Below are positions 1 through 64,000 of a stretch of 64,000 nt of DNA, in pieces. Origin of the DNA: Acidobacteriaceae bacterium. Lineage in GTDB: Bacteria > Acidobacteriota > Terriglobia > Terriglobales > Acidobacteriaceae. A program made the position numbers and the translations under genes. How positions within the stretch are numbered: position 1 is the first letter of the stretch; the number at the start of each line of letters is the position of its first letter. Location: assembly GCA_965276615.1 (NCBI GenBank), contig OZ255618.1:2598333-2662332 (forward strand), written 5' to 3'. A model generated the notes under the pieces. The model had not been told where the DNA came from, did not search any database, and worked only from the letters and a program-made list of their open reading frames with translations.

Positions 1-1173
1 GAACTGGAAACTCCTCTGATGCCGATCGTCTTCAACTGGGAGCATGCTGGACCATGGGTCCAGCCGGACGCTTTTCCCCCACTTGGCGGCGAAGCGGCCA
101 TGCGCGAGTTCATGAGTAAGGCAAAGGAAAAAGGCTGGCATCCGGCAATTTATGGAGATGGTCTCTTCTGGGTAATCTGGCAGAAAAACACCCAGTATGA
201 CGGGATGCCTTATTTCCGCGCCCACGATGGAGAGGCTGCCATTGCTCGCAGATGGGATGGGGGGTTACTGGGAGATGTGTGGGACTGGAGAAAACATTAT
301 GTCGTCTGTGTCGGCACGAAGCGGGGCCGGGAGATGGTGCTGGAGATGACGCGAAAGATGGCGGCGTTTGGGCCCGATGTTGTGCAGCAGTTTGATCAAA
401 GTCCGGGTCCGCGTGTGTGCTATGCCACGGATCATGGCCATCCGCCGGTCCCTGGCCCGTGGATGACAACTGCCTTTCAGGAATTACTAAAGCTGGATCA
501 GGAGGCAGCGCGAACGGTGAATCCAATGGTCGCGATGTCCTGTGAAGGTGCTCCAGCGGAGATATTCTTGAAAAATTTTCAAATCTGGGATTCCCGCCAT
601 TCCACCTGCCCGCTGTACTCATTTCTTTATCACGAGTATGCGCACGGCTTTGAAGGCTTTCGTACCAATCGCGTGAACGATGAAGCTCTGCGTCTCTCCG
701 TTGGCAGGTCGCTCGTGACAGGATACATGGTGAACTTTACGCTGCGGGATAAAGGACGAATTGGATTCGACTGGAACGACCGCTGGACACGCGCCGTTCC
801 GGATCAAACCGCGAATCTGGACTGGGGGAAGCGAGTGAATCGATTTCGCTCGGGAATTGCCCGGGACTATCTGATTTTTGGAAAGATGTTGCGGCCGTGG
901 AAGGTCGATAATGTCGTAAAACGCGATTTTGGCTGGGGACAAGAGCCGATGGTCCAATCCGCGACGTGGCAGGCGCCGGATGGGAGAGTGGGCACAGTCG
1001 TGGCGAATTGCGCGGACATGCCGGGATATCCTCAAGTCACGGTAGAGGGGAAGGGAAGCAGGAAGGTTACGGTATATCTCGATGGCGAGCGGGAGGAGAA
1101 GAAGATGATGTTGCCAGCCGTCGTCAATCTAGAGATGCAGCCCCGCGCTCTCGGATTGATTGAAGTAGCGTAA
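1..1173 (+). CDS. Partial (5' end off-window) uncharacterised glycoside-hydrolase-like protein; distant paralogue of 9252-11546
   Basis: The frame is open from base 1 (ELETPL precedes the first Met). It shares motifs with the C-terminal half of the 764-aa protein: CYATDHGHPPVP vs CFSPNHGHRVPT, and MSCEGAPAE vs MSGEAAYDL. It sits in a sugar operon context. Confidence 0.6.
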   Translation, partial: ELETPLMPIVFNWEHAGPWVQPDAFPPLGGEAAMREFMSKAKEKGWHPAIYGDGLFWVIWQKNTQYDGMPYFRAHDGEAAIARRWDGGLLGDVWDWRKHYVVCVGTKRGREMVLEMTRKMAAFGPDVVQQFDQSPGPRVCYATDHGHPPVPGPWMTTAFQELLKLDQEAARTVNPMVAMSCEGAPAEIFLKNFQIWDSRHSTCPLYSFLYHEYAHGFEGFRTNRVNDEALRLSVGRSLVTGYMVNFTLRDKGRIGFDWNDRWTRAVPDQTANLDWGKRVNRFRSGIARDYLIFGKMLRPWKVDNVVKRDFGWGQEPMVQSATWQAPDGRVGTVVANCADMPGYPQVTVEGKGSRKVTVYLDGEREEKKMMLPAVVNLEMQPRALGLIEVA

Positions 1174-1215
1174 TACTGGTTGCTATGGGAACGTTCTCTC
1201 CAGGCTTTCGGTTCT

Positions 1216-2226
1216 TTATTGTTTCGGCGCGCCGGTCGATTCGCGAAGAATGAAGTGGGTTTTGTATTCGTATTCCACCTTATGCTTGGTTTTCTGAAGC
1301 TCTTCCATGAGAGCGCGGAACGCAAGGTCGGCCAGTTCTTTTGGCGAGAAACGGATCGTGCTGAGCGGTGGCTGCATAAAATTGCAGAGAGGAAGATCGT
1401 CGAAGCCGATAAGAGAGATATTCTTGCCGGCCTGCATTCCTCGAATACTGAGGGTCTTGAGGGCGCCGATGGCCGCCATGTCATTGCAACAGAGAACCGC
1501 TGTTGGCGGCTTCGGCAGGCTCAGGAGGGTGGCCATGCCCTGCACGCCGCCTTCCAGAGTGTGATCGCACTCCGCGACAATTTCCTTGTCGAAGGGAACA
1601 CCGGCAAACTTCATTGCCTTGCGAAAAGCCTCATACCGGGTGCGCATACTGCTCCAACTCAACTGGCCGCTGAGATATCCGATACGGGTGTGCCCAAAGT
1701 CGGCCAAATGCTTTACCGCATCGCGCATGCCGGTCAGATAATTAATGCGAATATTGCGTACGCCTTCCAGGGAATGGTCCGCCCCGGCATAAACCATGGG
1801 AACCGATAACGAGCCCGGCTTCGTATTGAGATATTGCTCCATGCCAAAAGTGAGTACGGCAATGCCTTCGACCTGGCGTTCCTTCATGCGATTGGCGCAG
1901 ACGGAAACATGGTGAGGATCTGTCTCGGTATCGGCAAAGCTGATCAGCACTTCAAAGCCGTGTGCGACGGCGGCGCGTTCAAAGTAAAGAATGATTTCAG
2001 CGAAGAAGGGATTGCCGCCGCTAAGTTCGGAGACGATCAGCCCGACGGTATGACTGCGGCCGCGGGCCAAAGCCTGCGCCTGATAGTTGGGCCGATACCC
2101 TACTTCTTCGATAACAGCCTGAACGCGGCGCGCCAGTTTCGGGTCAACCGTTGTAACGTTGTTGATCACCCGGGACACTGTGGAATGAGATACGCGCGCC
2201 CGGTGAGCTATTTCTCGGATGTTCAA
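1216..2226 (-). CDS. LacI-family transcriptional regulator
   Basis: N-terminal HTH NIREIAHRARVSHSTVSRVINN followed by a periplasmic-binding-fold sugar domain. TTG at 2226 is preferred over the ORF-track start 2271 because GAGGGA lies 5 nt upstream. Confidence 0.85.
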   Translation of the reverse strand: MNIREIAHRARVSHSTVSRVINNVTTVDPKLARRVQAVIEEVGYRPNYQAQALARGRSHTVGLIVSELSGGNPFFAEIILYFERAAVAHGFEVLISFADTETDPHHVSVCANRMKERQVEGIAVLTFGMEQYLNTKPGSLSVPMVYAGADHSLEGVRNIRINYLTGMRDAVKHLADFGHTRIGYLSGQLSWSSMRTRYEAFRKAMKFAGVPFDKEIVAECDHTLEGGVQGMATLLSLPKPPTAVLCCNDMAAIGALKTLSIRGMQAGKNISLIGFDDLPLCNFMQPPLSTIRFSPKELADLAFRALMEELQKTKHKVEYEYKTHFILRESTGAPKQ

Positions 2227-2487
2227 TGGTATCCCTCGCGAAAGCCATCGCATGGAACTGCATACACGCAAGCGACAGCTGACGTAAATGGTTTATGCGA
2301 CCGCCCGTGTCGATTGAGCGAGGAGAGGCCGCCTATATTGATTTGTTGACTTGGAGCGCTTCTTTTGTATTTCCAGGAGCGGAAATCTCCATAAGTATAT
2401 TGGATATCGTTCGATGCGGAAAAAATGATTTCCACGCATCGATAAGACTAAGAAGATGTGCAGCGATAGGGGGAAAACCAGATCATT

Positions 2488-2709
2488 TTACTCGTGCCTG
2501 TGTCGCGGCCAGAACCGGATGGTATAGAAACTGCCAAGTACAGTGAGAAGGATGCCGCCCCAGAGGCTGGCGTGATACTTTGCCAGCACAACGGGAGCCG
2601 GGTGGGAAAACTCCTTGATCCCGATAGTCAGGATGATGATGCCGTAGATCAGCAGGAGGACACCGATAAAGAACCATACCGGCAGCATTTCATGGTGTTC
2701 GTGCTTCAT
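2488..2709 (-). CDS. Small two-TM membrane protein downstream of the SSS permease
   Basis: 73 aa with two hydrophobic helices. AGGAGG lies 9 nt upstream of the ATG, and the gene starts 37 nt after the permease stop. Confidence 0.6.
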   Translation of the reverse strand: MKHEHHEMLPVWFFIGVLLLIYGIIILTIGIKEFSHPAPVVLAKYHASLWGGILLTVLGSFYTIRFWPRHRHE

Positions 2710-2746
2710 CGGAACTTACCTCCTGTTGATGGCTGGAACTAAAAAA

Positions 2747-4471
2747 CTACCAGAAGATATATTGCAGAGCGGCGAAGACGATGGCAACCCCGACTGCCCA
2801 GAAGACGGGACGCTGGTAATAGGGCACGTCGCCGTCTCCAGGAATTTCGGCATAGCCATAGACAAGGTTGATGAGTTCAGCTGCCGGCTTCTGCGCGGTA
2901 AAGTAGCTCACGACTACTGTGACTACAACGCAGATGATCCAGGACCAGAGAGCGCGGTAAAGATTTTCCGCCATCGGCTTGGCGTCCGGTGAAAGGGCGA
3001 CATAGCGCAAATAAGAAGGATTCAGGACGACCGCGGTATACATGGCAATGGAAGAGACCGTTCCCGCCAGCAGACCCCAGAAACCCGCCTTGGGCGTGGC
3101 GCGCTTCCATAGCATCCCGAGAATTACCGTGCCGAACAACGGCGCAATAAAAAAGCTGACCAGCGCTTGCATGTAATCCATGATGCTCTTGAAGTGCGTA
3201 ACCAGATACGCTGTGCCGATGCTTACGATCACTCCGAGGATCGTGCACCAGCGGCCCACCAGCAGGTAATGTTTGTCGGAGCCTTGTTTGTGGATGTAGG
3301 GCCGATAGATGTCGTAGGTCCAAACGGTGGCGAAGGCGCTGACATTTCCCGCCATGCCGGACATAAAGCCGGCGATCAGCGCGGTCACCCCCAGGCCGAG
3401 CAGACCGGGTCCGCAATAGCGCGCCAGCATGAGCGGGAGAACTTCGTTGTAGCTGTGCAGACCTGGACCGGCAGCGCTCTCCGGAACAAGTTTGAAGGGC
3501 AGCACCGCCAGCGCCAGCAGACCGGGAAGAATCACGATTGCGGGCACAATCATCTTGAAGTAGGAGGCGATGATCGGGGCCAGTTTGGCCGAGCGAAGAT
3601 CCCTGGCCGCCATGGCGCGTTGCACGACCAGAAAGTCGGTCGTCCAGTAACCGAAAGCGATCACGCCGCCCAGGCCGAATACGATGCCGGTCCAGTGAAC
3701 ACCCATGGGGTTGCCGGCAAAACTCCCGGTCGTGCTCCACAGATGGACATAGTCTCCCTGCACGCGCTCGTGGATTTTGGCAACCAGGCCAGACCATCCA
3801 CCGGCTTCGATCATGCCGAGCACAGGGATGGCGAGCGCTCCGAGCCAGATGAGGAAGAATTGCAGGACCTCATTGAAGATTGCCGAGTATAAGCCGCCCA
3901 GGGTGACATATATGGCTACAGTCAGCGAGGAAACCCAGATGCTGAAGTGGATGTTCCAGCCGAGAACGACCTTCATCACCAGGGCCATGGCATACATATT
4001 GATGCCCGACATCAGAACCGTCATAAAGGCGAAGGAAATGCCGCTGAGCGCGCGCGTTGCCTCGTTGTATCGAAGTTGCAGATAGCCTGGAACCGAGTGG
4101 GTGTTCGAAATATAGTAGAAGGGCATCATCACCAGGCCGAGGAAGACCATGGCGGGGAAGGCTGCGATCCAGTAAAAATGTGTTGCAAGAATCCCGTATT
4201 GGTAGGCCGCCGCTGCCCATCCCATAAGTTCCAGCGCGCCAAGATTGGCGGAAAGAAAGCTCAGGCCGGCGACCCAGGCCGACATATCGCGGCCCGCCAT
4301 GAAGAAGTCTTCGCTGGTGCCGGCGAATTTTTTCAAGTAAAGGCCGATGCCAAGCACCATGATGAAATAGATCACGATGATTGCGATGTCCGGTGCGGAA
4401 AGCGAGATCAGCCTGTCTCTGCCGACCAGCAACACCGCCAATGTGGAGTAGGTGAAACCCATGGGCTGCAT
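2747..4471 (-). CDS. Sodium:solute symporter (SSS) family sugar permease
   Basis: 574 aa and multi-TM, with SGLT/SSS-like sequence throughout. An alternative ATG at 4462 has better SD spacing. Confidence 0.85.
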   Translation of the reverse strand: MQPMGFTYSTLAVLLVGRDRLISLSAPDIAIIVIYFIMVLGIGLYLKKFAGTSEDFFMAGRDMSAWVAGLSFLSANLGALELMGWAAAAYQYGILATHFYWIAAFPAMVFLGLVMMPFYYISNTHSVPGYLQLRYNEATRALSGISFAFMTVLMSGINMYAMALVMKVVLGWNIHFSIWVSSLTVAIYVTLGGLYSAIFNEVLQFFLIWLGALAIPVLGMIEAGGWSGLVAKIHERVQGDYVHLWSTTGSFAGNPMGVHWTGIVFGLGGVIAFGYWTTDFLVVQRAMAARDLRSAKLAPIIASYFKMIVPAIVILPGLLALAVLPFKLVPESAAGPGLHSYNEVLPLMLARYCGPGLLGLGVTALIAGFMSGMAGNVSAFATVWTYDIYRPYIHKQGSDKHYLLVGRWCTILGVIVSIGTAYLVTHFKSIMDYMQALVSFFIAPLFGTVILGMLWKRATPKAGFWGLLAGTVSSIAMYTAVVLNPSYLRYVALSPDAKPMAENLYRALWSWIICVVVTVVVSYFTAQKPAAELINLVYGYAEIPGDGDVPYYQRPVFWAVGVAIVFAALQYIFW

Positions 4472-4500
4472 CCTTCGAACTAAAGTTCCGCTTATTCCTG

Positions 4501-6069
4501 TTATCGTTCGGCGATGCGACGAAGTTCCGGAAGAACGTCGCCGATAAAGGCCGGATCTGCATTCCTGCTGCCCAGAGCGAAGTACAGTTTGCAGTAGAGC
4601 GAGTACAGGCGTTCATAAATGGCGACAGCGTCGGGGTTGGGCTTGAAAACGCGGTAGGGAAGACACATCGCCTTCTGCGCCTCCTCCACTGTGGAAAAGC
4701 TGCCTGCCGCCAGCAGCGCCATAATGCCGGACCCAAGGCTGGTTGGAATGCCGTCGGGCACGAGAATGGGCTTGTTCAGCACATCGGCGTAGATCTGGTT
4801 CAGAACGTTATTGCGCTGCGGAATGCCGCCTGCATTGATGACACGTTCAATCGGAACGCCATGCTGTGCCATCCGCTCCAGAATGACTCGTGTGTGCATC
4901 GCCGTGCCTTCGATCGCGGCATGCAGTTCATCCTGCGCGGTATGGAGCAGATTCCATCCGAACGTAACGCCGCCAAGTTCGGAATTCACCAGCACGGTGC
5001 GGTCGCCGTTGTCCCAGCTCATGCGCAGGAGACCGGTTTGCGCGGCTCGATAGTTCTCCAGCCCATTCGAGAGTTGCGTTACGGTGCTGTTTGCGCGGCG
5101 CGCAATGGCTTCAAAGATATCGCCAGTTGCGGAGAGGCCGGCTTCAACCCCGGTGTAATCCGGATGAACGCTGCCTGGAACAACTCCGCAGACGCCGGGT
5201 ACGAGTGAGGTCTGTTTCTGCATGGCGATAATGCACGTGGAGGTGCCGACGACGTTGACGACATCGCCTTCACGGCAACCGGCGCCGAGTGCGTCCCAGT
5301 GGGCGTCGAAGGCACCGACGGGAATGGGAATTCCGGCGTGGAGGCCAAGCTTTTCCGCCCAAAGGGGCGCAAGATGTCCAGCGAGTTTGTCCGAGGTTAA
5401 GCATTCACTGTCCAGCTTGGCGCGAATTCCATCGAAGAGCGGATCGAGTTTCGAGAGAAAACTCTGCGGAGGAAAGCCGTCCCACTTCGGGTTCCAGAGC
5501 CATTTGTGACCCATGGCGCATACGCTGCGCTTCACTGATTTTGGATCAGCGACACCGCAGAGGGTGGCGCTGACCATGTCGCAATTCTCGAGAGCGGTGG
5601 CGAAGCGTTCGCGCTTCTCGGGGTTGTGCCGCAGCCAGTGAAGCAGCTTGGCGAATCCCCATTCGTGAGAGTAGACGCCGCCGCACCATTCGATCGCCTC
5701 CAGGTTTTCCCGGTGCGCGAGTTCAGTGATTTGCCGGGCTTCCTCGCTGGCGCGGTGATCGCACCAGAGATAGTACTCGTCCAAAGGCTCGAGATTCTTG
5801 TCGACAGGAATGACGCTCGAGCCGGTTGTATCGATAGCAAGCGAAACAACGTCATTGCCATCGATGCCTGCTTCCTGAATGGCCGATCTCATGGCGGCGG
5901 CGAGTGCGCTCATCTGGTCCGTATGTGATTGCGTCGCATATTCAGGATCGTCACGGCGGCGGTGCAGAGGATAATCCTTTGACGCGGTACTCAGCCGGCC
6001 ACGACGGCTGTCCAGAAGTGTCACCCTGACGTTGAGCGTTCCGAAATCGACACCCGCTACGATCGCCAC
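4501..6069 (-). CDS. FGGY-family carbohydrate kinase (ribulokinase/pentulose-kinase-like)
   Basis: N-terminal VAGVDFGTLNVRV actin-fold phosphate-1 motif, 522 aa. GTG start with AAGGAGG 9 nt upstream. Confidence 0.8.
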   Translation of the reverse strand: MAIVAGVDFGTLNVRVTLLDSRRGRLSTASKDYPLHRRRDDPEYATQSHTDQMSALAAAMRSAIQEAGIDGNDVVSLAIDTTGSSVIPVDKNLEPLDEYYLWCDHRASEEARQITELAHRENLEAIEWCGGVYSHEWGFAKLLHWLRHNPEKRERFATALENCDMVSATLCGVADPKSVKRSVCAMGHKWLWNPKWDGFPPQSFLSKLDPLFDGIRAKLDSECLTSDKLAGHLAPLWAEKLGLHAGIPIPVGAFDAHWDALGAGCREGDVVNVVGTSTCIIAMQKQTSLVPGVCGVVPGSVHPDYTGVEAGLSATGDIFEAIARRANSTVTQLSNGLENYRAAQTGLLRMSWDNGDRTVLVNSELGGVTFGWNLLHTAQDELHAAIEGTAMHTRVILERMAQHGVPIERVINAGGIPQRNNVLNQIYADVLNKPILVPDGIPTSLGSGIMALLAAGSFSTVEEAQKAMCLPYRVFKPNPDAVAIYERLYSLYCKLYFALGSRNADPAFIGDVLPELRRIAER

Positions 6070-6185
6070 GTTCCCACGCCTCCTTATTTGGACATATTTG
6101 ATTTTGAGCTATAAGCGGAATCCGATCGCATTGGCGAGCGGGCATAAAACTCCCTGTAAAGAACGTACACACATATATCTCTACT

Positions 6186-6521
6186 TCAAATTTCGAATAT
6201 TTTTTCCATGAGGACCCATTTCTCCCCAGGCTTGGCCTGCGGCGTGGGCTTCTGGAACTTCCACATCAACTTCTCCCATGCCTCGATCTTAGGATTCGCC
6301 CGGTCACTCGCGGCCTTGGCCTCGAAAGAAAAATCGTCCTCTGTGCGCAGGACCATCACCATGCGAGTGCCTAGAAGATATATTTCCTCGCTGAGAATGC
6401 CCTGTTCCTTGATGCTGGCTACAACCTCCGGCCAGATGATCTCCGGCTCGTGATAGCGCTTGTATTCTGCGATCAGTTCGGGATCGTCGTGGAGATCGAG
6501 GGCCAGACAGTAGGTCTTCAT
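6186..6521 (-). CDS. L-rhamnose mutarotase (RhaM/DUF718) family protein
   Basis: 111 aa; the LDLHDDPELIAEYKRYH and WPEV signature is typical of RhaM-type mutarotases. Confidence 0.75.
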   Translation of the reverse strand: MKTYCLALDLHDDPELIAEYKRYHEPEIIWPEVVASIKEQGILSEEIYLLGTRMVMVLRTEDDFSFEAKAASDRANPKIEAWEKLMWKFQKPTPQAKPGEKWVLMEKIFEI

Positions 6522-6586
6522 AAATACTCTTTCAACACCCTTCCGCTAAAAAGCTGCATCCGGTTTGGTTGTCGAATGCGACAAAG

Positions 6587-7534
6587 CTACTCCGATAGAA
6601 CCATTTCTTCGCAATCGCGGAAGTAGCGAATGCTGTTCGATACCAGAGCGTCCAGTTTTGTTTTGTTCGGCCGGCCGTACATGGCCGGATAGGGATCGCC
6701 GCCCGGGCCGAGCGGTTCGAATGTGACGAAGCGCCCTTCGCGGTTGTGCCCGATCACATAGAGCGCGCGGATGATGGTAGCCACGTCCATTGCGCCTTCG
6801 CCCAGCGCGGAGCGGTTGCTATCCGCGAAGTGCAGGTTGACCAGCATCTCGCCGGCGTCGAGCAGCGCCTCGCCAATGTGGCTCTCTTCGGATTGCATGT
6901 GATAAATATCGCCATTGATGGAGGTGATGCCGGGGTTATTCACCTCGCGAATGTAACGTTTCGCATCGGCAATGGTGTGAACGAGACTTACCTCGGCGGC
7001 GCGGATGGGTTCGATCGCCCCTTTGACGCCATGCTGCGTGAACCAATCCGCGCACTGGCTCAGGGTCTCGGCGGAACGGTCCTCTTCCACATCGTCATAG
7101 GCCTTGGGACGACCGACAGCGCCGGGAACCACCAGCATGTAATGGCCGCCGACCTGTTGCGTAAAAGGAAGCTCCCTTCGGATGTAGTCGATGGCCGCCT
7201 GCCGACAAACGGCGCGGTTGCTGGCGAGATCGTTGTCGGCCGAAAACATGCCGCAGACACCGGAGACACGAATGCCGTGATCGCCAAGAATTTTCAGCGT
7301 CTCGTCTACTTTGTATCCTAGGTCCGGGCCGTAATGATTTCCGTGTAGCTCGATGAACGACATCTTTGATTGTTCCAGCCGTTTGGCGGAATCGGCCAGG
7401 CTCTCTCTGCCGAAGCCCCAGTTGCTCCAGGAAAGATTCATGCGATTCTTGAGCTTTGCAGGGGACTTCTTCTTCAGCTCTTGAAACTGCTCTCTGATTT
7501 TTTCGTTTTTGGCTTCGAAGTGTTGGTGACGCAT
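6587..7534 (-). CDS. Sugar phosphate isomerase/epimerase (xylose-isomerase-like TIM barrel)
   Basis: AP-endonuclease-2/TIM-barrel-like sequence. The start was reset to ATG 7534, which has GAAAGGAG 7 nt upstream; the ORF-track start 7657 would overlap the upstream gene. Confidence 0.75.
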   Translation of the reverse strand: MRHQHFEAKNEKIREQFQELKKKSPAKLKNRMNLSWSNWGFGRESLADSAKRLEQSKMSFIELHGNHYGPDLGYKVDETLKILGDHGIRVSGVCGMFSADNDLASNRAVCRQAAIDYIRRELPFTQQVGGHYMLVVPGAVGRPKAYDDVEEDRSAETLSQCADWFTQHGVKGAIEPIRAAEVSLVHTIADAKRYIREVNNPGITSINGDIYHMQSEESHIGEALLDAGEMLVNLHFADSNRSALGEGAMDVATIIRALYVIGHNREGRFVTFEPLGPGGDPYPAMYGRPNKTKLDALVSNSIRYFRDCEEMVLSE

Positions 7535-7649
7535 GGCCGTGCTCCTTTCAATCGAACGAGTCATATGGTGCTGCCCGGATAAAGTTGAATGAATGCCGGA
7601 TTCAAGACACGACTCCGAAGCCGGACCATGCATCGCAGTCGCGAATCGA

Positions 7650-8882
7650 TTAACCACGCATATGATCGCCTACTTCCGGCATATCGTCGTGGATGTCCGG
7701 GCCAAAGTAGCGGAGCGTCACCAGAGGATCGGTCTCGGAGTAGTTCTCGATGGTAACGCCACCCTTCGCCGCTTCCGCGGAGATAAAGACCTCATCCTGC
7801 GTCATCTGGCCGAAGCGGATCAAGCTGGGACAATCGATCTTCAACGCTCCGATTTTTCCATGGCCTTGCGTGACGATCAGACCGGAGGCGCCTTTATCAT
7901 GGAGGATGCAGCGCGCTCCAGGTTGCACGGTCAATTCTCTGGCGCTGAACTTCTGCTCGCCGGCGAAGGTTCCATAGACGACCCACCTGTCGACGTACCC
8001 CTCGCCTTCGGCGGCGGCGATGGGTTCAATGTAGTGCTTGTTCTTGAAGTTGGTGTCGTTGTTGCGCTCCCAGTCCAGAAGATCCACGATGAAGTCCAGA
8101 TCGTCGTGTTTGTCTTCCGGGACATCCTGCAACAGCAGTTCGTGTTTCACCTGGCGGCCATCGACCATCGACTGAAACATGGAAAGAACATCGCTGCCCC
8201 ACTGCGGCTCATAGGTCAGCAGGGAACCGGGCGCATGCAGCACGCGGGTCGGGACCATCCATCCGGTACCGGGTTGCAGACGATAGGCCTTGGCGAAGTT
8301 CAGAATGTTGTTGTCGCCGTTGTTCCAGCGCGCCAGACAATCGCGGATGTCCGCTTTCTTGGTGCCGGGCTCGAGTCCGAAGTAGGTGTGAGGAAAGTTT
8401 CCAAAAGTAGCGTTGAGTTGCGGCGGGAAGTAGTAGCCCTCGGGTTTGCCTTCGCGGCCCACCAGCTTGGCCTGCTCTTCGCTCTGGTGAAGGTGATGCG
8501 GAATGGGGCCAAGATTGTCGAAGAACTTGCTGTACACCGGCCAGCGATGGTACTTCTCCCACAAGTTTTTTCCAACCAGGCGCGCGCCCTCGGATTCAAC
8601 CGCCTCTTTCAGAGTGAACCGGCCGCCTTCCGATTCTACAAAGCTTAGACCCTCGTCCGGCGTGCGATTCTCGTTCATTGCCATTGTGGTGGAAGCGATC
8701 CATCGCTCATCGATGCCTCCACGGTCGGCGCCATAGGCGTACAGGTCCCGGGAATCGAGCTTGAGCCTTCTTCCAGGGACAAGATACGACCTGGGAACCC
8801 AGGTTGGAGCGAGACGTAGGATCCCTTCTCCCGCCTCGAGGGCCTGGTGAACCACCTGGTTGACGGACGTTCCAACACTCAT
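7650..8882 (-). CDS. Cupin-type sugar isomerase-like protein (class I phosphomannose-isomerase-like); function unknown
   Basis: About 410 aa with a His-rich cupin-like segment GPIPHHLHQSEEQ. It is the first gene of the sugar operon. The family assignment is by eye only. Confidence 0.45.
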   Translation of the reverse strand: MSVGTSVNQVVHQALEAGEGILRLAPTWVPRSYLVPGRRLKLDSRDLYAYGADRGGIDERWIASTTMAMNENRTPDEGLSFVESEGGRFTLKEAVESEGARLVGKNLWEKYHRWPVYSKFFDNLGPIPHHLHQSEEQAKLVGREGKPEGYYFPPQLNATFGNFPHTYFGLEPGTKKADIRDCLARWNNGDNNILNFAKAYRLQPGTGWMVPTRVLHAPGSLLTYEPQWGSDVLSMFQSMVDGRQVKHELLLQDVPEDKHDDLDFIVDLLDWERNNDTNFKNKHYIEPIAAAEGEGYVDRWVVYGTFAGEQKFSARELTVQPGARCILHDKGASGLIVTQGHGKIGALKIDCPSLIRFGQMTQDEVFISAEAAKGGVTIENYSETDPLVTLRYFGPDIHDDMPEVGDHMRG

Positions 8883-8949
8883 GTGCATCTCCGTTATCCG
8901 ATGAAAATTCTTGAACTGTTTGGGCTTGATTCCGCGCGTCTGGCAAAGT

Positions 8950-8967
8950 CAAGAGATCGGTATCTTG
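8950..8967. promoter_or_regulatory. Candidate LacI-type operator O1 (CAAGAGATCGGTATCTTG)
   Basis: 18-bp imperfect palindrome with a central CG. It shares the core AGAGATCGGTNTC with 9179-9196 and lies in the divergent promoter region between 8882 and 9252. Confidence 0.4.
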
Positions 8968-9178
8968 TATGAATCATCACGGTACAGGGATGAAGTTCTT
9001 CTGTCAATATGGTTTATCATTCGATGGCAGGTTCGTGATACAGGGAAGATTTTTGCCCAGAGTTTCTGTTCAAGACCATGCGTTTCAAGAGCAAATCCTG
9101 AAAACCCCATATTTTTTTATTGCCGCGCATTTTATTCTTGACACCTGCCGAGGGCGGCGGGTACATTTTCGACCATGT

Positions 9179-9196
9179 CGAGAGATCGGTCTCCCA
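9179..9196. promoter_or_regulatory. Candidate LacI-type operator O2 (CGAGAGATCGGTCTCCCA)
   Basis: Second copy of the AGAGATCGGTNTC core, with GAGATCGGTCTC nearly palindromic. It lies 56 bp upstream of the 9252 start. Confidence 0.4.
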
Positions 9197-9251
9197 GGAT
9201 TGTTTTCTCACGAAGCCCCATTGCATCTGCATGCCCATAATGTGAGGACAC

Positions 9252-11546
9252 ATGAGCAAAAGAAGTGAACTCGAACCGATCTCGCCGGGAAGTATTGTTC
9301 CCTCGATCTTTTTAGCAACCCGACGGAAGCGAGTAAGACCTGCCGCCGGCAGTCTGGTTTGCGTCCTTGCGGTCCTTTGCTTTGCAATGGTTCCCGGCAA
9401 AGCAAAGGCGCAGCAGTGGAAATCCGGCCAGGGCTCTCCGGTGCACGATTCGGACCGCCTGATTCCGTTGAGCGGCAAGAGTGTCTCGATCGAAGACGAG
9501 GATGTTCGTCTGTCGTTCGATCGAGCCTCCGGAGCGTTGATCGAGTTTCTCTCGAAAAAAACCGGCTGGAAGCTCCAGGCGAAACCCGAGCTGGCGGAGT
9601 CCTTTTGTCTTTTCGCGCCAACAGCGGACCGTTCTTACAATCCCGTTCTCGGCGCGCGCAACATGGCGGCCTCAGTAACGAAATCGTCGGATGGCCGCAG
9701 CCTGACCATCGTTTGGCGTAATCTTGAGAGTGAATACACCGGCAGGTTGGACATTGAGCTGACGGGCAAGGTTACGCTCCAGGGTGACAAGGCCTCGTTC
9801 AACATGGAGGTCGTCAACCACTCCAAATACACAGTCGCGACGGTCGAATGGCCGGTCATTGGAGATCTCTCCACGCCGTCGGCCTCCGATTCCCTGAAAC
9901 GGCTCGGTTTTGGCTATGGAACTGGAAATGAGACGGATCTTTCCCCGCGTTTCAACAACGACCATGGCTACTATGGCACCAACTATCCCATGCAACTGGC
10001 GGAGGGCCGCTATTCCATTGTCCTGGCGAAGTCTCAGGGACTTTATATAGGCACGCACGATACAACTTCCAAAGAGATCACGCGCTATCTCTACGAGTTG
10101 AAGCCGGGTTACGGCGACTCCTTCGATGGCCATATACCGCTGGAGACGAGGATCAGTGGACATCCTGTGCGGATTTCCGCCGGGGTGGAACACTATCCAT
10201 TCGCTGCGCCCAGTGAAAGCTTTCGATTGTCTACCATCGTCCTCAGCCCGTTTCAGGGGGATTGGCATCACGGCGTCGATGTCTATCGCAAGTGGCATGA
10301 TACCTGGTTCCGTCGTCCGATCACTCCAGCCTGGGCGCAAGGTGTGCATTCATGGCAGCAAATCCAGATCAACTCCGCCGAAGACGATCTGCGCACGCAG
10401 TACAGCGACCTGCCGCGGCGCGCGGAAGAGGCGGCGAAAAATGGAATCAGCGCGATTCAACTTGTGGGATGGAACCATGGCGGCCAGGACCGCGGCAATC
10501 CTTCGCACGACACCGACCCTCGCTTGGGAAGTTATCAGGACCTGAAAGATGCAATCGCCAAAATTGAGAAGATGGGCGTGCATGTCATTCTTTTCAATAA
10601 GTACACCTGGGCCGACACCAGCACTCCCCAGTACAAGTCGGAGTTGCATAAGCACATGGCGGTGGACCCTAACGGCGTAACGTACATCTATCACGGCTAC
10701 GAGTATCAAACACCGGAGCAGCTTGCCGACATCAATACGCGCCGGCTGGCCGTCGCCTGCCTGAATGACAAGTACTGGCTCGATCTCTCAGCAACGGAAT
10801 TCAAGAAGAGCATCGACCTAGGCGCCAGTGGAATTCTGTATGACGAGGTCCAGCACCACGGCGGCGCGAACTATTGTTTTTCACCGAATCATGGACATCG
10901 CGTGCCTACGACATTGTGGTCGGGAGACGCAAAGCTGGGCAGCATGTTTCGCGGGATTGTCCGTGACAGTGTAGGAGAAAATAACTTCCTGATGTCGGGC
11001 GAAGCGGCCTACGATCTGGAGACGCTCAATTACTCGCTGATCTACTTTCGCATTTCGCCGGGACATATTCCGCTGGAACGCTATGGAGATCCTTCGCTGC
11101 CCATCATGATCGCCGTTACTGGGTTCAATGACCGTGGGATGATCAACGAGGCGTTGCGCTATCGCTACATCCTGAGCTACGAGCCCTTCAACTTCAAAGG
11201 GAATCTTGACGATTTTCCGCTGACACTGGCCTATGGAAAAAAGATGGATGCGCTGCGCAAGCAGTATCACGAATACCTGTGGGATGCGGAGTTCCGCGAC
11301 AATCAGGATGCGGCCGTGACGGTGGCCGGCAAGAGCTATGCCGAATACTCCGTTTTCCGGCGGGCGAACGGCAAGCGCGCGGTCGTTGTTGTGAATACGA
11401 CGAAGGCGCCGCTCGCCGCGCACATCGTTCTTCCACACGGAAGCGGTCGTCTGGTCTGGGTAAGTCCCGAGGCTCCGAAGTCGCACGCTTCCACGGGAAT
11501 CGTACAGGTGCCTGTAGGGTCCGCCGTTGTGGTGATGGAGCGTTAA
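9252..11546 (+). CDS. Secreted uncharacterised glycoside-hydrolase-like protein
   Basis: 764 aa with an N-terminal signal-like segment LVCVLAVLCFAMVPGKAKAQQ. The C-terminal half is paralogous to ORF 1-1173. Confidence 0.65.
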   Translation: MSKRSELEPISPGSIVPSIFLATRRKRVRPAAGSLVCVLAVLCFAMVPGKAKAQQWKSGQGSPVHDSDRLIPLSGKSVSIEDEDVRLSFDRASGALIEFLSKKTGWKLQAKPELAESFCLFAPTADRSYNPVLGARNMAASVTKSSDGRSLTIVWRNLESEYTGRLDIELTGKVTLQGDKASFNMEVVNHSKYTVATVEWPVIGDLSTPSASDSLKRLGFGYGTGNETDLSPRFNNDHGYYGTNYPMQLAEGRYSIVLAKSQGLYIGTHDTTSKEITRYLYELKPGYGDSFDGHIPLETRISGHPVRISAGVEHYPFAAPSESFRLSTIVLSPFQGDWHHGVDVYRKWHDTWFRRPITPAWAQGVHSWQQIQINSAEDDLRTQYSDLPRRAEEAAKNGISAIQLVGWNHGGQDRGNPSHDTDPRLGSYQDLKDAIAKIEKMGVHVILFNKYTWADTSTPQYKSELHKHMAVDPNGVTYIYHGYEYQTPEQLADINTRRLAVACLNDKYWLDLSATEFKKSIDLGASGILYDEVQHHGGANYCFSPNHGHRVPTTLWSGDAKLGSMFRGIVRDSVGENNFLMSGEAAYDLETLNYSLIYFRISPGHIPLERYGDPSLPIMIAVTGFNDRGMINEALRYRYILSYEPFNFKGNLDDFPLTLAYGKKMDALRKQYHEYLWDAEFRDNQDAAVTVAGKSYAEYSVFRRANGKRAVVVVNTTKAPLAAHIVLPHGSGRLVWVSPEAPKSHASTGIVQVPVGSAVVVMER

Positions 11547-11606
11547 ACTGAGTGATTATCCTTCGACAAAACTGGAGGGTTTTCCTGTCAATTTTGGAGG
11601 ATGATT

Positions 11607-11666
11607 ATGGCTCCCAATGTGGAATGTCAACATGAATCATTAAGCAAAGAGAAAGCGAAAGGATGA
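11607..11666 (+). CDS. Possible 19-codon leader ORF (MAPNVECQHESLSKEKAKG) upstream of the TBDR
   Basis: GGAGG lies 6 nt upstream of the ATG, and the SD region 11594-11603 is complementary to 11677-11686. There is no homology evidence. Confidence 0.2.
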   Translation: MAPNVECQHESLSKEKAKG

Positions 11667-11798
11667 TGCTGCGCTCCATCCTCCAATCGGGATACACAGA
11701 CCGTTTCGCCGGTAGGCAGCTTCATCCCAGCGCGAGATTCGGATATTGATTGCGAAGCGGTAGAAGGGCTAAGAACCCCAATTCGAAGGAGAGTCTTC

Positions 11799-14700
11799 GT
11801 GAAGAGATCAATCGCTTTACTTTGCATGGCCTTCTTTGTATTTGTCCATTCCAGCCGCGCACAGACGAATACCGCCTCTGTCGCTGGGGAAGTGACGGAT
11901 GCCCAGGGAGCGGCGGTGGCCGGTGTCGCCGTTACGGCAACCGAGAACGCCACCGGAGTGAAGTTTCCGGGAAAGACGAACAGCGACGGTTATTACTCCT
12001 TGACCAATCTTCCCATCGGGAGCTACTCGGTAGAGGTCGAGGCTCCGGGCTTTGTGCGATATGTGCGAAATGCGGTCACGCTCACGACAAGCCAGTCCCT
12101 GGAACTGAACATCCCGCTGACGGTCGGCGCGGTTTCGCAATCCGTCGAAGTTACTTCCGGGTCGCCGCTGGTACAGGCGCGCACCTCCGGTGTCAACCAG
12201 CTGATCGAATCCAAGAGTGTCTCCGATCTTCCTCTCGGAAACCGCCGGACCATGAACATCGTCCAGACCCTCGGCGCGGCCGTCTTTGTCTCCGATGCAC
12301 CCAATAGCCAGCCGGTCTATTCCCTGGCGGGAGGTCGGCTCCAGAGTCAGATGACATTCCTCGATGGCGCCCTGAGCCAGAACCTCCGTTTAGGCGCGGG
12401 GCAGCAAAGTATCGATCCCCCCGTGGACACGATTCAGGAGATTGAGGTCATGTCCACGAATTATCCTGCGCAGTACGGGGCGAACGCGGGTGGGGTTGTC
12501 ATTGAAACCACGAAATCCGGCACAAATCTTCTTCATGGCAGTCTTTATGAATTTCTAAGGAATGACGCCGCGGACGCTCCTGGATACTTCGCGCCTCTTC
12601 TTCCCAACGGAAAAAAACTGAAGCCGGAACTCAGATACTCCGTCTTCGGAGGAACGCTGGGCGGCGCGATCAAGCACGACAAGACGTTTTTCTTTGTCGG
12701 CTATGAAGGGCAGCGCAGGAACTCCGGCTCCACCACGACTCTTACCGTTCCCACGGTAGCGGAGCGGAGCGGGGACTTCTCCGCGTTGCTCGGAACCACT
12801 GCCCTGGGCGTGAATCCTTGCGATGGGTCGAAGATCTACGCCGGTCAAATCTTCGATCCATCCACAACGCGCGTCGTGGGGAAAACGACCTGCCGCACGG
12901 CTTTCCCCGGCAATAAGATATCTTCCGCGAGCATGGACGCCGTAGGGGCCAAAGTGATCCCCTACTTTCCTCTTCCGAACCAGGCCGGCAACGCCGCCGG
13001 CGCCAACAATTTTAGTGGAAACGCCGTCAGCTTTCTGACCGGCGACTTTGTCCTTGCGAAGATCGACCACGTCCTGACCTCCAAGGACCATCTCACCGGC
13101 CGTTACATGTTTTACCGCGCCAATACCACGGATTCAACGGTCTATCCGCTATCGGGCGGAGGGGACCCCATCAACTTTCTCTACCCTCACACCAACCTTT
13201 GGTATGCATCGTGGACGCGCGTGATCAGCTCGAACAAGGTCAACAACTTTGGGTTCGCCTATTATCAACGCGTCGCCAATCAATTCACTCCAACTTTCAA
13301 CAAAAATTATCCGCAGAAGATCGGGCTGACGGGCGTCCCGCAAACCGCCTTTCCTCAGTTTGTAGTCGCGGGTTTCAGCAATCTGGGATCGGGCTCGCAG
13401 GGGGCGAGCACGTTCGGCCAGGTGTCCCTGGCAGGTCCGCTCCGGCAGTTGCAATATCTGGACGACTTCTCCTGGAGTCTGGGGCGGCACGATATCAAAT
13501 TCGGTGGCGAAGTTCGGTCGGCGCGATTCGTCAATTTGAGCCAACCGAATGCATCCGGCGCCTTTACCTTTCCTACCCAGCCGACCGGGCTGCCGGGTTA
13601 TACAACCACCGGTAACGGGCTCGCTTCCCTGCAGGTGGGCTTTCCAACGGCGTTTCTCTTAACGGCGCAAGAACTTGTTGACCGCAGAAGCACCTATTTC
13701 GCCGGATATATTCAGGACGACTGGGCCGCAATGCCGCAGCTCATCTTGAACCTGGGATTGCGATATGAGGTGGACACGCCGATGTATGATGCGAACAATC
13801 GGCTGAATGGCTTTGATTCCACGCAGATCAATCCGGTCTCCGGAACGCCCGGCGTCGTGAAATTCGCCGGGGTCAATGGCTATCCGGTGCATGCGTGGGT
13901 GAACGACCTGAATAATTTTGCTCCGCGAGTGGGTTTTGCGCTGAAACCTTTCAATTCGGAATCCACCGTGGTCCGTGGCGGCTTTGGCGTCTACTTCGGG
14001 CCGCCGCTGGACAATACCACGCAGAGCTCGGCCGCCCTCGGATTTACCCTGCAGGCCGCCCTCAACAGTCCGGATAATGGAATCACAGCGCCCTTTTATC
14101 TGAGAAATGGGGTGCCGGTCTCACCCATCCCGCCGGTGTTGAACGATTCCTTCGGGGCCGTTCCGGTTGGAAAGAATCCAAACACCGCCGTCAGCTATTT
14201 CGACCGGAACAGGAAAAATGAATACAGCTACCAGTTCAACCTGACGGTCGAACATCAATTCGGTTCTTCGACGGTCGTTCAATTGAGTGGAATCGGGAAC
14301 CTGGGTCGCAAGCTTTCCGGTCTCCCCGAGAACATCAACCAGATTTCCCCATCCATCCTCGGTCCTCTGCATCAGTCCCAGGCAGACCGGCCATTTCCGC
14401 AGTTCAGCCAGGTCACCATCATCTCTCCGACCAACGGCACCAGCGCGTACGAGGCTGTGGTGGCGCGTTTCGAACGGCGGTTTTCCCGAGGGCTCAATCT
14501 GGTGAGCACGTACACACAATCCAAATGGCTGAGTGACACCAACGACTTCTGGTCTGATCCTGCTCCCTACTCCAACTACTACAATCGGCGGGCGGATTAC
14601 GGTCCAGTCGAGAACGATATCGAGAAGCGGTTCACCTTCAACGCGGTTTACGAGTTGCCATTCGGTCGGGGGCGGGAATGGCTGAACAAAGGCGTGCTGG

Positions 14701-15161
14701 GAGCGGTTATTGGCGGTTGGTCTGTTGGAAATATCACGACCGTGCAATCCGGCGGAGCGCTGACCCCTACTACGAACACGAACAATACCAACGCTTTCTC
14801 TTCCGGACCGCAGCGTCCGAATGTGGCTGGCAACGCGAATCTGTCCAGAGGACAGCGATCGATCTCCCGCTGGTTCGCAACCAATCTATTCTCGCAACCC
14901 GCGACATTTACCTTCGGCAATGCAGGCAGAGGCAGTCTTCGAACACCCGGTTATGTCGACCTGGATTTCTCGCTCCTTCGCACCATACAGATCAAAGAAC
15001 GGTTGAACCTTCAACTGCGCGCGGACGGCTTCAATGCCCTGAACCACACCAACCTCGGTACTCCAGGCACCGTATTCGGAACCCCGAATTTCGGAGTCAT
15101 TGGCTCAATCCGGGGGGATTCTCAACGTGAATTGGACGTCAGCGCCAGAATCGTGTTCTAA
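11799..15161 (+). CDS. TonB-dependent receptor with N-terminal carboxypeptidase-regulatory-like domain
   Basis: Signal peptide, then ASVAGEVTDAQGAAVAGVAVTATENATG (CarboxypepD_reg-like), a plug and barrel, and a C-terminal aromatic residue (RIVF). GTG start with GGAGAG upstream. Confidence 0.85.
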   Translation: MKRSIALLCMAFFVFVHSSRAQTNTASVAGEVTDAQGAAVAGVAVTATENATGVKFPGKTNSDGYYSLTNLPIGSYSVEVEAPGFVRYVRNAVTLTTSQSLELNIPLTVGAVSQSVEVTSGSPLVQARTSGVNQLIESKSVSDLPLGNRRTMNIVQTLGAAVFVSDAPNSQPVYSLAGGRLQSQMTFLDGALSQNLRLGAGQQSIDPPVDTIQEIEVMSTNYPAQYGANAGGVVIETTKSGTNLLHGSLYEFLRNDAADAPGYFAPLLPNGKKLKPELRYSVFGGTLGGAIKHDKTFFFVGYEGQRRNSGSTTTLTVPTVAERSGDFSALLGTTALGVNPCDGSKIYAGQIFDPSTTRVVGKTTCRTAFPGNKISSASMDAVGAKVIPYFPLPNQAGNAAGANNFSGNAVSFLTGDFVLAKIDHVLTSKDHLTGRYMFYRANTTDSTVYPLSGGGDPINFLYPHTNLWYASWTRVISSNKVNNFGFAYYQRVANQFTPTFNKNYPQKIGLTGVPQTAFPQFVVAGFSNLGSGSQGASTFGQVSLAGPLRQLQYLDDFSWSLGRHDIKFGGEVRSARFVNLSQPNASGAFTFPTQPTGLPGYTTTGNGLASLQVGFPTAFLLTAQELVDRRSTYFAGYIQDDWAAMPQLILNLGLRYEVDTPMYDANNRLNGFDSTQINPVSGTPGVVKFAGVNGYPVHAWVNDLNNFAPRVGFALKPFNSESTVVRGGFGVYFGPPLDNTTQSSAALGFTLQAALNSPDNGITAPFYLRNGVPVSPIPPVLNDSFGAVPVGKNPNTAVSYFDRNRKNEYSYQFNLTVEHQFGSSTVVQLSGIGNLGRKLSGLPENINQISPSILGPLHQSQADRPFPQFSQVTIISPTNGTSAYEAVVARFERRFSRGLNLVSTYTQSKWLSDTNDFWSDPAPYSNYYNRRADYGPVENDIEKRFTFNAVYELPFGRGREWLNKGVLGAVIGGWSVGNITTVQSGGALTPTTNTNNTNAFSSGPQRPNVAGNANLSRGQRSISRWFATNLFSQPATFTFGNAGRGSLRTPGYVDLDFSLLRTIQIKERLNLQLRADGFNALNHTNLGTPGTVFGTPNFGVIGSIRGDSQRELDVSARIVF

Positions 15162-15380
15162 CCTGATAGGTCCTTTTGCCAGGGCCGGCACGCTCGAATT
15201 TCCGGTGTGAAGCGAGATGCGCCTGTGCTTACGAGATGGCACGGACCCGAACACGACAACGTTGGACCTAATACTTGAGCGGATTCATAGCTACGCATTA
15301 AAGGGAAGATACGAGGGCGAGCGCTTGATCGCCTGTCATTGTCACCTTGATCGTAACGGTCTTTTCCTGCACATCGGCTC

Positions 15381-15797
15381 TTAAATATCCGACGCCCAAT
15401 TCACTGAGGCGTGAAGATCATCCACCTGCTCGAACGCTTTGTCGTTCGTTACAAGAACGGCACCGGTTGTCACTGCATGGGCGGCGATCATCATATCCAT
15501 GTTTCCGAGTGACATTCCGGAGGCCTCCAGCTTCGCACGCAAGATACCGTATGCCTGGGCCTCGTCTCGGCCCCAAGGCAAGATGCGGATGCCGGCGAGA
15601 AAGCCGTCCATCAACACTTTCAGGGCGGTGGCTTCGGGCCTCTTGGCGAGGCCGTACCGGATTTCAGCCTCGGTGATCGCGGAGATACAGCCGATCTCGT
15701 CGTCTTTCAATCCAAGCAACCGGGTTCGGGCGGCAGAGGACCGGCTTCGGACAATATAGCTGACCATGTTGGTGTCAAGCATGTAGAGGAAAGTCAT
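15381..15797 (-). CDS. vapC: VapC PIN-domain toxin
   Basis: YMLDTNMVSY N-terminal acidic motif, 138 aa. Its ATG overlaps the vapB stop (ATGA). Confidence 0.85.
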   Translation of the reverse strand: MTFLYMLDTNMVSYIVRSRSSAARTRLLGLKDDEIGCISAITEAEIRYGLAKRPEATALKVLMDGFLAGIRILPWGRDEAQAYGILRAKLEASGMSLGNMDMMIAAHAVTTGAVLVTNDKAFEQVDDLHASVNWASDI

Positions 15798-16048
15798 ATC
15801 TCAGAGCGGTCCTGGGGTGGACCTTGCGCCCTGTCAGATGGGGTGAGAAAGTCGTCTGGAACGCCCAATTTATCGAGCGCGGCAAAGATATCCGCCAAAC
15901 TGCCCGGACCTTGTGAAAGAATCAGGTCGCCGTTTTTCGGATCGCGCCGTATGTAAACTTCGTTGCTGGAGAAGCGGAACTCCGCCGGGATACGAACGGC
16001 CTGACTCCTTCCGCTCATAAAGACTTTGGCTTTTTCAAGTTGTGCCAT
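15794..16048 (-). CDS. vapB: VapB antitoxin (AbrB/SpoVT-MazE fold)
   Basis: MAQLEKAKVFMSGRSQAVRIPAEFRF is a typical swapped-hairpin antitoxin N-terminus. The start was reset to ATG 16048, which has GAGGGA 6 nt upstream. Confidence 0.85.
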   Translation of the reverse strand: MAQLEKAKVFMSGRSQAVRIPAEFRFSSNEVYIRRDPKNGDLILSQGPGSLADIFAALDKLGVPDDFLTPSDRAQGPPQDRSEI

Positions 16049-16050
16049 CA

Positions 16051-16092
16051 CATTCCCTCTGCTATATAACATGCTATATAGCAGAGGGAATG
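16051..16092. promoter_or_regulatory. Perfect 18-bp inverted repeat (6-nt spacer); probable vapBC operator/promoter
   Basis: CATTCCCTCTGCTATATA-acatgc-TATATAGCAGAGGGAATG. The proximal arm contains the vapB SD, each arm carries a TATATA box, and a TTGACA hexamer (minus strand, 16096-16091) abuts the distal arm. Confidence 0.7.
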
Positions 16093-16149
16093 TCAAGCAT
16101 ATATCAGGCCAAGCCAGATCGCTCCATGAGAGAAGTTGATTGAGGCGGT

Positions 16150-16175
16150 GAGGGCCGTGGCTACGCACGGCCCTC
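16150..16175 (-). terminator. Stem-loop downstream of the GH27 gene
   Basis: GAGGGCCGTG-gctacg-CACGGCCCTC, a perfect 10-bp stem 36 nt after the stop. It has no U-tract. Confidence 0.4.
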
Positions 16176-16210
16176 TGCTGTCTGGAGTGCGCGGTTGTGA
16201 CGGAGTATTG

Positions 16211-18769
16211 CTATTGGACCTGATCGCTTGCGGTAATGGTGCTTACCGCGGCGCCATTATTTGCGGAGATTACAATGTTGACGGCGAAGCGGGCATCATC
16301 GAAGCAGCGGGAGAAGTCGATGGGAACCCATACCGATGCGTTCGAGGATGGTGCGATGTGGCCTATGTCGATCGGCAAAGGCCGCTCGATGCGAGGCGTG
16401 CATGCGTAATCGCCCGCGGTCTGGCTAAGAGCGAAGCTATTGACGCGCACTCGCCGCGCCGCGCCGGCTCCGGTGTTGGTCAGGGTCAGTTTCCAGATAC
16501 GTTCACCCTCTCTGCCGCGCTTGCGTGTGATCTCTCCGGTCAGGTCGGGGGAAGCTACTGGCGGAGCGATCACGATGCGATCGAGACCGGGCGCGTATCC
16601 GGTCGGATTGCCAATTTGGATCGTGTTCGTGCCCGCGTTGAGCTGGACCGGGAGGACGATGGGAACAGGATCGTTAAAGCTGCTGCCGTTCAGGTCGAGC
16701 TCAATGGGAGTGCCACCATTGATGGTGACAAAGTAAGAGCGCGGGCCGCTGGTGGCGTAGTCGATCTCAAGCTGGTAGGTCCCAGCCGTGGGAACGTTGA
16801 CGTTGGAGAAGGTGACGTTGTCATTGGCGGCTCCGCCGATGTAGCCCGCCTCCGCGAGGCCTGAAAAATAATTGTTGTAGACCGGCTTCACCGTGCCGCT
16901 GAGCGTGGCTACCTCCGCCTCGTACGTAGACGCGGATGGCAGAGGGGCATTTCCGTTGCCGCTGATCACGATGCGGTCGAGATCCGGCGCATAGCTGGTG
17001 GGATTGCCGAACTGGATGGAGTTGACGCCCGCTTGCAGCCGCACGGGAACTGTTGTGCTGGAGGGCAGAAAAAAGCTTCCTCCACCGGAGTTGAGCGTCT
17101 GGAAGGGACCTCCATTGACGCTGTAAAGAAAGGACCGCAGCCCCTCCGTCATGGAGTCGACTTGCATCAGGTAGACGCCGTCTTTTGGTACCTGGACGTT
17201 GTTGAAGGTTACGGTATTGTTGGCGCCGAGGCTCAGGCCGCCCACCTTGGCTCCGCCGGAGCAGTGGACGCAACTGGCGATCACGGCAGTCCCGTTGAGC
17301 GTGGCTGATTCCGCCTCATAGCTGGCGGAGGGAGACGGACGGGCGTGGCCGCGCGCGGTTACCTTCAGCAGGCGCGATCCGTGGCCCATAAGCACGGTCG
17401 AAAACCCATGCGGAAACGGGCCGAGATCGATGTGATTCCATAGGTCGCGGACCTGGGGCGCATCGCTGAAGCCAAGGATATTCCAGGGTAGCGTGACGGC
17501 GGACGCGGTTGCGTTCATGTTGAAGAGCGCGACGTAGTAGGTTCCATTTCCCAGGTCGGTGACCCATACGGGTAAATCGCCGCCCAGGACCTGCTTCGCC
17601 GGTATTCCGGACTGGTTGACGGCGAGGACTTCGTCATTGGTGGCGAGCTGCTTGCCGGTATCGTCGATTTTGGTCAGGTCGCCGCCGAGATACATGGGCG
17701 CATTGCCCATGGCCCAGAGAGTGACGGCGGATTGCTTTTCCTCATCAGAAAGGCCATCGAGAGTGCCATCGCCGATATCGAGCGTGTCCAGATCGTTCCA
17801 TCCCAGGGCGGGGCTGGCGGCGTTCTCCCAGCCGGGCAGGTCGCGAAATCGCGCGTAGATTCGAGGCCAGTTGGTCAGCGTGGCGCAGCGGCCTTCACAT
17901 TCGATGTCCTCATCGATGCGCCGGGCATTGGCGTACTGCTGCCAGACACTCAGGTAGTCCTCGTCAAGCGCCCAGGAAATCGTAAGCCACATGGGGCGGC
18001 CGCTCTGCGCGATCGCTTTCGACCATGCTGCCACGTCGGGCCGGTTGTCGACTACGAGATTGTCGAGATCGGAGCCGGGCGTCACGCCGTCGAGCTTGAT
18101 GAAATCGAAGCCCCACGAGGCGAACAGGGCGACGACGGAGTTCATGTACTCCTGCGCGCCGGGCTTGGTGAAGTCGATCTTGTAATGGTAGGGCGAGGTG
18201 GTGCCCCGGCGGCCGAAGGCGTTGCCTGCGGTGTAGGGCACGACGAGGATGTCCTGAATATGGTACGGCGTCCCCAGAATCGGTGAGTTCGCGACCACAG
18301 CCGGTTGCTCGACACCGGGAATCCAGTAGATGCCGGCCTTTTGGCCGTTCTGATGAATGTGATCGACCAGGGCTGCAATATCAGGAAAGGTCGTCGAGTT
18401 TGGGATGGGCCGACCGTTCGCGTCGAAGCTGCCCTGCCAGCCTGAGTCGATATTGATGTAGTTGAATCCGTGCGCCTCGAGCCCGGAGGAGGCCAGTGCA
18501 TCGGATTGCGCGGAGACATTGGCCTGGGTCAGGAACTTGGAGTTAATGGTTTGCTCGCTGAAGGTGCTCCAGCCGAGGTAGGGTTTTTGGCCAACTCCAT
18601 TCACCTGCGCGTTTGCCCATGACGGCAAAACAAGCCAGCTGCCTGCGGCCAGGGAGAAAAGGAGCAGGAACTGGAAAGCAGGTCTGCCGGATAAGCGCTG
18701 GCGCAGGGAGGATAGGGACTTGTCTGCGCGCGGTCTTATAACGCTGTGATGGAATGCAGGGATGGTCAT
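16211..18769 (-). CDS. Secreted GH27-family alpha-galactosidase-like enzyme with two CBM6/35-like modules and a C-terminal beta-sandwich-like domain
   Basis: Melibiase-like YINIDSGWQG and FIKLDG motifs. There are two tandem modules of about 130 aa, beginning ASYEAESATLNGTA and STYEAEVATLSGTV. It has a signal peptide and GGAGG 8 nt upstream. Confidence 0.75.
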   Translation of the reverse strand: MTIPAFHHSVIRPRADKSLSSLRQRLSGRPAFQFLLLFSLAAGSWLVLPSWANAQVNGVGQKPYLGWSTFSEQTINSKFLTQANVSAQSDALASSGLEAHGFNYINIDSGWQGSFDANGRPIPNSTTFPDIAALVDHIHQNGQKAGIYWIPGVEQPAVVANSPILGTPYHIQDILVVPYTAGNAFGRRGTTSPYHYKIDFTKPGAQEYMNSVVALFASWGFDFIKLDGVTPGSDLDNLVVDNRPDVAAWSKAIAQSGRPMWLTISWALDEDYLSVWQQYANARRIDEDIECEGRCATLTNWPRIYARFRDLPGWENAASPALGWNDLDTLDIGDGTLDGLSDEEKQSAVTLWAMGNAPMYLGGDLTKIDDTGKQLATNDEVLAVNQSGIPAKQVLGGDLPVWVTDLGNGTYYVALFNMNATASAVTLPWNILGFSDAPQVRDLWNHIDLGPFPHGFSTVLMGHGSRLLKVTARGHARPSPSASYEAESATLNGTAVIASCVHCSGGAKVGGLSLGANNTVTFNNVQVPKDGVYLMQVDSMTEGLRSFLYSVNGGPFQTLNSGGGSFFLPSSTTVPVRLQAGVNSIQFGNPTSYAPDLDRIVISGNGNAPLPSASTYEAEVATLSGTVKPVYNNYFSGLAEAGYIGGAANDNVTFSNVNVPTAGTYQLEIDYATSGPRSYFVTINGGTPIELDLNGSSFNDPVPIVLPVQLNAGTNTIQIGNPTGYAPGLDRIVIAPPVASPDLTGEITRKRGREGERIWKLTLTNTGAGAARRVRVNSFALSQTAGDYACTPRIERPLPIDIGHIAPSSNASVWVPIDFSRCFDDARFAVNIVISANNGAAVSTITASDQVQ

Positions 18770-18809
18770 GGCACGGGCCTCCGTATTGGGAGAGCTGTAT
18801 CCGTCATCC

Positions 18810-18850
18810 GGTTCGTGAACGGGGGTTGTAAGCGGGAACGTTCACGAACC
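18810..18850. promoter_or_regulatory. Perfect 12-bp inverted repeat GGTTCGTGAACG-N17-CGTTCACGAACC in a divergent promoter region
   Basis: Read directly from the sequence. It lies between the GH27 start (18769) and the DUF5107 start (18976). Confidence 0.4.
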
Positions 18851-18957
18851 AAGAGTAAGACATGCTCCAGGCAGAGCGAATCTTATAATTGCTTCTTTCC
18901 AGTTGTCAAGGAACAAGAGAAGGAGGGGAAAGGTATTGCCAAATCTGTCTCGGGCAC

Positions 18958-18969
18958 GGTAACGTAAAC
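18958..18969. promoter_or_regulatory. LacI-type operator copy A (GGTAACGTAAAC)
   Basis: The same 12-mer occurs at 35126-35137, and 27289-27300 carries a near-identical copy in the opposite orientation. It is a near-palindrome of GTTAACGTTAAC with a central CG. Confidence 0.55.
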
Positions 18970-18975
18970 GCCAAG

Positions 18976-21900
18976 ATGTCCTCTTCAAGGTCCGTTATGC
19001 AGCCCGAAACAGCAGAATCTCGAACCCTTGAACCGGCCGGCGCCAATTGGCACGGACTGCGTTTACCGCCGGCGCCCGTCAGCGAAGTTGGCTCCGTAAA
19101 GGCCTGGCAGGAGCCGGTTGTCCTGAAGACGTACCTGCCAGCCGAGCCCGACCCTAATCCATTGTTCCTGGAAAAGCGTGTCTACCAGGGCAGCAGCGGC
19201 AAGGTGTATCCGCTTCCCGTCATTGACCGCGTGGCCACGACGCCGTGCCAGCACGCATGGCAGGCCGTGCACATAGAGAACGAATACCTGCGCGTCATGA
19301 TCCTGCCGGAGATCGGCGGCCGCATCCATGTCGCCTGCGACAAAGTCAACGGCTACGACTTCTTCTACCGCCAGAACGTGATCAAGCCTGCACTGGTGGG
19401 CCTGGCGGGTCCGTGGATCTCTGGAGGCGTCGAGTTCAACTGGCCCCAGCATCACCGCCCGGCGACCTTTATGCCGGTCGAAATCGCCATCGAGCGTGAG
19501 GAGGACGGAGCGGTGACTGTCTGGTGCAGCGACCATGACCCCATGGCGCGCATGAAGGGCATGCATGGGGTGTGCCTGCGTCCAGGCTGCGCCTATCTAG
19601 AACTGAAAGTCCGCCTGTACAACCGCACCTGTGACACGCAGACCTTTCTCTGGTGGGCCAACGTTGCCACCCGCGTGCACGAGCAGTACCAGTCTTTTTT
19701 CCCCAAGGACGTGCGCTTTGTCGCCGATCATGCCAAGCGGGCGATCACCGAGTTTCCGCAAAGCCTGGGCACCTATTACGGTATTCCCTACGGTGAACGC
19801 GCGCGCGCCGGTGTGCCGCCGGAAGAGATGCCTCGCTGCTTTGTGCCCGATGGCTCCTACCCTGCGAACGATCTCAGCTGGTATGCCAATATCCCGGTGC
19901 CGACCAGCTACATGATCGCCAATTCCCATCAGGATTTTCTTGGCGGCTACGATCATGCTGCCCAGGCCGGCATGGTACACGTGGCCGACCACCACATCGC
20001 GCCCGGCAAGAAGCAGTGGACCTGGGGCAACCAGGAGTTTGGGTATGCCTGGGACCGCAGCCTGACCGATACGGACGGGCCCTATGTGGAGTTGATGGCC
20101 GGCGTGTACACGGACAATCAGCCGGACTTTTCCTTTCTGGCGCCGGGCGAGACCAAGAGCTTCAGCCAGTACTGGTACCCCATTCGCGAGATCGGAGTGC
20201 CCGAAATTGCGAACCTGCACGCCGCGCTGCGCGTGGTCCGCGAGGGGGATATAGCGCAACTCCACCTGCTGGTGACCCACGCGCTGGAAGACGCAACCAT
20301 ACGACTGACCGCTGGAGCAGGACACATCGCCCTCTGGCGCGGTGCCCTGCGTCCGGAAGAACCGCTGCATACCGGCCTGCCTCTGCCCGCAGGCGAACAG
20401 ACCTGGATGATGGAACTGGAGGCAGCGGGCGAGGTGCTCCTGCGCCATGCGCCTGCCGAAATGACGCCGGCACCGGCACCCGAGGCAGCCACCGAACCGG
20501 CAGCACCCGAGCACATGGCGTCCGTTGACGAGCTATATCTGACCGGTCTTCATCTGGAGCAGTACCGTCATGCCACGCGTTCCCCGGAACCCTATTGGCG
20601 CGAAATTTTACGCCGCGATTCCGGCGACAGTCGGGCCAACAACGCGCTGGGCCGGATGCATCTGCGCCGGGGCGAATTCGCGCTGGCCGAGAGTTATCTA
20701 CGCACCGCGATCGCGCGACTTACCTTGCGAAACCCCAACCCATACGACAGCGAGGCGTACTACAACCTGGGACTGGCGCTCCTGTTTCAGGACCGTACTG
20801 GAGAAGCCTACGATGCCTTCTATAAGGCCATCTGGTCAGCGGCATGGCGCGGCCCGGGCTTTCACCGTTTAGCGGAGCTGAACCTGCAGCATGGCCGTCT
20901 GAAGGAAGCTTTGGAACACCTGGATCGCTCCCTGCGCGCGGATGCTGACAATCTGAATGCGATGAATCTGCGCGTGGTCGTGCTGCGTCGGCTTGGTCTT
21001 TTCGATCAAGCCGAGTCCGCTCTGGCGACGGCGCGCGCGTTGGACCCCCTGGATATCTGGAGCCGCTTTCTAACAAACGGGGTTCCACCCGCGGATGCGG
21101 GACAGCGGCTGGACCTGGCCTATGACTGCATGCGAGCCGGCTTGCTCACCGACGCAGAGAGCGCGGTTGGTTCCGCAACCGGCGCCATGGAGTTGTATAC
21201 ACTGGCCTACATCCACGCCTTGCGTGGCGAGATTGCACAAAATCGTGAGGCTGCACAACGGGCTGCCGCCGCTGATCCCACCTACGTTTTCCCCAGCAGG
21301 CTGGAGGAGCAATGCGTGCTGGAAGCGGCCATCGCCGCAAACCCTGCGGATGCTCGCGCGCCCTATTACCTGGGCAACCTGCTCTATGATCGCCGCCGTC
21401 ATTTAGAGGCCATCGCGCAGTGGGAGCGCGCCGCTGCGCTCGATCCGGACTTCCCGACCGTGTGGCGCAATCTTGGCATTGTCTATTACAACGTGGAACG
21501 CGATGAGCAGCGCGCCCGCGAAGCCTATCGCCGCGCCCGCGCTGCCGCGCCCGTCGATGCGCGCATCCTCTATGAACAGGACCAGCTCCGCAAGCGCATG
21601 GGCGACGATCCGGCAGAACGGCTGGCGGCACTCGAAGCCAATCGCGATCTGGTCGTCATGCGCGACAATTTTTCGCTCGAACTGGCTGCCCTGTACAACC
21701 AGGTGGGCCGCCCTGCCGACGCGCTCGCGCTGCTATTGTCGCGCAGCTTCCAGCCCTGGGAGGGCGGCGAGGGACTGGTGTTGGGAGAATTTGTGCGGGC
21801 CCATCTGCTGCTGGGCCGCGCCGCGCTGGCGACCGGGCAGGCACGCGCCGCCATTGCTCACTTCGAGGCCACACTCCATCCGCCCGAAAGCCTGAGCGAG

Positions 21901-22383
21901 ACCTGGCACCTGCTCATGAACCGGAGCCATGTCGAATTCTGGCTGGGCGAAGCGTGGGCAGCCGCGGGTGACCCGGCAGAGGCCCGGCAGCACTGGGAGC
22001 GCGCGGCAAGGCAACGCGGCGACTTCCAGCAGATGCAGCTGCGCTCCGTTTCGGAAATGACCTATTGGAGCGCGATGGCGCTGCATCGGCTCGGCCGGGA
22101 AGAGGAGGCGACGACAGTATTTCAGCAGATCCTGGAGTATGCGGCGGCGCTGGATGAGGAGACGCCAAAGATCGACTATTTCGCTACCTCGCTGCCGTTG
22201 ATGCTGCTCTTTGAAGAAGACCTGGGCAAGCGGCAGCATATTACCGCCATGTTTCTCCGGGCCCAGGCCCTGCTGGGACTGGGCCGCATAGCAGAGGCTG
22301 AGGCGGCGCTCGATCAGGTGCGCGCGTTCGATCGCGCCCACGCGGGAGCTAGAGACCTGCTTGCACGGGAGGCGGTCGGATAA
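18976..22383 (+). CDS. DUF5107-like N-terminal domain protein with C-terminal TPR repeats
   Basis: The segment NEYLRVMILPEIGGRI...FFYRQNVIKPALVGLAGPWISGGVEFNWPQHHRP matches my memory of DUF5107. The C-terminal roughly 600 aa are TPR-like. The start is uncertain: ATG 18976 or 18997, while the ORF track gives TTG 18889. Confidence 0.6.
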   Translation: MSSSRSVMQPETAESRTLEPAGANWHGLRLPPAPVSEVGSVKAWQEPVVLKTYLPAEPDPNPLFLEKRVYQGSSGKVYPLPVIDRVATTPCQHAWQAVHIENEYLRVMILPEIGGRIHVACDKVNGYDFFYRQNVIKPALVGLAGPWISGGVEFNWPQHHRPATFMPVEIAIEREEDGAVTVWCSDHDPMARMKGMHGVCLRPGCAYLELKVRLYNRTCDTQTFLWWANVATRVHEQYQSFFPKDVRFVADHAKRAITEFPQSLGTYYGIPYGERARAGVPPEEMPRCFVPDGSYPANDLSWYANIPVPTSYMIANSHQDFLGGYDHAAQAGMVHVADHHIAPGKKQWTWGNQEFGYAWDRSLTDTDGPYVELMAGVYTDNQPDFSFLAPGETKSFSQYWYPIREIGVPEIANLHAALRVVREGDIAQLHLLVTHALEDATIRLTAGAGHIALWRGALRPEEPLHTGLPLPAGEQTWMMELEAAGEVLLRHAPAEMTPAPAPEAATEPAAPEHMASVDELYLTGLHLEQYRHATRSPEPYWREILRRDSGDSRANNALGRMHLRRGEFALAESYLRTAIARLTLRNPNPYDSEAYYNLGLALLFQDRTGEAYDAFYKAIWSAAWRGPGFHRLAELNLQHGRLKEALEHLDRSLRADADNLNAMNLRVVVLRRLGLFDQAESALATARALDPLDIWSRFLTNGVPPADAGQRLDLAYDCMRAGLLTDAESAVGSATGAMELYTLAYIHALRGEIAQNREAAQRAAAADPTYVFPSRLEEQCVLEAAIAANPADARAPYYLGNLLYDRRRHLEAIAQWERAAALDPDFPTVWRNLGIVYYNVERDEQRAREAYRRARAAAPVDARILYEQDQLRKRMGDDPAERLAALEANRDLVVMRDNFSLELAALYNQVGRPADALALLLSRSFQPWEGGEGLVLGEFVRAHLLLGRAALATGQARAAIAHFEATLHPPESLSETWHLLMNRSHVEFWLGEAWAAAGDPAEARQHWERAARQRGDFQQMQLRSVSEMTYWSAMALHRLGREEEATTVFQQILEYAAALDEETPKIDYFATSLPLMLLFEEDLGKRQHITAMFLRAQALLGLGRIAEAEAALDQVRAFDRAHAGARDLLAREAVG

Positions 22384-22385
22384 CT

Positions 22386-23819
22386 ATGCAAGGCCCTCCC
22401 GTACTGCCCGGCACATCCCGGACGGCACATCCGGCGCCAGCTACCGCATACGTGTGGGGCATCGCGCTGGCGGCTGCCCTGGGCGGCCTGCTCTTCGGTT
22501 ATGACTGGGTAGTCATCGGCGGCGGGCGCGAGTTCTTCGAGGTCTACTTCCACCTGACCACAGCGGCCTCGGTCGGCTGGGCCAACAGCTGCGCGCTGGT
22601 TGGCTGCTTTGCCGGATCGCTGGTGGCCGGAGCATTCGGCAACCGTTATGGCCGCAAACCGGTGCTGCTTGTTTCCGCCGTGTTGTTTGCCTTCTCCTCT
22701 ATCCTTACAGGCTGGGCATTCTCATTCGCGACCTTTATCGTATGGCGCATTGCCGGCGGCGTGGCCATCGGACTCAGCTCCAGCATTTCTCCGATGTACA
22801 TTGCCGAGGTCAGTCCGGCAGCGCACCGCGGACGGCTGGTGAGCCTCAATCAATTTGCGATTGTGATCGGCATCCTGCTGGCGCAGGTGGTCAACTGGCG
22901 GATCGCCGCCGCCATTCCGCCGCATATTTCAGCGGCGGCGCTGCTGGCTTCGTGGAATGTGCAGCGCGGCTGGCGCTGGATGTTCACCGCCGTGGCCGTA
23001 CCCGCGGCGGTTTTTCTGTTCGCCTCGTTAGGCATACCCGAAAGCCCGCGCTGGCTGCTCGCCAGGGGTCGAGAGCAGCAGGCCAGGGACGTGCTCCGCA
23101 GGGTAGGCGGCAGCCTGGCGTACGCCAACGCGGAAACAACCGCCATTCTGCGTGCGCTGCACGACGAAGAGGATCGGACCACGAGCTGGCGCGGCCTGTG
23201 GCAGCCTGGCGTGCGCGGGGTGCTGCTGATCGCCATTGCACTGGCGGTGCTGCAGCAGTGGAGCGGGATCAACATCCTTTTCAATTATGCGGAGGAGGTC
23301 TATCGCGCGGCCGGCCTGGGCGCTAACCAGATATTTTTAGACATCGTTATCACGGGCGCCATCAATCTGCTGTTCACCTTGTTCGCCATGGCCATCGTGG
23401 ACCGGCTGGGTCGTCGTCCCCTGATGCTATTTGGCTGTCTGGGCATCGGCGTGTCGCACCTGCTGGCGGGGCTAGCCTACCGCACCGGCCTGCATGGCAC
23501 GCCTGTGCTGGTGCTCACGCTGTGCGCCATTGGATGCTATGCCATGACGCTGGCCCCGCTCACCTGGGTGCTGATTGCCGAGATCTTCCCCAACCGTCTG
23601 CGCTCGCTCGGCGTCTCCGCGGCGGTGTCCGCGCTGTGGATTGCCTCGTTTGCGCTCACGTATTCATTTCCCTTTATCAATCGCGCGTTTGGAAGCTCTG
23701 GGAGCTTCTTTACCTACTCCGCAATCTGCTTTGCCGGAGCGGTCTTCGTTTTTCTCTGGGTGCCGGAAACCAAGGGCCGCACTTTAGAAGAAATCGAAGC
23801 AAAAATCCTGCGAACGTGA
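22386..23819 (+). CDS. MFS sugar porter family transporter
   Basis: GRKPVLL, PESPRWL and PETKGRTLEEIE signatures. The ATG lies 2 nt after the upstream stop. Confidence 0.9.
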   Translation: MQGPPVLPGTSRTAHPAPATAYVWGIALAAALGGLLFGYDWVVIGGGREFFEVYFHLTTAASVGWANSCALVGCFAGSLVAGAFGNRYGRKPVLLVSAVLFAFSSILTGWAFSFATFIVWRIAGGVAIGLSSSISPMYIAEVSPAAHRGRLVSLNQFAIVIGILLAQVVNWRIAAAIPPHISAAALLASWNVQRGWRWMFTAVAVPAAVFLFASLGIPESPRWLLARGREQQARDVLRRVGGSLAYANAETTAILRALHDEEDRTTSWRGLWQPGVRGVLLIAIALAVLQQWSGINILFNYAEEVYRAAGLGANQIFLDIVITGAINLLFTLFAMAIVDRLGRRPLMLFGCLGIGVSHLLAGLAYRTGLHGTPVLVLTLCAIGCYAMTLAPLTWVLIAEIFPNRLRSLGVSAAVSALWIASFALTYSFPFINRAFGSSGSFFTYSAICFAGAVFVFLWVPETKGRTLEEIEAKILRT

Positions 23820-23938
23820 GAGTTTGCCGGCACAATCACAAACGAGGCCCATTCTCCGTGTATTGTGCGAAGAGTGGGACAGAAAAATTTCTCCACTTAG
23901 CTCTCTTTGGTATATAATGCTGCTCCGAGGAGGCGAAC

Positions 23939-24742
23939 ATGGCGCGCCTCATTTCCCTTCTATTTCTGTCTACGTTCGCTATAACAAGCTGCAACAACAG
24001 CGGCTGCAATAACAGCGGCCCGCCACCCGCCGGTATCGCGGTCAGTGCTCAAACCCATGTCACCTATTATGAAAAGCAGGATTCGGCGAACGCTTGGTCT
24101 AGCGGCAACAACTGGTATTTGACCGTGCATGGCCAACATTACGGCCCCAACGCACAAGTCACAATCAAAAGCGGCATAGTACCGGGCAAAAGCGGTTTGT
24201 TCACCTTCGGTACAGCGACCACGGATTCGAACGGCTCGTTTACATTTTCAACGTCCGGTGGTTCGTTTACCTCCGACCGAAGCAATTGGAATGTCGATGT
24301 TCATGTCACAGCCCAACAGAACAACACTGGCTGGTTTGAAGTGGCTGAGGTCAACGGCGGTATCTTTGTCAATTGTCTTCCTACCATTTCCTCGCCGAAT
24401 CAGCTCTCAGCATTTTCGGTGACCTTGCCGATTCCGCCATGGGCCCCCGGACAGAACTACAGTTGTCCGCAACTTCCACCCCAGTCCGGAGGCGGAGGTG
24501 GTGGGGGAGGAGGAGGCGGTGGGGGAGGAGGAGGCGGTGGGGGTCCATGCCCATCCGCGGGGGCTGCGGGCTGTGCGTGCAAAACCGGTGGCGTGTGCAA
24601 CACCGGCCTGGTCTGCGCCTACGGATCAACTTGCATTGCTTGTGGCGGCTATGGTCAACCCTGTTGTTCCGGCAATACCTGTTCAAAAGGCCTCAGCTGC
24701 AAATATTCGCCGGCGCAGAACACCAATTCTTGTCTGCCCTAA
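23939..24742 (+). CDS. Lipoprotein with 19-Gly linker and C-terminal Cys-rich module
   Basis: Lipobox-like LSTFAITSC. Nineteen consecutive Gly codons (24488-24544) are followed by 12 Cys in about 70 aa. AGGAGG lies 5 nt upstream, with a TATATAAT box further upstream. Confidence 0.75.
   Translation: MARLISLLFLSTFAITSCNNSGCNNSGPPPAGIAVSAQTHVTYYEKQDSANAWSSGNNWYLTVHGQHYGPNAQVTIKSGIVPGKSGLFTFGTATTDSNGSFTFSTSGGSFTSDRSNWNVDVHVTAQQNNTGWFEVAEVNGGIFVNCLPTISSPNQLSAFSVTLPIPPWAPGQNYSCPQLPPQSGGGGGGGGGGGGGGGGGGGPCPSAGAAGCACKTGGVCNTGLVCAYGSTCIACGGYGQPCCSGNTCSKGLSCKYSPAQNTNSCLP
24500..24543 (+). repeat. 18-bp tandem repeat (GGTGGGGGAGGAGGAGGC), about 2.4 copies, inside the poly-Gly region
   Basis: Units at 24500-24517 and 24518-24535 are identical, followed by a partial third copy. 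The unit is in-frame (6 codons). Confidence 0.9.
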
Positions 24743-24805
24743 CGACGGACTGGTGGCCTGTCGCAGAGAAAACGTTAGCGGAAAGAAACCTAGCGAATTA
24801 ACGAA

Positions 24806-24831
24806 CCCACGTCTCAGAATCGAGACGTGGG
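24806..24831 (+). terminator. Stem-loop after the lipoprotein gene
   Basis: CCCACGTCTC-agaatc-GAGACGTGGG, a perfect 10-bp stem. A TTTTT run begins 9 nt later. Confidence 0.5.
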
Positions 24832-24889
24832 GCACCCCGGTTTTTCAGCTCTGGTAACGAAAGTCTTTCGACAAGTCTTCGTCGCCGGG

Positions 24890-24919
24890 GTCAAAAGCGA
24901 AGAACCTCGCGCTTTTGAC
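24890..24919 (-). terminator. Stem-loop after the GH36 gene
   Basis: GTCAAAAGCG-N10-CGCTTTTGAC, a perfect 10-bp stem 15 nt beyond the GH36 stop. Confidence 0.45.
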
Positions 24920-24933
24920 TCACACCCGTCACA

Positions 24934-27249
24934 TCAATCCCTCTCCAAAACAAACAGCGCCGCCTGAAAATCTCCCCGCAACAGAACGTCAACGCCACGA
25001 TGCATCCAATAGTCGCCGCTCGCGCGCTGCGGAGTGCGCGGGTCCAGCTTCCCATCGAGCGCATGAATGCTGTATTCGTGGTCTGGCTCAAGCCCCCGAA
25101 GGTAAAGGCGGGGATAGCTCTCGCCCTCCTGACTGGAGTGCAGGAAGGCGAAAACGGCCGTCTCTCGGCGGTCGCGCGATATTGATTCGGTGACTGAGTA
25201 CTCGCTGCCGCCGAGCGGCGAGACAAGGCGATATAACGAGCCGTCCTGCACGGTAGCGCGCAGTTGTTTGTACTGCGCCACCATGGTCTTCGCGGTCGCC
25301 AAATCTTCTGGAGTCCACTTGTTCAGGTCGGCGCCAATGCCAAGGCTTCCCTGCATGGAGGAAAGGAAGCGGTACTCGAGCGACGTGGAGCGATGGTTCA
25401 TCCAGTTGGGCGAGTCCGTTACCCAGGCCATCATCAGTCCCGGCGAATAGGCGTAGCTGAAACCGTTCTGGATGCGGAGTCGGTCGAAAGGGTCGGTGTT
25501 GTCCGAAGGCCATACCTCATCGGTGTAGCGCAGGATGCCGAGGTCCACCCGCGCGCCGCCGCCGGAGCAGGACTCGATCTCCACCTTCGGATGCTTCGCG
25601 CGCAGTTCGGCGAGAATGCCGTACAGGTTGCGCACGTATTTCACGTACACCTCCTTCTGCTCGGCGAGCGGCGCGGCTGGCCAGCCCGGCTCCGACCAAT
25701 TACGGTTGTAGTCCCACTTGAGGAATGCGATGTCGTTGTCGGTCAGCAGTTTATCCAGAAAGTTGTACACGTAGGCGCGCACGTCCGGGCGCGCCAGGTT
25801 CAGCACCAATTGGTTCCTGCCTTCGGTGCGGGGACGCCCGGGAAAGTTGAGCACCCAATCAGGATGAGCGCGATAGAGGGTACTGTCCGGGTTCACCATC
25901 TCCGGCTCGACCCACAGGCCGAAGTCCATCCCCAGTGCGTGCACCTTGTCGATGAGCGGCTTCAGGCCGTGCGGGAACTTCTGCGGGTTCACATACCAGT
26001 CGCCCAGGCCGGCACGGTCATTCTTCCGCTGGCCGAACCAGCCGTCGTCCATCACAAAGCGCTCTACGCCGATGCTGGCGGCCTTCTCCGCCAGTGCTTC
26101 CTGGCCCGCTTCGTTCACGTTGAAGCCGGTCGCTTCCCAGGAGTTGTAAAGAACGGGCCGCAGCCGGCGATGCGGCGCCTCGGGAACAATGGAATCCAGT
26201 TCGAAACGGTGGAGCAGACGCGATGCCCCGCCAATGCCCGTGTCGGAATAGCCGCCATAGAATTTCGGCGTTTCCAGCGATTGACCCGGCTTGAGTTGGT
26301 AGGCGAAATCGAACGGCGTGAAGCCACCGGTTACGCGAACCCGGTGAGCCCAGCTCTGCTCGATGTCGATCTGCCAGGAGCCGCTCCAGCCCAGCGCGCC
26401 AAACCACACGCTGCCCACATCCTGATCCGGTTGGCTGCCGCGCTCGATGGCGAACCACGGATTAGCTTCATCGCCGGTAGAACCGCGCCGGCTTTCCAGC
26501 ACAATCTTGCCTGGGTGCAGCGCCTGCTCCTGCAGGTTCCATTCGCCGGCCCAGTGGCCGGTCAGATAGCGCAACCGGTAGTCGCTGCTGCGCGGCAAGT
26601 TCCAGGTAGCGGCAAATGCCTGCTCGATGGTGAAAGGCTCCTTGGTGCGGTTCTCGATGCGGGCCGAGCGCGCCAGGATACCGGTTGCCGCATTTACCTG
26701 GTAGAGAAGATCCACGATCACGTTGCGTTCGATATCCTTGAGCGTGATCGTCAATGTGTTTCCTCGAATGGTGTGCGAAAGGTAGTGGAGCACCAGGTCG
26801 CGATTGCCATCCGGAAAAGTGATTTTCAGGTCGGGGACGACGTACAGGCCGCCGCCCCAGCCCACAAACTCCTGCGGCGTGGCGTTTGCCGGCAACTCGA
26901 AGGCGGAGCTGCCTCTATCTGAGCGCGGCGCGGGAAATGGGTCGCCGGGCTGGAGACGCTTGCCCCAGTAAAGGGCCTGCAACTCGCCTTTCTCATTTAC
27001 GCCGAGCACGTAGGAGATATCTGCGGCATCAATGCGGAACGTGTGCGCCGCGGCGTCATAGCGGATTTTCGCAGGTGGGGCGGCGGATGTCTGAGCCGGA
27101 GATGGCAGCGCGATCGAGAACAGGGACACGCAGAAAGCTGCGCGAAAGAGCAGTGTGACTCGAGAAAACAGTGAAAAGTGGCATCGATATGCGCGGATGC
27201 GGGCGCAAAAAATAGGACATAGATCAGTTGTAGGACAGGGATCGCTCAT
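24934..27249 (-). CDS. GH36 alpha-galactosidase
   Basis: KWDYNRN and CSGGGARVDLG catalytic-region motifs, 771 aa. It has a long signal-like N-terminus and GGAGGA 4 nt upstream. Confidence 0.85.
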   Translation of the reverse strand: MSDPCPTTDLCPIFCARIRAYRCHFSLFSRVTLLFRAAFCVSLFSIALPSPAQTSAAPPAKIRYDAAAHTFRIDAADISYVLGVNEKGELQALYWGKRLQPGDPFPAPRSDRGSSAFELPANATPQEFVGWGGGLYVVPDLKITFPDGNRDLVLHYLSHTIRGNTLTITLKDIERNVIVDLLYQVNAATGILARSARIENRTKEPFTIEQAFAATWNLPRSSDYRLRYLTGHWAGEWNLQEQALHPGKIVLESRRGSTGDEANPWFAIERGSQPDQDVGSVWFGALGWSGSWQIDIEQSWAHRVRVTGGFTPFDFAYQLKPGQSLETPKFYGGYSDTGIGGASRLLHRFELDSIVPEAPHRRLRPVLYNSWEATGFNVNEAGQEALAEKAASIGVERFVMDDGWFGQRKNDRAGLGDWYVNPQKFPHGLKPLIDKVHALGMDFGLWVEPEMVNPDSTLYRAHPDWVLNFPGRPRTEGRNQLVLNLARPDVRAYVYNFLDKLLTDNDIAFLKWDYNRNWSEPGWPAAPLAEQKEVYVKYVRNLYGILAELRAKHPKVEIESCSGGGARVDLGILRYTDEVWPSDNTDPFDRLRIQNGFSYAYSPGLMMAWVTDSPNWMNHRSTSLEYRFLSSMQGSLGIGADLNKWTPEDLATAKTMVAQYKQLRATVQDGSLYRLVSPLGGSEYSVTESISRDRRETAVFAFLHSSQEGESYPRLYLRGLEPDHEYSIHALDGKLDPRTPQRASGDYWMHRGVDVLLRGDFQAALFVLERD

Positions 27250-27288
27250 AGAGTTCCTCCAAAAGTCTGGGCAGGGCTCGGCAGCTAT

Positions 27289-27300
27289 GTTTACGTTAAC
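27289..27300. promoter_or_regulatory. LacI-type operator copy B (GTTTACGTTAAC)
   Basis: It lies 40 bp upstream of the GH36 ATG and 137 bp upstream of the divergent LacI gene. It differs at one position from the perfect palindrome GTTAACGTTAAC. Confidence 0.55.
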
Positions 27301-27436
27301 GGAAACAACACTACACAGGCTTGAGTTTCACTGTCAAAATGTATCTGCATGTGTTTGCGCGTCGTGCGAGGGGAGACACAATCCTTTTAAAGACTGCTGC
27401 TCTCCGCAAGAGTACGTTTGCGCAGTATAGGGAAAA

Positions 27437-28516
27437 ATGGACCTGAGCGGGAAAGCAGCAGGCATCCGCGAAATCGCGGATGCACTCGGAACCTCCATCG
27501 GCACCGTGGATCGCGCGCTTCATGACCGTGGCGGCGTGAGCGCCAGGACCAAAGCCCGGGTGCTGCGCATGGCCGAGCAACTCGGCTACAAACCCAACAT
27601 TGCGGCCCGTTCGCTCAAGCTCAATCGCAAGCTCCGCATCGCCGCTGTGCTGCCGGGCGAGATCGCCTGTTTTTTCAACCCGCTCCGCTCAGGCATTCGC
27701 GCTGCAGCCGAGGAGACTAGAGGCTTGCAGGTTACGCTTGACTTCTATGAGTATCCTCGTCTCGGCTCGGGCGATCTCGGATTATTGAAAAGCGTCGCAG
27801 CGAAAGAATATGACGGAATCCTTTTTACCCCAGGACATCCCCGCGAACTGGCCCCGCTGATTCGGCAGGTAGTGCGACAGGGCACTGCAATGTTGTGCGT
27901 GGCAAGTGACGCACCGGGCAGTGAGCGCATCGCCTCAGTCGCTGTGGATGCCTACACCAGCGGCGCCTTGGCCGCCGAACTGCTCTCACACAAGCTGCAG
28001 GCGCCCTCGCGCGTGGCCACCATCACTGGCGAGTTAGCTATTTTTGACCACGCGGAGAAGTTGCGCGGCTTTGCCGCAACGCTGGCAATGCTGGCGCCGC
28101 ATCTCACACTGCTTCCGGTCGTAGAATCGCACGAAATCCCGCAAGACGCCTATCGGCAGACCGCCGCGCTGTTTAAGAGCAAAGCGCGGCCCGACGGAAT
28201 TTACATCAGCACAGCGAACAGCTTGCCGGTGCTGAAGGCGCTGGAAGAACAGAAGCTGCTCGGCCGCATGCACATAATCGCAACCGACCTGTTCCACGAG
28301 CTGATACCGCTGCTGGATTCGGGCAAGGTGCTGGCCACGCTCTACCAGCGGCCCTATGCGCAAGGTAAGATCGCGTTTGAGATGCTGATTGACTATTTGC
28401 TGGAAAAGAACAAGCCAGTCAAAATACATCGACTTGCTCCGCACATCGTTCTTCGCAGCAACCTCTCGCTATTTGTCGGCCGTTTGGAAGACGCGCCCGT
28501 CGACCGAGCAGTATAG
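27437..28516 (+). CDS. LacI-family transcriptional regulator
   Basis: HTH IREIADALGTSIGTVDRALHDRGGVS plus a sugar-binding domain. It is divergent from GH36. Confidence 0.85.
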   Translation: MDLSGKAAGIREIADALGTSIGTVDRALHDRGGVSARTKARVLRMAEQLGYKPNIAARSLKLNRKLRIAAVLPGEIACFFNPLRSGIRAAAEETRGLQVTLDFYEYPRLGSGDLGLLKSVAAKEYDGILFTPGHPRELAPLIRQVVRQGTAMLCVASDAPGSERIASVAVDAYTSGALAAELLSHKLQAPSRVATITGELAIFDHAEKLRGFAATLAMLAPHLTLLPVVESHEIPQDAYRQTAALFKSKARPDGIYISTANSLPVLKALEEQKLLGRMHIIATDLFHELIPLLDSGKVLATLYQRPYAQGKIAFEMLIDYLLEKNKPVKIHRLAPHIVLRSNLSLFVGRLEDAPVDRAV

Positions 28517-28538
28517 CTTGGAGTTCTCGACCAGTTTT

Positions 28539-28993
28539 GGCTCTGTTGATATCCTCCGATTGTTGTCCTGAGCCCCTTCGGCTTCGCTCCACTTTGTTAC
28601 GCCAGGGCCTGTTCACACTATTCGCCAGGTTCAGAGCATGAGATTCAAGTGCCGGATTGAGCTGATTGCGGGTAGACCCCGGACTTCAGTCCGGGGACCG
28701 AGTTTGAACCCAGGGCGCGCGTTCAGGCGCTGAGGTACACTGCCGACGCCCCAATCGGTAGGAGGGTTCACATGGCTTAAGGAACTTTTTCATCACCTCT
28801 CAACGCAAACTCCGGTAAGTCGCAGCGAGCGCGTTAGACCGCCTGCCGGAACAACTCCGAGAAGCTTCGAGCCTCAGCGCCTGAAGGCGCATTCCGGCGG
28901 CCTCTTATCCCCGGACTAAAGTCCGGGGTCAACCCGAGTGTTAACACGTCCCAGGACGACAGCAATCATTTTGCGCAGGATGTCAACAGAGCC
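28539..28993. mobile_element. MITE-like non-coding element with long imperfect inverted arms
   Basis: The termini are GGCTCTGTTGATATCCT... and ...AGGATGTCAACAGAGCC. Each arm also contains GACCCCGGACTT(C/T)AGTCCGGGGA and TTCAGGCGCTGAGG. CAGTTTT flanks both ends (28532-28538 and 28996-29002). Confidence 0.5.
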
Positions 28994-29035
28994 ATCAGTT
29001 TTTCTGTTGCTATAGACTGCAGGCGCTCGTACCGT

Positions 29036-29061
29036 GCATCCGTTCTTTCAGGAACGGATGC
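29036..29061 (-). terminator. Stem-loop after the GH97 gene
   Basis: GCATCCGTTC-tttcag-GAACGGATGC, a perfect 10-bp stem 44 nt beyond the stop. Confidence 0.5.
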
Positions 29062-29104
29062 GTAAGCTTTTGTTCCGCTGGTATACACCTACGGGAAAAC
29101 TGGT

Positions 29105-31120
29105 TTAGCTGGCCGGCACAAAGCGGATGGCGCAGCCACCGCCTTTAGCTAGGGGCAGCGTCAGCGTATCGCTGCTGCGCACTGTTTGCCTGCGGATCGA
29201 CACATGCTTTGGATGTTCCGCGGCATCGGAAGCGTCCTCGTAAATCTCCGCAGTATAGGTTCCACTGCCGAGAAAACTGAGCGAAACGCGCAGCTCGCGG
29301 GGAGTCCAGTTTGTGATGCTGCCAAGGTACCAGTCGCGACCGTGCCGCCGCGCGATGGTGACGAATTCACCCGGTTCGCCGCCCAGCACGCGCGTAGCAT
29401 CCCAGGCTGTGGGCACGTCCCGCAGGAATTGGAAGCTCGGCTGATCGGCGTAAGCGGAAGGGGTGTCGGAGACCATCTCAAAGGGGGCCTGATACACGAC
29501 ATACAGCGCCAGTTGCTGCGCTCGCGTGCCCATCACCATCGGATGCTGGGAACGCGCGACGAAATCGTCCTCCGTCACATTGTCAAAGCCGCCCGGCGTG
29601 TAGTCGAGAGGACCGTTCAACATGCGCGTGAAGGGAAAGACCGTGCGGTCGACTGGACTATCGCGACGGCCGGCTTTACTGTTTTCCATGCCGAGCACGG
29701 CCTCGTAGTTCAACACATTCGGATAGGTGCGCTCAATGCCCCAGGGCGTTGTCGTTCCATGGAAGTCGACCTCGAGGTGATGGGCGGCCGCGAGCTTCGC
29801 CACGTCGTAGTAAAACTGGATGCCTTTCTGGTCGTTGCGCAGGACGAAGTCGATCTTGATGCCGGCTACGCCCCACTTCTCGTACAGAGGAAAGGCAGTC
29901 TGCATCTGTGCGGCCACCGATTTCGAGTACAGCCAGATCCACACCTTTACATTCTTCTTCGCGGCATAGCGTACCAACTCCGGCACATCCACGTTGCCGC
30001 GCATTTTGGTAATGTCGCGCCCCGACCAGCCGGCGTCGAGCATCATGTACGGAAAGCCGGACTGGGCAGCGAAGTCGACGTAATACTCCATATTCTGGGT
30101 GGTATATGCGGGTTTTCCGTCCGCGCCGATACCGCCGCTCCACCAGTTCCACGAAGCTTTGCCGGAATGGATCCAGCTTGTGTCGGCCACGCGGTTCGGC
30201 GGATTCAGATTGGTCATCACGTTCGATTCGATAAGGTCACCCGCTGTATCACCGAGCAGCACCACGCGCCAGGCGCTCTCGTGCGGCAGGCTGGCGTCGA
30301 CGGCGGGTCCATGGCTCCCCTGGCTATCATCGATGGACGGCGAAACCTTGGTCACCAGGTAATGGCCCGTCCAATTGCCGGAGGGATTTTCGAGGTACAT
30401 CGCGCTGTTGCCTTCGAGGTCTGCTTCGCTGATAGCGGCCCACGCCACACCGGGCACGTGCAGCAGCATCGGTGCTCCGCAGAGGATGTAGCTGGAGACG
30501 CCGCCCTGGTTGCTCAACCCGCTCAGCGCCAGCGGCAGATACTCGGCCTCATACCCGTTCTGATAATTCGGCAGGCGCAGAGCCCACGCTATGGCATCGG
30601 TGCTCGGACGAAACTCCGTGTCTTCCCGCGTAAGTTGATAGCGGTTCAGCGCGGCCTGCTGCGGCACTTGATAGCGGAAAGCCACAGCGTTGTTGTAGAC
30701 GCGCGCTTCCATCGCGAACTTGCGGCCGGGGCTGGCGCCCTCGGCCACCTGCACCGTCACATCGTTGTAGGCGTCATGCACGGCAGAGGTCTTGCCTGCC
30801 AGCTGCGTGTAATCGTCCACGCCCGAACCTGGCGTGCTGCCGGTGATGTGCACTGCGGCACCCAGAGGCGGCTGGTTGGCCAGCTCCAGGCGCAGCGCGG
30901 AATTTTCAAAAACTGGCTTGCCGCGGAAGACAACCGAGTACATTAACTGCCCCTCGCCGGAGGCTTGCCCCTTGCCGGGTACGACGGCAAAGCGCAGGAT
31001 GATCCGGTGATCGGGAGAGCTGACTTCGATCGGGCCGGATTGCGCTCGAGCCAGCGAAACCCCAAGCAGCGCCAGAACCGATACCGCACACAAGACATAC
31101 GGCTTGCCTCGCACCATCAT
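29105..31120 (-). CDS. GH97 glycoside hydrolase (alpha-glucosidase/alpha-galactosidase family)
   Basis: YVDFAAQSGFPYMMLDAGWS and GIKIDFV...VDFHGTTTPWGIERTYPN are GH97-like. The start was reset to ATG 31120 (GGAGG 3-6 nt upstream), giving the signal peptide MMVRGKPYVLCAVSVLALLG. Confidence 0.85.
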   Translation of the reverse strand: MMVRGKPYVLCAVSVLALLGVSLARAQSGPIEVSSPDHRIILRFAVVPGKGQASGEGQLMYSVVFRGKPVFENSALRLELANQPPLGAAVHITGSTPGSGVDDYTQLAGKTSAVHDAYNDVTVQVAEGASPGRKFAMEARVYNNAVAFRYQVPQQAALNRYQLTREDTEFRPSTDAIAWALRLPNYQNGYEAEYLPLALSGLSNQGGVSSYILCGAPMLLHVPGVAWAAISEADLEGNSAMYLENPSGNWTGHYLVTKVSPSIDDSQGSHGPAVDASLPHESAWRVVLLGDTAGDLIESNVMTNLNPPNRVADTSWIHSGKASWNWWSGGIGADGKPAYTTQNMEYYVDFAAQSGFPYMMLDAGWSGRDITKMRGNVDVPELVRYAAKKNVKVWIWLYSKSVAAQMQTAFPLYEKWGVAGIKIDFVLRNDQKGIQFYYDVAKLAAAHHLEVDFHGTTTPWGIERTYPNVLNYEAVLGMENSKAGRRDSPVDRTVFPFTRMLNGPLDYTPGGFDNVTEDDFVARSQHPMVMGTRAQQLALYVVYQAPFEMVSDTPSAYADQPSFQFLRDVPTAWDATRVLGGEPGEFVTIARRHGRDWYLGSITNWTPRELRVSLSFLGSGTYTAEIYEDASDAAEHPKHVSIRRQTVRSSDTLTLPLAKGGGCAIRFVPAS

Positions 31121-31187
31121 TCGCCTCCGTTGGTCATTGTTTAGGGAATCTCTGATTAAGTTCGCTGGAGATAACATGCTCTCCTCA

Positions 31188-31241
31188 GCGGCTGAAGCCG
31201 CAGTTATTTTGCTGACATTTACGGACGGCTGAAGGCCGTCC
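31188..31241. repeat. Two intercistronic hairpins with TGAA(G) loops
   Basis: GCGGC-tgaa-GCCGC (31188-31201) and GGACGGC-tgaag-GCCGTCC (31223-31241), between the TBDR stop and the GH97 start. Confidence 0.6.
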
Positions 31242-31271
31242 CCTTCAAAACAGAGGCTAATCAGATGTTCC

Positions 31272-34200
31272 TTAGAACTGGTATTTCAATGAAAGCTGAA
31301 AGAAGCGGGCATCCGGGGTATTTTGCTGGAAGGACTGAGGCCCGGTGATTTGTCCGCCGATGGAGTTGATGCTTGTGTTCGATGGGTTGGCGAAGGTTGG
31401 ATGGTTCAATAGATTGAACGCATCGGCTCGGAACTGTAGAAACTGCTCATGCCAGGTGTTGAAGTTCTTGAACAGAGACATATTCACGCGGTTATAGCCA
31501 GGTCCGTAAATCTGATTGGACCGGCCGCCCAGATATTGGAGTGCCTGGGAAAAGCTGGTGATCTGCGAGCCCGGGCCGGAAAGCGGAATACTGTTGCCCG
31601 GTTTCGGATTGGCGAATGCACAAGGGTTATACCAATTGACCTTGTTTCGCGTGCGGGGGGCACAGGTGGCAGTGGGATTTGTCGGATCGGGAGATCCGCC
31701 GGGGGTAAAAGGATCGCGAACCAGGATCGCCCTTGCACTGCCGCCGGCCGCCGTGCCGATATTCGGCGAAACCGTAAAAGGAGTTCCCGTTTGAGCGACA
31801 AAGGTCAGGCTGACGGCCCAGCCTCCCGCTGCCAGATCGGCCACTCGAGAACTTTGGTTCATATACGCTCTCCCCTTGCCGAAGGGCAGCTCATAGTTGC
31901 CGTTGAAGGTGAAGCGGTTTCGCACGTCGTAGGCCGAATTGGTGAATTCGTCGATGACCGGAATCAGCGCTTCATTCCGGACGCCAATGGCAGTCTCGAG
32001 TCCGCCCGCATCGCTGCTGTCATCCATAGCGTGGGCCCAGGTATAGGTAGCGAGGAAGCTCAATCCATCCGAATATCGTTTCTCCATTTTGGCCTGCAGC
32101 GAGTTGTACGTGCTCACGCCTCCATAGCTGATCGTGCCGACTCCACCCAGCCCAGGAAAGGGCTGATATTTTGTCGTACTTTGCCCTGGAGTCAACAGCA
32201 GGGGAGCAGTATTCGGAGCGTAATAGTAGGGTAAGTGACGGGAAATATCGCCCACATAACTCAAAGACGCAACCATGCTGTTGGTCAATGCGTATTGCGC
32301 CGACAGGTTGTAGTCCTGCACATACGGCGTTTTGACCAACTTATCGATCGCATGGAACCCAGGCTGCGAGACAAAGCTCTGCAGACCTCCGGCAAGCTGC
32401 GAGGAAAGACCATTTTCCAGCGTAATTTCGGTCGAAGGACAGTTGCCAAAGCTGCAGGATGGAGCGGGGATCGAGGCGGTCAGCGAAAAAGGAAAGTTGG
32501 ATCCCAGGTTTCCATTTCCCTCGTTTTGAATACCGCCGTAGAAAAATCCGTACCCGCCGTGGATCGCCGATTTCGAACTCACTTGATACGCGAAGCCGAT
32601 GCGGGGCGCGAAGTTTGTCTTCTGGGCGCTCACCAGCCGTTCGTTCTTTACATACTGGATGCTTACATTATTCGCCGCCATCAGTTGTGTGAACTTTGCG
32701 CCGAGAGGCACGTTCTGGGCCTTCGCATCGATCTGATATACCGCCGATCCAGTACCGATTCCCAGCGGACCGGTGACGACAAAGTTGGCCTGGCTCCCCG
32801 ACATTTCTTTGTAGGGCTGGTAATAGTCATACCGTACGCCGAGGTTGAGGGTCAGCAGAGGCGTAACTCTCCAGTTGTCCTCGACGTAGGCCGAGTTATA
32901 CCACCGCTGATCGTTGATTTTCGGCGCGTTCGATATGCTCACGCCGTTCATCTGGTTGACCAGAAAATCCGCCACTCCGGAACCGGTCGGGTTTTTCGAT
33001 GCCGGGCTGCTGGTATAGGTACCGGAGTAGGTGTAGGAGCCGCGCGTGTTTGCGCCCGCGTCGTAGGCGAAGCGGAGATTTTCGAGAGCGATACCGAACT
33101 TCACCGAATGATTTCCCAGGACCTTGGTCACATTGTCGAGAATCTGATAGACATTCTGTGACTCGACTGCAGGCATAAACCCGCTTTCACCGAAGCGGGT
33201 AATCCCGCCCACGCTGACCGTCGGAAGGCCGCCGTTATCGGGGCCAAAGGGCACACCGCCCAAGCCTAGCTGCGCTGCGATATTTGTATTTGCGTTTGGC
33301 TGGAGAAAGGTGAAACTGCCCCAGTTGTAGCCAAAGCGGAACTCGTTCGTCAGGTTGGGAGTGAATATATGGGTTTCGCTGAGCATGCCGGTCTCCGCCA
33401 GAAAGTTGTTCTGGTAGCCGCCGTAGCCGCTGCCGTCAAGAATCGGACCTAGAGGAAGAGCACTGAGAGCCTGCTGATGGTTATAGCTATAGCGCGAATA
33501 TGCCTGGTCCTTCTGGCTGATGTTCCAGTCCAGTCGCTGGTCCCATTGCCAGGTGTTGTTATGCTGGCTGATATTCTCCACCAGGTTGTTGTACGTCTTG
33601 CCGCCGTTCGCGTTTGGCTGCGGGTACAGGTTCAGGATTTTTAGCGCGACTGCGTCGATCTGGTTCGGGCATAGCACGTTGAGTTGTCCATTACATGCCT
33701 GCCGATTCGATGGATCGTTTTGACCGGTAGTATCCCGGTTACCGCCAGAATTCGGCGCAAACAAGTAAATCGGCAAGATTCTCCCTGTCAGGTTTGTATT
33801 CAGTAATTCGGAAAAATTCCCCTGTCGCATGAGAGGCGTGGGCGTAGCGTACGTGCCCGTATTGGCAATCGAAATCCGATTCGCTTCCGCGTCTCCAAAA
33901 TAGAAGAGCTTGTTTTTTATGATGGGGAACCCAAGCGTGGCCCCAAACTGGTTTTCATGGTACGGAGGAACCGTCAGTGCATTCCAGTTGGTTGCATCCA
34001 GGACCGTGTTGCGAAAGTACTCCCACAGGGCACCATGAATCTGGTTGGTGCCGGACTTGATGCTGGCGCTCACCACAGCACCGGCGGAGTGGCCAAACTC
34101 GGCGCTGTAGTCTCCCGTGTCAATCTTGAATTCCGCCAACGCGTCCGGGGGAGGCCGGATCACATAGCTGGCGCCATTCAGAAAATCCACCAGGTTAGTG

Positions 34201-34820
34201 TTGTTATCGACGCCGTCCAGAATGAAGTTATTCTGTTCCGGGTTGGTGCCGTTGGCAATAAAGTCGCCCGTGCCGCTACCGCGGGTATGTCCGAAGGGCG
34301 GAGCGACTCCAGCCGTCAACTGCGCGATATAGACCCAGTTGCGTCCGTTGAGCGGCGTGTCATTGATCGCTCTCGCGCTGATGACCTGCCCAACAGACCC
34401 TTCCTGCGTCTGCAGCAAGGGAGGCGCGCCGGTGACCGTTACCGTCTCTGACACAGCGCCGAGTTTCAGGACAAGGACAACATTCAAACGTTGCTGCATG
34501 TCCAGATGCAGGTTCTGCTGGGTTGTGGTCTGGAATCCGGGCGCGGTTGCGCTTACCTTGTAGTTGCCGATCTTGACGGGAGAAAAAACGTAGATACCGC
34601 TGCCATTCGCCTTGCTCTGGAGAACCAGGCCGGTGTCCGTGTCGGTCAGCGTAACCTGCGCAGCCGGCACGGCTGCATTGGACGTGTCCTGCACAACTCC
34701 GGTAATGGTTCCCTGGTCAAGCTGCGCGAAGACTGCGGGCGCCGAAAAAAGCAGAAGGAGGGCGATCCAGCAGAACCCCTTGGCAGATGCGTGGAAAGTG
34801 CGAGGTACAAAACCTGACAT
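31272..34820 (-). CDS. TonB-dependent receptor (CarboxypepD_reg N-domain); paralogue of 38291-41845
   Basis: QLDQGTITGVVQDTSNAAVPAAQVTLTDTDTG N-domain and C-terminal LKYQF. GGGAGG lies 7 nt upstream. Confidence 0.85.
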   Translation of the reverse strand: MSGFVPRTFHASAKGFCWIALLLLFSAPAVFAQLDQGTITGVVQDTSNAAVPAAQVTLTDTDTGLVLQSKANGSGIYVFSPVKIGNYKVSATAPGFQTTTQQNLHLDMQQRLNVVLVLKLGAVSETVTVTGAPPLLQTQEGSVGQVISARAINDTPLNGRNWVYIAQLTAGVAPPFGHTRGSGTGDFIANGTNPEQNNFILDGVDNNTNLVDFLNGASYVIRPPPDALAEFKIDTGDYSAEFGHSAGAVVSASIKSGTNQIHGALWEYFRNTVLDATNWNALTVPPYHENQFGATLGFPIIKNKLFYFGDAEANRISIANTGTYATPTPLMRQGNFSELLNTNLTGRILPIYLFAPNSGGNRDTTGQNDPSNRQACNGQLNVLCPNQIDAVALKILNLYPQPNANGGKTYNNLVENISQHNNTWQWDQRLDWNISQKDQAYSRYSYNHQQALSALPLGPILDGSGYGGYQNNFLAETGMLSETHIFTPNLTNEFRFGYNWGSFTFLQPNANTNIAAQLGLGGVPFGPDNGGLPTVSVGGITRFGESGFMPAVESQNVYQILDNVTKVLGNHSVKFGIALENLRFAYDAGANTRGSYTYSGTYTSSPASKNPTGSGVADFLVNQMNGVSISNAPKINDQRWYNSAYVEDNWRVTPLLTLNLGVRYDYYQPYKEMSGSQANFVVTGPLGIGTGSAVYQIDAKAQNVPLGAKFTQLMAANNVSIQYVKNERLVSAQKTNFAPRIGFAYQVSSKSAIHGGYGFFYGGIQNEGNGNLGSNFPFSLTASIPAPSCSFGNCPSTEITLENGLSSQLAGGLQSFVSQPGFHAIDKLVKTPYVQDYNLSAQYALTNSMVASLSYVGDISRHLPYYYAPNTAPLLLTPGQSTTKYQPFPGLGGVGTISYGGVSTYNSLQAKMEKRYSDGLSFLATYTWAHAMDDSSDAGGLETAIGVRNEALIPVIDEFTNSAYDVRNRFTFNGNYELPFGKGRAYMNQSSRVADLAAGGWAVSLTFVAQTGTPFTVSPNIGTAAGGSARAILVRDPFTPGGSPDPTNPTATCAPRTRNKVNWYNPCAFANPKPGNSIPLSGPGSQITSFSQALQYLGGRSNQIYGPGYNRVNMSLFKNFNTWHEQFLQFRADAFNLLNHPTFANPSNTSINSIGGQITGPQSFQQNTPDARFFQLSLKYQF

Positions 34821-35125
34821 GCTCTAGCCTCCCAAAGTTCAATCACAGCAGACACCCATCGTGCTGCCGCTCCGCACTCCCCGCAAACTCATGCCGCAGT
34901 GGAATACCGGAGCAAACTACATTTCAATCAGTAGAGTTCTTCAATGGGACGTGTACGTTGCCGAATAGCACGATAAGAGCTAAATGGAAGAGTTGTCAAG
35001 TTGTCAGACGGAACGTGGAAAATGCGGGCAGTAATTGTTCTAAGTTCGTTTGTTGCCAGTTCGATGCTTCTGGAATCGTAATGTCTCTGCTAGGGCGAAT
35101 TTCAGCGACATTTGCTTTTATATTC

Positions 35126-35137
35126 GGTAACGTAAAC
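35126..35137. promoter_or_regulatory. LacI-type operator copy C (GGTAACGTAAAC)
   Basis: Identical 12-mer to 18958-18969, in the divergent region between the TBDR (start 34820) and yeiH-like (start 35383). A weaker relative, GTGTACGTTGCC, lies at 34951-34962. Confidence 0.5.
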
Positions 35138-35382
35138 GGAATCGTGGGCGACTTTGTCGAGAGGCAGCAGAACCAGTCTCTTGAGTTATTGATTTCCTGA
35201 ATAAGTATCGGGCCGATGGTGTCTTCACCTCTTTTTGCTCCTCGTCCGGTAAGGAAGCGCTCAATATGCAAAAAGACCGGCACGATGCATCGGCCAGTCG
35301 ACGGCCTCAGCAATAAGCCACGCCTATCTCCAATAAGAAAATAGGTTTGGACGGTATACGGACGTTTCGAGACACTCAGCAA

Positions 35383-36303
35383 ATGATGAAAAACCTGTTT
35401 TTCATTGGCATTGTCATTTCCGCCAGTGGACTGATTTCCCCGGCCTTTGCGTTAGTTATCGGGCTGACTTACGGGCTAACAGTGGAGCATCCGTTTCAGG
35501 ATGAGAGCAGGCATCTCACACGATTTCTGCTGCAGGCTTCCGTGGTTTTTCTGGGCTTTGGAATGAACTTGCAGGAGGTGGTGCATGCCGGCCGCTCCGG
35601 CTTCATCTATACGGCCATCACCATCAGCGTTGCGCTTGTCCTTGGAATGCTGTTGGGACGAGTGTTCGGCGTGGAACGCACCCAGGGGTTCCTCATCTCC
35701 GCCGGAACGGCGATTTGCGGCGGAAGCGCAATTGCCGCTGTCGGCCCCGTGGTGAACGCGAACGACGAAGAGATGGCGGTCTCCCTTGGCACCGTCTTCG
35801 TGCTCAATTCGGTGGCGCTGCTTCTGTTTCCCTTCATTGGCGCAAGACTGCATCTGACCCAGACGCAGTTCGGCTTGTGGGCCGCATTGGCAATCCACGA
35901 TACCAGCTCCGTGGTGGGCGCGGCGGCAAAGTATGGGTCTTCGGCATTAGTGATCGCTACGACGGTCAAGCTGGCCCGAGCTCTATGGATTGTGCCTCTG
36001 GTGATCGTCACGGCGGCGGTGAAAAAGAGCGAAGTCAAAATTCAGTGGCCGTGGTTTATTTTGTACTTCGCTTTGGCTGCGGTGATGAACACCTACGTGC
36101 ATCCCCTTCGGCATTTGTATCCCGCGCTCTCGAAACTGGGAAAAGACGGACTCGACGTGACGCTTTTCCTGATCGGCACCGGCCTCAGCCGCGCAACATT
36201 GCGCGAAGTGGGCATTCGCCCGATGCTGCAAGGCGTGGGGCTGTGGGTGGTTATGGCCTTGGGAACACTCTGGGCCATACGTGCCGGATGGATTGCGCTG
36301 TAA
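35383..36303 (+). CDS. YeiH/UPF0324 family membrane protein (putative sulfate exporter family)
   Basis: 306 aa and multi-TM, with YeiH-like sequence such as GTAICGGSAIAAVGPV. The start was reset to the MMKNLFF Met. Confidence 0.7.
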   Translation: MMKNLFFIGIVISASGLISPAFALVIGLTYGLTVEHPFQDESRHLTRFLLQASVVFLGFGMNLQEVVHAGRSGFIYTAITISVALVLGMLLGRVFGVERTQGFLISAGTAICGGSAIAAVGPVVNANDEEMAVSLGTVFVLNSVALLLFPFIGARLHLTQTQFGLWAALAIHDTSSVVGAAAKYGSSALVIATTVKLARALWIVPLVIVTAAVKKSEVKIQWPWFILYFALAAVMNTYVHPLRHLYPALSKLGKDGLDVTLFLIGTGLSRATLREVGIRPMLQGVGLWVVMALGTLWAIRAGWIAL

Positions 36304-36404
36304 CCGGTGCATCTATAAAAAACGGAGTTTATCTATCGACGACTCACGGCCGCCGTGGCTAACGCCTTCACTTTTCTTGATGGTGCAAAACCTTGGGCAG
36401 ACCC

Positions 36405-37640
36405 TTACGGGCACGTGTCGCCGGGCGGCGGCGTGTACGACGGATTGCGATCGGCGAGCACGCCAAAGGCCGGCTTCTCCACTCCTGTGCTGTCGAAGAG
36501 CGACCAATGCTGGCCGTCAGACTCATCGGCTTTGGTGTAGTAGATACGCTCGATCCGACGGCTGGCGGTCGCTGTCAGGCGAAGCAGGAACGATGCAGCG
36601 CACGCCTGGAGCACAGGATTCGGATTGGTCTGTGGATACTGTCCCGCACCAACCTCCGTGTCCCAGATTTTCACTTTGGTCCATCCATGGGTCGACAAGC
36701 TGTTCAATAGCACGTACGTCGTGCAGCTCTTGTCGGAAATGCTGTTACAGTTTGGATTTTGGTTGATGTAGTCGTTGATGTTATCCCAGCCGTGATATGC
36801 GAATATCTCGGGGCGGAACGAAAGTTTTTCTGCCAAGCCGTACGATGGGGCGTCGGCCACGAGATAATGCTTGTACGTATCCATGTAGGTCGCATTGCTG
36901 CACAGGGTCTTAGCGTCGTTTTTGCAATTCTGGACAAAGCCCTGCCCCAGGTTGCCGTTCGATCCAAAGTCGCCAGCCGCCACGGAGCAGTTGTGGTCCG
37001 GCCGGCAGTGCTTGCGGATGGCGAGATAATAGTCGGCCGCGATGTGGGCATCTAACACTGCGTGCAGTCCGTCTCCGGTTGGGCTTCCGTTGTTCGGCTC
37101 GTTCCACGGGGTATACGCAAACCTGCCCGTCCAGCCCGTATACGACCACGATGTCTTGTGGAATGCCTTGAACGCAGTTTCGAAATCTGAGGCAGTTGGA
37201 AATCCTGTGCCGCTGCTGACGCCACTGACATATTTGAAGGTGATGAGCGCCTCATCACAGTGGCCTTGAGCGTGACTCAACCAGTCCTCAAACCAGGAGC
37301 GGGAACCCTCCGTGCCGATAGGGCCCGATGCAACGGCCTGCTCCGCAATGTCCCACGACAGATAGGCATGACAGTGGCGGTTGCCGGGCATATGGAGTCC
37401 AAGCGTCTGGTAATAGGCTTCGGTCGCCGAATAGAAAATGTCCATGTACGGGAACTGTTCGTCTGGGCCGTTGAAACCGATGTTAAGATTCTGAGCTTTT
37501 TGTGCGACGGTCTTCTCGGGGTTCCGCCAATTCTCGTCTGCGGTCTGCCCATGAGCGATGACCGGAAGCAAGGCGGTGAGTGCGAGGAGAGCGAGAGACG
37601 TGAGAGCGCGGTTAAGCAAAGGGCGCGAGATTATCTTCAT
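36405..37640 (-). CDS. Secreted clan GH-A-like glycoside hydrolase (catalytic-core type), family unassigned
   Basis: Signal peptide MKIISRPLLNRALTSLALLALTALLPVIAHG. TPWNEPN (acid/base-like NEP) and IWDTEVG (nucleophile-like) motifs. The start was reset to ATG 37640. Confidence 0.5.
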   Translation of the reverse strand: MKIISRPLLNRALTSLALLALTALLPVIAHGQTADENWRNPEKTVAQKAQNLNIGFNGPDEQFPYMDIFYSATEAYYQTLGLHMPGNRHCHAYLSWDIAEQAVASGPIGTEGSRSWFEDWLSHAQGHCDEALITFKYVSGVSSGTGFPTASDFETAFKAFHKTSWSYTGWTGRFAYTPWNEPNNGSPTGDGLHAVLDAHIAADYYLAIRKHCRPDHNCSVAAGDFGSNGNLGQGFVQNCKNDAKTLCSNATYMDTYKHYLVADAPSYGLAEKLSFRPEIFAYHGWDNINDYINQNPNCNSISDKSCTTYVLLNSLSTHGWTKVKIWDTEVGAGQYPQTNPNPVLQACAASFLLRLTATASRRIERIYYTKADESDGQHWSLFDSTGVEKPAFGVLADRNPSYTPPPGDTCP

Positions 37641-37708
37641 GGCATGGACACCTTCGTCTTGGTTGAATGGACAAAATTCCTGTCTTTCGAGAAACCGCCT
37701 TAATTCAG

Positions 37709-37726
37709 GCTGTACACGGTTACAGC
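37709..37726. promoter_or_regulatory. Candidate operator GCTGTACACGGTTACAGC
   Basis: 6-bp perfect arms. The core TGTACACGGTTACA resembles cre/LacI-type boxes. It lies 69 bp upstream of the 37640 start. Confidence 0.3.
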
Positions 37727-37769
37727 TTCGCAAAAGGTCGATTGCAAAGCCCAATTCGGCTAGTTTGTA

Positions 37770-38036
37770 TCATAAGCCGTGTTCCTCCCGCAACTCCTCG
37801 TGGAAATGCCGCTCTTGGAAATGCCGCAGGTTCAGATCGAAATATCCTTCACGAAGCGCGGCGCGCCTCTGTTCGAACAGCCCGTCGTAATCGTGCTGCT
37901 CATACGTCCCCCATCGACGCGTTTTCCTAAAACTGATGCCGATGCCTTCCATCGTCCGCCAACCGGTGATCTTCCTCGCTGTCGTCGGCAGGATCACTTC
38001 CTGTACATTTATCGCCCCGCCAAGCGGACACCTCAC
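37770..38036 (-). CDS. Hypothetical small ORF (88 aa) in a 650-bp divergent intergenic region
   Basis: The charged helical-looking C-terminus WGTYEQHDYDGLFEQRRAALREGYFDLNLRHFQERHFHEEL is the only support. There is no SD and no recognisable family. Confidence 0.2.
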   Translation of the reverse strand: MRCPLGGAINVQEVILPTTARKITGWRTMEGIGISFRKTRRWGTYEQHDYDGLFEQRRAALREGYFDLNLRHFQERHFHEELREEHGL

Positions 38037-38115
38037 CTGCTATTTCATCTGGACATGCCATCTGCTAAACGACGCCAGCAAAATATGTCGATTGACAATG
38101 TGTGACCCTGGGGAT

Positions 38116-38130
38116 TACAAAACGTTTGTA
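38116..38130. promoter_or_regulatory. Candidate operator TACAAA-ACG-TTTGTA
   Basis: Perfect 6-bp arms with an AAACGTTT-type core like PurR/GalR-class boxes. It lies 161 bp upstream of the TBDR start 38291. Confidence 0.3.
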
Positions 38131-38290
38131 CAGCCTAATGAAATTGGTTACAGCCAAATGTCGCACAATATACCCATGCTGCTACGGGTCCGAAAACCGA
38201 CGCGGTGTCGCTCCGAATTTCCGGTGGGCAGAAGAGACACATCAACTGAGGTTTCACAACGAACTCGATAGCTCGAGGAGCTTGAAGAGA

Positions 38291-41200
38291 ATGGCCAACA
38301 TTCAATTGAGGCAGGCGAAATGGCGCGCTACTTGGATTTTCTGGGTGGCACTTGGCTTTTGCGGAATACTATTCTCCGGACCTCGGGCATGGTGCCAGCT
38401 TGACCAGGGAACTATTACCGGGGTGGTGCAGGACAGCTCTGGCGCAGTCATACCGGGCGCCGAGGTCGCGCTGACCAATACCGACACGGGCCTGGCGCTG
38501 CAACGCAAGGCAAACGGCAGCGGCATCTATGTTTTTTCTCCTGTTAAGATCGGAAATTACAGCGTGAGCGCGACCGCCCCGGGGTTCCAGACTACGTCGC
38601 AGGAGCATCTGCATCTGGACGTGCAGGAACGTTTGAATGTTGTTCTGGTATTGAAGCCCGGCGCCGTATCGCAGACCGTGACCGTATCCACAGCGCCTCC
38701 GCTGCTCCAGACGCAGTCCGGTTCCGTGGGCCAGGTGGTTAGCACGCGCACCATCAATAACACCGCGCTGGTCGGGCGCAACTGGGTCGACATCGCGCAG
38801 TTGACGTCTGGCGTTACTCCGACCCTTGGTGGCAGTCGTGGTTCTGGCACCGGCGACTTCTTCGCCAACGGCCAACGCGCGGAGCAGAACAACTTTATCC
38901 TGGATGGCGTCGACAACAACGTGAACATCATAGACTTCATGAACGGCACCAGTTATAATGTGCGGCCTCCGCCGGATGCACTGGCTGAATTCAAGGTGCA
39001 GACCGCCGACTACAGCGCCGAGTTCGGCCACTCCGCCGGCGCCGTGCTCAACGCCAGCATCAAGTCCGGCACCAACCAGATTCATGGCGATGTGTGGGAG
39101 TATGCCCGCAACACTGTCCTGGATGCGAAGGACTGGAATGCGCTGACGATTCCTCCATACAGTAATAACCAGTTCGGCGCCACGCTCGGCTTTCCCATCT
39201 TGCGGAATAAACTTTTCTACTTCGGGGACGCGGAGGCCAACCGTATCTCCTTCGGTGATACTCATGTTATTACGGTGCCCACATCCTTGATGCGCCAGGG
39301 GAACTTCTCGGAGTTGTTAAATACCGGCCTGACCGGTTCAGCTCAACCGATTCAGCTCTATCAACCAAATTCTGGTGGAGGCACAAACGGTACGGCAAAA
39401 CTATCCTGCAATGGCCAGAGTAATGTTCTCTGCGCCAGCCAGATTGATCCAGTGGCACAAAACATTTTGAATCTCTACCCTTTGCCGAATGCCAATGGCG
39501 GGAAGACTTACCAAAACTACGTAGAAAATCTCAATGACACCAGTGACACCTGGCAATGGGACCAGCGCGTGGACTGGAACATCAGCCCAAAAGACCAGAC
39601 TTACGTCCGTTACAGCTACAAGCATGTACAAAACACCAATACTGCTCCACTCGGGCCTATTCTTGATGGGACCGGTAGTTACGCCGGCAAGGATCAAAAC
39701 TATCTCTCCGAGAATGGAATGGGTAGCGAAACCCACATTTTTAATCCAAACGTCACCAACGAGTTCCGCTTCAGCTTCAACTGGGGTGCTTTTGCGAATC
39801 TCCAGGAAAATTACAATGTGAACGTGTCTGCCAAGCTCGGGTTAGGGGGGATTCCCTTTGGCCCTGGTTTCCAGGATAATGGCGGACTTCCGCAAGTTGG
39901 CGTCGGTGGCATCGCCAGCTTCGGCTCGCATTATTTCGATCCTTCGGTCGAGCACCAAAACATCTACCAAATCCTGGATAACGTGACGACCATCATCGGG
40001 AACCATTCGTTAAAGTTTGGTCTGGACTTGCAGAGTATTCGCGTTGCGTTCCTGCAGCCGTATAATTCTCGGGGCAATTACAGTTTCTCCGGTTTCCTGA
40101 CCAGCTACCCGCAGAGCAAGTATCCGAGCGGGTCTGGGATGGCCGACTTTCTAACCGATCAGGTGGCCAGCGCGGGGATCGGTAACGAGCCGACGATCAA
40201 CGATACGCGGTGGTATCGCTCTGCGTATGCCCAGGACGACTGGAGGGCCACCTCGAAGCTGACCCTGAACTTCGGTGTACGGTATGACTACTATCAGCCA
40301 TATAAGGAACAGGCAGGGCGTCAGAGCAACTTCATCGTAACTCCTCCTTACGGGGGTGTCGGGACAGGAACCGCGATCTACCAGATACCCACCCAAAGCC
40401 GGAACATAACTCTCCCGGCGGCCTTTACGAGCCTGCTGGCGATGGATAACGTTACGATTCAGTATGTCAACAATCCCTATCTGGTGACCGCTCAGAAATT
40501 AAACTTTGCACCGCGTCTCGGGTTCGCCTATCAGCTGGATGCGCGAACGGTAATCCACGGCGGATTCGGGATCTTCTACGGTGGCCTTGAAAACGTGGGG
40601 AACGGCCCAAATCTAGGAGGAAATTATCCCTTTGCAACTGAGGCCGGCTTTGTCCGCCCGAACTGCGCTCCCAACAACTGCCCATCTGCCGGGCTGACAT
40701 TAGAGAATGGGTTCAGTCAGGCGCTTGCAGTAGGATTGCAGAACTTCATCGCGCTTCCAGGCTTCGCCGGTTCCGATCCGCACATCAAAACGCCCTACAC
40801 CACTGACTATAATCTGGCGTTCGAGCACGCGTTATCGAACAACCTGGTAGCAAACATAGGATATGTCGGGAATGTTGCCCGGCACCTGGTGCAAACGGTC
40901 GATCCCAATGATTCGGATGCTCTGTTGAATCCAGCAAACCAGACGCAGTTTGTTCGGCCTTTCCCGGATTTAAGCGCAGGTACCCAAGATAGCTACGAAG
41001 GCCAGAGTATGTACAACTCGCTACAGACAAAATTGCAAAAGCGTTATGCAAATGGTTTGAACTTCCTGGCTACCTATACTTGGTCGCATGCGCTGGATGA
41101 TTCTGGATCGCCCTTGGGCGGAGGAGTCGGCAGTCGTAACACTAACCTGATTCCTCTGATCGATGAATACACGAACTCCGCTTTCGATATACGCAATCGC

Positions 41201-41845
41201 TTCACCTTCAACGGTTTCTATGAGTTGCCGTTCGGGAGGGGGCGAGCGCACATGAACCACGGGGGCTGGACCAACTTTGTCGCGGGAGGTTGGGCGACGA
41301 GCCTGACCTTCGTTGCGCAATCGGGTTCGCCTTTCACTGTCTCTCCGAATATCAAAACCGCGGCAGGCGGCAACGCGAGGGCCATCCCGACCCGTGATCC
41401 CTTTTCACCGGGAGGCAGCCCGGATCCGACGAATCCTAACGTTACCTGTGCCGTCCATACGCACACACACCTTAATTTTTATAACCCTTGCGCCTTCGCC
41501 AACCCGCCGCTGCCAGGCAATAACATCCCTCGTACAGGACCCGGTTCCCAGGTGACGGGCCTGTCCCCGCAGGGCTATGCCGCCTATCTCGGCGGCAAGT
41601 CAAACTTCATCTATGGCCCTGGATATGAGCGCATTAATATGTCCCTCTTCAAGGACTTCCCGACCTGGCACTCGCAGTACTTGGAATTCCGTGCAGACAT
41701 TTTTAATGTTTTCAATCACCCAAGCCTTTCCATATGCAACTCAAGCATTAATTCCAACGGCGGTCTTGTTTGCGGAACAAAATCCCTCCAGCAAAATACA
41801 CCGGATGCCAGGTTCTTCCAGCTTTCCGTGAAGTACGCATTCTAG
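38291..41845 (+). CDS. TonB-dependent receptor (CarboxypepD_reg N-domain); paralogue of 31272-34820
   Basis: QLDQGTITGVVQDSSGAVIPGAEVALTNTDTG and C-terminal VKYAF. The start was reset to ATG 38291, with GAGGAG 11 nt upstream. Confidence 0.85.
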   Translation: MANIQLRQAKWRATWIFWVALGFCGILFSGPRAWCQLDQGTITGVVQDSSGAVIPGAEVALTNTDTGLALQRKANGSGIYVFSPVKIGNYSVSATAPGFQTTSQEHLHLDVQERLNVVLVLKPGAVSQTVTVSTAPPLLQTQSGSVGQVVSTRTINNTALVGRNWVDIAQLTSGVTPTLGGSRGSGTGDFFANGQRAEQNNFILDGVDNNVNIIDFMNGTSYNVRPPPDALAEFKVQTADYSAEFGHSAGAVLNASIKSGTNQIHGDVWEYARNTVLDAKDWNALTIPPYSNNQFGATLGFPILRNKLFYFGDAEANRISFGDTHVITVPTSLMRQGNFSELLNTGLTGSAQPIQLYQPNSGGGTNGTAKLSCNGQSNVLCASQIDPVAQNILNLYPLPNANGGKTYQNYVENLNDTSDTWQWDQRVDWNISPKDQTYVRYSYKHVQNTNTAPLGPILDGTGSYAGKDQNYLSENGMGSETHIFNPNVTNEFRFSFNWGAFANLQENYNVNVSAKLGLGGIPFGPGFQDNGGLPQVGVGGIASFGSHYFDPSVEHQNIYQILDNVTTIIGNHSLKFGLDLQSIRVAFLQPYNSRGNYSFSGFLTSYPQSKYPSGSGMADFLTDQVASAGIGNEPTINDTRWYRSAYAQDDWRATSKLTLNFGVRYDYYQPYKEQAGRQSNFIVTPPYGGVGTGTAIYQIPTQSRNITLPAAFTSLLAMDNVTIQYVNNPYLVTAQKLNFAPRLGFAYQLDARTVIHGGFGIFYGGLENVGNGPNLGGNYPFATEAGFVRPNCAPNNCPSAGLTLENGFSQALAVGLQNFIALPGFAGSDPHIKTPYTTDYNLAFEHALSNNLVANIGYVGNVARHLVQTVDPNDSDALLNPANQTQFVRPFPDLSAGTQDSYEGQSMYNSLQTKLQKRYANGLNFLATYTWSHALDDSGSPLGGGVGSRNTNLIPLIDEYTNSAFDIRNRFTFNGFYELPFGRGRAHMNHGGWTNFVAGGWATSLTFVAQSGSPFTVSPNIKTAAGGNARAIPTRDPFSPGGSPDPTNPNVTCAVHTHTHLNFYNPCAFANPPLPGNNIPRTGPGSQVTGLSPQGYAAYLGGKSNFIYGPGYERINMSLFKDFPTWHSQYLEFRADIFNVFNHPSLSICNSSINSNGGLVCGTKSLQQNTPDARFFQLSVKYAF

Positions 41846-42044
41846 AGTGCTAACTTCAATTCGATAGACACAGCTTCATCTTGCGGCCGGTATCCGTCGG
41901 GGGTTTCGGCTGACGTGGCAGCCCCGGACTTCTTGTTCCGCAACCATTTCCGCCCGTTTTGCACTTTGCAAGCTCGCGGTCAGGCGTTGCAGGAGATTGG
42001 CTCCATATTGTCTTCATTTGGTTTTATACCGGAAAGGAGAATTC

Positions 42045-42470
42045 ATGTTTCCATCCGATCGTTCTAAGCTTGGCGGCATACGAGCGCACGCGCTGGTCCC
42101 CCTCGGTCTGTTGCTGAGTGTATTGGGTGCGCCCGCTATTTTTGCGCAGGCTGTTCCCACGAAAGCACCCTATCTGGATTCTTCACTCCCTGTGCAGCAA
42201 CGCGTGAACGATCTTGTTTCCCACATGACGCTAGCCGAAAAGGTCTCGCAGATGAAGTTATATTTGGAGTATCCGCAATCAAGCAGCGCTCCTCTGCGGG
42301 CGCTGGCTGGATTCACTCGGGACAGGCGTTTCCGTGAGCCTGATCATTACCGGCCAGGAGACGCTTTCACGCTGAGGGAGCGACGACCGAAGACGTCATT
42401 CTCCGATAGAACTGAAAGTCGCTGTCCGGGGCAGAAGAATGGGTACATCATCTACAATTTCCGGAGCTAA
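42045..42470 (+). pseudogene. Truncated GH3 beta-glucosidase remnant (N-terminal about 70 codons only)
   Basis: Good SD (GGAAAGGAG), a signal peptide and the GH3-type N-terminus APYLDSSLPVQQRVNDLVSHMTLAEKVSQM. GH3-like sequence ends at about 42254, and the remaining 72 codons look non-homologous. Confidence 0.6.
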
Positions 42471-42560
42471 TGAAATGGATCATAAATAGAGATAAATATA
42501 GATCGGCGTATTCACTTAGCCAAGAACCAGATACGCGGAATTGTAAATTACAAGTTATAT

Positions 42561-43331
42561 ATGAAACTAAAAAATCAGATCGCGGTTGTAACTGGAGCAG
42601 GATCGGGAATCGGTAGGGCTATTGCAGAGATCTTCGCCCTGGAGGGTGCTCGCTTGACACTAGTAGATATCGACGGTACCAAAGCCGAAGCTGCGGCCGC
42701 AGGGATCCGCCAACACGGTGGCGAGGCCTGGGCTTTCGCCGGAGATGTCTCAAGCCCAGCATCGATCGAATCGCTTGCGCGATTTGTAGCAGAGCGTTTT
42801 GGCATTCTAGAGATTCTAGTCAATAACGCCGCCATCCAAATCAACAAAACTGTTGAAGCAACTACCCCGGATGAGTGGAATCGGCAAATGGCAATTAATG
42901 TCGGCGGAGTTTTTCTCTGTTCCCGCGCATTCCTGCCGGATTTGAGGCAGTCGCACGGAGTCATCATCAACTTGTCATCGGTGAACGCATTCTTTGCCGA
43001 GCCGGCGTGCGCAGGCTATTGCGCAACCAAGGCCGCAATCTTAGGCTTAACGAAAGCCATGGCGATCGACCATGGACGCGAAGGAATCCGGGTGCATGCA
43101 ATCTGTCCGGGCTATATTGATGCCGGCCTGGCGCAGAGCTACTTTGAGTCACAGACTGACCCATTGCGCGCCCGAGCGGAAGCGGGGGCGCTCCATGCCG
43201 TTGGGCGCATCGGTCGAGCCGAGGAAGTTGCGAAGGCTGCGGTATTTCTCGCCAGCAGGGACTCTTCCTTTATGACAGGTTCTGCTCTCATCGTAGATGG
43301 CGGTCTCAGCGTAGGATTGCCTTCTCATTGA
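42561..43331 (+). CDS. Short-chain dehydrogenase/reductase (SDR) family oxidoreductase
   Basis: TGAGSGIGRA Rossmann motif, NNAA, and a YxxxK region (YCATKAA). 256 aa. Confidence 0.9.
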   Translation: MKLKNQIAVVTGAGSGIGRAIAEIFALEGARLTLVDIDGTKAEAAAAGIRQHGGEAWAFAGDVSSPASIESLARFVAERFGILEILVNNAAIQINKTVEATTPDEWNRQMAINVGGVFLCSRAFLPDLRQSHGVIINLSSVNAFFAEPACAGYCATKAAILGLTKAMAIDHGREGIRVHAICPGYIDAGLAQSYFESQTDPLRARAEAGALHAVGRIGRAEEVAKAAVFLASRDSSFMTGSALIVDGGLSVGLPSH

Positions 43332-43335
43332 TATT

Positions 43336-44232
43336 TCACGGTGAGCTTGTTGCATGGGACGTTGCGTAGGCGCCGAGTTCGTAGGCCATCATGACTTCTT
43401 TGAGCCGCTGTTCGGAACACGGAAGCAGCGGAAGGCGGACGTCGTCAGAACGAAAGACGCCAAGTTGTTTGAATACAGCTTTCGTGACAGAGACCTCATC
43501 ACCCGGCCCAAAGAGATGGATGAAGGGCAGAATTCGCTCGGCAAATAGACGAAGAGCGCGCGAATTGTCATTGGCTGCTACAAGTCTGACAACTTCCTGA
43601 TAGGTTACGGGGAAGACCGACGGCGCAATGATCATGCTGCCCGCAACGCCAAGGAGCAGGCTGCGGAAGGCCACGACATCATCGCCGGAAAAGACCGCTA
43701 TTCCGTTCTTCTGCAAGACGGCGATTTTGCTCAAGTCATGGTCGGTTAGTTTCACGCCTTGGAAATCGGGGCAGGCCTCGACCAGCGCTATCAACTCTTC
43801 GGCGCGAAGCCAGGTCTTGGTGTATATAGGATTGTCATAAAAGATGAGCGGCACAGCGGAAGAGCGATCCAGTTCGCGGAAGAACTCCAGCACCATCTGG
43901 AAAGTGTTGGGAAAGTAATAGGGTGCCGGAACCAATGCGCCGGCGACTCCAAGATCGCTCAGAACTTTCAAAAATGTGATCATTTCAGCAAGGTTTGTGT
44001 TCGCCACACCTACAACGATCTGTTTGTCCGGAGGCGTGTGCCGGACGGCAAACTGGACCAACTCAATCCGTTCCCTTAAGGAAAGAGACACCGCTTCGCC
44101 TGTGCTGCCACACAGTGTGTATCCATCGAGAGCGGGGAAAATATGATCGAACAACCGCTCCAAACTGGAGAAATCGATCTGGTTCTCGAAAAACGGGGTG
44201 GGGATGACTGGGAGTGAACCGGTAATGGGCAA
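43336..44232 (-). CDS. Dihydrodipicolinate synthase/N-acetylneuraminate lyase family (class I aldolase fold) protein
   Basis: N-terminus PVIPTPFFENQIDFSSLERL...CGSTGEAVSLSLRERIEL is typical of the DapA/NAL family. TTG start with AGGAG 6 nt upstream. Confidence 0.75.
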   Translation of the reverse strand: MPITGSLPVIPTPFFENQIDFSSLERLFDHIFPALDGYTLCGSTGEAVSLSLRERIELVQFAVRHTPPDKQIVVGVANTNLAEMITFLKVLSDLGVAGALVPAPYYFPNTFQMVLEFFRELDRSSAVPLIFYDNPIYTKTWLRAEELIALVEACPDFQGVKLTDHDLSKIAVLQKNGIAVFSGDDVVAFRSLLLGVAGSMIIAPSVFPVTYQEVVRLVAANDNSRALRLFAERILPFIHLFGPGDEVSVTKAVFKQLGVFRSDDVRLPLLPCSEQRLKEVMMAYELGAYATSHATSSP

Positions 44233-44567
44233 GAGGACTCCTGTCTATCAATCCAGATTTGGCAACTGTTTCCTTCATCCTCATCCGGCCGCATGGTAGC
44301 AGATGTTTCGATAGGTAGAAAGACGATCCAGTATAGTGAAGTATACTTTAGGACTGCGCTCCATGAATGTCAAGAGACTTGAGATGTCGCACATCTCGCA
44401 GCCAACTGCGCGCCCAGCTGCCTGGCTTTCCTCCGAATCGGTAAAGATAGAACCGGTCAGAATGATTGTGCCGCTTCCCCATCAGATGTTTTTCGGTTAT
44501 ATAACTGATCGCTTCGATATTGACTGTCAGTGCTGCTACAACTCTCCCACTCAGGGATTGACCGAGC

Positions 44568-46862
44568 CTACATGAGCTTGTCCAAGGTTATAGGCAAGCT
44601 GCGGATGCGCTTGCCGGTTGCATGATAGACAGCGTTCGCAACCGCGGCCGCCGCTCCGGTGATGCCGATCTCACCGATGCCGTGGGCGCCGAGAGGGGTG
44701 TGCGGGTCGGGTATGTCGAGGAAGTAAGCCTCGATTTTGGGAACGTCAAGATTTACCGGGACGTGGTACTCAGCGAGGCTTGGATTCATGATGCGGCCGG
44801 AACGCTCGTCGAATAAAGCCCCCTCGGTGAGCGCCATGCCTATTCCCATAATGATGCCTCCCATAAATTGTGAGCGGGCGGTCTTAGGGTTGAGGATGCG
44901 ACCTGTATCGAACGCGCCGACCCATCGCGAAACGCGGACCTCACCGGTGATTTCGTTCACGCGCACTTCGCAGAACTGCGCTCCATAGGAGCCCATCGAG
45001 TACTTCATCAGTTCGACTGGCTTGCCCGACATGGCTTCCGCTTCCAGCGAACTCTTCTGTGCGCGGGCAAGGATAGCAGCGTAGGTCTCACCTTTGCTGC
45101 GGTCCTTGCGGCGGAAAAGGCCGCCCGCCCGAGCCTCCACTTCCGCGAAATCGGCTCCTTTGAGAGGTGAGCGGTCGTCATGCCGGACAAGATCGAGGAT
45201 CTCTTTGTGGAGCTTCTCACAGGCCTCATGCACGGCGAGCGCAATGCTGACCGTCTGGTTGGAGCCGCCCGCAACCGGTGCCTGCGGGAGATCGCTGTCG
45301 CCGTATTCAAATCGAACCTTCTCCATGGGCAAACCGAGACGCTCGGCAGCATGCTGCGTTTGCACGGTGGCCGTTCCCATTCCCATTTCCTGGCCGGCGC
45401 ACTGAACCGTTGCCGTGCCATCGGCGCTAATGCGCACACGCGCAGATGCGGGGAACCGGTACGCGGGATAGAAGGCAGTCGCCACACCCTGGCCAAGCAG
45501 CCAATCGCCCTCACGCTGGGAGCGCACCTTTGCGGGCCGATCCTGCCAATGAAATTTTTCGGAGCCGAGGCGGTATGCCTCTTTGAAATGCCGCGCGGAG
45601 AAAGGGATGCCCTTAGCGGGGTCGGTTTCGGCGTCATTGAGCATGCGGAGCTCGACTGGATCGACACCGAGTTCATAAGAAAGCTCATCCATGGCGGACT
45701 CCAGGGCGAAGGTGCCGATGGACTCGCCGGGTGCGCGCATGAAGGTGTTGGCGGTGGTGTTGAGATGAACAACGCGTTGATTGACGAGGAAAGTTTTTGA
45801 CGCATAGAGATGACGCGCCGGAAAAGTGAACTGCTCCGCGAACTCGTTGCTGAAGGTTGTGGCGGTGACACCGATATGGATCAGCGCGGTGAGCTTGCCT
45901 TCCTTGTTGGCGGCGAGGGCGACGCGCTGATCCGATGGTGTGCGGCCGCCGACGGTGCGAAATACACCTTCGCGGCTGAGGACGAGGCGCACAGGCCGAC
46001 CGACGACTTTGGCCGCGAGAACGCAGAGCTGCACGTGCGGCCAAACCGATCCTTTGCCGCCAAAACCTCCGCCGACGAACTGCGAGATCACGTGGACGTT
46101 CTCTTTTTTGAGCGAGAAGATCTTGGCCAGCGTGTCCGCAACGCCGCGAATGAATTGGCTTGCTTCGTAGACGGTGAGCTTGTCATCGCCGTCCCACGCA
46201 GCAGTAGTAGCGTGGAGTTCGATGGCGTTGTGGTTGTAGCGTGGCGTGGTGTAGCGGTGATCGACTTTGAACGGGGCAGCGCTTAGCGCGGCTTCGGGAT
46301 CGCCATGTTTGACCTCGGTGTCCTCGCCCATAATGTTCTTCGGCGTCTCCGCGCCGGGTTTCGCGGCGTCGAAGGAGAGCTCCGCAGCCTCGACGTTAAA
46401 TTTGGCGGTGATCAGGCCGGCAGCACTCTCCGCACGTTCCAGTGTGTCGGCGACAACCAGCGCGATGGGTTGGCCGTCATAGAGGATTTCGTCGGTATTT
46501 AGTACGTTGACGTTGCTGGCACCCGCGTCCGAGCCGCCGGCGGGATCGAAGAGCGGTGGGGGCTTCATACGGGGCGCATTGTCGTTGGTGATCACGGCAA
46601 GGACGCCCATCGCCTTCTCGGCGTCGCTGATGTTGATGGATTTGATTGAGCCTTTCGCTACGGTGCCATACGCCAGCGCCGCGTGGACGAGACCTGGGAG
46701 AGGATACTCAGCGGCGAAGGGCGCTGCTCCAGTGACCTTGTCGCGTCCGTCGAGACGATCGATGGGTTTACCGAGCACGCGGTGCGCATCGCTGAGCTCG
46801 TCGCGATCGCGGTCGGGAATGACATGGACGACTGCTTGCATGACCTTGGACGTGATGCTCAT
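44568..46862 (-). CDS. Xanthine dehydrogenase/aldehyde oxidase family molybdopterin-binding large subunit
   Basis: 764 aa with typical a/b-hammerhead and Moco-binding domains (GGGFGGKG). It has a 4-nt overlap with the FAD subunit. Confidence 0.9.
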   Translation of the reverse strand: MSITSKVMQAVVHVIPDRDRDELSDAHRVLGKPIDRLDGRDKVTGAAPFAAEYPLPGLVHAALAYGTVAKGSIKSINISDAEKAMGVLAVITNDNAPRMKPPPLFDPAGGSDAGASNVNVLNTDEILYDGQPIALVVADTLERAESAAGLITAKFNVEAAELSFDAAKPGAETPKNIMGEDTEVKHGDPEAALSAAPFKVDHRYTTPRYNHNAIELHATTAAWDGDDKLTVYEASQFIRGVADTLAKIFSLKKENVHVISQFVGGGFGGKGSVWPHVQLCVLAAKVVGRPVRLVLSREGVFRTVGGRTPSDQRVALAANKEGKLTALIHIGVTATTFSNEFAEQFTFPARHLYASKTFLVNQRVVHLNTTANTFMRAPGESIGTFALESAMDELSYELGVDPVELRMLNDAETDPAKGIPFSARHFKEAYRLGSEKFHWQDRPAKVRSQREGDWLLGQGVATAFYPAYRFPASARVRISADGTATVQCAGQEMGMGTATVQTQHAAERLGLPMEKVRFEYGDSDLPQAPVAGGSNQTVSIALAVHEACEKLHKEILDLVRHDDRSPLKGADFAEVEARAGGLFRRKDRSKGETYAAILARAQKSSLEAEAMSGKPVELMKYSMGSYGAQFCEVRVNEITGEVRVSRWVGAFDTGRILNPKTARSQFMGGIIMGIGMALTEGALFDERSGRIMNPSLAEYHVPVNLDVPKIEAYFLDIPDPHTPLGAHGIGEIGITGAAAAVANAVYHATGKRIRSLPITLDKLM

Positions 46863-47854
46863 CGGGCTGTCTCCTCATTTGCAAGTTCGGTGAAGACGCT
46901 CACAATCGTCCGCCGGGCAAGTTCCACCTTAAATGCATTGTGCTGAAACGTTCGGGCGCCTTCGAGTTCAAGCGAAGCCGCCTCACTGAGGGTCTGATCA
47001 TCGCACCGTTTGCCGACCAGGAACTCCTCTGCGAGAGACGCACGCCAGGGCTTGTGGGCTACACCTCCAAGTGCGAGGCGGACCTGCCGGATTAGGCCAT
47101 CTTCGATCTCGACCGCGGCTGCGACCGAGACGAGGGCGAATGCGTAGCTGGCACGATCGCGAACTTTGCAATAGAGGGAGCGCTTCGCAAACGGAAGCGC
47201 GGGCAGATCAACATGCGTGATCAGTTCGTCGCTCTCGAGATTGGTGTCTCGCTCCGGCGTGTCGCCGGGCAGGCGATGAAAATCGATCAACGGAATTGTG
47301 CGTTCGCCGCGAGGGCTCCGGATACGAACGATGGCGTCCAGAGCGGCCATTGCAACGCACATGTCGGATGGATGAGTCGCGATACACTGCGCCGACGCTC
47401 CCAGAATGGCGTGGATACGATTGAAACCATCGATCGCGTCACATCCGGAACCGGGCGCGCGCTTATTGCAGCGAGCAGCGCTGTCGTAAAAGTAATAGCA
47501 GCGCGTCCGCTGGAGCAGATTGCCGCCTGTCGTCGCCATATTGCGAAGCTGAGCGGATGCGCCCATCAGAATGGCCTGCGAGAGCACCGGGTACCGCTCT
47601 CGCACCGTGGGGTGTCCAGCGAGATGGCTGTTGCGAACGAGAGCGCCGATGCGAAGGCCGCCATCAGCAAGCTCGTCGACGTTATTGAGCGGAAGACGGG
47701 TGATGTCGATCAGCGTGGCGGGATTCTCAATGCCCTCCCGCATCAGATCGATCAGATTGGTGCCGCCGCCGAGGATCTTGGGAAGCGAACTCTGTGCGAG
47801 CAGGTCCAGTGCTCCCTGCTCGCTTTCGGCGCGCCCATAGGCAAAATTGTTCAT
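46859..47854 (-). CDS. Xanthine dehydrogenase family FAD-binding (CO dehydrogenase flavoprotein-like) subunit
   Basis: FAD_binding_5-like GGGTNLIDLM motif. The start was reset to ATG 47854, which overlaps the upstream stop (ATGA). Confidence 0.85.
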   Translation of the reverse strand: MNNFAYGRAESEQGALDLLAQSSLPKILGGGTNLIDLMREGIENPATLIDITRLPLNNVDELADGGLRIGALVRNSHLAGHPTVRERYPVLSQAILMGASAQLRNMATTGGNLLQRTRCYYFYDSAARCNKRAPGSGCDAIDGFNRIHAILGASAQCIATHPSDMCVAMAALDAIVRIRSPRGERTIPLIDFHRLPGDTPERDTNLESDELITHVDLPALPFAKRSLYCKVRDRASYAFALVSVAAAVEIEDGLIRQVRLALGGVAHKPWRASLAEEFLVGKRCDDQTLSEAASLELEGARTFQHNAFKVELARRTIVSVFTELANEETAR

Positions 47855-48417
47855 CGGCTGACCTCCACTGCATTCGATTCGGTTGCCGGCTTCCGCTCGC
47901 TGTAGACCTGCTGAATCGCGTCGGTAATGCCGACATACGCGCCGCATCGGCATAGGTTGCCGCTCATGCGCTCCTTCACTTCGGCTTCGGAGAACTCCAT
48001 CTGCGAGCCTGTCATACTCGCCGTAACAGCGCTGGGCAGGTCGCTCTCAAACTCCGCCATCATGCCGATTGCGGAGCATATCTGCCCTGGGGTGCAGTAG
48101 CCGCACTGAAAACCGTCGTGCTGGATGAATGCTGTTTGAAGAGGATGAAGACCCTCAGCGGTCGCAAGTCCCTCGATCGTGACGATTTTGCGTCCCTCGT
48201 ATTGAATCGCGAGCGCGAAGCACGAGTTGATGCGCTCACCGTCGACCAGGACCGTGCAGGCTCCGCATGCGCCTTGATTGCAGCCCTTCTTGGTTCCGAA
48301 AAGGTGAAGGTGCTCGCGCAGAGCGTCCAGCAGGGAGACACGGGCTTCAATTTCAAGCGTGTGCTCCATGCCGTTCACGTGCAGATTTACTGTATGTGCC
48401 TCGTTGGCCGGTTGCAT
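47851..48417 (-). CDS. (2Fe-2S)-binding small subunit of the molybdoenzyme
   Basis: CNQGACGACTV and CGYCTPG cluster motifs. There is no twin-arginine signal. Confidence 0.9.
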   Translation of the reverse strand: MQPANEAHTVNLHVNGMEHTLEIEARVSLLDALREHLHLFGTKKGCNQGACGACTVLVDGERINSCFALAIQYEGRKIVTIEGLATAEGLHPLQTAFIQHDGFQCGYCTPGQICSAIGMMAEFESDLPSAVTASMTGSQMEFSEAEVKERMSGNLCRCGAYVGITDAIQQVYSERKPATESNAVEVSR

Positions 48418-48846
48418 AGAGAGTGCTCCTTCGCTATTAGATGCGCCGAGCGGAAAATGTATCGTCCTTGGAGATCAGGTCTCGCGCTGTTTGTCATGCT
48501 TCGCCATGCATCCTGCGCCGCCCCGCATCTCGGAGGAAGCAGCAAGAGTTGAGGTGTGCCACGCGTAATTAGATGGCTATAACCGTTCCGAGGTTCTTGC
48601 ATTTATTGCAAAGGGCGTTATCAAATGATGTCAGACCGAGTTAAAGACGACTCACCTGCCCGGAGTAGATAGTCGCTTCGAACTGCGAATTCAAAATATG
48701 CCATCCGAAAGTCGCCGTCGATGCACTTGAAAAGCCAGAAAAGCCGATCCTTCTGGACTGCGCTTTAGCGCGAGTGTGAAGCTCGCGGTTGGCTTCGCTG
48801 CTGTCTCGCACGCGAAATGGAAATTAATGTTTAGGAAAGATGACAC

Positions 48847-49872
48847 ATGCGAGTAGGAATCATAGGTACCGGCGCCATCGCTCAGAAGCATGCGCAAGCC
48901 TATCAAAATATAGGATTTGAACTCACTGTTTGCACAAACACCACTGCATCAAAGGGAAAAAAGTTCGCCGACGCAACGGGAGCGGAATTTGTAGGAAGCT
49001 ACGAAGAGGTTTGCCGTCATCCAAAAGTGGACTACGTAGACGTCTGCACAATGCCCGACTTCCGGTTGCCTGTCGTGGAACTATGCGCAAGAACAAAGAA
49101 GCATGTTCTGGTGCAAAAGCCGATCGCGACAAACCTCGAAACAGCGCGGGCAATGATTGAAATCGCGCGCAAAGCCGGCATTCAGCTCGGTGTAGTGAGT
49201 CAGCATCGCTTCGACGATTCCACTCAATTCCTCAGTCAAGCAATTTCCGCTGGGCGTCTAGGTAAAATCCTCCAGGCGGATGCTTACGTAAAGTGGTATC
49301 GGTCCGCGGAATATTACAGCCGGCCTGTCAAAGGAAGCTGGGCCGGTGAAGGCGGCGGCGCACTGATAAACCAAGGAATACATCAGATAGACGTGCTGCT
49401 ATCGTTAGCTGGCCCTATAAAGCAGGTATCTGGATATTGGCAATTAGGCGCATTGCACAACATAGAATCGGAAGACGTGGTTAGCGCGTTATTGTCCTAT
49501 TCCTCCGGTGCGACGGGAGTGGTTCAGGCCTCAACAGCAATCTGGCCGGGATATCCGGAGCGGCTGGAAATCCACGGCACAAAGGGGACTGCGATCATCA
49601 CGGGTGACCGGCTGACCACATGGGACGTCAAAGACGAGAGCAGTAGCTCCGCGCCAGTCGCGGACACAGTGGCTTCAGGGGCTTCCGATCCGATGGCGAT
49701 TTCAACGCAGTCCATGGAACGGCAATTTGTCGATTTCGGTGAAGCCTGCAAAAGCGGCCGGGCTCCTCTAGTCTCCGGCGCGGATGGTTACCGGGCGCTG
49801 CAGGTGGTGACCGCCATCTATGCGTCCTGCAGGCAGGGCCACAATATCGATATCGATCAGGAGCCGCTTTAA
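48847..49872 (+). CDS. Gfo/Idh/MocA family oxidoreductase
   Basis: N-terminal Rossmann motif MRVGIIGTGAIAQKHAQA and an EKP-like VQKP motif. 341 aa. Confidence 0.9.
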   Translation: MRVGIIGTGAIAQKHAQAYQNIGFELTVCTNTTASKGKKFADATGAEFVGSYEEVCRHPKVDYVDVCTMPDFRLPVVELCARTKKHVLVQKPIATNLETARAMIEIARKAGIQLGVVSQHRFDDSTQFLSQAISAGRLGKILQADAYVKWYRSAEYYSRPVKGSWAGEGGGALINQGIHQIDVLLSLAGPIKQVSGYWQLGALHNIESEDVVSALLSYSSGATGVVQASTAIWPGYPERLEIHGTKGTAIITGDRLTTWDVKDESSSSAPVADTVASGASDPMAISTQSMERQFVDFGEACKSGRAPLVSGADGYRALQVVTAIYASCRQGHNIDIDQEPL

Positions 49873-49947
49873 ATTAGCAGGCTGAATTTCGAGTTCCCAA
49901 TTGATCTATTTACATCCGGCCCCCATGCGGACGCGATCAACAATGAT

Positions 49948-51159
49948 ATGAATGTCAAGATGGAATCACGCACGTTGGATCAGAAGAAACTATATACCCA
50001 ATACCGCAACCTGCTGCTCGACAACGTGGTTCCTTTTTGGCTGAAACACGGAATCGATTGGAAGCACGGCGGTGTATTGTCCTGCATGCGGGATGACGGA
50101 TCGATTGCCAGCGGCGACAAATTTATATGGTCGCAAGCCCGCTCCGTGTGGACCTTTTCCGCGCTTTATAATCGCGTCGAGAAGCGGCCGGAATTTCTCG
50201 CCGCAGCGGAAAACTCAATCCGCTTTCTCGTGGACCACGGACGAGACAAGGACGGCAAGTGGATTTATCATGCGGACCAGCAAGGCCGCGTGATCGAAGG
50301 CGCAACCAGCATCTATACCGACTGCTTCGTTGTCTACGGCTTCAGCGAATACTATCGCGCGGTTCGCGATGAACGTGTTCTTTCGATCGCGCAGGAAACG
50401 TTTGAGCGTGTGCGGCGACGCATCGAAGAACCGGATTTTCACGAAACAGCGCCATACCCATTACCGTCAGGCTGGAAGAACCACGGCATTCCGATGCTCA
50501 TGGCGGAAGTGACCAGCGAACTGGCACAGACCACAGGAGACGCCAGCCTTGAGCCGCTGATTGACAATTATGTTGCGCGGATCATGGACCATTTCGTCCG
50601 TCCGGAGCGGAAGGTTCTTCTCGAGTTCCTTACAGCAGACTACAAAGAAGTGCCGCCGCCCGCAGGAACATTCGTGATGCCCGGCCATGCCATCGAATCG
50701 ATGTGGTTTGTGATGCATGTAGCGCGCCGGCGCGGAGACAATGATCTAATCCGCCGTGCCGCTGAAGTGATCCGTTGGCATCTTGAAATGGGCTGGGACG
50801 AGGAATACGGCGGCATCTTCTTGTCGCAAGATATCGAAGGGCACGAGCCATATCTACCGCATTCAGAGAAGAAGCTATGGTGGCCTCACGTCGAAGCGAT
50901 CTATGCGACGCTGCTCGCTTATCGGCTCACCGGAGAATCGTGGTGCCTCGAATGGCACGAACGCGTGTCGGATTGGGCATGGTCGCATTTTCCCGCGCCG
51001 GAATTTGGAGAGTGGTATCAGCGTCTCACCCGGGAAGGGAAGCCGACCACAGAGGTCATCGCTCTCCCGGTAAAAGATCCGTTCCATCTGCCGCGCGCGG
51101 CTATTTTAATCATGCAGTTGATGGAAAGCTCACAGGATGCGCAGAGGTCGAAAGAATAG
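49948..51159 (+). CDS. N-acylglucosamine 2-epimerase (AGE) superfamily epimerase/isomerase
   Basis: Alpha/alpha-barrel AGE-like sequence (VPFWLKHGIDWKHGG, FIWSQARSVWTFS, LWWPHVEAIYA). 403 aa. Confidence 0.8.
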   Translation: MNVKMESRTLDQKKLYTQYRNLLLDNVVPFWLKHGIDWKHGGVLSCMRDDGSIASGDKFIWSQARSVWTFSALYNRVEKRPEFLAAAENSIRFLVDHGRDKDGKWIYHADQQGRVIEGATSIYTDCFVVYGFSEYYRAVRDERVLSIAQETFERVRRRIEEPDFHETAPYPLPSGWKNHGIPMLMAEVTSELAQTTGDASLEPLIDNYVARIMDHFVRPERKVLLEFLTADYKEVPPPAGTFVMPGHAIESMWFVMHVARRRGDNDLIRRAAEVIRWHLEMGWDEEYGGIFLSQDIEGHEPYLPHSEKKLWWPHVEAIYATLLAYRLTGESWCLEWHERVSDWAWSHFPAPEFGEWYQRLTREGKPTTEVIALPVKDPFHLPRAAILIMQLMESSQDAQRSKE

Positions 51160-52380
51160 ATGACAAGTTTGCGGTCGGTGAAGGCGAATATTCTACGCAA
51201 TTACAAGTTGACGGGCTGGAAAGACAGCATCGCTGGCCGCTGGAGTTATCGAGACCTGGCCGCCGACCCAGCCTGGTCTAAGGGTTGGATCAGTTTTGAT
51301 ACTGTTCGCTGGAACAGCAGCGACCGGAAACTTTATTGCGGCTTGAATTCTATCGACGGAGATTTGCTGTACGCGTTTGATCCTCGCAGCGGAGAATTTG
51401 AGTGTCTGAATACGAAGGAGTGGGCAGACGAGTTCGACGTCAAAATCCATCGGACTCTCCTTTTGAATCCCGACGATGGCTGTCTGTATTTCGCAACCTC
51501 TTTGCTGCATGATGTTGACCAGCAGCGGGAAGCAAAGGGCGGCAAGCTTGTTCGCTTCGATCCGGGGACGCGGAAGTACGATCTCCTGAGCGTTCCCGTC
51601 CCTCATCTCTATATCCAGTCCATCGCCGCGGACTGGCAGCGCAGAATCCTTTATGGCTTTACGTATCCTGCCGAAGCAATTTTCAAAATCGACCTTCGGA
51701 GCAAGTCATCGGAAATCCTCGCTTACATTGGAAACGCGATCATGTTCGCTCAGCCGCACAACGCCGTCGTGGATCGCGATGGCTGGCTGTGGGGAACCTA
51801 CGCCGAGACGCGCGCGTGGGATGAGACGACAGGCAAAACTCCGATACGGCTATTCAAATATCACCCGGAGGGTGACAGATTTGTTTGGTTCGATCACGGG
51901 CTGTCATTGCGTGCCGATCAAAAGCAACTACTCACCGACCCGCTTGTGCCACCGGGCGTGACCGGCACTCTCGGCGAAACCAGGCATAAAGAGGACTTCG
52001 GCTTTTGCGATTCGATGACCTATGACGGCGACCGTTACATTTACGCTGGCACCGTAGCGGGCGTACTGAGCCGGATCGATACGCAGACCGGCAAAGTGGA
52101 GAAGGTGGCGAATGTGATGGCCGCAAGCAGGTTGCCCGCTCTGACTATCCGCGATGGAATTCTTTTCGGCGGCGGCGGCATGCACGGCCACACACAACTT
52201 ATCCGTTGGGACCTCCAGAGCGATCGGATCGAGAGCTTCTCAAACCTGGTCGATCCGGAGATTGACGAACGTCCCGCGCGCATCCACGATATCGATGTAG
52301 ATGATGACCATCGAATTTATCTCGCGGAAAACGACAACCATGTTCGGTCCAGCTTTCTATGGACTGTCCACATTGACTGA
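51160..52380 (+). CDS. Uncharacterised repeat protein, probably a beta-propeller
   Basis: The ATG directly abuts the AGE stop. Seven to eight blade-like recurrences are visible (DGDLLYAFDP, DGCLYFATS, RILYGFTYP, DGWLWGTYA, DRFVWFDHG, DRYIYAGTV, DGILFGGGG, HRIYLAEND). Confidence 0.55.
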   Translation: MTSLRSVKANILRNYKLTGWKDSIAGRWSYRDLAADPAWSKGWISFDTVRWNSSDRKLYCGLNSIDGDLLYAFDPRSGEFECLNTKEWADEFDVKIHRTLLLNPDDGCLYFATSLLHDVDQQREAKGGKLVRFDPGTRKYDLLSVPVPHLYIQSIAADWQRRILYGFTYPAEAIFKIDLRSKSSEILAYIGNAIMFAQPHNAVVDRDGWLWGTYAETRAWDETTGKTPIRLFKYHPEGDRFVWFDHGLSLRADQKQLLTDPLVPPGVTGTLGETRHKEDFGFCDSMTYDGDRYIYAGTVAGVLSRIDTQTGKVEKVANVMAASRLPALTIRDGILFGGGGMHGHTQLIRWDLQSDRIESFSNLVDPEIDERPARIHDIDVDDDHRIYLAENDNHVRSSFLWTVHID

Positions 52381-52446
52381 TTTGATGGCAACCGCGCATT
52401 CAGGCAAACTTTGGAGTATGAAGAAAGTTTCTGTTTGCGGGAGAGC

Positions 52447-53595
52447 ATGATGGCATTCAAGTCGATCACAGGCCGCGATCCATCGAACGGGGAGCCAATC
52501 AAAATCTCCATTGATAACGGGCAGATTCAATCGATCACCCCGGGCCCTGCGGACGAGAGTGCCTGGTTGTCGCCGGGCTTTATCGATCTACAGGTGAATG
52601 GCTATCTTGGCAGCGATCTAAATTCAGGCATAGTCGATCCAGACGTTGTGATCTCGCTGACCCGGAAGATGATCTCAACCGGTGTCACCACCTATCTCCC
52701 CACAATCATCACAGCTTCCGAAGAGCGCATCCTCGCGGCCCTTCGCGCAATCGCGGAAGCGCGCCGCATCAGTCCACTCGTCGCTCACGCGGTCCCGTAC
52801 GTTCATGTGGAGGGCCCCTATATTTCGCTGGAAGATGGGCCCCGCGGAGCACACCCGCGGGAACATGTTCGTCCCGCCAGTCTTGCAGAATTCGACCGCT
52901 GGCAGGCAGCGTCCAATAATCTCGTCGGCATGGTAACCATCTCTCCACACCGCGACGACGCGCTGGAGTACATCTCCGTGCTCGCCAAAAAAGGAGTGGT
53001 AGTGGCGATCGGCCACAGCGACGCCACGCCGGCTCAGATCCGTGCCGCGACAGACGCGGGCGCAACGCTGTCCACGCATCTCGGCAATGGACTCGGCAGT
53101 CCGCTGCCCCGGCATCCGAACCTGCTGTGGGCGCAGCTTGCGGAGGATCGTCTCACCGCGTGCTTTATTGCCGACGGGCATCATCTTCCCGCTGACACGC
53201 TCCAGGTAATGTTGCGCGCCAAAGGAATCGGCCACTGTGTCCTGGTCTCCGATGTAGTCGCGTTGGGAGGAATGCCTGCAGGCATCTATGATGCCGAGGT
53301 CGGCGGCGCTGTAGAGGTAACCTCCGACGGATGCGTGAGGAGCGCCTCTGGTGGACGGTTCCTTGCGGGAGCCTACCGTCCTTTGATGGATGGCGTCGCG
53401 CGCGTCGCGGGAATGGATGGATTCTCGTTCAAAGACGCGATCCGGATGGCGACCCGGAATCCAGGCCAATTTGTCGGCGGTCGCGGAAGGCTGCGCGTCG
53501 GAGCCGACGCCGACCTCGTTCGCTTCCACTGGGATTCCGCTTCCACAAAATTGGAAATTCAGAGTGTGCTGGTGAAGGGCGAGGAATGTCTGTAG
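52447..53595 (+). CDS. nagA: N-acetylglucosamine-6-phosphate deacetylase (NagA) family amidohydrolase
   Basis: PGFIDLQVNGYLG resembles E. coli NagA FIDVQLNGCGG. Also STHLGNG and FIADGHHLP. 382 aa, the same length as E. coli NagA. The start was reset to ATG 52447. Confidence 0.8.
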   Translation: MMAFKSITGRDPSNGEPIKISIDNGQIQSITPGPADESAWLSPGFIDLQVNGYLGSDLNSGIVDPDVVISLTRKMISTGVTTYLPTIITASEERILAALRAIAEARRISPLVAHAVPYVHVEGPYISLEDGPRGAHPREHVRPASLAEFDRWQAASNNLVGMVTISPHRDDALEYISVLAKKGVVVAIGHSDATPAQIRAATDAGATLSTHLGNGLGSPLPRHPNLLWAQLAEDRLTACFIADGHHLPADTLQVMLRAKGIGHCVLVSDVVALGGMPAGIYDAEVGGAVEVTSDGCVRSASGGRFLAGAYRPLMDGVARVAGMDGFSFKDAIRMATRNPGQFVGGRGRLRVGADADLVRFHWDSASTKLEIQSVLVKGEECL

Positions 53596-54638
53596 AGGCC
53601 GAACAGATCAAGCCATGCCGGTCAGGCAGTCTCAACACGATAGTCGATCGGGACACGATACAGAATGTGATGGTTCGGCTGGGCCTGATGAAACCGGACG
53701 AGCCAATCAGGGTCGTAGAGCTGACCGGTGGAGTGTCTTCCACCATCCTCAGAATCGAAGGGCCCGGCGAAACATATTGTCTCAAGCAGGCTCTTCCCGC
53801 GCTCAAGGTCGCTCAACTGTGGAAAGCGCCGGTCGATCGAGTGTATGCGGAAATCGCCTGGTTGCAACTCGCACAGCGTATTGTGCCTGGCTGTGTTCCC
53901 CAGGTGTTGGGCATCGACAGGCTGACAAATAGTTTTGTGATGTCATTTCTGTCTCCCGACAACTTCCCAAATTGGAAGTCTGAGTTGTTGGCCGGACGAA
54001 TCGACTCATCCTTTGCGGCGGCAGTCGGGACTACCCTCGCTCGCATTCATAGCGCAACCGCCCACCAGGAAGAGGTCAGGCGCAACTTCGCGAATGACGA
54101 CAACTTCCTGACGCTGCGCCTCGATCCCTATCTGTTGGAGACAGCCAGGCGGCATCCCGATCTGGCAACACGTTTGCGCAGCCTGGTCGCTCGCACGCAG
54201 ACGCAAAAGCTTGCGCTTGTGCATGGCGACATCAGTCCCAAGAACATTCTCATCGGACCTTCCGGTCCGGTATTTCTCGATGCCGAGTGTGCCTGGTATG
54301 GCGATCCTGCATTCGACGTGGCGTTCTGTTTGAATCATCTTCTGCTCAAAAGCGCGGCGGATCGAAGCAATTCAGCATCACTGCTGCAGGCATTCGATGC
54401 GCTCGCCGGTGCGTATCTCTCGGGTGTCAACTGGGAGCCGGAACAAGACATCGAGTTCAGAATCGCAAGTTTAGTGCCCGCATTGGCGCTGGCCCGTATC
54501 AGCGGCAAGTCTCCTGTCGAATATCTCGACCCGGCTGCGCGCCAGCTCGTAATGAACGTTGCAGCGCCACTGGTCGCGCAACCGCCGATGCGGTTGGAAG
54601 ACCTGAAATCTGCGTGGAAGAAAGGATTCGACTTTTGA
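53586..54638 (+). CDS. APH-fold sugar kinase, methylthioribose-kinase (MtnK)-like
   Basis: LVHGDISPKNILIG...FLDAECAWYGDPAFDVAF parallels MtnK HGDLHTGSI...IDPEFAFYGPxGFD. It overlaps the nagA-like gene by 10 nt and the enolase-like gene by 4 nt. Confidence 0.7.
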   Translation: MSVEAEQIKPCRSGSLNTIVDRDTIQNVMVRLGLMKPDEPIRVVELTGGVSSTILRIEGPGETYCLKQALPALKVAQLWKAPVDRVYAEIAWLQLAQRIVPGCVPQVLGIDRLTNSFVMSFLSPDNFPNWKSELLAGRIDSSFAAAVGTTLARIHSATAHQEEVRRNFANDDNFLTLRLDPYLLETARRHPDLATRLRSLVARTQTQKLALVHGDISPKNILIGPSGPVFLDAECAWYGDPAFDVAFCLNHLLLKSAADRSNSASLLQAFDALAGAYLSGVNWEPEQDIEFRIASLVPALALARISGKSPVEYLDPAARQLVMNVAAPLVAQPPMRLEDLKSAWKKGFDF

Positions 54639-55921
54639 GCAACATCACAACCTTGCAGGCACGGCGCATTTGGGATTCACGCGGTCGGCCCACATTGGAG
54701 GTTGAAGTGACATTGGCCTGCGGCGCGGGTGGACGTGGCATAGCGCCGGCGGGTGCTTCACGCGGTCTGCACGAGGCGTTTGAGCTGCGGGATGGCACGT
54801 CCGTGCTGGCCGGCCTCGATGTACAAAAAGCATTGGCGGGAATTGTGCAAGAGATTCGCCCCGTGCTGATTGGGCACGACGCTCGCGAGCAATCGGTCAT
54901 CGATCAGCTTCTGATTGATCTCGATGGCACGCCCAACAAGTCCCGGCTTGGCGGAAATGCCCTGGTAGCGACTTCCATGGCTGTCCTGAATGCCGCCGCA
55001 GCTGCCGCCGGACTGCCACTCTGGCGCTACCTTGCTGCCGGAAATCCTGCAACTTTGCCATTGCCTCAAATCCAGATATTCGGGGGCGGCGCGCACGCCG
55101 GTCGCCGTATCGATATTCAGGACTTGATGGTCATCGCCATCGGTGCCCGCTCGTTTCAGGAGTGTCTGGTCATGACCGCTGAAGTTTACCGGTCCGGCGG
55201 GGAGCTGATGCGAAATCGAGGCCTGCTGGCCGGTGTCGCGGATGAAGGCGGCTGGTGGCCTGCGTTTGACAATAACGAGCAAGCGCTGGATACCTTGGTG
55301 CAGGCGATAGAGGCCGCCGGGTATGTGCCGGGAACCGATGTATCGATTGCACTCGATATCGCCGCGTCGGAGTTCGGTTCGAAGGGTCGATATCGTCTGG
55401 CGCTGGATGGGGTTGAACTGGACACGGACGGAATGTGCGAGCGCCTGTTGCGCTGGATCGAGCGATATCCCATCGTATCGATCGAAGACCCGTTGGCAGA
55501 GGATGACGAACCCGGGTGGATCGACTTTACACGGGCAGCGGGTTCGCAAGTACAAATAGTCGGAGACGATTATCTGGTAACCAATGCAGCACGAATCCAA
55601 GCCGCTGCCGCCCAGGGCGCCTGCAATTCCGTGCTGATCAAGCCAAACCAGGTTGGAACTATCACGGAGACACGCGCTGCGATCGAAAGTGCTCAGGCTG
55701 CCGGATTCTCCACAATCGTTTCAGCTCGCTCCGGCGATAGTGAAGACACAACAATTGTGCATCTGGCGACCGGCCTGAACATGGGACAGTTGAAAGTAGG
55801 CTCCTTCGCACGTTCGGAACGCATGGCCAAATGGAATGAAGGCGTGCGCATCGAGACAGGCCCGGATGAGATTCCACGTTTCGCGGGCGCGGGCGTACTC
55901 GCCGGACGTAGTTCAACCTAA
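54635..55921 (+). CDS. Enolase (phosphopyruvate hydratase) subgroup paralogue
   Basis: Collinear with E. coli Eno from IWDSRGRPTLEVEV to KWNEGVRIE. TTG start with AAGGA 9 nt upstream gives 13 residues before the DSRG motif, as in Eno. Confidence 0.8.
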   Translation: MSNITTLQARRIWDSRGRPTLEVEVTLACGAGGRGIAPAGASRGLHEAFELRDGTSVLAGLDVQKALAGIVQEIRPVLIGHDAREQSVIDQLLIDLDGTPNKSRLGGNALVATSMAVLNAAAAAAGLPLWRYLAAGNPATLPLPQIQIFGGGAHAGRRIDIQDLMVIAIGARSFQECLVMTAEVYRSGGELMRNRGLLAGVADEGGWWPAFDNNEQALDTLVQAIEAAGYVPGTDVSIALDIAASEFGSKGRYRLALDGVELDTDGMCERLLRWIERYPIVSIEDPLAEDDEPGWIDFTRAAGSQVQIVGDDYLVTNAARIQAAAAQGACNSVLIKPNQVGTITETRAAIESAQAAGFSTIVSARSGDSEDTTIVHLATGLNMGQLKVGSFARSERMAKWNEGVRIETGPDEIPRFAGAGVLAGRSST

Positions 55922-56042
55922 ATGTATTCGAAGAAACGACAATGCTGTGATTCGCTGATCAATTGCTGTGGAATGCTGAAGATGGCTGTAGTCTCCTTCG
56001 CTACAGCGGATTTACGTCACGAAATAAATAGGAGTCATTCCG

Positions 56043-56133
56043 AGTGCAGCGAGGAATCCAGAGAATATTCGCCTGGCGCGTGCTGCCATTATCTTTTGGA
56101 CTCTTCGCTGCACTCAGAATGATTCCGGTCAAT
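56043..56133. repeat. REP-like inverted-repeat element (copy E1)
   Basis: The arms TCATTCCGAGTGCAGCGAGGA (56044-56064) and TCTTCGCTGCACTCAGAATGA (56111-56131) are complementary at 19 of 21 positions. It lies in the enolase-rhaT intergenic region. Confidence 0.75.
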
Positions 56134-56213
56134 CATAATTGCAGTGTTCATAAATCGCTCTACTAGACATCATTCGCTGGAGACTCCACGCATCCAGTCC
56201 GAGATAGGAACCC

Positions 56214-57266
56214 ATGCACTTTACGGCGTCTGTTCTGGTTTTCGGAATTGCCTGCGCCATCATCTCTGGCATCATGAATGGGATTTTCACTTTGCCCATG
56301 AAATATCTCGGACAATGGCCATGGGAAAATGTGTGGGCGCTGGTTATGCTGGTGCCCTGCGTCATCCTGCCGTTTGCTGTGGTCTTGATCGCAGTTCCAG
56401 GATTCATCCATGTGCTTGGAACTGCGCCGACCTACGCGATCGTGTCGGCCTGCCTCTGCGGATTCGCATGGGGCTTCGGAGCCATCATGTTCGGCCAGGG
56501 CGTCTCGGCCATCGGAATCTCCATGGGCAACACGCTGGCGCTCGCCATCAGCGCATCCTTCGGATCGGTGCTTCCGATTCTGGTGTTGGCTCCCGCACGG
56601 TTGCATCTGCCTCAAGGCAAGGCAATCGTTCTGGGCACGCTCGTCGGTATTCTTGGCATTGCATGTTTTGGCTATGCGGGTTTTCGCAGGGAACGCAGCC
56701 AGAGAGGGAACGAGGAGAAAACGCGCGGCGACATGGTGGGCCACGCTCGGCCTTTCGCCATTGGCCTTCTGTTGTGTACCGGATCGGGTCTGCTCTCCGC
56801 CGTCTTCAATATCGGATACAGCCTGGCGCAGCCGGTAATGCAGACCGCCGTTCGTATGGGGCACAGCACCTTCGCGGGAACGAATGTGATCTGGCTCCTG
56901 ATGCTCACCTGTGGATCGGTGCCCAGCCTGGTTTTTTGCGGATATCTCTTCAAGAAAAATGGCACATGGAAGCAGTATGCGGCACCCGGCTCGATGCGTT
57001 TATACATCCTGGTCATCGGCATGGGCTTGATGTGGGGCGGACACACCTACCTCTACGGATTAGCTTCGCCAAAACTGGGTAAACTGGGTCCCGCAATCGG
57101 ATGGCCGCTTACCCTCATGGCGGGATTGCTGACAGTGAACACGTGCGGATTTCTCGCCGGTGAATGGAAGCTCACCCGCCTGCGAGATCGTCAGTGGATG
57201 GTGTTGGGCCTCTTGGTCACGCTTGCGGCCATAGCCGTGCTTGGATGGTCGAGCACATTAGGGTAG
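56214..57266 (+). CDS. RhaT-family sugar:proton symporter
   Basis: 350 aa with about 10 TM segments. WPWENVW vs E. coli RhaT WSWETMW, and C-terminal LAGEWK vs LKEWN. Confidence 0.7.
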   Translation: MHFTASVLVFGIACAIISGIMNGIFTLPMKYLGQWPWENVWALVMLVPCVILPFAVVLIAVPGFIHVLGTAPTYAIVSACLCGFAWGFGAIMFGQGVSAIGISMGNTLALAISASFGSVLPILVLAPARLHLPQGKAIVLGTLVGILGIACFGYAGFRRERSQRGNEEKTRGDMVGHARPFAIGLLLCTGSGLLSAVFNIGYSLAQPVMQTAVRMGHSTFAGTNVIWLLMLTCGSVPSLVFCGYLFKKNGTWKQYAAPGSMRLYILVIGMGLMWGGHTYLYGLASPKLGKLGPAIGWPLTLMAGLLTVNTCGFLAGEWKLTRLRDRQWMVLGLLVTLAAIAVLGWSSTLG

Positions 57267-57273
57267 GCCGCGA

Positions 57274-58113
57274 TCAGCCGAATTCCGGGCCGGCGGCAGC
57301 CAGCAATTGTGCAGGATTGCCCGGTAACGTTGAAAGGCCCAGTGCCATGCGCGTGAAGCGGCGCTGCGGGCGAAAGCCATGCTCCGTCAGTACGGGCACA
57401 AGCACATTCTCGGGCCCAAGTACATCGACGAAGCCCGAGCCGGAAGCAGCACGAATCCCCTCCGCAGCCAATGCGGGCGCTTCCGCCGGTTCGGCGACAA
57501 TCGGGCCTAAATGCCACCCGTTCGATCCTTTTCGAAGAATCGTAAATCCATGTGTGGATTGAAAAGCAACGCTGCCGGGACGCGACAGAAAATCTTCCAA
57601 CAGAAAGCGCCGGTCTGCGCCGAACGCGGACTGATCGAGCGTGAGGTCTGCGGAATTGCTCGCGGCTGCAATCCCTCCGCCTTGACCTTCCCAGCGCTCC
57701 ATCGTCGAGAGCGGCACAAATCCGAGCGCCGAATAGATGTCTGTCGCAGCCGGTGCCGCATCCAGCAGCGCAGCCCGTCCGGAGTCGCGCAAGACCGAGG
57801 TGCAAGCGGCAACAAGCCGCGTAGCCAGCCCGTGTCGGCGCCATTTGGAGGTCACCAGCACCATCGAGATCCAGCCGAAGGCACGTCCGTAAGGTAACGC
57901 AGCGGTAGTTGCCACCAGCCGATCGTCAACAACAAACCCGAGCACCGTGCCATGCGTGAAAAATACCGCCCAGTCTGCCGCAACCTGGTTCCAGCCAGCT
58001 TCTTTCGAAATGAGCAGAGCGCGCGGGATCCAGGTTGCGTCCAACGGTATCGGATGGAGCGTCTCATTGAGCGCATCAGGCAACACGGCGGCGTACCTCA
58101 AATCCGGTGACAA
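57274..58113 (-). CDS. GNAT-family N-acetyltransferase (YitH-like two-domain type)
   Basis: The acetyl-CoA motif region VLVTSKWRRHGLATRLV matches the Q/RxxGxG/A type. The start codon is uncertain (TTG, no SD). Confidence 0.7.
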   Translation of the reverse strand: MSPDLRYAAVLPDALNETLHPIPLDATWIPRALLISKEAGWNQVAADWAVFFTHGTVLGFVVDDRLVATTAALPYGRAFGWISMVLVTSKWRRHGLATRLVAACTSVLRDSGRAALLDAAPAATDIYSALGFVPLSTMERWEGQGGGIAAASNSADLTLDQSAFGADRRFLLEDFLSRPGSVAFQSTHGFTILRKGSNGWHLGPIVAEPAEAPALAAEGIRAASGSGFVDVLGPENVLVPVLTEHGFRPQRRFTRMALGLSTLPGNPAQLLAAAGPEFG

Positions 58114-58446
58114 ACATCGACACGACGCAGCAGGCGATAATTAGAATATCGATGGAATTTGCGGGCTTCATCTCATCCACTTTCATCGATTATTTTGAAT
58201 CGTGTCAATAGAATAAGGAGCAGAAGCGAACAGGACGACAGAAAATTTTCATCTGTTACACTCCTCCTTGCGAACTGCGCATTTGCTCAGATTTTGCCAA
58301 AAGATCTCCGAATCTTTTTTTGCGCAGTGGTATCGGAAGAACTGCCTGCAATAATAATGACGCGACCCTGATTTTTTTGAGCGAAGCAAAAATTCTGCAA
58401 CGGATGAACGCTGCCTGTGCGGCGACCAACCTTAAGGCGAACAAAC

Positions 58447-59469
58447 ATGACGATTGATAATGAAGCCCAATTGGAAGAGAGGCTGGCGCGGCCAACGCCC
58501 GCCGATATCGCAGCCATGCGCGACTTGGACGGCGATGTAGTTGTTCTTGGGGTTGGCGGCAAAATGGGTCCCAGCCTTGTCCGCCTCATGCAGCGGGCCG
58601 TAACCGAGGCCGGCGTGAAAAAAAGAATCATCGCTGTCGCGCGTTTCTCCGACAAGGCGCTACCCGCTGCCCTGGAAGCGGACGGAATTGAAACAATCGC
58701 CTGCGATTTGCTGGAGGATGGAGCGCTGGCCAGTCTGCCCGATGCCGCCAATGTCATCTTTATGGCCGCACGAAAGTTTGGCACCACGGGATCGGAATAT
58801 CTAAGCTGGGCCATCAACACGCAACTGCCGGCATTGGTGGCGGACCGTTACCGGGAGTCGCGCATCGTCTGCTTTTCAAGCGGCAATATTTATCCGTTTC
58901 GGCCGATTCAGTTCGGCGGCGCAACGGAAACAACGCCCGCCGCCCCGCAAGGGGAATATGCCCAGTCCGTCCTGGGCCGCGAGCGCGTCTTTGAACATGG
59001 CTCTCACCGGTGGGGAACTCCGCTGGCGCTTCTGCGGCTCAATTATGCAATCGATCTTCGCTATGGCGTACTGGCCGACATCGCAAGCGCAGTATATCGG
59101 CGGCAGCCCGTAGACGTCCGCATGCCGCTGGTGAACATCATCTGGCAGGGAGATGCGAACTCCGTCTGTATCCGCTCTTTTCCTTTCTGCCAGTCGCCGC
59201 CCTTCGTGCTGAACCTTACCGGACCCGAGACCTTCAGCACCCGCTGGATCGCCGAAGAGTTTGGACGGCATTTTGGCTGCGAACCAACTTTCAGCGGCGA
59301 AGAATCCTCCTCCGCTCTCTTGAGTAACGCGGCGAAATCCCATCGTCTCTTCGGGTATCCCACAGTCACTCCCGATGAAATGATCGAGTGGGTCGCTCAT
59401 TGGATCGAGAGCGAAAATCCAATGCTCGGCAAGCCGACTCACTTTCAGACGCGGGACGGAAAATTCTAA
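58447..59469 (+). CDS. NAD-dependent epimerase/dehydratase (extended SDR) family protein
   Basis: VVVLGVGGKMGPSLV Rossmann motif, 340 aa. The start was reset to ATG 58447. Confidence 0.75.
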   Translation: MTIDNEAQLEERLARPTPADIAAMRDLDGDVVVLGVGGKMGPSLVRLMQRAVTEAGVKKRIIAVARFSDKALPAALEADGIETIACDLLEDGALASLPDAANVIFMAARKFGTTGSEYLSWAINTQLPALVADRYRESRIVCFSSGNIYPFRPIQFGGATETTPAAPQGEYAQSVLGRERVFEHGSHRWGTPLALLRLNYAIDLRYGVLADIASAVYRRQPVDVRMPLVNIIWQGDANSVCIRSFPFCQSPPFVLNLTGPETFSTRWIAEEFGRHFGCEPTFSGEESSSALLSNAAKSHRLFGYPTVTPDEMIEWVAHWIESENPMLGKPTHFQTRDGKF

Positions 59470-60476
59470 TGACCTTAAGCGAAAAATTAAAAAGCGGCCT
59501 GGTGATTCCAGCCCATCCCCTCGCGTTAAGCAGCAGCAGAAAACTGGATGAGCGCCGTCAGCGCGCCCTCACCCGTTACTATCGCGCTGCCGGAGCAGGC
59601 GGTGTCGCGGTTGGCGTGCACACCACGCAGTTCGCGATCCGCCAGGTGGGACTCCTGCGCCCGGTACTGCAACTGGCGGCGGAAGAGCTGCGAGACTCCC
59701 CGATGTTAAAGATCGCCGGCGTTTGCGGTCCGCAGCCAGGTGCGATTGCGGAGGCGGAACTGGCCGTCTCATTGGGTTACGATGCAGTGCTTCTCAGCAT
59801 GGGAGGATTGCAATCTCTCTCCTTTAAAGATCATCTGGACCGCGCCCGGGCCGTTGCGTCGATTGTCCCGGTCATCGGTTTCTACCTGCAACCCTCAGTG
59901 GGCGGCCGCATTTTCCCATACAGCTTTTGGCGGGAATTTGCGGAGATAGAGAATCTCGCCGCCATCAAAATGGCGCCGTTCAATCGCTATCAGACACTCG
60001 ACGTCGTGCGCGCGGTTCTCGATGCTGGCCGGGAAAAGGAAATCGCCCTCTACACCGGCAATGACGACAACATTCTGGTTGACCTGTTGACAGAGTTCGA
60101 TTTTGGCAGCAAGCGTGCCCATATTGTCGGTGGTCTGCTCGGACATTGGGCGGTGTGGACACGGACCGCGGTGGCGCATCTCAACACGGCAAAAGAATCG
60201 CGGGGCACGGCTGCGAAGAATCTACTGACGCTTGCCCAGCAGATCACCGATGCGAACGCCGCCTTCTTCGATCCCGCGCACAATTTCGCCGGCTGCATCG
60301 CCGGCATTCATGAAGTTCTGCGTCGGCAAGGTCTGCTCGAGGGAATTTGGTGCCTCGATCCGGAGGAATGCCTGTCGCCCGGCCAGAGCGAAGAGATCGA
60401 CCGCATCTATCGATGCTATCCACGTTTGAACGACGACAATTTTGTTCGCGAACACCTGGACGAGTGGCTTCGTTAG
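59469..60476 (+). CDS. Dihydrodipicolinate-synthase-like (class I aldolase fold) family protein
   Basis: TIM-barrel DHDPS-like sequence with a candidate Schiff-base lysine in LAAIKMAPF. The ATG overlaps the upstream stop (TAATG). Confidence 0.6.
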   Translation: MTLSEKLKSGLVIPAHPLALSSSRKLDERRQRALTRYYRAAGAGGVAVGVHTTQFAIRQVGLLRPVLQLAAEELRDSPMLKIAGVCGPQPGAIAEAELAVSLGYDAVLLSMGGLQSLSFKDHLDRARAVASIVPVIGFYLQPSVGGRIFPYSFWREFAEIENLAAIKMAPFNRYQTLDVVRAVLDAGREKEIALYTGNDDNILVDLLTEFDFGSKRAHIVGGLLGHWAVWTRTAVAHLNTAKESRGTAAKNLLTLAQQITDANAAFFDPAHNFAGCIAGIHEVLRRQGLLEGIWCLDPEECLSPGQSEEIDRIYRCYPRLNDDNFVREHLDEWLR

Positions 60477-60575
60477 CTTCTGACAGAACGAAGAGATATG
60501 CGGCTGCCCCAGATCACGACTTTTGAGACCTGGGTTCCGGCGGCAGAGACCTGAATAAACGAACAGCGGTTCCCC

Positions 60576-61742
60576 ATGCCTGACAATTCTCTCCAGCAAA
60601 TCGTCTTGCAGTCCGGACGGAATTGCGGGTTCCATCTTGCCGGAATTGCGCCTGCCGCCCCGGAAGATTCGGGCGGCGGCATGGTGGAAAACAGCGGCGC
60701 TTACGGCGACAATCGACAAACATTTCCAGAGCTTTCCTACTTCGCGCAATGGGTAGCCGAAGGCCGCGCGGGGGAAATGGAGTACCTGAAGCGCCGCGAC
60801 GCAGGCAATCGCCTTCTGCGGTCGTCTGTCCGAGTGCCGTTTCCCTGGGTTCGATCGGTGATTGTCTGCGCGGTGAATTACAACAGCGATCAGCCTTACT
60901 CAATCGACGACGCTGCGGCAAAGTCTCAAGAGAATCCAGCCTGGATTGCCCGCTACGCATGGTCCGGCCGTCAACCGGATTCAATCTCCAGATCAGACTT
61001 TCCCAGCACGGGTCCTGAAGGGAAGTTTCTCCCACCAGAATCAGCGAAGGAGTCCGCTTCGCCTCCGCCGCTCGTGCCAACCGATTACCACATCGTCATC
61101 CGTGAACGGTTGGAGCAGCTGCGCGCCGACCTGCAGCGGCAATTAGGCGACTTTCAGGCGCGTTGCTTTGTTGATACCGGGCCGCTGGTCGAGCGCATAT
61201 ACGCCAAATATGCAGGCCTGGGATGGCAGGCGAAAAACACGTGCCTGATCAATGAATCCATCGGATCATGGTTCTTTCTCGGAGTGATTCTCACCTCGCT
61301 CGATCTGCCGCGCGAGCAGTGGGCGCAGCCCATGCCCGACCGCTGTGGCAGTTGCACCCGCTGCATCGATGCGTGCCCCACGGAAGCGCTCGAACCGTAT
61401 CGTATAGACGCCTCCCGCTGCATCTCGTATTTGACGATCGAAAAACGAGGGCCGATTCCTGAAGAACTGGCGGCCAAGGTCGGACGAAATGTCTTCGGCT
61501 GCGACATATGCCAGGAAGTATGTCCGTGGAATAATCGCGGCAACGCCCGACCGCCAATCTCGGACTGGCCCGAACTACAGCCGAGACCCGAGCTGGTAAA
61601 TCCGGCGCTGGACTGGCTAGCCGGATTAGGAGAGGAAGACTATCGCCGGATGTTTCATCAGTCACCGCTCGAACGCGCGAAATATGCCGGATTTGAGCGC
61701 AATATCGCCAACGCGCAGAAGAATCACCTCGAAAGCAGTTAG
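60576..61742 (+). CDS. queG: tRNA epoxyqueuosine(34) reductase
   Basis: CGSCTRCIDACPT and CDICQEVCPWN 4Fe-4S motifs, plus CISYLTIEKRGPIPEE. Confidence 0.9.
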   Translation: MPDNSLQQIVLQSGRNCGFHLAGIAPAAPEDSGGGMVENSGAYGDNRQTFPELSYFAQWVAEGRAGEMEYLKRRDAGNRLLRSSVRVPFPWVRSVIVCAVNYNSDQPYSIDDAAAKSQENPAWIARYAWSGRQPDSISRSDFPSTGPEGKFLPPESAKESASPPPLVPTDYHIVIRERLEQLRADLQRQLGDFQARCFVDTGPLVERIYAKYAGLGWQAKNTCLINESIGSWFFLGVILTSLDLPREQWAQPMPDRCGSCTRCIDACPTEALEPYRIDASRCISYLTIEKRGPIPEELAAKVGRNVFGCDICQEVCPWNNRGNARPPISDWPELQPRPELVNPALDWLAGLGEEDYRRMFHQSPLERAKYAGFERNIANAQKNHLESS

Positions 61743-61788
61743 AGCTTTGATCAAACCGCAATCCAAATGCAATCCCGAACAGACGTCC

Positions 61789-61816
61789 GTCATTCGGGGC
61801 GCAGCGAAGAATCCAG
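61789..61816. repeat. REP-like element, solo arm (copy E3)
   Basis: GTCATTCGGGGCGCAGCGAAGAATCCAG matches 25 of 30 positions of the 56043 arm. It lies in the convergent queG/csp intergenic region. Confidence 0.6.
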
Positions 61817-61882
61817 CGGGTGCCGGGCAGCGCAATCCAGGCTAATGTTCTCTAAAATAACTTCGATTGGCCCACAGGCCGC

Positions 61883-62089
61883 TTACTGATTTCTAGTCAC
61901 GTTGAGTGCGTTCAATCCTTTTGGTCCCTGCTGACACTCGAAATCCACCGCATCGCCCTCGTTCAGAATCTTGAATCCTTCCTCCTGAATCGCGGAGAAA
62001 TGAACAAAGACATCTTCGCCTGTGGAGCGCTGAATAAATCCATACCCCTTGGCCCCGTTAAACCACTTCACCACACCACGTTCGCTCAA
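61883..62089 (-). CDS. Cold-shock protein (CspA family)
   Basis: [13 protein letters not shown] (RNP1) and VFVHFSAI (RNP2). TTG 62089 with GAGGA 7 nt upstream gives a typical 68-aa Csp; the ORF-track ATG 62119 would add 10 aa. Confidence 0.85.
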
Positions 62090-62163
62090 AATACTTTCCT
62101 CATTTTCTCTGCCTCGCATAAATGCAACAGATGCCCGCAGAACGTTCGCCGAAGCATAAAATC

Positions 62164-62179
62164 TGGCACTGTTATGGCA
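62164..62179 (+). promoter_or_regulatory. Sigma-54-like -24/-12 element TGGCAC-N5-TGGCA
   Basis: It matches TGGCAC-N5-TTGCA at all but one position. It is on the plus strand, 139 bp upstream of the yihY-like start. Confidence 0.3.
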
Positions 62180-62317
62180 CGAATTTCCGGCGAACGCAAG
62201 AAGAATCTTTCAGAGTTCTGATCGAGAAGGATCTTACCTGCTCCGCAAGCAAGTTATAGTCGAACCAGAGCCGTCTGAACGCAGGCAGACCGGCGCGCTG
62301 CAGTCTGATCTTCCCCC

Positions 62318-63256
62318 ATGCTGACGATTACGCCACACGACGATCCTTCGGACACGATCGCGGTCACTCGCCAGGAATCTGAAGCGCAGGAGCCGCAAAT
62401 GCTGGCGCTCGTTCGCTACTTGTCGCGAACCGCGGTCCACACCTACGCTTTCAGCGTAGCGGCGAATGCCATCCTCTCCTTGTTTCCGTTCATCGTGTTG
62501 ATGCTGACCATCGCCCACAGATTTTTGCACTCGCCGCAAATGGTGGATGTCATTCGAACCATGCTGCACGCGCTTCTTCCGACAGGGCAGGACTTCGTCG
62601 TCCGCAACATGGTTTTTCTTGTCTACTCCCAGAAGCGTGTGGCCCTCGTCTCTGTCCTGATGCTGCTGGTCTCTTCCACCGGCGTTTTTCTTCCGCTGGA
62701 GGTGGCCCTGAACCAGGTGTGGGGAGTGGAAGAGAACCGCTCGTACTGGCGGAACCAGCTGATTTCCCTCGGACTGGCCTTCATGGTGGGGATTCTCGCG
62801 TTACTTTCCATCGCCGTCTCGGCCTCGCACGAGACACTGCTGAGAATGTTGTTTTTCGGCCATACCGGAACTCCGGCGTTTCATTTTGTGGAGAAAAGCA
62901 TTCTCAAGGTGCTCGGAGTCGTTGCCAGCATTTTAATTTTCTTCCTTATCTACTGGATACTTCCCAACCGTCGTGTACGGGTAATGTCTGTCCTGCCTGC
63001 CGCGATCATCACCGGCCTGTTATGGGAAGCGGCCAAGCTCGCCTACATAGCGGTGCTACCATGGCTCGATCTAAAATCTGTCTACGGGCCTTTTTCCATT
63101 TCGGTCGGGCTGATGTTGTGGGCCTTTCTCTCTGGATTGATCCTGTTGGCCGGAGCGCATTTTTCCGCCAGCCGCTGCTTGCGCAAAGACGCAGCGAGGT
63201 TAAAGAATGCGGAGCCAACAACAAATCCACCGCCGAAAGAATTGACGACCGCATAG
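62318..63256 (+). CDS. YihY/BrkB (virulence factor BrkB) family membrane protein
   Basis: 312 aa with 6 TM segments and YihY-like sequence (AFSVAANAILSLFPFIVL, YGPFSISVGLMLWAFLSGLILLAGA). Confidence 0.8.
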   Translation: MLTITPHDDPSDTIAVTRQESEAQEPQMLALVRYLSRTAVHTYAFSVAANAILSLFPFIVLMLTIAHRFLHSPQMVDVIRTMLHALLPTGQDFVVRNMVFLVYSQKRVALVSVLMLLVSSTGVFLPLEVALNQVWGVEENRSYWRNQLISLGLAFMVGILALLSIAVSASHETLLRMLFFGHTGTPAFHFVEKSILKVLGVVASILIFFLIYWILPNRRVRVMSVLPAAIITGLLWEAAKLAYIAVLPWLDLKSVYGPFSISVGLMLWAFLSGLILLAGAHFSASRCLRKDAARLKNAEPTTNPPPKELTTA

Positions 63257-63417
63257 CCCGGTGTCCCTCACGTTCATCTCATAAATTCGTCATCTGATTG
63301 AGTCATGCAGGCGATCGCAGACTGGATCGCCGCCGCCGAGCAACCGGACGACATAATCCTGATGTTTTGCCACGCAACATTAGAATGTTTCAAGCCAGCA
63401 TTCAGACAGCAGATGGA

Positions 63418-63500
63418 GTCATTCTGAATGGAGCGAAGAATCCAGAGACTGTGAGCGATGTAATTGCCGCCATCTTCCTCTGAACTCTTCGCGGAGTTTA
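63418..63500. repeat. REP-like element, degenerate copy (E2)
   Basis: GTCATTCTGAATGGAGCGAAGAATCCAGAG matches 26 of 30 positions of the 56043 arm. The ACTCTTCGC right-arm remnant sits at the same 66-nt offset as in E1. Confidence 0.6.
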
Positions 63501-63537
63501 CCCATGGCACAACCGGGGCGAAACTGACTCCTGCTGC

Positions 63538-64000
63538 CTAAAGAGAATGGTGTGGTTTTATAAGGAACGCTTTGATGGCAATTTCATTCGGCCGAATGCC
63601 TGTGGGAAGCATCGTTACCAGGCTATGCGTGGAGGTACGAATGACGGCCACATCGCCGGAGCGGGCATCGACGGCGAAGAATATGTCGCCAGCCTTCGAG
63701 AAGGCCGTAGCATCCGGACCGTCTCCGGTACGCGGCTGAACGGGGAGAAGTTGTCCATCGTCGATGCTGAAAACGCCGAGCGAGTCCGCGTCGAAGTCGC
63801 TGACGTAGAGTGTCGAATCGTCCGCGGCGATCAGCCCTCGAACCGGATGTGTCCCCACAAAATAAGCTCCGCCCACTTCATTCGTGCTGGTGTCAATTTC
63901 TGAGATCGAGCCGCCGCCGTAATTCACGGCAAAAATTTCGCCGCCATCGGGCTTCAGCGCCAGGCTCACCGGAGACGGTCCTGTGTCCAGCAGCGCGAGC
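63538..64000 (-). CDS. Partial (5' end off-window) YVTN/YncE-like beta-propeller repeat protein
   Basis: Repeats such as LALKPDGGEIFAVNYGGGSISEID and LIAADDSTLYVSDFDADSLGVFSI. The frame is open to the window edge. Confidence 0.65.
   Translation of the reverse strand, partial: LALLDTGPSPVSLALKPDGGEIFAVNYGGGSISEIDTSTNEVGGAYFVGTHPVRGLIAADDSTLYVSDFDADSLGVFSIDDGQLLPVQPRTGDGPDATAFSKAGDIFFAVDARSGDVAVIRTSTHSLVTMLPTGIRPNEIAIKAFLIKPHHSL

Follow-up and report, generated by a model that had tools for sequence, protein, structure and literature searches.

The kinase and enolase-like genes found next to each other in the analysed window, a stretch of 64,000 nucleotides from an Acidobacteriaceae-like genome, constitute an independent module that recurs across many bacterial phyla and on haloarchaeal plasmids. 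The pair is widespread and uncharacterised; our literature search recovered no description of it. Our best reading, to which we assign a probability of about one-half on the strength of gene neighbors, is that it comprises a glycerate 2-kinase of a new type and a dedicated enolase that together would produce phosphoenolpyruvate (PEP). The surrounding region, which the initial annotation treated as a single amino-sugar pathway of ten genes, is instead an assemblage of side-by-side sugar-catabolism modules in a polysaccharide-use island.

Organization of the locus

Open reading frame calls and inspection of the junctions confirmed all ten genes and the couplings between them. The first on the forward strand codes for a Gfo/Idh/MocA oxidoreductase (48847-49872; Pfam) and is followed, after a 75-nt gap, by a homologue of AGE, N-acylglucosamine 2-epimerase (49948-51159; PF07221 at 4e-57). 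The TAG stop of the latter lies directly against the ATG, at 51160, of a cytoplasmic beta-propeller protein of unknown function (51160-52380), recognized from its AlphaFold fold. The next gene, coding for a NagA-like N-acetylhexosamine-6-phosphate deacetylase (52447-53595), has a TTG at 52411 as the start of its longest frame, with the ATG at 52447, behind GGGAG, being the likely start. It overlaps by 10 nt the ATG-initiated gene for an APH-fold small-molecule kinase (53586-54638; PF01636 at 3.5e-17), which in turn overlaps by 4 nt the enolase paralogue (54635-55921); the start codon of the latter is TTG (TTGA), not ATG. A 292-nt spacer, with a terminator-like hairpin at 56074-56088, separates the enolase from a RhaT-family sugar:proton symporter (56214-57266; PF06379 at 2e-20). 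A GNAT acetyltransferase follows on the reverse strand (57274-58113; Pfam), and thereafter, again on the forward strand, a divergent NAD-dependent epimerase/dehydratase-like protein (SDR-like; 58417-59469; PF01370 at 5.7e-6), which is coupled through TAATG to a divergent DHDPS/N-acetylneuraminate-lyase-like protein (59469-60476).

The family assignments made earlier stand at the Pfam level, with three reservations: Pfam gives no significant hit for the propeller, the DHDPS-like protein (PF00701, 18.2 bits) falls under the Pfam cut-off of 22.1, and the label “MtnK-like” for the kinase reflects a distant similarity only (74.7 bits, the model cut-off being 275; PDB 2pyw, E=1e-10). The cluster contains no ROK kinase, NagB, PTS component, or regulator, and none of these was detected nearby among the longer open reading frames of the window that were scanned (essentially those of at least 200 amino acids). 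The earlier view that the cluster differs from the textbook nag pathway holds. Two LacI genes are located over 20 kb from the cluster, and no Rfam RNA elements were found within 42-62 kb. Divergently transcribed on the other side of the Gfo gene is a three-subunit PaoABC-type molybdenum aldehyde oxidoreductase (44568-48417, reverse strand; Pfam), which matches PaoC at 613 bits and glyceraldehyde dehydrogenase alpha at 269 bits, both under the respective cut-offs. Beside it, at 42561-44232, are an SDR of the aldose/glucose 1-dehydrogenase type on the forward strand (221 bits versus a cut-off of 215, passing the glucose 1-dehydrogenase subfamily) and a DHDPS-family aldolase-type protein on the reverse strand (149 bits versus the dapA cut-off of 206).

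Conservation of the kinase-enolase pair

The kinase has more than 8,000 homologues at 90% clustering; with 50%-identity clusters and E<=1e-30, there are 860 representatives. A first tally found the pair kept in 78 of 82 loci; of the 91 non-redundant kinase loci in the full set, 87 have an enolase no more than 6 kb away from the kinase. The 4-nt stop/start overlap recurs in 47 of the 81 loci scored, and some overlap is present in 60 of them. The reverse scan, using the enolase signature ARSGETED, gave a concordant picture: 115 of 120 matches fell inside enolase homologues, and of 41 metagenome loci with good flanks, 39 have the kinase next to the signature enolase. In many genera the pair is carried on plasmids, and many copies are orphans that lack informative neighbors. 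Across phyla the kinase retains about 50% identity and the enolase 56-71%, in very different contexts, which argues for one common small substrate.

An enolase paralogue with an altered active site

The enolase scores 466 bits against TIGR01060 (cut-off 300). A single alignment puts its identity at 46.7-48.2% with two canonical enolases (Mycobacterium tuberculosis, 7ckp; Enterococcus hirae, 1iyx) and at 56-71% with the subfamily-A enolases that are linked to the kinase in other phyla. Every kinase-linked enolase conserves the phosphate site, the metal-binding residues, and the catalytic Lys and Glu (K345, E211, K396, R374/S375, and the S39 motifs); a 2-phospho-carboxylate substrate and beta-elimination would therefore be expected. 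The canonical motifs SHRSG, QEFM, and GDEGG are replaced by SARSG, QD(F/L)M, and ADEGG. Two of these changes, E168 to D and H373 to A, occur in every kinase-linked enolase and fall on the positions that make hydrogen bonds to the C3-OH of 2-phosphoglycerate (Glu167 and His369 in the Escherichia coli enzyme; PMC6863902). This consistent alteration may be a sign of a different substrate or leaving group, and the enzyme might represent an enolase-subgroup member acting on something besides 2-phosphoglycerate. We found no link between it and any N-acetyl-aldonate.

In Azospirillum brasilense Sp7, p1 carries the pair and p3 encodes an enolase in which every canonical motif is present, indicating that the linked enolase there is a paralogue. 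With this organism as the direct evidence by proxy, the enolase is best regarded as a specialized, kinase-tied paralogue. That it is simply the housekeeping enolase, adjacent by chance, is extremely improbable: it does exceed the TIGR01060 cut-off, and PGAP labels such genes eno, but the kinase linkage with conserved translational coupling extends across phyla, the signature active site is missing from canonical enolases, and the pair is found on plasmids and alongside a canonical enolase in A. brasilense.

Genomic contexts and proposed role

The most common partner of the pair is a D-2-hydroxyacid dehydrogenase (2HADH), present in 32 of the 91 kinase loci; an ApbA/PanE-type reductase is present in 9 of the 91. 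In an independent metagenome set 2-Hacid_dh was again a top recurrent neighbor (6 members), tied with ABC_tran. In Enterobacter, the pair occurs with an MFS transporter, a glycerate-dehydrogenase-like 2HADH, a hydratase, and a GarL/HpaI-like aldolase, a context resembling the gar operon. A Rhizobium plasmid combines LysR, ppc, a 2HADH, and the kinase, and one protein (P0426) is a fusion of UxuA to the kinase. An operon of Paracoccus unites kinase and enolase with FAH, two SDRs, and a sugar ABC transporter. In the acidobacterial locus L090, the order is UxuA, SDR, a near-equivalog of 2,4-didehydro-3-deoxy-L-rhamnonate hydrolase, and then kinase and enolase. In another, L089, GH38 genes and an MGH1-like (mannosylglycerate-hydrolase-like) hydrolase lie next to the pair, and XDH-type aldehyde oxidoreductase genes lie beside it in the window and in two further loci (L081 and L037). 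Together, the recurrent 2-oxoacid reductases, diketo-acid hydrolases, GarL-like aldolases, UxuA, ppc, an MGH-like hydrolase, and molybdenum aldehyde oxidoreductases all suggest that glycerate is the intermediate these contexts have in common.

Accommodating these contexts, we propose that the APH-fold kinase, a putative glycerate 2-kinase, would phosphorylate a small 2,3-dihydroxy acid, most probably D-glycerate, at its 2-hydroxyl, and that the enolase paralogue would remove the C3 substituent from the product to give PEP. The pair could thus provide a common finishing step for routes ending in glycerate or hydroxypyruvate. In the window, the glycerate could be supplied by the aldehyde oxidoreductase that is transcribed divergently and might generate the acid substrate, together with the aldolase and the aldose dehydrogenase; this would amount to a lower branch of the non-phosphorylative Entner-Doudoroff type. 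Several considerations count against this reading. A route from glycerate to 2-phosphoglycerate does not obviously need an enolase of its own. The altered C3-OH ligands and the many orphan pairs also weigh against it. Further, RhaT in the window, the LRA6-like hydrolase in L090, and LUD genes in Haladaptatus suggest 6-deoxyhexoses, for which the C3 product would be lactate rather than glycerate.

Alternative explanations

An unlikely alternative is that the kinase forms a 2-phospho-aldonate from which the enolase removes the 3-OH, yielding a 2-phosphoenol-3-deoxy-aldonate that is dephosphorylated to a 2-keto-3-deoxy acid; the pair would then replace the classical acid-sugar dehydratase. The E168D and H373A changes, which widen the pocket around C3, fit such a substrate, as does a Paracoccus operon in which the pair accompanies an FAH hydrolase, three SDRs, and a sugar ABC transporter, with no dehydratase or lactonase. 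FAH or aldolase genes also lie close to the pair in about 11 loci. However, L090 and Haladaptatus already possess MR/MLE and UxuA dehydratases beside the pair, near-identical orthologues stand alone or in unrelated contexts, which speaks against a specific aldonate, and the ppc and 2-oxoacid-reductase neighbors suit a C3 product better. Nor is there a recurrent phosphatase or dedicated pyruvate-kinase partner.

We consider it quite unlikely that the pair converts some other 3-substituted 2-hydroxy C3 acid to PEP, for instance, L-glycerate from L-sugar diketo-hydrolase routes or 3-sulfolactate losing sulfite. Such a substrate would account for the pair requiring a new kinase as well as a remodelled enolase, the altered residues being ligands of the leaving group. 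The LRA6-like FAH hydrolase of L090 would yield an L-configured acid from L-sugars, and the frequent occurrence of the pair with no further dedicated gene is as expected for PEP as the product. Yet its commonest partner is a D-specific dehydrogenase, and sulfite exporter, sulfite dehydrogenase, and sulfo-sugar genes are not recurrent near it. In the window, the AGE is of the GlcNAc 2-epimerase type, its PDB relatives being GlcNAc and cellobiose 2-epimerases, with no sulfoquinovose isomerase among them; the literature likewise yielded nothing for this alternative.

The initial annotation had envisaged an oxidative, aldonate-type route for an N-acetylhexosamine, with C1 oxidation by the Gfo protein, the propeller as lactonase, the kinase, NagA, beta-elimination by the enolase, and a class I aldolase. 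What recommends it is that the AGE, propeller, NagA, kinase, and enolase genes are tightly coupled in the window and close relatives, and that the enolase active site is altered, but we regard it as very unlikely. Only the block from AGE to RhaT is co-conserved, and solely in very close Acidobacteriaceae relatives at 72-88% protein identity (L083, L084, and L094). Judged by the co-conservation that the proposal itself invoked, it is largely refuted. The kinase-enolase-nagA trio is missing from the other 87 kinase loci examined, which include seven from other Acidobacteriota; in these, the pair occurs alone or in acid-sugar/hydroxypyruvate contexts devoid of amino-sugar genes, and the window's kinase and enolase are orthologous to such pairs. 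The syntenic blocks of L083 and L084 lack the Gfo, GNAT, SDR-like, and DHDPS-like genes. The latter three form a separate module, found as a co-directional trio with neither kinase nor enolase in L096, and the Gfo gene is likewise separate from the AGE-to-RhaT block. Nothing supports the Gfo protein as a C1 dehydrogenase, and the propeller gave no lactonase signal in Pfam or Foldseek. The NagA-like protein retains the sugar-6-phosphate-binding Arg typical of GlcNAc-6-P deacetylases. Within this lineage, the tight NagA-kinase-enolase coupling could nevertheless mark a specific functional link.

An equally low probability attaches to a resistance cassette, in which the enolase would be insensitive to natural intermediate-mimicking inhibitors (SF2312-like phosphonates) and the APH-family kinase would inactivate the inhibitor. 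Antibiotic kinases typically have the APH fold, orphan or plasmid-borne pairs in variable contexts are frequent, and the altered residues are the ones that contact the inhibitor's hydroxyl group in the E. coli enzyme. Against this stand the recurrent linkage to 2-oxoacid reductases and to acid-sugar catabolic operons under LacI, IclR, or LysR, the lack of a linked transporter or biosynthetic cluster, and the lack of any report in the literature searched.

Other genes of the window

AGE and the NagA-like protein look like ordinary ManNAc/GlcNAc enzymes and form a module whose operon includes the pair in this lineage alone. AGE matches the PDB GlcNAc 2-epimerases 6f04 (E=2e-92) and 2gz6 (E=3e-87), with an NCBIfam equivalog score of 350 versus a cut-off of 600. 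The NagA-like protein scores 192 bits with TIGR00221 (cut-off 225.65) and matches the PDB NagA 3egj at 6.6e-38; its aligned motifs are QxN, E, H, H, H, and D, along with the phosphate-binding Arg. The best NCBIfam match of the Gfo protein is IolG (127 versus 355 bits), and the only Gfo gene in L083 and L084 is 25% identical and on the opposite strand. The RhaT protein is under the cut-offs of the NCBIfam RhaT models, and its gene lies 3' of the enolase only in L083, L084, and L094.

The propeller is modeled by AlphaFold with a pLDDT of 90.5 and a pTM of 0.92, and its Foldseek matches are exclusively generic propellers (TM 0.45-0.58). It has 487 homologues, the 120 listed all being at least 63% identical to the query, and elsewhere it adjoins GH genes (L085 to L088), not AGE, NagA, or the kinase. 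The SDR-like protein has no sequence relative in the PDB. Its coupled DHDPS-like partner shows remote matches to NAL (8u8w, E=4e-7) and has more than 8,000 homologues; identity to the query is 70-88% among the 120 listed.

Composition of the cluster

The ORFs and the directly read junctions match the ten-gene map of the initial annotation. On the forward strand, a Gfo/Idh/MocA gene (48847-49872) is followed by an N-acylglucosamine 2-epimerase (AGE) gene (49948-51159); a gene for a 406-aa propeller protein (51160-52380), whose ATG at 51160 directly abuts the TAG stop of the AGE gene; and a NagA-like gene ending at 53595, for which the ATG at 52447, with GGGAG upstream, is the most likely start, rather than the TTG at 52411. 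Next come an APH-fold kinase (53586-54638), with its ATG inside the NagA-like gene in a 10-nt overlap; an enolase (54635-55921), whose TTG start overlaps the kinase TGA in a 4-nt junction; and RhaT (56214-57266). A GNAT gene (57274-58113) lies on the minus strand, and forward-strand SDR-like (58417-59469) and DHDPS-like (59469-60476) genes, joined as TAATG, complete the set. The gene families named in that annotation were confirmed in Pfam and NCBIfam, with caveats on the kinase, NagA, DHDPS, and propeller assignments, and no ROK kinase, NagB, PTS component, or nearby regulator was found in the cluster or in the longer window ORFs scanned. The enolase and RhaT are separated by 292 nt, and a terminator-like hairpin with a T-run (56074-56088) lies in this spacer; RhaT may therefore be a separate transcription unit. 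A promoter and terminator scan gave, overall, a result no better than shuffled sequence, and Rfam detected no RNA element in the 42-62 kb region.

The proposal that these genes form one novel amino-sugar pathway is not supported. Kinase homologues were aligned, the alignment was used to scan one genome per species, and the window genes were sought nearby by tblastn. The enolase adjoins the kinase in 78 of the 82 loci thus recovered, and the AGE, propeller, NagA, RhaT, GNAT, SDR-like, and DHDPS-like genes are adjacent to it in none. The block from AGE through propeller, NagA, kinase, and enolase to RhaT is retained only in three close Acidobacteriaceae relatives (L083, L084, and L094; 72-88% protein identity). 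In more distant Acidobacteriota, the pair lies near GH38 genes, an MGH1-like (mannosylglycerate-hydrolase-type) gene, and an SDR (locus L089), or near an MR/MLE dehydratase, a lactonase, UxuA, an SDR, and an FAH hydrolase (locus L090). The one-pathway model thus fails on co-conservation, the ground on which the initial annotation had itself proposed to judge it, and the "amino-sugar cluster" is better read as several modules.

Conservation of the kinase-enolase pair

In a set of 91 nonredundant kinase loci covering Pseudomonadota, Acidobacteriota, Chloroflexota, SAR324, Actinomycetota, Bacteroidota, Methylomirabilota, and haloarchaeal plasmids, an enolase is found within 6 kb of the kinase in 87. 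The two genes overlap in 60 of 81 loci, in 47 of them by exactly 4 nt, a conserved junction that hints at a complex between the two proteins. A reciprocal test, in which metagenome contigs were scanned for DNA encoding ARSGETED, placed 115 of 120 hits inside enolase homologues, and a same-strand kinase was adjacent in 39 of the 41 loci flanked on each side by 900 bp or more. Hence, the active-site signature and the kinase partnership define one co-evolving unit. The kinase family comprises about 860 representatives of 50%-identity clusters (E<=1e-30), and the module occurs in soil, plant-associated, marine, and haloarchaeal genomes. The NCBI model names for its members are "aminoglycoside phosphotransferase family protein" and "eno," with nothing more specific, so that metabolic reconstructions miss a dedicated two-step module. 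Full-text literature searches did not turn up any account of the pair, neither subfamily is represented by a solved structure, and the complete genomes of E. coli contain no match to the Enterobacter pair.

A second enolase subfamily shows the opposite gene order, enolase then kinase (loci L091, L093, L024, L040, L053, L064, L074, and L075); its members are about 43% identical to the window type and have the same E-to-D and H-to-A signature. Metagenome loci L101-L218 contain deeper enolase branches, with 38-50% identity to the window enolase. The enolase of some Acidobacteriota is followed by a gene for a soluble protein of about 340 aa (L089, 12306-13328, with a 4-nt overlap with the enolase; L090, 10605-11636); this protein has no Pfam or NCBIfam match and may represent a third component of the module. 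Fusions of the kinase to UxuA (P0426), to a MobA-like nucleotidyltransferase (P0461), and to an uncharacterized domain of 690 aa (P0433), seen among the 50%-identity representatives, could be either functionally informative or gene-calling artefacts; for the N-terminal 667 aa of P0433, PDB and Pfam gave no relative.

Enolase with an altered C3-hydroxyl pocket

The window enolase is a clear member of its family (TIGR01060, 466 bits against a cut-off of 300; Enolase_C, PF00113, 5.8e-84; Enolase_N, PF03952, 3.2e-44). Alignment with solved enolases shows that it keeps the metal ligands D246, E295, and D320, the general base K345, the general acid E211, K396, the R374/S375 phosphate site, and the S39 loop (yeast numbering), with the motifs ALDIAASEF, SIEDP, VGDDY, IKPNQ, ADEGG, QLKVG, ARSG, and GASRG in register. 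Both Pfam domains, the metal ligands, the catalytic Lys/Glu, and Lys396 are shared with canonical enolases, as are the Arg/Ser site for phosphate and the Ser39 loop. This retained machinery implies a 2-phospho-carboxylate substrate and beta-elimination.

The window protein departs from canonical enolases in having SARSG for SHRSG, QDLM for QEFM, ADEGG for GDEGG, GGGAHA for NGGxHA, and KVG for KTG. The first two of these replace the C3-hydroxyl ligands: Glu168 and His373 (Glu167 and His369 in E. coli) are Asp and Ala. In E. coli enolase, hydrogen bonds from these two residues reach the hydroxyl that corresponds to the C3-OH of 2-PGA (PMC6863902). Among the 77 kinase-linked enolases tallied, none keeps His373: the residue is Gly at one locus and Ala at all others. 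Where its motif was recovered, Glu168 is Asp, in 56 of 57 by motif search and in 13 of 13 aligned members from both subfamilies. Beyond E168D and H373A, the kinase-linked members examined in both subfamilies differ from canonical enolases in a G-to-A change before DEGG, N to G/S in NGGxHA, and T to V/I after K396. They are, moreover, only 42-53% identical to the two canonical enolases aligned and are encoded by an accessory, partly plasmid-borne gene.

An APH-fold kinase distinct from known glycerate kinases

The "MtnK-like" designation of the kinase holds at the level of the APH fold, but the likeness is remote: it scores 74.7 bits with the MtnK model TIGR01767, far from the equivalog cut-off of 275, and matches the PDB MtnK 2olc with E=9e-5. 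It belongs to the same fold family (PF01636) as MtnK and the 5-deoxyribose kinase DrdK, with Arabidopsis MTK (2pyw) as its closest solved relative. Unlike these kinases, it has no MtnA-type isomerase or aldolase partner; its partner is the enolase, which implies that the substrate is a carboxylic acid and that the phosphate goes to O2, not to the anomeric hydroxyl of a sugar.

Three classes of glycerate kinases are known (PMC2063504). The APH/MtnK-type protein-kinase-like fold differs from class I (GlxK/GarK), class II (MOFRL/TtuD/GckA), and class III alike. Pfam and NCBIfam searches yielded APH-family matches only, with no homology to classes I-III. Should the kinase act on glycerate, it would thus be a nonhomologous glycerate kinase and, as a glycerate 2-kinase, a fourth class.

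Genomic neighborhoods and the proposed glycerate route

The neighbors of the pair are mostly heterogeneous, with a 2-oxoacid reductase as the single recurrent partner: a D-2-hydroxyacid dehydrogenase (2HADH) is found in 32 of 91 loci and an ApbA/PanE-type reductase in 9 of 91. These are tblastn counts, on which we relied because the GC3-based ORF picking of the neighbor census missed genes, recovering only 11 2HADH. In Enterobacter and Yokenella, an MFS transporter, a glycerate-dehydrogenase-like 2HADH, a hydratase, and a GarL/HpaI-like aldolase lie with the pair under a LacI regulator, an arrangement resembling the gar operon with the pair in the place of GarK. A Rhizobium plasmid shows the order LysR, ppc, 2HADH, kinase; Rhodococcus opacus PD630 the order FAH, 2HADH, enolase, kinase, FAH; and Paracoccus a single operon of kinase, enolase, FAH, SDRs, and a sugar ABC transporter. 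In the acidobacterial locus L090, UxuA, an SDR, and a near-equivalog of 2,4-didehydro-3-deoxy-rhamnonate hydrolase precede the pair, and PaoABC/XDH-type aldehyde oxidoreductases adjoin it in the window, L081, and L037. A haloarchaeal pair on a Haladaptatus plasmid (L097) is adjoined by genes for an HpcH-type aldolase, several MR/MLE dehydratases, LUD (lactate utilisation) proteins, and an iron alcohol dehydrogenase.

Judged by gene neighbors, glycerate is the metabolite common to all the informative bacterial operons. It would be supplied by reduction of hydroxypyruvate or tartronate semialdehyde, by oxidation of glyceraldehyde, by hydrolysis of diketo acids, or, as with the mannosylglycerate-hydrolase-type neighbor in L089, by hydrolysis of glycosylglycerates. 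The ppc neighbor points to PEP as the product of the pair, and the high cross-phylum identity of the proteins in unrelated contexts would favor one small common substrate. Taking these findings together, we propose, with a probability of about one in two, that the pair consists of a glycerate 2-kinase of a new APH-fold type and a dedicated enolase. In the window, the pair would finish a route formed by divergent aldose-dehydrogenase, aldolase, and aldehyde-oxidoreductase genes.

Several parallels are offered by established pathways: a glycerate 2-kinase followed by enolase operates in the serine cycle (HprA, GckA, Eno, and Ppc), in the nonphosphorylative Entner-Doudoroff branch, and in the garPLRK and glxK systems of E. 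coli. The route proposed for the pair would likewise run from a 2-oxoacid reductase or aldehyde oxidation through glycerate and 2-phosphoglycerate to PEP, and its neighbors include the corresponding 2HADH, ppc, GarL-like aldolase, MFS transporter, and Mo aldehyde oxidoreductase. The glycerate 2-kinase routes known so far, however, use the housekeeping enolase, whereas the pair always supplies a dedicated, translationally coupled one with changed C3-OH ligands. Under the glycerate reading, therefore, the pathway logic is familiar, and what is new is a kinase class nonhomologous to the known glycerate kinases and a specialized enolase. Such a kinase would fill glycerate-kinase gaps in acid-sugar, serine-cycle-like, and nonphosphorylative Entner-Doudoroff-type pathways.

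Alternative functions of the pair

A glycerate route should need no enolase of its own, nor is a systematic replacement of the C3-OH ligands expected in it. The alternatives address precisely this puzzle. One, which we consider less likely than not, is that the kinase-linked enolases have a function other than on 2-phosphoglycerate within the true enolase subgroup and are fed by a previously unrecognized class of acid kinases. The route would then be one of "activate with ATP, then eliminate," starting from a 3-substituted or longer 2-hydroxy acid, with L-glycerate, sulfolactate, or a 2-phospho-aldonate as candidate inputs and PEP or a PEP homologue as output. If true, it would operate in hundreds of bacterial and some archaeal lineages. 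The enolase subgroup is, to our knowledge, treated as isofunctional, and we know of no widespread primary-metabolic example of such a function within it. Should the altered pocket mean another substrate, this would be a new reaction for the subgroup and a caution against naming every TIGR01060-positive protein a glycolytic enolase.

Among specific substrates, a longer 2-phospho-aldonate, which would make the pair an "ATP-activated dehydratase," would account for both the replaced ligands and the dedicated enolase; it is unlikely, the cross-phylum identity speaking for a small substrate. L-glycerate, sulfolactate, or a different C3 acid substituted at position 3 would likewise explain the changed pocket, and we consider this unlikely too. 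The N-acetyl-aldonate pathway of the initial annotation would give the enolase a role of its own next to the AGE and NagA-like genes, and it is very unlikely, as these genes do not accompany the pair beyond near relatives. An inhibitor-resistance cassette would also rationalize an extra, modified enolase and is no more probable, the operons around the pair being metabolic ones.

An incidental housekeeping enolase, to which the TIGR01060 score might have pointed, is very unlikely. The pair is carried on a plasmid or chromid in Rhizobium, Azospirillum, Rhodococcus, Methylobacterium, Paracoccus, Cupriavidus, Haladaptatus, and others, with 32 plasmid-borne records. In A. brasilense Sp7, p1 has the pair, with an enolase 72.5% identical to that of the window, and p3 has a separate enolase with every canonical motif. 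By proxy from this strain, the window enolase is most probably a paralogue. The canonical p3 copy (L220) has pflB, pta-like, and ackA genes around it in a plasmid cluster of the fermentation type; given this plasmid copy, Azospirillum may carry three enolase genes.

AGE and NagA-like genes

The AGE protein falls within its family (PF07221, 194 bits against a cut-off of 23.4) and matches characterized GlcNAc 2-epimerases in the PDB (6f04, E=2e-92; 2gz6, E=3e-87), though it does not reach the stricter NCBIfam equivalog (350 against 600). The NagA-like protein lies slightly below its equivalog cut-off (TIGR00221, 192.4 bits against 225.65), and its QxN, E, H, H, H, and D motifs and phosphate-binding Arg align with 3egj and 2vhl. 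From their sequences, the two look like an ordinary ManNAc/GlcNAc module. As the initial annotation recognized, this is not the canonical nag pathway of NagE/PTS, NagK, NagA, NagB, and NagC, since among the longer ORFs scanned the locus has the NagA-like gene alone of these. A closer parallel is the AGE-dependent route from ManNAc through GlcNAc and GlcNAc-6-P to GlcN-6-P, which constitutes Bacteroides-type sialate/ManNAc catabolism. The window shares with it an AGE close to GlcNAc 2-epimerases and a NagA-like protein with a complete catalytic set. It differs in locally lacking a ROK/NagK kinase, NagB, and a sialate lyase operon partner, in the uncharacterized propeller between the AGE and NagA-like genes, and in the placement, in this lineage only, of these genes in one operon with the kinase-enolase pair.

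The AGE family also includes YihS, and sulfoquinovose or sulfolactate metabolism was considered as a leading reading. It was rejected as such: among its solved relatives the AGE has GlcNAc and cellobiose 2-epimerases but no sulfoquinovose isomerase, genes for sulfite handling do not recur around the pair, and the literature search offered no support.

Propeller protein and surrounding genes

The 406-aa protein is a beta-propeller in its AlphaFold model (pLDDT 90.5), with no significant Pfam or NCBIfam match (DUF6923 falls below its cut-off). The 50 Foldseek matches listed are generic propellers (designed, WD40, YncE, Lp49, Kelch, and BT4663/BT4673 sensor propellers), with strictosidine synthase from rank 43 down (TM 0.45). 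With no profile match and no lactonase among these 50, we reject the suggestion of an SMP-30/SGL- or 6-PGL-type lactonase. The protein belongs to a cytoplasmic, uncharacterized family that has no Pfam entry and no specific structural neighbor among the Foldseek matches listed. It is unusually conserved, the 120 homologues listed, which include Acidobacteriota and Planctomycetota, all being at least 63% identical to the query. In other phyla (L085-L088), its gene adjoins GH99, GH172, GH106, GH29, and GH42-like genes.

The GNAT, a divergent SDR-like, and a divergent NAL/DHDPS-like gene form a separate conserved trio (window, 57274-60476; L096, 8164-11014). For the DHDPS-like protein, which has more than 8000 homologues and was assigned earlier to the class I aldolase fold, only remote NAL matches were seen, and its PF00701 score of 18.2 bits is below the gathering cut-off of 22.1; Lys- and Tyr-containing motifs are visible by eye rather than from a rigorous alignment.

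Overall, the window is an island of polysaccharide use that combines TonB-type outer-membrane proteins and GH27, GH36, and GH97 genes with LacI regulators and transporters. Besides several ORFs without any family match, its first 42 kb (1-42000) encodes SSF and MFS transporters, an FGGY kinase, two DUF6259 proteins, a DUF5107-TPR protein, GH27+CBM35, GH36, and GH97 proteins, two LacI regulators, and three PF25183 TonB-type outer-membrane proteins.

Follow-up and report, generated by a model that had tools for sequence, protein, structure and literature searches.

An enolase-family paralogue with remodelled active-site positions and its partner APH-fold kinase, candidates for a two-step route from a hydroxy-acid to an enol phosphate

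Within the enolase superfamily, the enolase branch is usually regarded as having a single function. In the stretch of Acidobacteriaceae DNA analysed here (64,000 nucleotides, hereafter the window; GC content, 57%), the single enolase-like gene overlaps the end of a gene for a small-molecule kinase, and its product departs from glycolytic enolase at positions around the substrate C3. The locus raises the question of whether this protein is a second glycolytic enolase or an enzyme with a reaction of its own, and what the kinase supplies to it. The pair points to an uncharacterised two-step route by which a hydroxy-acid, probably glycerate or a bulkier relative, is converted to an enol phosphate. 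The features discussed below are listed in Table 1.

Table 1. Features of the kinase-enolase locus and its surroundings, in window positions
Feature	Position	Strand	Remarks
GFO/IDH/MocA oxidoreductase	48847-49872	+	Upstream, same operon; Pfam/NCBIfam
AGE-family epimerase or isomerase	49948-51159	+	Upstream, same operon; Pfam/NCBIfam
406-aa protein, family match not confident	51160-52380	+	Upstream, same operon
NagA-like amidohydrolase	52411-53595	+	Upstream, same operon; Pfam/NCBIfam
MtnK-like small-molecule kinase, APH fold	53586-54638	+	350 aa; obligate partner of the paralogue; Pfam APH
TTGA overlap, enolase start/kinase stop	54635-54638	+	From sequence; translational coupling
Enolase-family paralogue	54635-55921	+	428 aa, TTG start; member of the kinase-linked 'D/A' clade
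Gly150 codon	55082-55084	+	Replaces Asn of the canonical NGG motif (E. coli N155)
Asp163 codon, GAC	55121-55123	+	Replaces catalytic-site Glu (yeast/E. coli E168)
Ala202 codon	55238-55240	+	Replaces Gly of GDEGG (E. coli G207); 2 residues ahead of kept acid Glu204
Ala364 codon, GCT	55724-55726	+	Replaces His (yeast H373, E. coli H370)
Val388 codon	55796-55798	+	Replaces Thr after kept Lys387 (E. coli K393-T394, yeast K396-T397)
RhaT-like sugar/H+ symporter	56214-57266	+	290 nt downstream; profile matches

The enolase-family paralogue and its active-site positions

The reading frame of the paralogue was free of internal stops over its entire length, and its TTG start was preceded at about 10 nt by AAGGA; the deposited gene model (P0001, 404 aa) begins too late, judged by homologues. 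The translation was matched by the Pfam profiles Enolase_N (PF03952, E 3e-44) and Enolase_C (PF00113, E 6e-84), corresponding to an N-terminal capping domain and a C-terminal TIM-barrel domain, and scored 466 bits with TIGR01060 'eno' (cut-off, 300). All public sources label it phosphopyruvate hydratase. Matches to other subgroups of the superfamily were weak and secondary (MR_MLE_C, E 5e-11; MAAL_C, below its cut-off), which places the protein outside the MR/MLE and MAL subgroups.

The preliminary description of this DNA held that the metal ligands and the catalytic Lys and Glu are retained, and the motifs that it named (ALDIAASEF, VSIEDP, VGDDYLVTN, LIKPNQVG, VADEGG, and KVGSFARSER) were all found in the translation. 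Throughout the clade to which the paralogue belongs, S42, H154, Q162, E204, D241, E284, D311, K336, R365, S366, and K387 were invariant; the clade keeps the yeast-type metal ligands (S39, D246, E295, and D320), the base K345, the acid E211, K396, and the phosphate ligands H159, R374, and S375. Judged from these residues, the apparatus of enolase catalysis is intact in the clade and does not vary. Compared with glycolytic enolase (EC 4.2.1.11; E. coli Eno and yeast Eno1), the paralogue is alike in its two-domain architecture (about 43-48% identity), metal ligands, Mg(II)-loop Ser, second-loop His, Gln167, Lys base, Glu acid, Arg-Ser phosphate clamp, and second Lys. It differs by E168D, H373A, N155G/S, G207A, and T394V/I, by its placement on a separate branch, and by being always kinase-linked, accessory, and frequently plasmid-borne, in catabolic clusters rather than adjoining housekeeping genes.

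The replacement of SHRSGETED by SARSGDSED and of DIQEFM by DIQDLMV, originally read from an alignment by eye, was reproduced by pairwise alignments to the solved enolases 4mks and 7ckp, and a MAFFT multiple alignment with five canonical enolases (E. coli, A. brasilense, C. taiwanensis, L. gasseri, and M. tuberculosis) gave the same placement. The residue at position E168 was Asp in 205/205 clade members and in all four distant kinase-linked enolases (43-50% identity), and Glu in 5/5 canonical enolases; at position H373, Ala was present in 204/205 clade members (Gly in the other) and in 4/4 distant members, and His in 5/5 canonical enolases. The changes N to G/S, G to A, and T to V/I were likewise common to the 205 close and 4 distant members and occurred in 0/5 canonical enolases. 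No reversion at any of the five positions was present among the 209 sequences, which are drawn from Bacteria and Archaea; Asp to Glu is a single nucleotide change, yet it was seen in none of them. On this alignment, the conservation of the Asp and Ala is far above chance. The clade also carries an invariant His376, 12 residues past the lost His, where canonical enolases have Asp. Additional Arg residues that might bind a further anion (in PAGASRG and HAGRR) were not conserved in the distant kinase-linked members.

Changes of E168 and H373 in yeast enolase are reported to cut 2-phosphoglycerate turnover strongly. Residues essential in glycolytic enolase are replaced throughout the clade, and the Asp/Ala pair constitutes a natural experiment on the enolase proton relay. 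Because five positions around C3 are remodelled, the pocket differs from that of glycolytic enolase; the paralogue must depart from it either in the range of substrates accepted or in how the leaving group is handled.

The partner kinase and its linkage to the paralogue

The product of the upstream gene was matched by Pfam APH (PF01636, E 3.5e-17), and an identical 350-aa product has been deposited for the source genome (P0123). Its catalytic motifs, HGD[VIL]SPKN (HGDISPKN here) and LDAEC, were kept in 70/72 kinase homologues. An AF2 model (pLDDT 92) was matched by Foldseek to MtnK, PsiK, and APH enzymes, with the LxmK and TvaE kinases among its structural neighbours. By its fold, HxDxxxxN loop, and metal-binding Asp, the kinase belongs to the APH/ePK-like small-molecule kinase superfamily. 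The earlier designation of the gene as MtnK-like is supported, the best fold matches being 5-methylthioribose kinases (TM about 0.8), but the score with TIGR01767 (MtnK) was far under the cut-off (74.7 bits; cut-off, 275; the alignment covered the N-terminal third only). MtnK (PDB 2pyw and 2olc) is the closest solved fold (TM about 0.76-0.82) and the sole sequence match in the PDB at E 1e-10, and shares the APH/ePK-like catalytic loop and the metal-binding Asp with the kinase; the two proteins differ in that identity is only about 17% and the partner here comes from the enolase family in place of MtnA or MtnB. Neither the window nor any of the 94 loci contained genes of methionine salvage, such as mtnA or mtnB. 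None of the named kinase families among the NCBIfam profiles scored above its cut-off, and no Pfam or NCBIfam match was obtained to the glycerate kinase families (GlxK/GarK, MOFRL GckA, and P-loop GLYK), the only matches being to APH-type kinases.

Kinases at the other loci were located by direct tblastn, and their reading frames were chosen by homology support. The kinase accompanied the paralogue in 92/94 loci, the two exceptions being cut by contig ends, and the two genes lay on one strand in 86 loci. The overlap of the enolase start with the kinase stop, noted before for this locus as evidence of coupled production, was verified here (TTGA) and found as a 4-nt overlap in 59/92 loci (ATGA, 46; GTGA, 9; TTGA, 4). 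In Rhodococcus and M. nodulans the gene order is reversed and a 4-nt overlap is still present. A distinct clade next to the kinase, which the preliminary description had anticipated, was recovered against canonical enolases in a neighbour-joining tree with bootstrap 100/100. These results support the assignment of the paralogue to a distinct enolase clade that is not orthologous to the glycolytic enzyme.

Distribution and gene neighbourhoods

The clade was present in at least about 590 representative genomes. The pair is distributed over hundreds of species of Bacteria and reaches at least one genus of Archaea; it spans Acidobacteria, Proteobacteria, Actinobacteria, Bacteroidota, and a haloarchaeon. 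Many copies of the paralogue lie on conjugative plasmids, and others in catabolic islands; in A. brasilense Sp7, the paralogue is on plasmid p1 and a canonical eno (SHRSGETED, DIQEFMV) on plasmid p3. An old, horizontally mobile sub-family that forms a two-enzyme module with an MtnK-like APH-fold kinase best explains this pattern. No published characterisation of the kinase-enolase pair was found in the literature, and its motif strings did not occur in indexed literature text; a pentose Route III (PMC6336799) and work on CpgD and L-2-phosphoglycerate (PMC12275187) are unrelated to the pair.

In a Pfam census of 140 immediate neighbours, every family occurred in 6 or fewer, and there was no constant third gene; therefore, the module is self-contained and its product should be a central metabolite. 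Recurrent neighbours were D-2-hydroxyacid dehydrogenases, FAH-family hydrolases, cupins, aldolases, and carboxylate transporters, with PEP carboxylase once. The commonest functional neighbour was a D-isomer-specific 2-hydroxyacid dehydrogenase (27 loci, often in the same operon), which implies an (R)-2-hydroxy acid with the C2 configuration of D-2-phosphoglycerate. In Rhizobium CIAT894, an operon of ppc, D-2-hydroxyacid dehydrogenase, and kinase lies about 4 kb from the paralogue; these genes presumably correspond to the serine-cycle steps of hydroxypyruvate reductase, glycerate kinase, enolase, and PEP carboxylase. On a B. pseudomallei plasmid, the pair is accompanied by an SDR, two UxuA dehydratases, a further SDR, an SMP-30 lactonase, an FAH hydrolase, and a sugar ABC transporter, and in Paracoccus and Roseibium the order kinase-eno-FAH-SDR is found with a sugar ABC transporter. 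By analogy with the diketo-hydrolase routes for fucose and rhamnose, on which this reading is modelled, these three clusters may encode oxidative hexose routes ending in pyruvate and a C3 hydroxy-acid. Elsewhere, the pair lies in gar-like clusters that include a GarL/HpaI-type aldolase and an MFS transporter for carboxylates (Enterobacter and locus L009). A conserved cluster type couples it to an HpaD-like extradiol dioxygenase, a cupin, an AhpD/CMD-family protein, and a Zn-ADH (Streptomyces, Rhodococcus, Ralstonia, Rhizobium, and Sphingobium), and three MR/MLE dehydratases with one IlvC-like neighbour were observed beside it in Haladaptatus. The accompanying transporters vary (TRAP, TTT, MFS, ABC, EamA, and RhaT), and a gene of the TauE/SafE-type sulfite-exporter family is situated directly downstream in locus L008 and nearby in L001.

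In the window, the upstream genes are tightly packed and, by reading frames and spacing, share an operon with the pair; their families recurred at no other locus. Adjoining the operon are two DHDPS-family aldolases, an SDR, and a three-subunit molybdenum aldehyde oxidoreductase, a set that fits a non-phosphorylative sugar route via glyceraldehyde and glycerate. A distant N-acetylneuraminate-lyase-like gene lies 3.5 kb downstream. An Rfam scan of the window gave no match.

Proposed function and competing readings

With chances that we regard as evenly balanced, the kinase would phosphorylate the 2-hydroxyl of an (R)-2,3-dihydroxy acid, D-glycerate being the leading candidate, and the paralogue would dehydrate the product to an enol phosphate. 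As to which hydroxyl is phosphorylated, which acid is used, and what is formed, we infer the following course. The acid would be supplied by varying neighbours (D-2-hydroxyacid dehydrogenases, FAH-family diketo-acid hydrolases, or aldolases with oxidoreductases), and the kinase would transfer phosphate to it from ATP. The resulting 2-phospho-acid would be held by the enolase-like partner through its kept two-Mg2+ site and Arg-Ser clamp; the kept Lys would take the C2 proton, and the kept Glu would expel the 3-OH to give the enol phosphate, which would be PEP if the acid is glycerate. The same conversion, from glycerate through 2-phosphoglycerate to PEP, is made in the serine cycle, the gcl/gar pathways, and the non-phosphorylative Entner-Doudoroff pathway (GckA, GarK, and GlxK), which have in common with the pair loci a hydroxypyruvate-reductase-like D-2-hydroxyacid dehydrogenase, a GarL-like aldolase, and PEP carboxylase; those pathways use housekeeping Eno, whereas the kinase here is tied to a remodelled enolase dedicated to it. 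Should the kinase act on glycerate, it would be a further class unrelated to the known three, and the pair would provide many sugar-acid and aromatic pathways with a dedicated terminal shunt to PEP. Against glycerate stand the sufficiency of a housekeeping enolase for plain D-2-phosphoglycerate, the absolute conservation of Asp and Ala in place of the canonical Glu and His for no obvious reason, the strongly lowered 2-phosphoglycerate turnover reported for yeast enolase changed at E168 and H373, the many loci with uninformative neighbours, and the extradiol dioxygenase/cupin/AhpD/Zn-ADH type of cluster, whose tie to glycerate is not obvious. L-Glycerate is disfavoured as a substrate, the commonest partner being a D-specific 2-hydroxyacid dehydrogenase.

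A bulkier acid, as raised in the preliminary description, is a serious rival, possible though clearly less probable than the reading above. The kinase would then 2-O-phosphorylate a C4-C6 aldonate (D-erythronate, L-threonate, or a hexonate) or a 3-alkyl acid (2,3-dihydroxybutanoate or 2,3-dihydroxyisovalerate) of (R)-2,3-dihydroxy type, the paralogue would form a 3-substituted PEP analogue, and return of the phosphoryl group to ADP would leave a 2-keto-3-deoxy acid, making the pair an ATP-cycled, Fe-S-independent stand-in for a sugar-acid dehydratase. The changes N to G/S, E to D, H to A, and T to V/I strip polar or bulky side chains from around C3, and G to A adjusts the strand that bears the acid Glu; a larger or more hydrophobic C3 substituent would need these changes, which are compatible with a bulkier acid, and they are invariant even in members of 43-50% identity. 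Several recurrent neighbours use 2-keto-3-deoxy acids (HpcH/HpaI, DHDPS, and RraA-type aldolases, SDRs, and FAH diketo-hydrolases), an oxidative sugar set without a recognisable acid-sugar dehydratase is present in the window and in the Paracoccus and Roseibium clusters, and LxmK, a structural neighbour of the kinase, belongs to the LxmKY dehydratase that phosphorylates and then eliminates. On the other side, the neighbour census holds no conserved third enzyme for an unusual enol phosphate, conventional dehydratases adjoin the pair in B. pseudomallei and Haladaptatus, the widely differing imported nutrients favour a common small downstream intermediate, and the ppc linkage points to PEP. The gene context favours the ordinary C3 route from hydroxypyruvate or glycerate to PEP at least as strongly as a bulkier acid. 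A bypass of IlvD through 2,3-dihydroxyisovalerate has the single IlvC-like neighbour in Haladaptatus as its only contextual support. That the 'D/A' enolases are the first functionally divergent family within the enolase subgroup proper, acting physiologically on a bulkier phospho-acid and not on 2-phosphoglycerate, is doubtful, though worth entertaining; it would mean that the enolase scaffold has gained a new reaction and that hydroxy-acids are dehydrated in a new way. In a lesser version, the kinase would represent a fourth, unrelated glycerate kinase class bound up with a dedicated enolase.

A redundant glycolytic or gluconeogenic isozyme acting on D-2-phosphoglycerate, in which the substitutions are neutral or compensated (for example, by His376, the invariant new His) and the kinase is unrelated and merely syntenic, would agree with the TIGR01060 score, the public label, and the retention of all first-line catalytic residues except E168 and H373. 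It is made improbable by the lack of reversion in 209 sequences, the strict co-occurrence with the kinase and the translational coupling to it, whichever gene comes first, the siting in catabolic islands and on conjugative plasmids, and the canonical eno beside the paralogue in A. brasilense Sp7. Whether the acid is glycerate or a bulkier one, the second-'eno' annotations in these genomes, and the metabolic models built on them, are probably wrong or incomplete. Slightly less probable still is another leaving group or site, with 3-sulfolactate converted through 2-phospho-3-sulfolactate to PEP and sulfite, or with 3-O-phosphorylation followed by elimination of the phosphate, an ATP-driven dehydration like that of lanthipeptide kinase/lyase pairs. 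With a better or larger leaving group, the Glu168/His373 proton relay could be dispensed with and extra room would be needed, and the TauE/SafE-type genes and the LxmK and TvaE neighbours accord with this; however, TauE is confined to 2 of about 88 distinct loci, for which reason sulfolactate was set aside, and other sulfonate or sulfite genes are not recurrent. Neither the acid Glu204 nor the Arg-Ser clamp varies, which agrees with a 2-phosphate and with OH as the leaving group, and 3-O-phosphorylation with elimination would presumably cost a catabolic pathway ATP to no purpose. Sugar kinases occur among APH-fold enzymes, and from the window considered by itself the kinase could be taken for an N-acetylhexosamine kinase that works with the products of the AGE-epimerase, NagA-like, and NAL-like genes, with the enolase as an unrelated passenger. 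The first two of these genes share the operon and the third is close by, but, unlike the kinase-enolase pair, they recur at no other locus, and we consider this very improbable.

Two known systems resemble the proposed kinase-enolase pair in part. In class V lanthipeptide biosynthesis, LxmK-LxmY (PDB 9dk2) likewise pairs an APH-fold kinase with an eliminating enzyme, and the NCBIfam LxmK profile matched the kinase (E 8e-7); LxmK-LxmY differs in acting on peptide Ser/Thr, in eliminating the phosphate itself, and in having a lyase that is not of the enolase family. The conserved phosphate clamp and acid Glu suggest that here the phosphate would stay on the product. PhpH, the carboxyphosphonoenolpyruvate synthase of phosphinothricin biosynthesis, is an enolase homologue recruited to secondary metabolism, and offers a precedent for a member of the enolase family proper acting on a 2-O-substituted glycerate other than 2-phosphoglycerate; unlike the paralogue, it is encoded in an antibiotic biosynthetic gene cluster and has no kinase partner.

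The enolase paralogue and its clade

The paralogue, an uninterrupted ORF of 428 codons, matched both Enolase_N and Enolase_C in a Pfam search and scored 466 bits against the NCBI equivalog model TIGR01060 'eno' (cut-off, 300 bits). Its nearest solved structures were ordinary bacterial enolases, and its identity to five canonical enolases (E. coli, A. brasilense, C. taiwanensis, L. gasseri, and M. tuberculosis) was 43-48% in a trimmed alignment. Each motif quoted in the preliminary description was found in the translation, and the two substitutions claimed there were recovered both in HMMER alignments to 4mks and 7ckp, with SARSGDSED under SHRSGETED and DIQDLMV under DIQEFM, and in the same columns of a MAFFT alignment with the five canonical enolases. 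Asp163 therefore stands at the position of the Glu known as E168, and Ala364 at that of the His numbered H373 in yeast and H370 in E. coli.

The ORF begins with a TTG, preceded at about 10 nt by AAGGA, and this codon overlaps the stop codon of the upstream kinase gene (TTGA), as had also been reported. Since homologues start at the equivalent residue (MSxI...ARRIWDSRG), the deposited model (P0001, 404 aa) is N-terminally short; both the homologues and the overlap with the kinase stop favour initiation at the TTG.

No variation was seen within the clade at the metal ligands, at the Ser and His of the loops, or at a Gln; the catalytic base (Lys) and acid (Glu), a second Lys, and the Arg-Ser clamp for the phosphate were likewise invariant. 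As judged from its fold and most of its catalytic positions, the paralogue is an enolase. At E168 and H373 the enolase residues are replaced, and filing the protein as a glycolytic phosphopyruvate hydratase is therefore unwarranted without an assay.

The best 120 database relatives (69-100% identity) came from Acidobacteriaceae, Ramlibacter, Azospirillum, and Burkholderiaceae and were all annotated as enolase or phosphopyruvate hydratase; S[A/G]RSG and ADEGGWWP were present in all 120 and D.QD in 119. A scan with the clade peptides QIFGGGAH and SARSG[ED][TS]ED, one genome per species, gave at least 590 confirmed matches. Plasmid matches were bimodal by identity (18 records at 60-80%, 331 below 60%), with SARSG extending to about 58% identity among the top matches listed and SHRSG found in those checked at about 47%. 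When 205 clade members were compared with the five canonical enolases, E168D was found in 100% and H370A in 99.5% (one Gly), and further clade-invariant differences included N152Q, N155G, G207A, A213W, L280W, D382H, T394V, and Y406W.

Distant matches to the kinase led to further pairs in Sphingobium (dehydrogenase-kinase-eno_2), Rhodococcus pseudokoreensis and R. opacus PD630 (FAH/D-2-hydroxyacid dehydrogenase/eno/kinase/FAH), Methylobacterium nodulans, Persicobacter (Bacteroidota), and the haloarchaeon Haladaptatus. For four of these enolases (Sphingobium, R. pseudokoreensis, Haladaptatus, and Persicobacter), identity to the window protein was just 43-50%, which places them no nearer to it than the canonical enolases; all four nevertheless carried ADEGG and the Glu-to-Asp and His-to-Ala replacements. 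In E. coli numbering, the kinase-linked enolases all share N155G/S, E168D, G207A, H370A, and T394V/I, none of which occurred in the five canonical sequences; three helix positions also set the two groups apart. A neighbor-joining tree, in which the canonical side consisted of only five enolases, all bacterial, separated the kinase-linked proteins as a distinct clade with a bootstrap value of 100/100. The link between enolase and kinase is old.

The kinase partner and its coupling to the paralogue

The partner, identical to the deposited product P0123, is an APH-fold kinase. Methylthioribose kinases (MtnK) were its sole PDB sequence matches, and the nearest folds to its AlphaFold2 model (pLDDT 92.3) were again MtnK (TM 0.76-0.82, ca. 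17% identity), followed by PsiK and the lanthipeptide kinase LxmK. The fold is thus MtnK-like, as had been suggested, but the protein is not MtnK itself, its score against the MtnK model being 74.7 bits with a cut-off of 275. Nor does it belong to any of the three glycerate kinase families known. In 70 of 72 homologues, the catalytic loop (HGD[VIL]SPKN) and the metal-binding motif (LDAEC) were kept.

By tblastn, the kinase accompanied the paralogue in 92 of 94 paralogue-bearing loci; in the remaining two, the enolase lay at a contig end (L083) or had only 3.4 kb of upstream sequence (L067). It was on the same strand as the paralogue in 86 loci, and 59 of the 92 had an exact 4-nt stop/start overlap (ATGA in 46, GTGA in 9, and TTGA in 4), and the same kinase/paralogue junction (...10004/10001...) was seen in the gene-called loci. 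A reverse search with the kinase as query retrieved essentially the same plasmids. The order was reversed to eno-kinase in Rhodococcus (L098, 5670-7990) and M. nodulans (L102, 7751-10032), where the 4-nt overlap was kept; the coupling is therefore selected in either order. In Ramlibacter montanisoli (L001, JABFCS010000001.1, 8982-10266), the kinase upstream of the paralogue was uncalled and open in two frames, which indicates a putative frameshift or sequencing error near its 3' end.

A kinase homologue with 36% identity on an Enterobacter chuandaensis plasmid (L100, 6863-7918) had no adjoining enolase and marks the outgroup. The cluster that it heads also encodes a U32 peptidase, an aminotransferase, an iron-containing redox enzyme, and an M14 peptidase; here the kinase family serves another purpose.

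Gene neighbourhoods and replicons

In the window, the pair closes a tight operon with a GFO/IDH/MocA oxidoreductase, an AGE epimerase, a 406-aa protein, and a NagA-like amidohydrolase. Flanking genes encode a RhaT-like symporter, two DHDPS-family aldolases, an SDR, and a three-subunit molybdenum aldehyde oxidoreductase, and the whole lies inside a carbohydrate island whose further members include two LacI regulators and DUF5107/TPR and DUF6259 proteins. The 406-aa protein had weak matches to DUF6923 and NHL repeats only, with no PDB sequence match, and is perhaps a beta-propeller such as a lactonase. Of the two DHDPS-family flankers, one is plainly of this family and the other has diverged strongly, its best PDB matches being N-acetylneuraminate lyases (E 4e-7). 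The molybdenum hydroxylase genes run divergently and adjoin the operon; the glyceraldehyde oxidoreductase of archaeal non-phosphorylative Entner-Doudoroff (ED) pathways is of this three-subunit type. No acid-sugar dehydratase was recognisable among the window ORFs scanned.

Positions of the pair, its operon and the carbohydrate island in the window
Feature	Position	Strand	Remarks
Kinase	53586-54638	+	350 aa
Enolase paralogue	54635-55921	+	428 aa
Part missing from P0001	54635-54706	+	first 24 codons
Operon protein	51160-52380	+	406 aa
DHDPS-family aldolase	59466-60476	+
DHDPS-family aldolase	43336-44232	-
Molybdenum hydroxylase	44568-48417	-	764-aa MoCo-binding, 364-aa FAD, 188-aa 2Fe-2S subunits
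Carbohydrate-utilisation island	9252-41845
Outer-membrane receptors	11799-15161, 31272-34820, 38102-41845		CarboxypepD_reg + OMP beta-barrel
GH27	16211-18769		with CBM35
MFS sugar porter	22386-23819
GH36	24934-27249
GH97	29105-31177

Homology-supported ORFs from the 94 loci were clustered, and in a Pfam census of 140 immediate neighbours the commonest family accounted for no more than 6; the pair is therefore a self-contained module. Within ±10 kb, a number of neighbours recurred, in several independent arrangements. D-isomer-specific 2-hydroxyacid dehydrogenases were found in 27 loci, in many cases immediately downstream of the pair or within its operon, and were followed in frequency by SDRs (19), FAH-family hydrolases (15), LacI regulators (13), aldo-keto reductases and EamA exporters (10 each), and cupins (8), together with ApbA-type reductases, HpcH/HpaI or DHDPS aldolases, and TTT, TRAP, MFS, and ABC transporters for carboxylate or sugar. 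Rhizobium CIAT894 carried ppc/D-2-hydroxyacid dehydrogenase/kinase about 4 kb from cupin-eno-VOC, and a B. pseudomallei plasmid an SDR, two UxuA, an SDR, an SMP-30 lactonase, FAH, kinase, eno, and a sugar ABC transporter. Kinase-eno-FAH-SDR(-SDR) was accompanied by LacI and a sugar ABC transporter in Paracoccus and Roseibium; Enterobacter BIGb0383 and L009 combined kinase-eno with a TcuC-like MFS protein, a D-2-hydroxyacid dehydrogenase, an MhpD-like hydratase, and a GarL/HpaI-like aldolase; and in Haladaptatus an HpcH aldolase and kinase-eno-cupin lay amid MR/MLE dehydratases and SDRs. A set of about ten genes, kept across phyla, was common to Streptomyces (L049, L065, L070), Rhodococcus (L098, L104), Ralstonia pickettii (L077), Rhizobium (L012), and Sphingobium (L097), and comprised an HpaD-like extradiol dioxygenase, an AhpD/CMD-family protein, a Zn-ADH, an NAD(P)H/flavin reductase, a cupin, one or two FAH-family proteins, a D-2-hydroxyacid dehydrogenase, kinase, and eno.

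No second enolase-like gene was present within the 64-kb window. Azospirillum brasilense Sp7 carries the pair on plasmid p1 and an enolase with SHRSGETED and DIQEFMV on plasmid p3 (L094), between pflB and pta/ackA; a second A. brasilense genome gave two matches at the identities seen in Sp7. The occurrence of the paralogue on conjugative plasmids of B. pseudomallei and Rhizobium also argues for an accessory role. Secondary replicons can carry a canonical-type eno too: besides p3 of Sp7, a C. taiwanensis plasmid (L095) has one in a ppc-eno-rraA arrangement.

Candidate reactions of the pair

With its two-metal site, phosphate clamp, and catalytic Lys (base) and Glu (acid) retained, the paralogue probably still performs enolase-type chemistry on a 2-O-phospho-carboxylate, as judged by the established enolase mechanism, and the strictly coupled small-molecule kinase, catalytically competent by its motifs, would be the obvious source of the 2-phosphate. 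The kinase would phosphorylate the 2-O of a 2,3-dihydroxy acid, and the paralogue would then dehydrate the 2-phospho acid by an enolase-type reaction; this general mechanism is probable. The D-specificity of the dehydrogenase partner points to an (R)-2-hydroxy acid, and the lack of a constant third enzyme, with very diverse upstream pathways and transporters, suggests that the pair is fed by a common intermediate lying downstream of those pathways and yields a central metabolite. Glycerate is the endpoint of hexose FAH diketo-hydrolase, GarL-type aldolase, and non-phosphorylative glyceraldehyde routes, and the steps of the serine cycle from hydroxypyruvate reductase through glycerate kinase and enolase to PEP carboxylase are mirrored by the ppc/dehydrogenase/kinase arrangement. 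Because of the dehydrogenase partner, the diversity of contexts, the ppc arrangement, and the routes ending in glycerate, D-glycerate to 2-phosphoglycerate to PEP is the best single candidate, which we put forward tentatively; the remodelling of five positions around C3 is unaccounted for by it.

The five changes persist with zero reversions although the sequences compared have diverged as far as the clade has from glycolytic enolases, which argues that the pocket is required to be different. A neutral isozyme is a less likely reading; so are a different leaving group (sulfite or phosphate, for example) and an amino-sugar kinase beside an unrelated neighbour. The main rival to D-glycerate is the bulkier substrate of the preliminary description, with a larger or more hydrophobic C3 substituent. 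It is the natural reading of the remodelled pocket and fits the aldolase, SDR, and FAH neighbours as well as the clusters without a dehydratase, but dehydratases in other clusters (B. pseudomallei plasmid, Haladaptatus) count against it, as does the lack of a dedicated enzyme for an unusual enol phosphate in the neighbour census, and we consider it rather unlikely. Were it true, the pair would be an ATP-cycled substitute for an acid-sugar dehydratase. No description of the kinase-enolase pair was found in full-text literature open without subscription, motif strings included; enzymologists and those who annotate pathways should find the pair of real interest.
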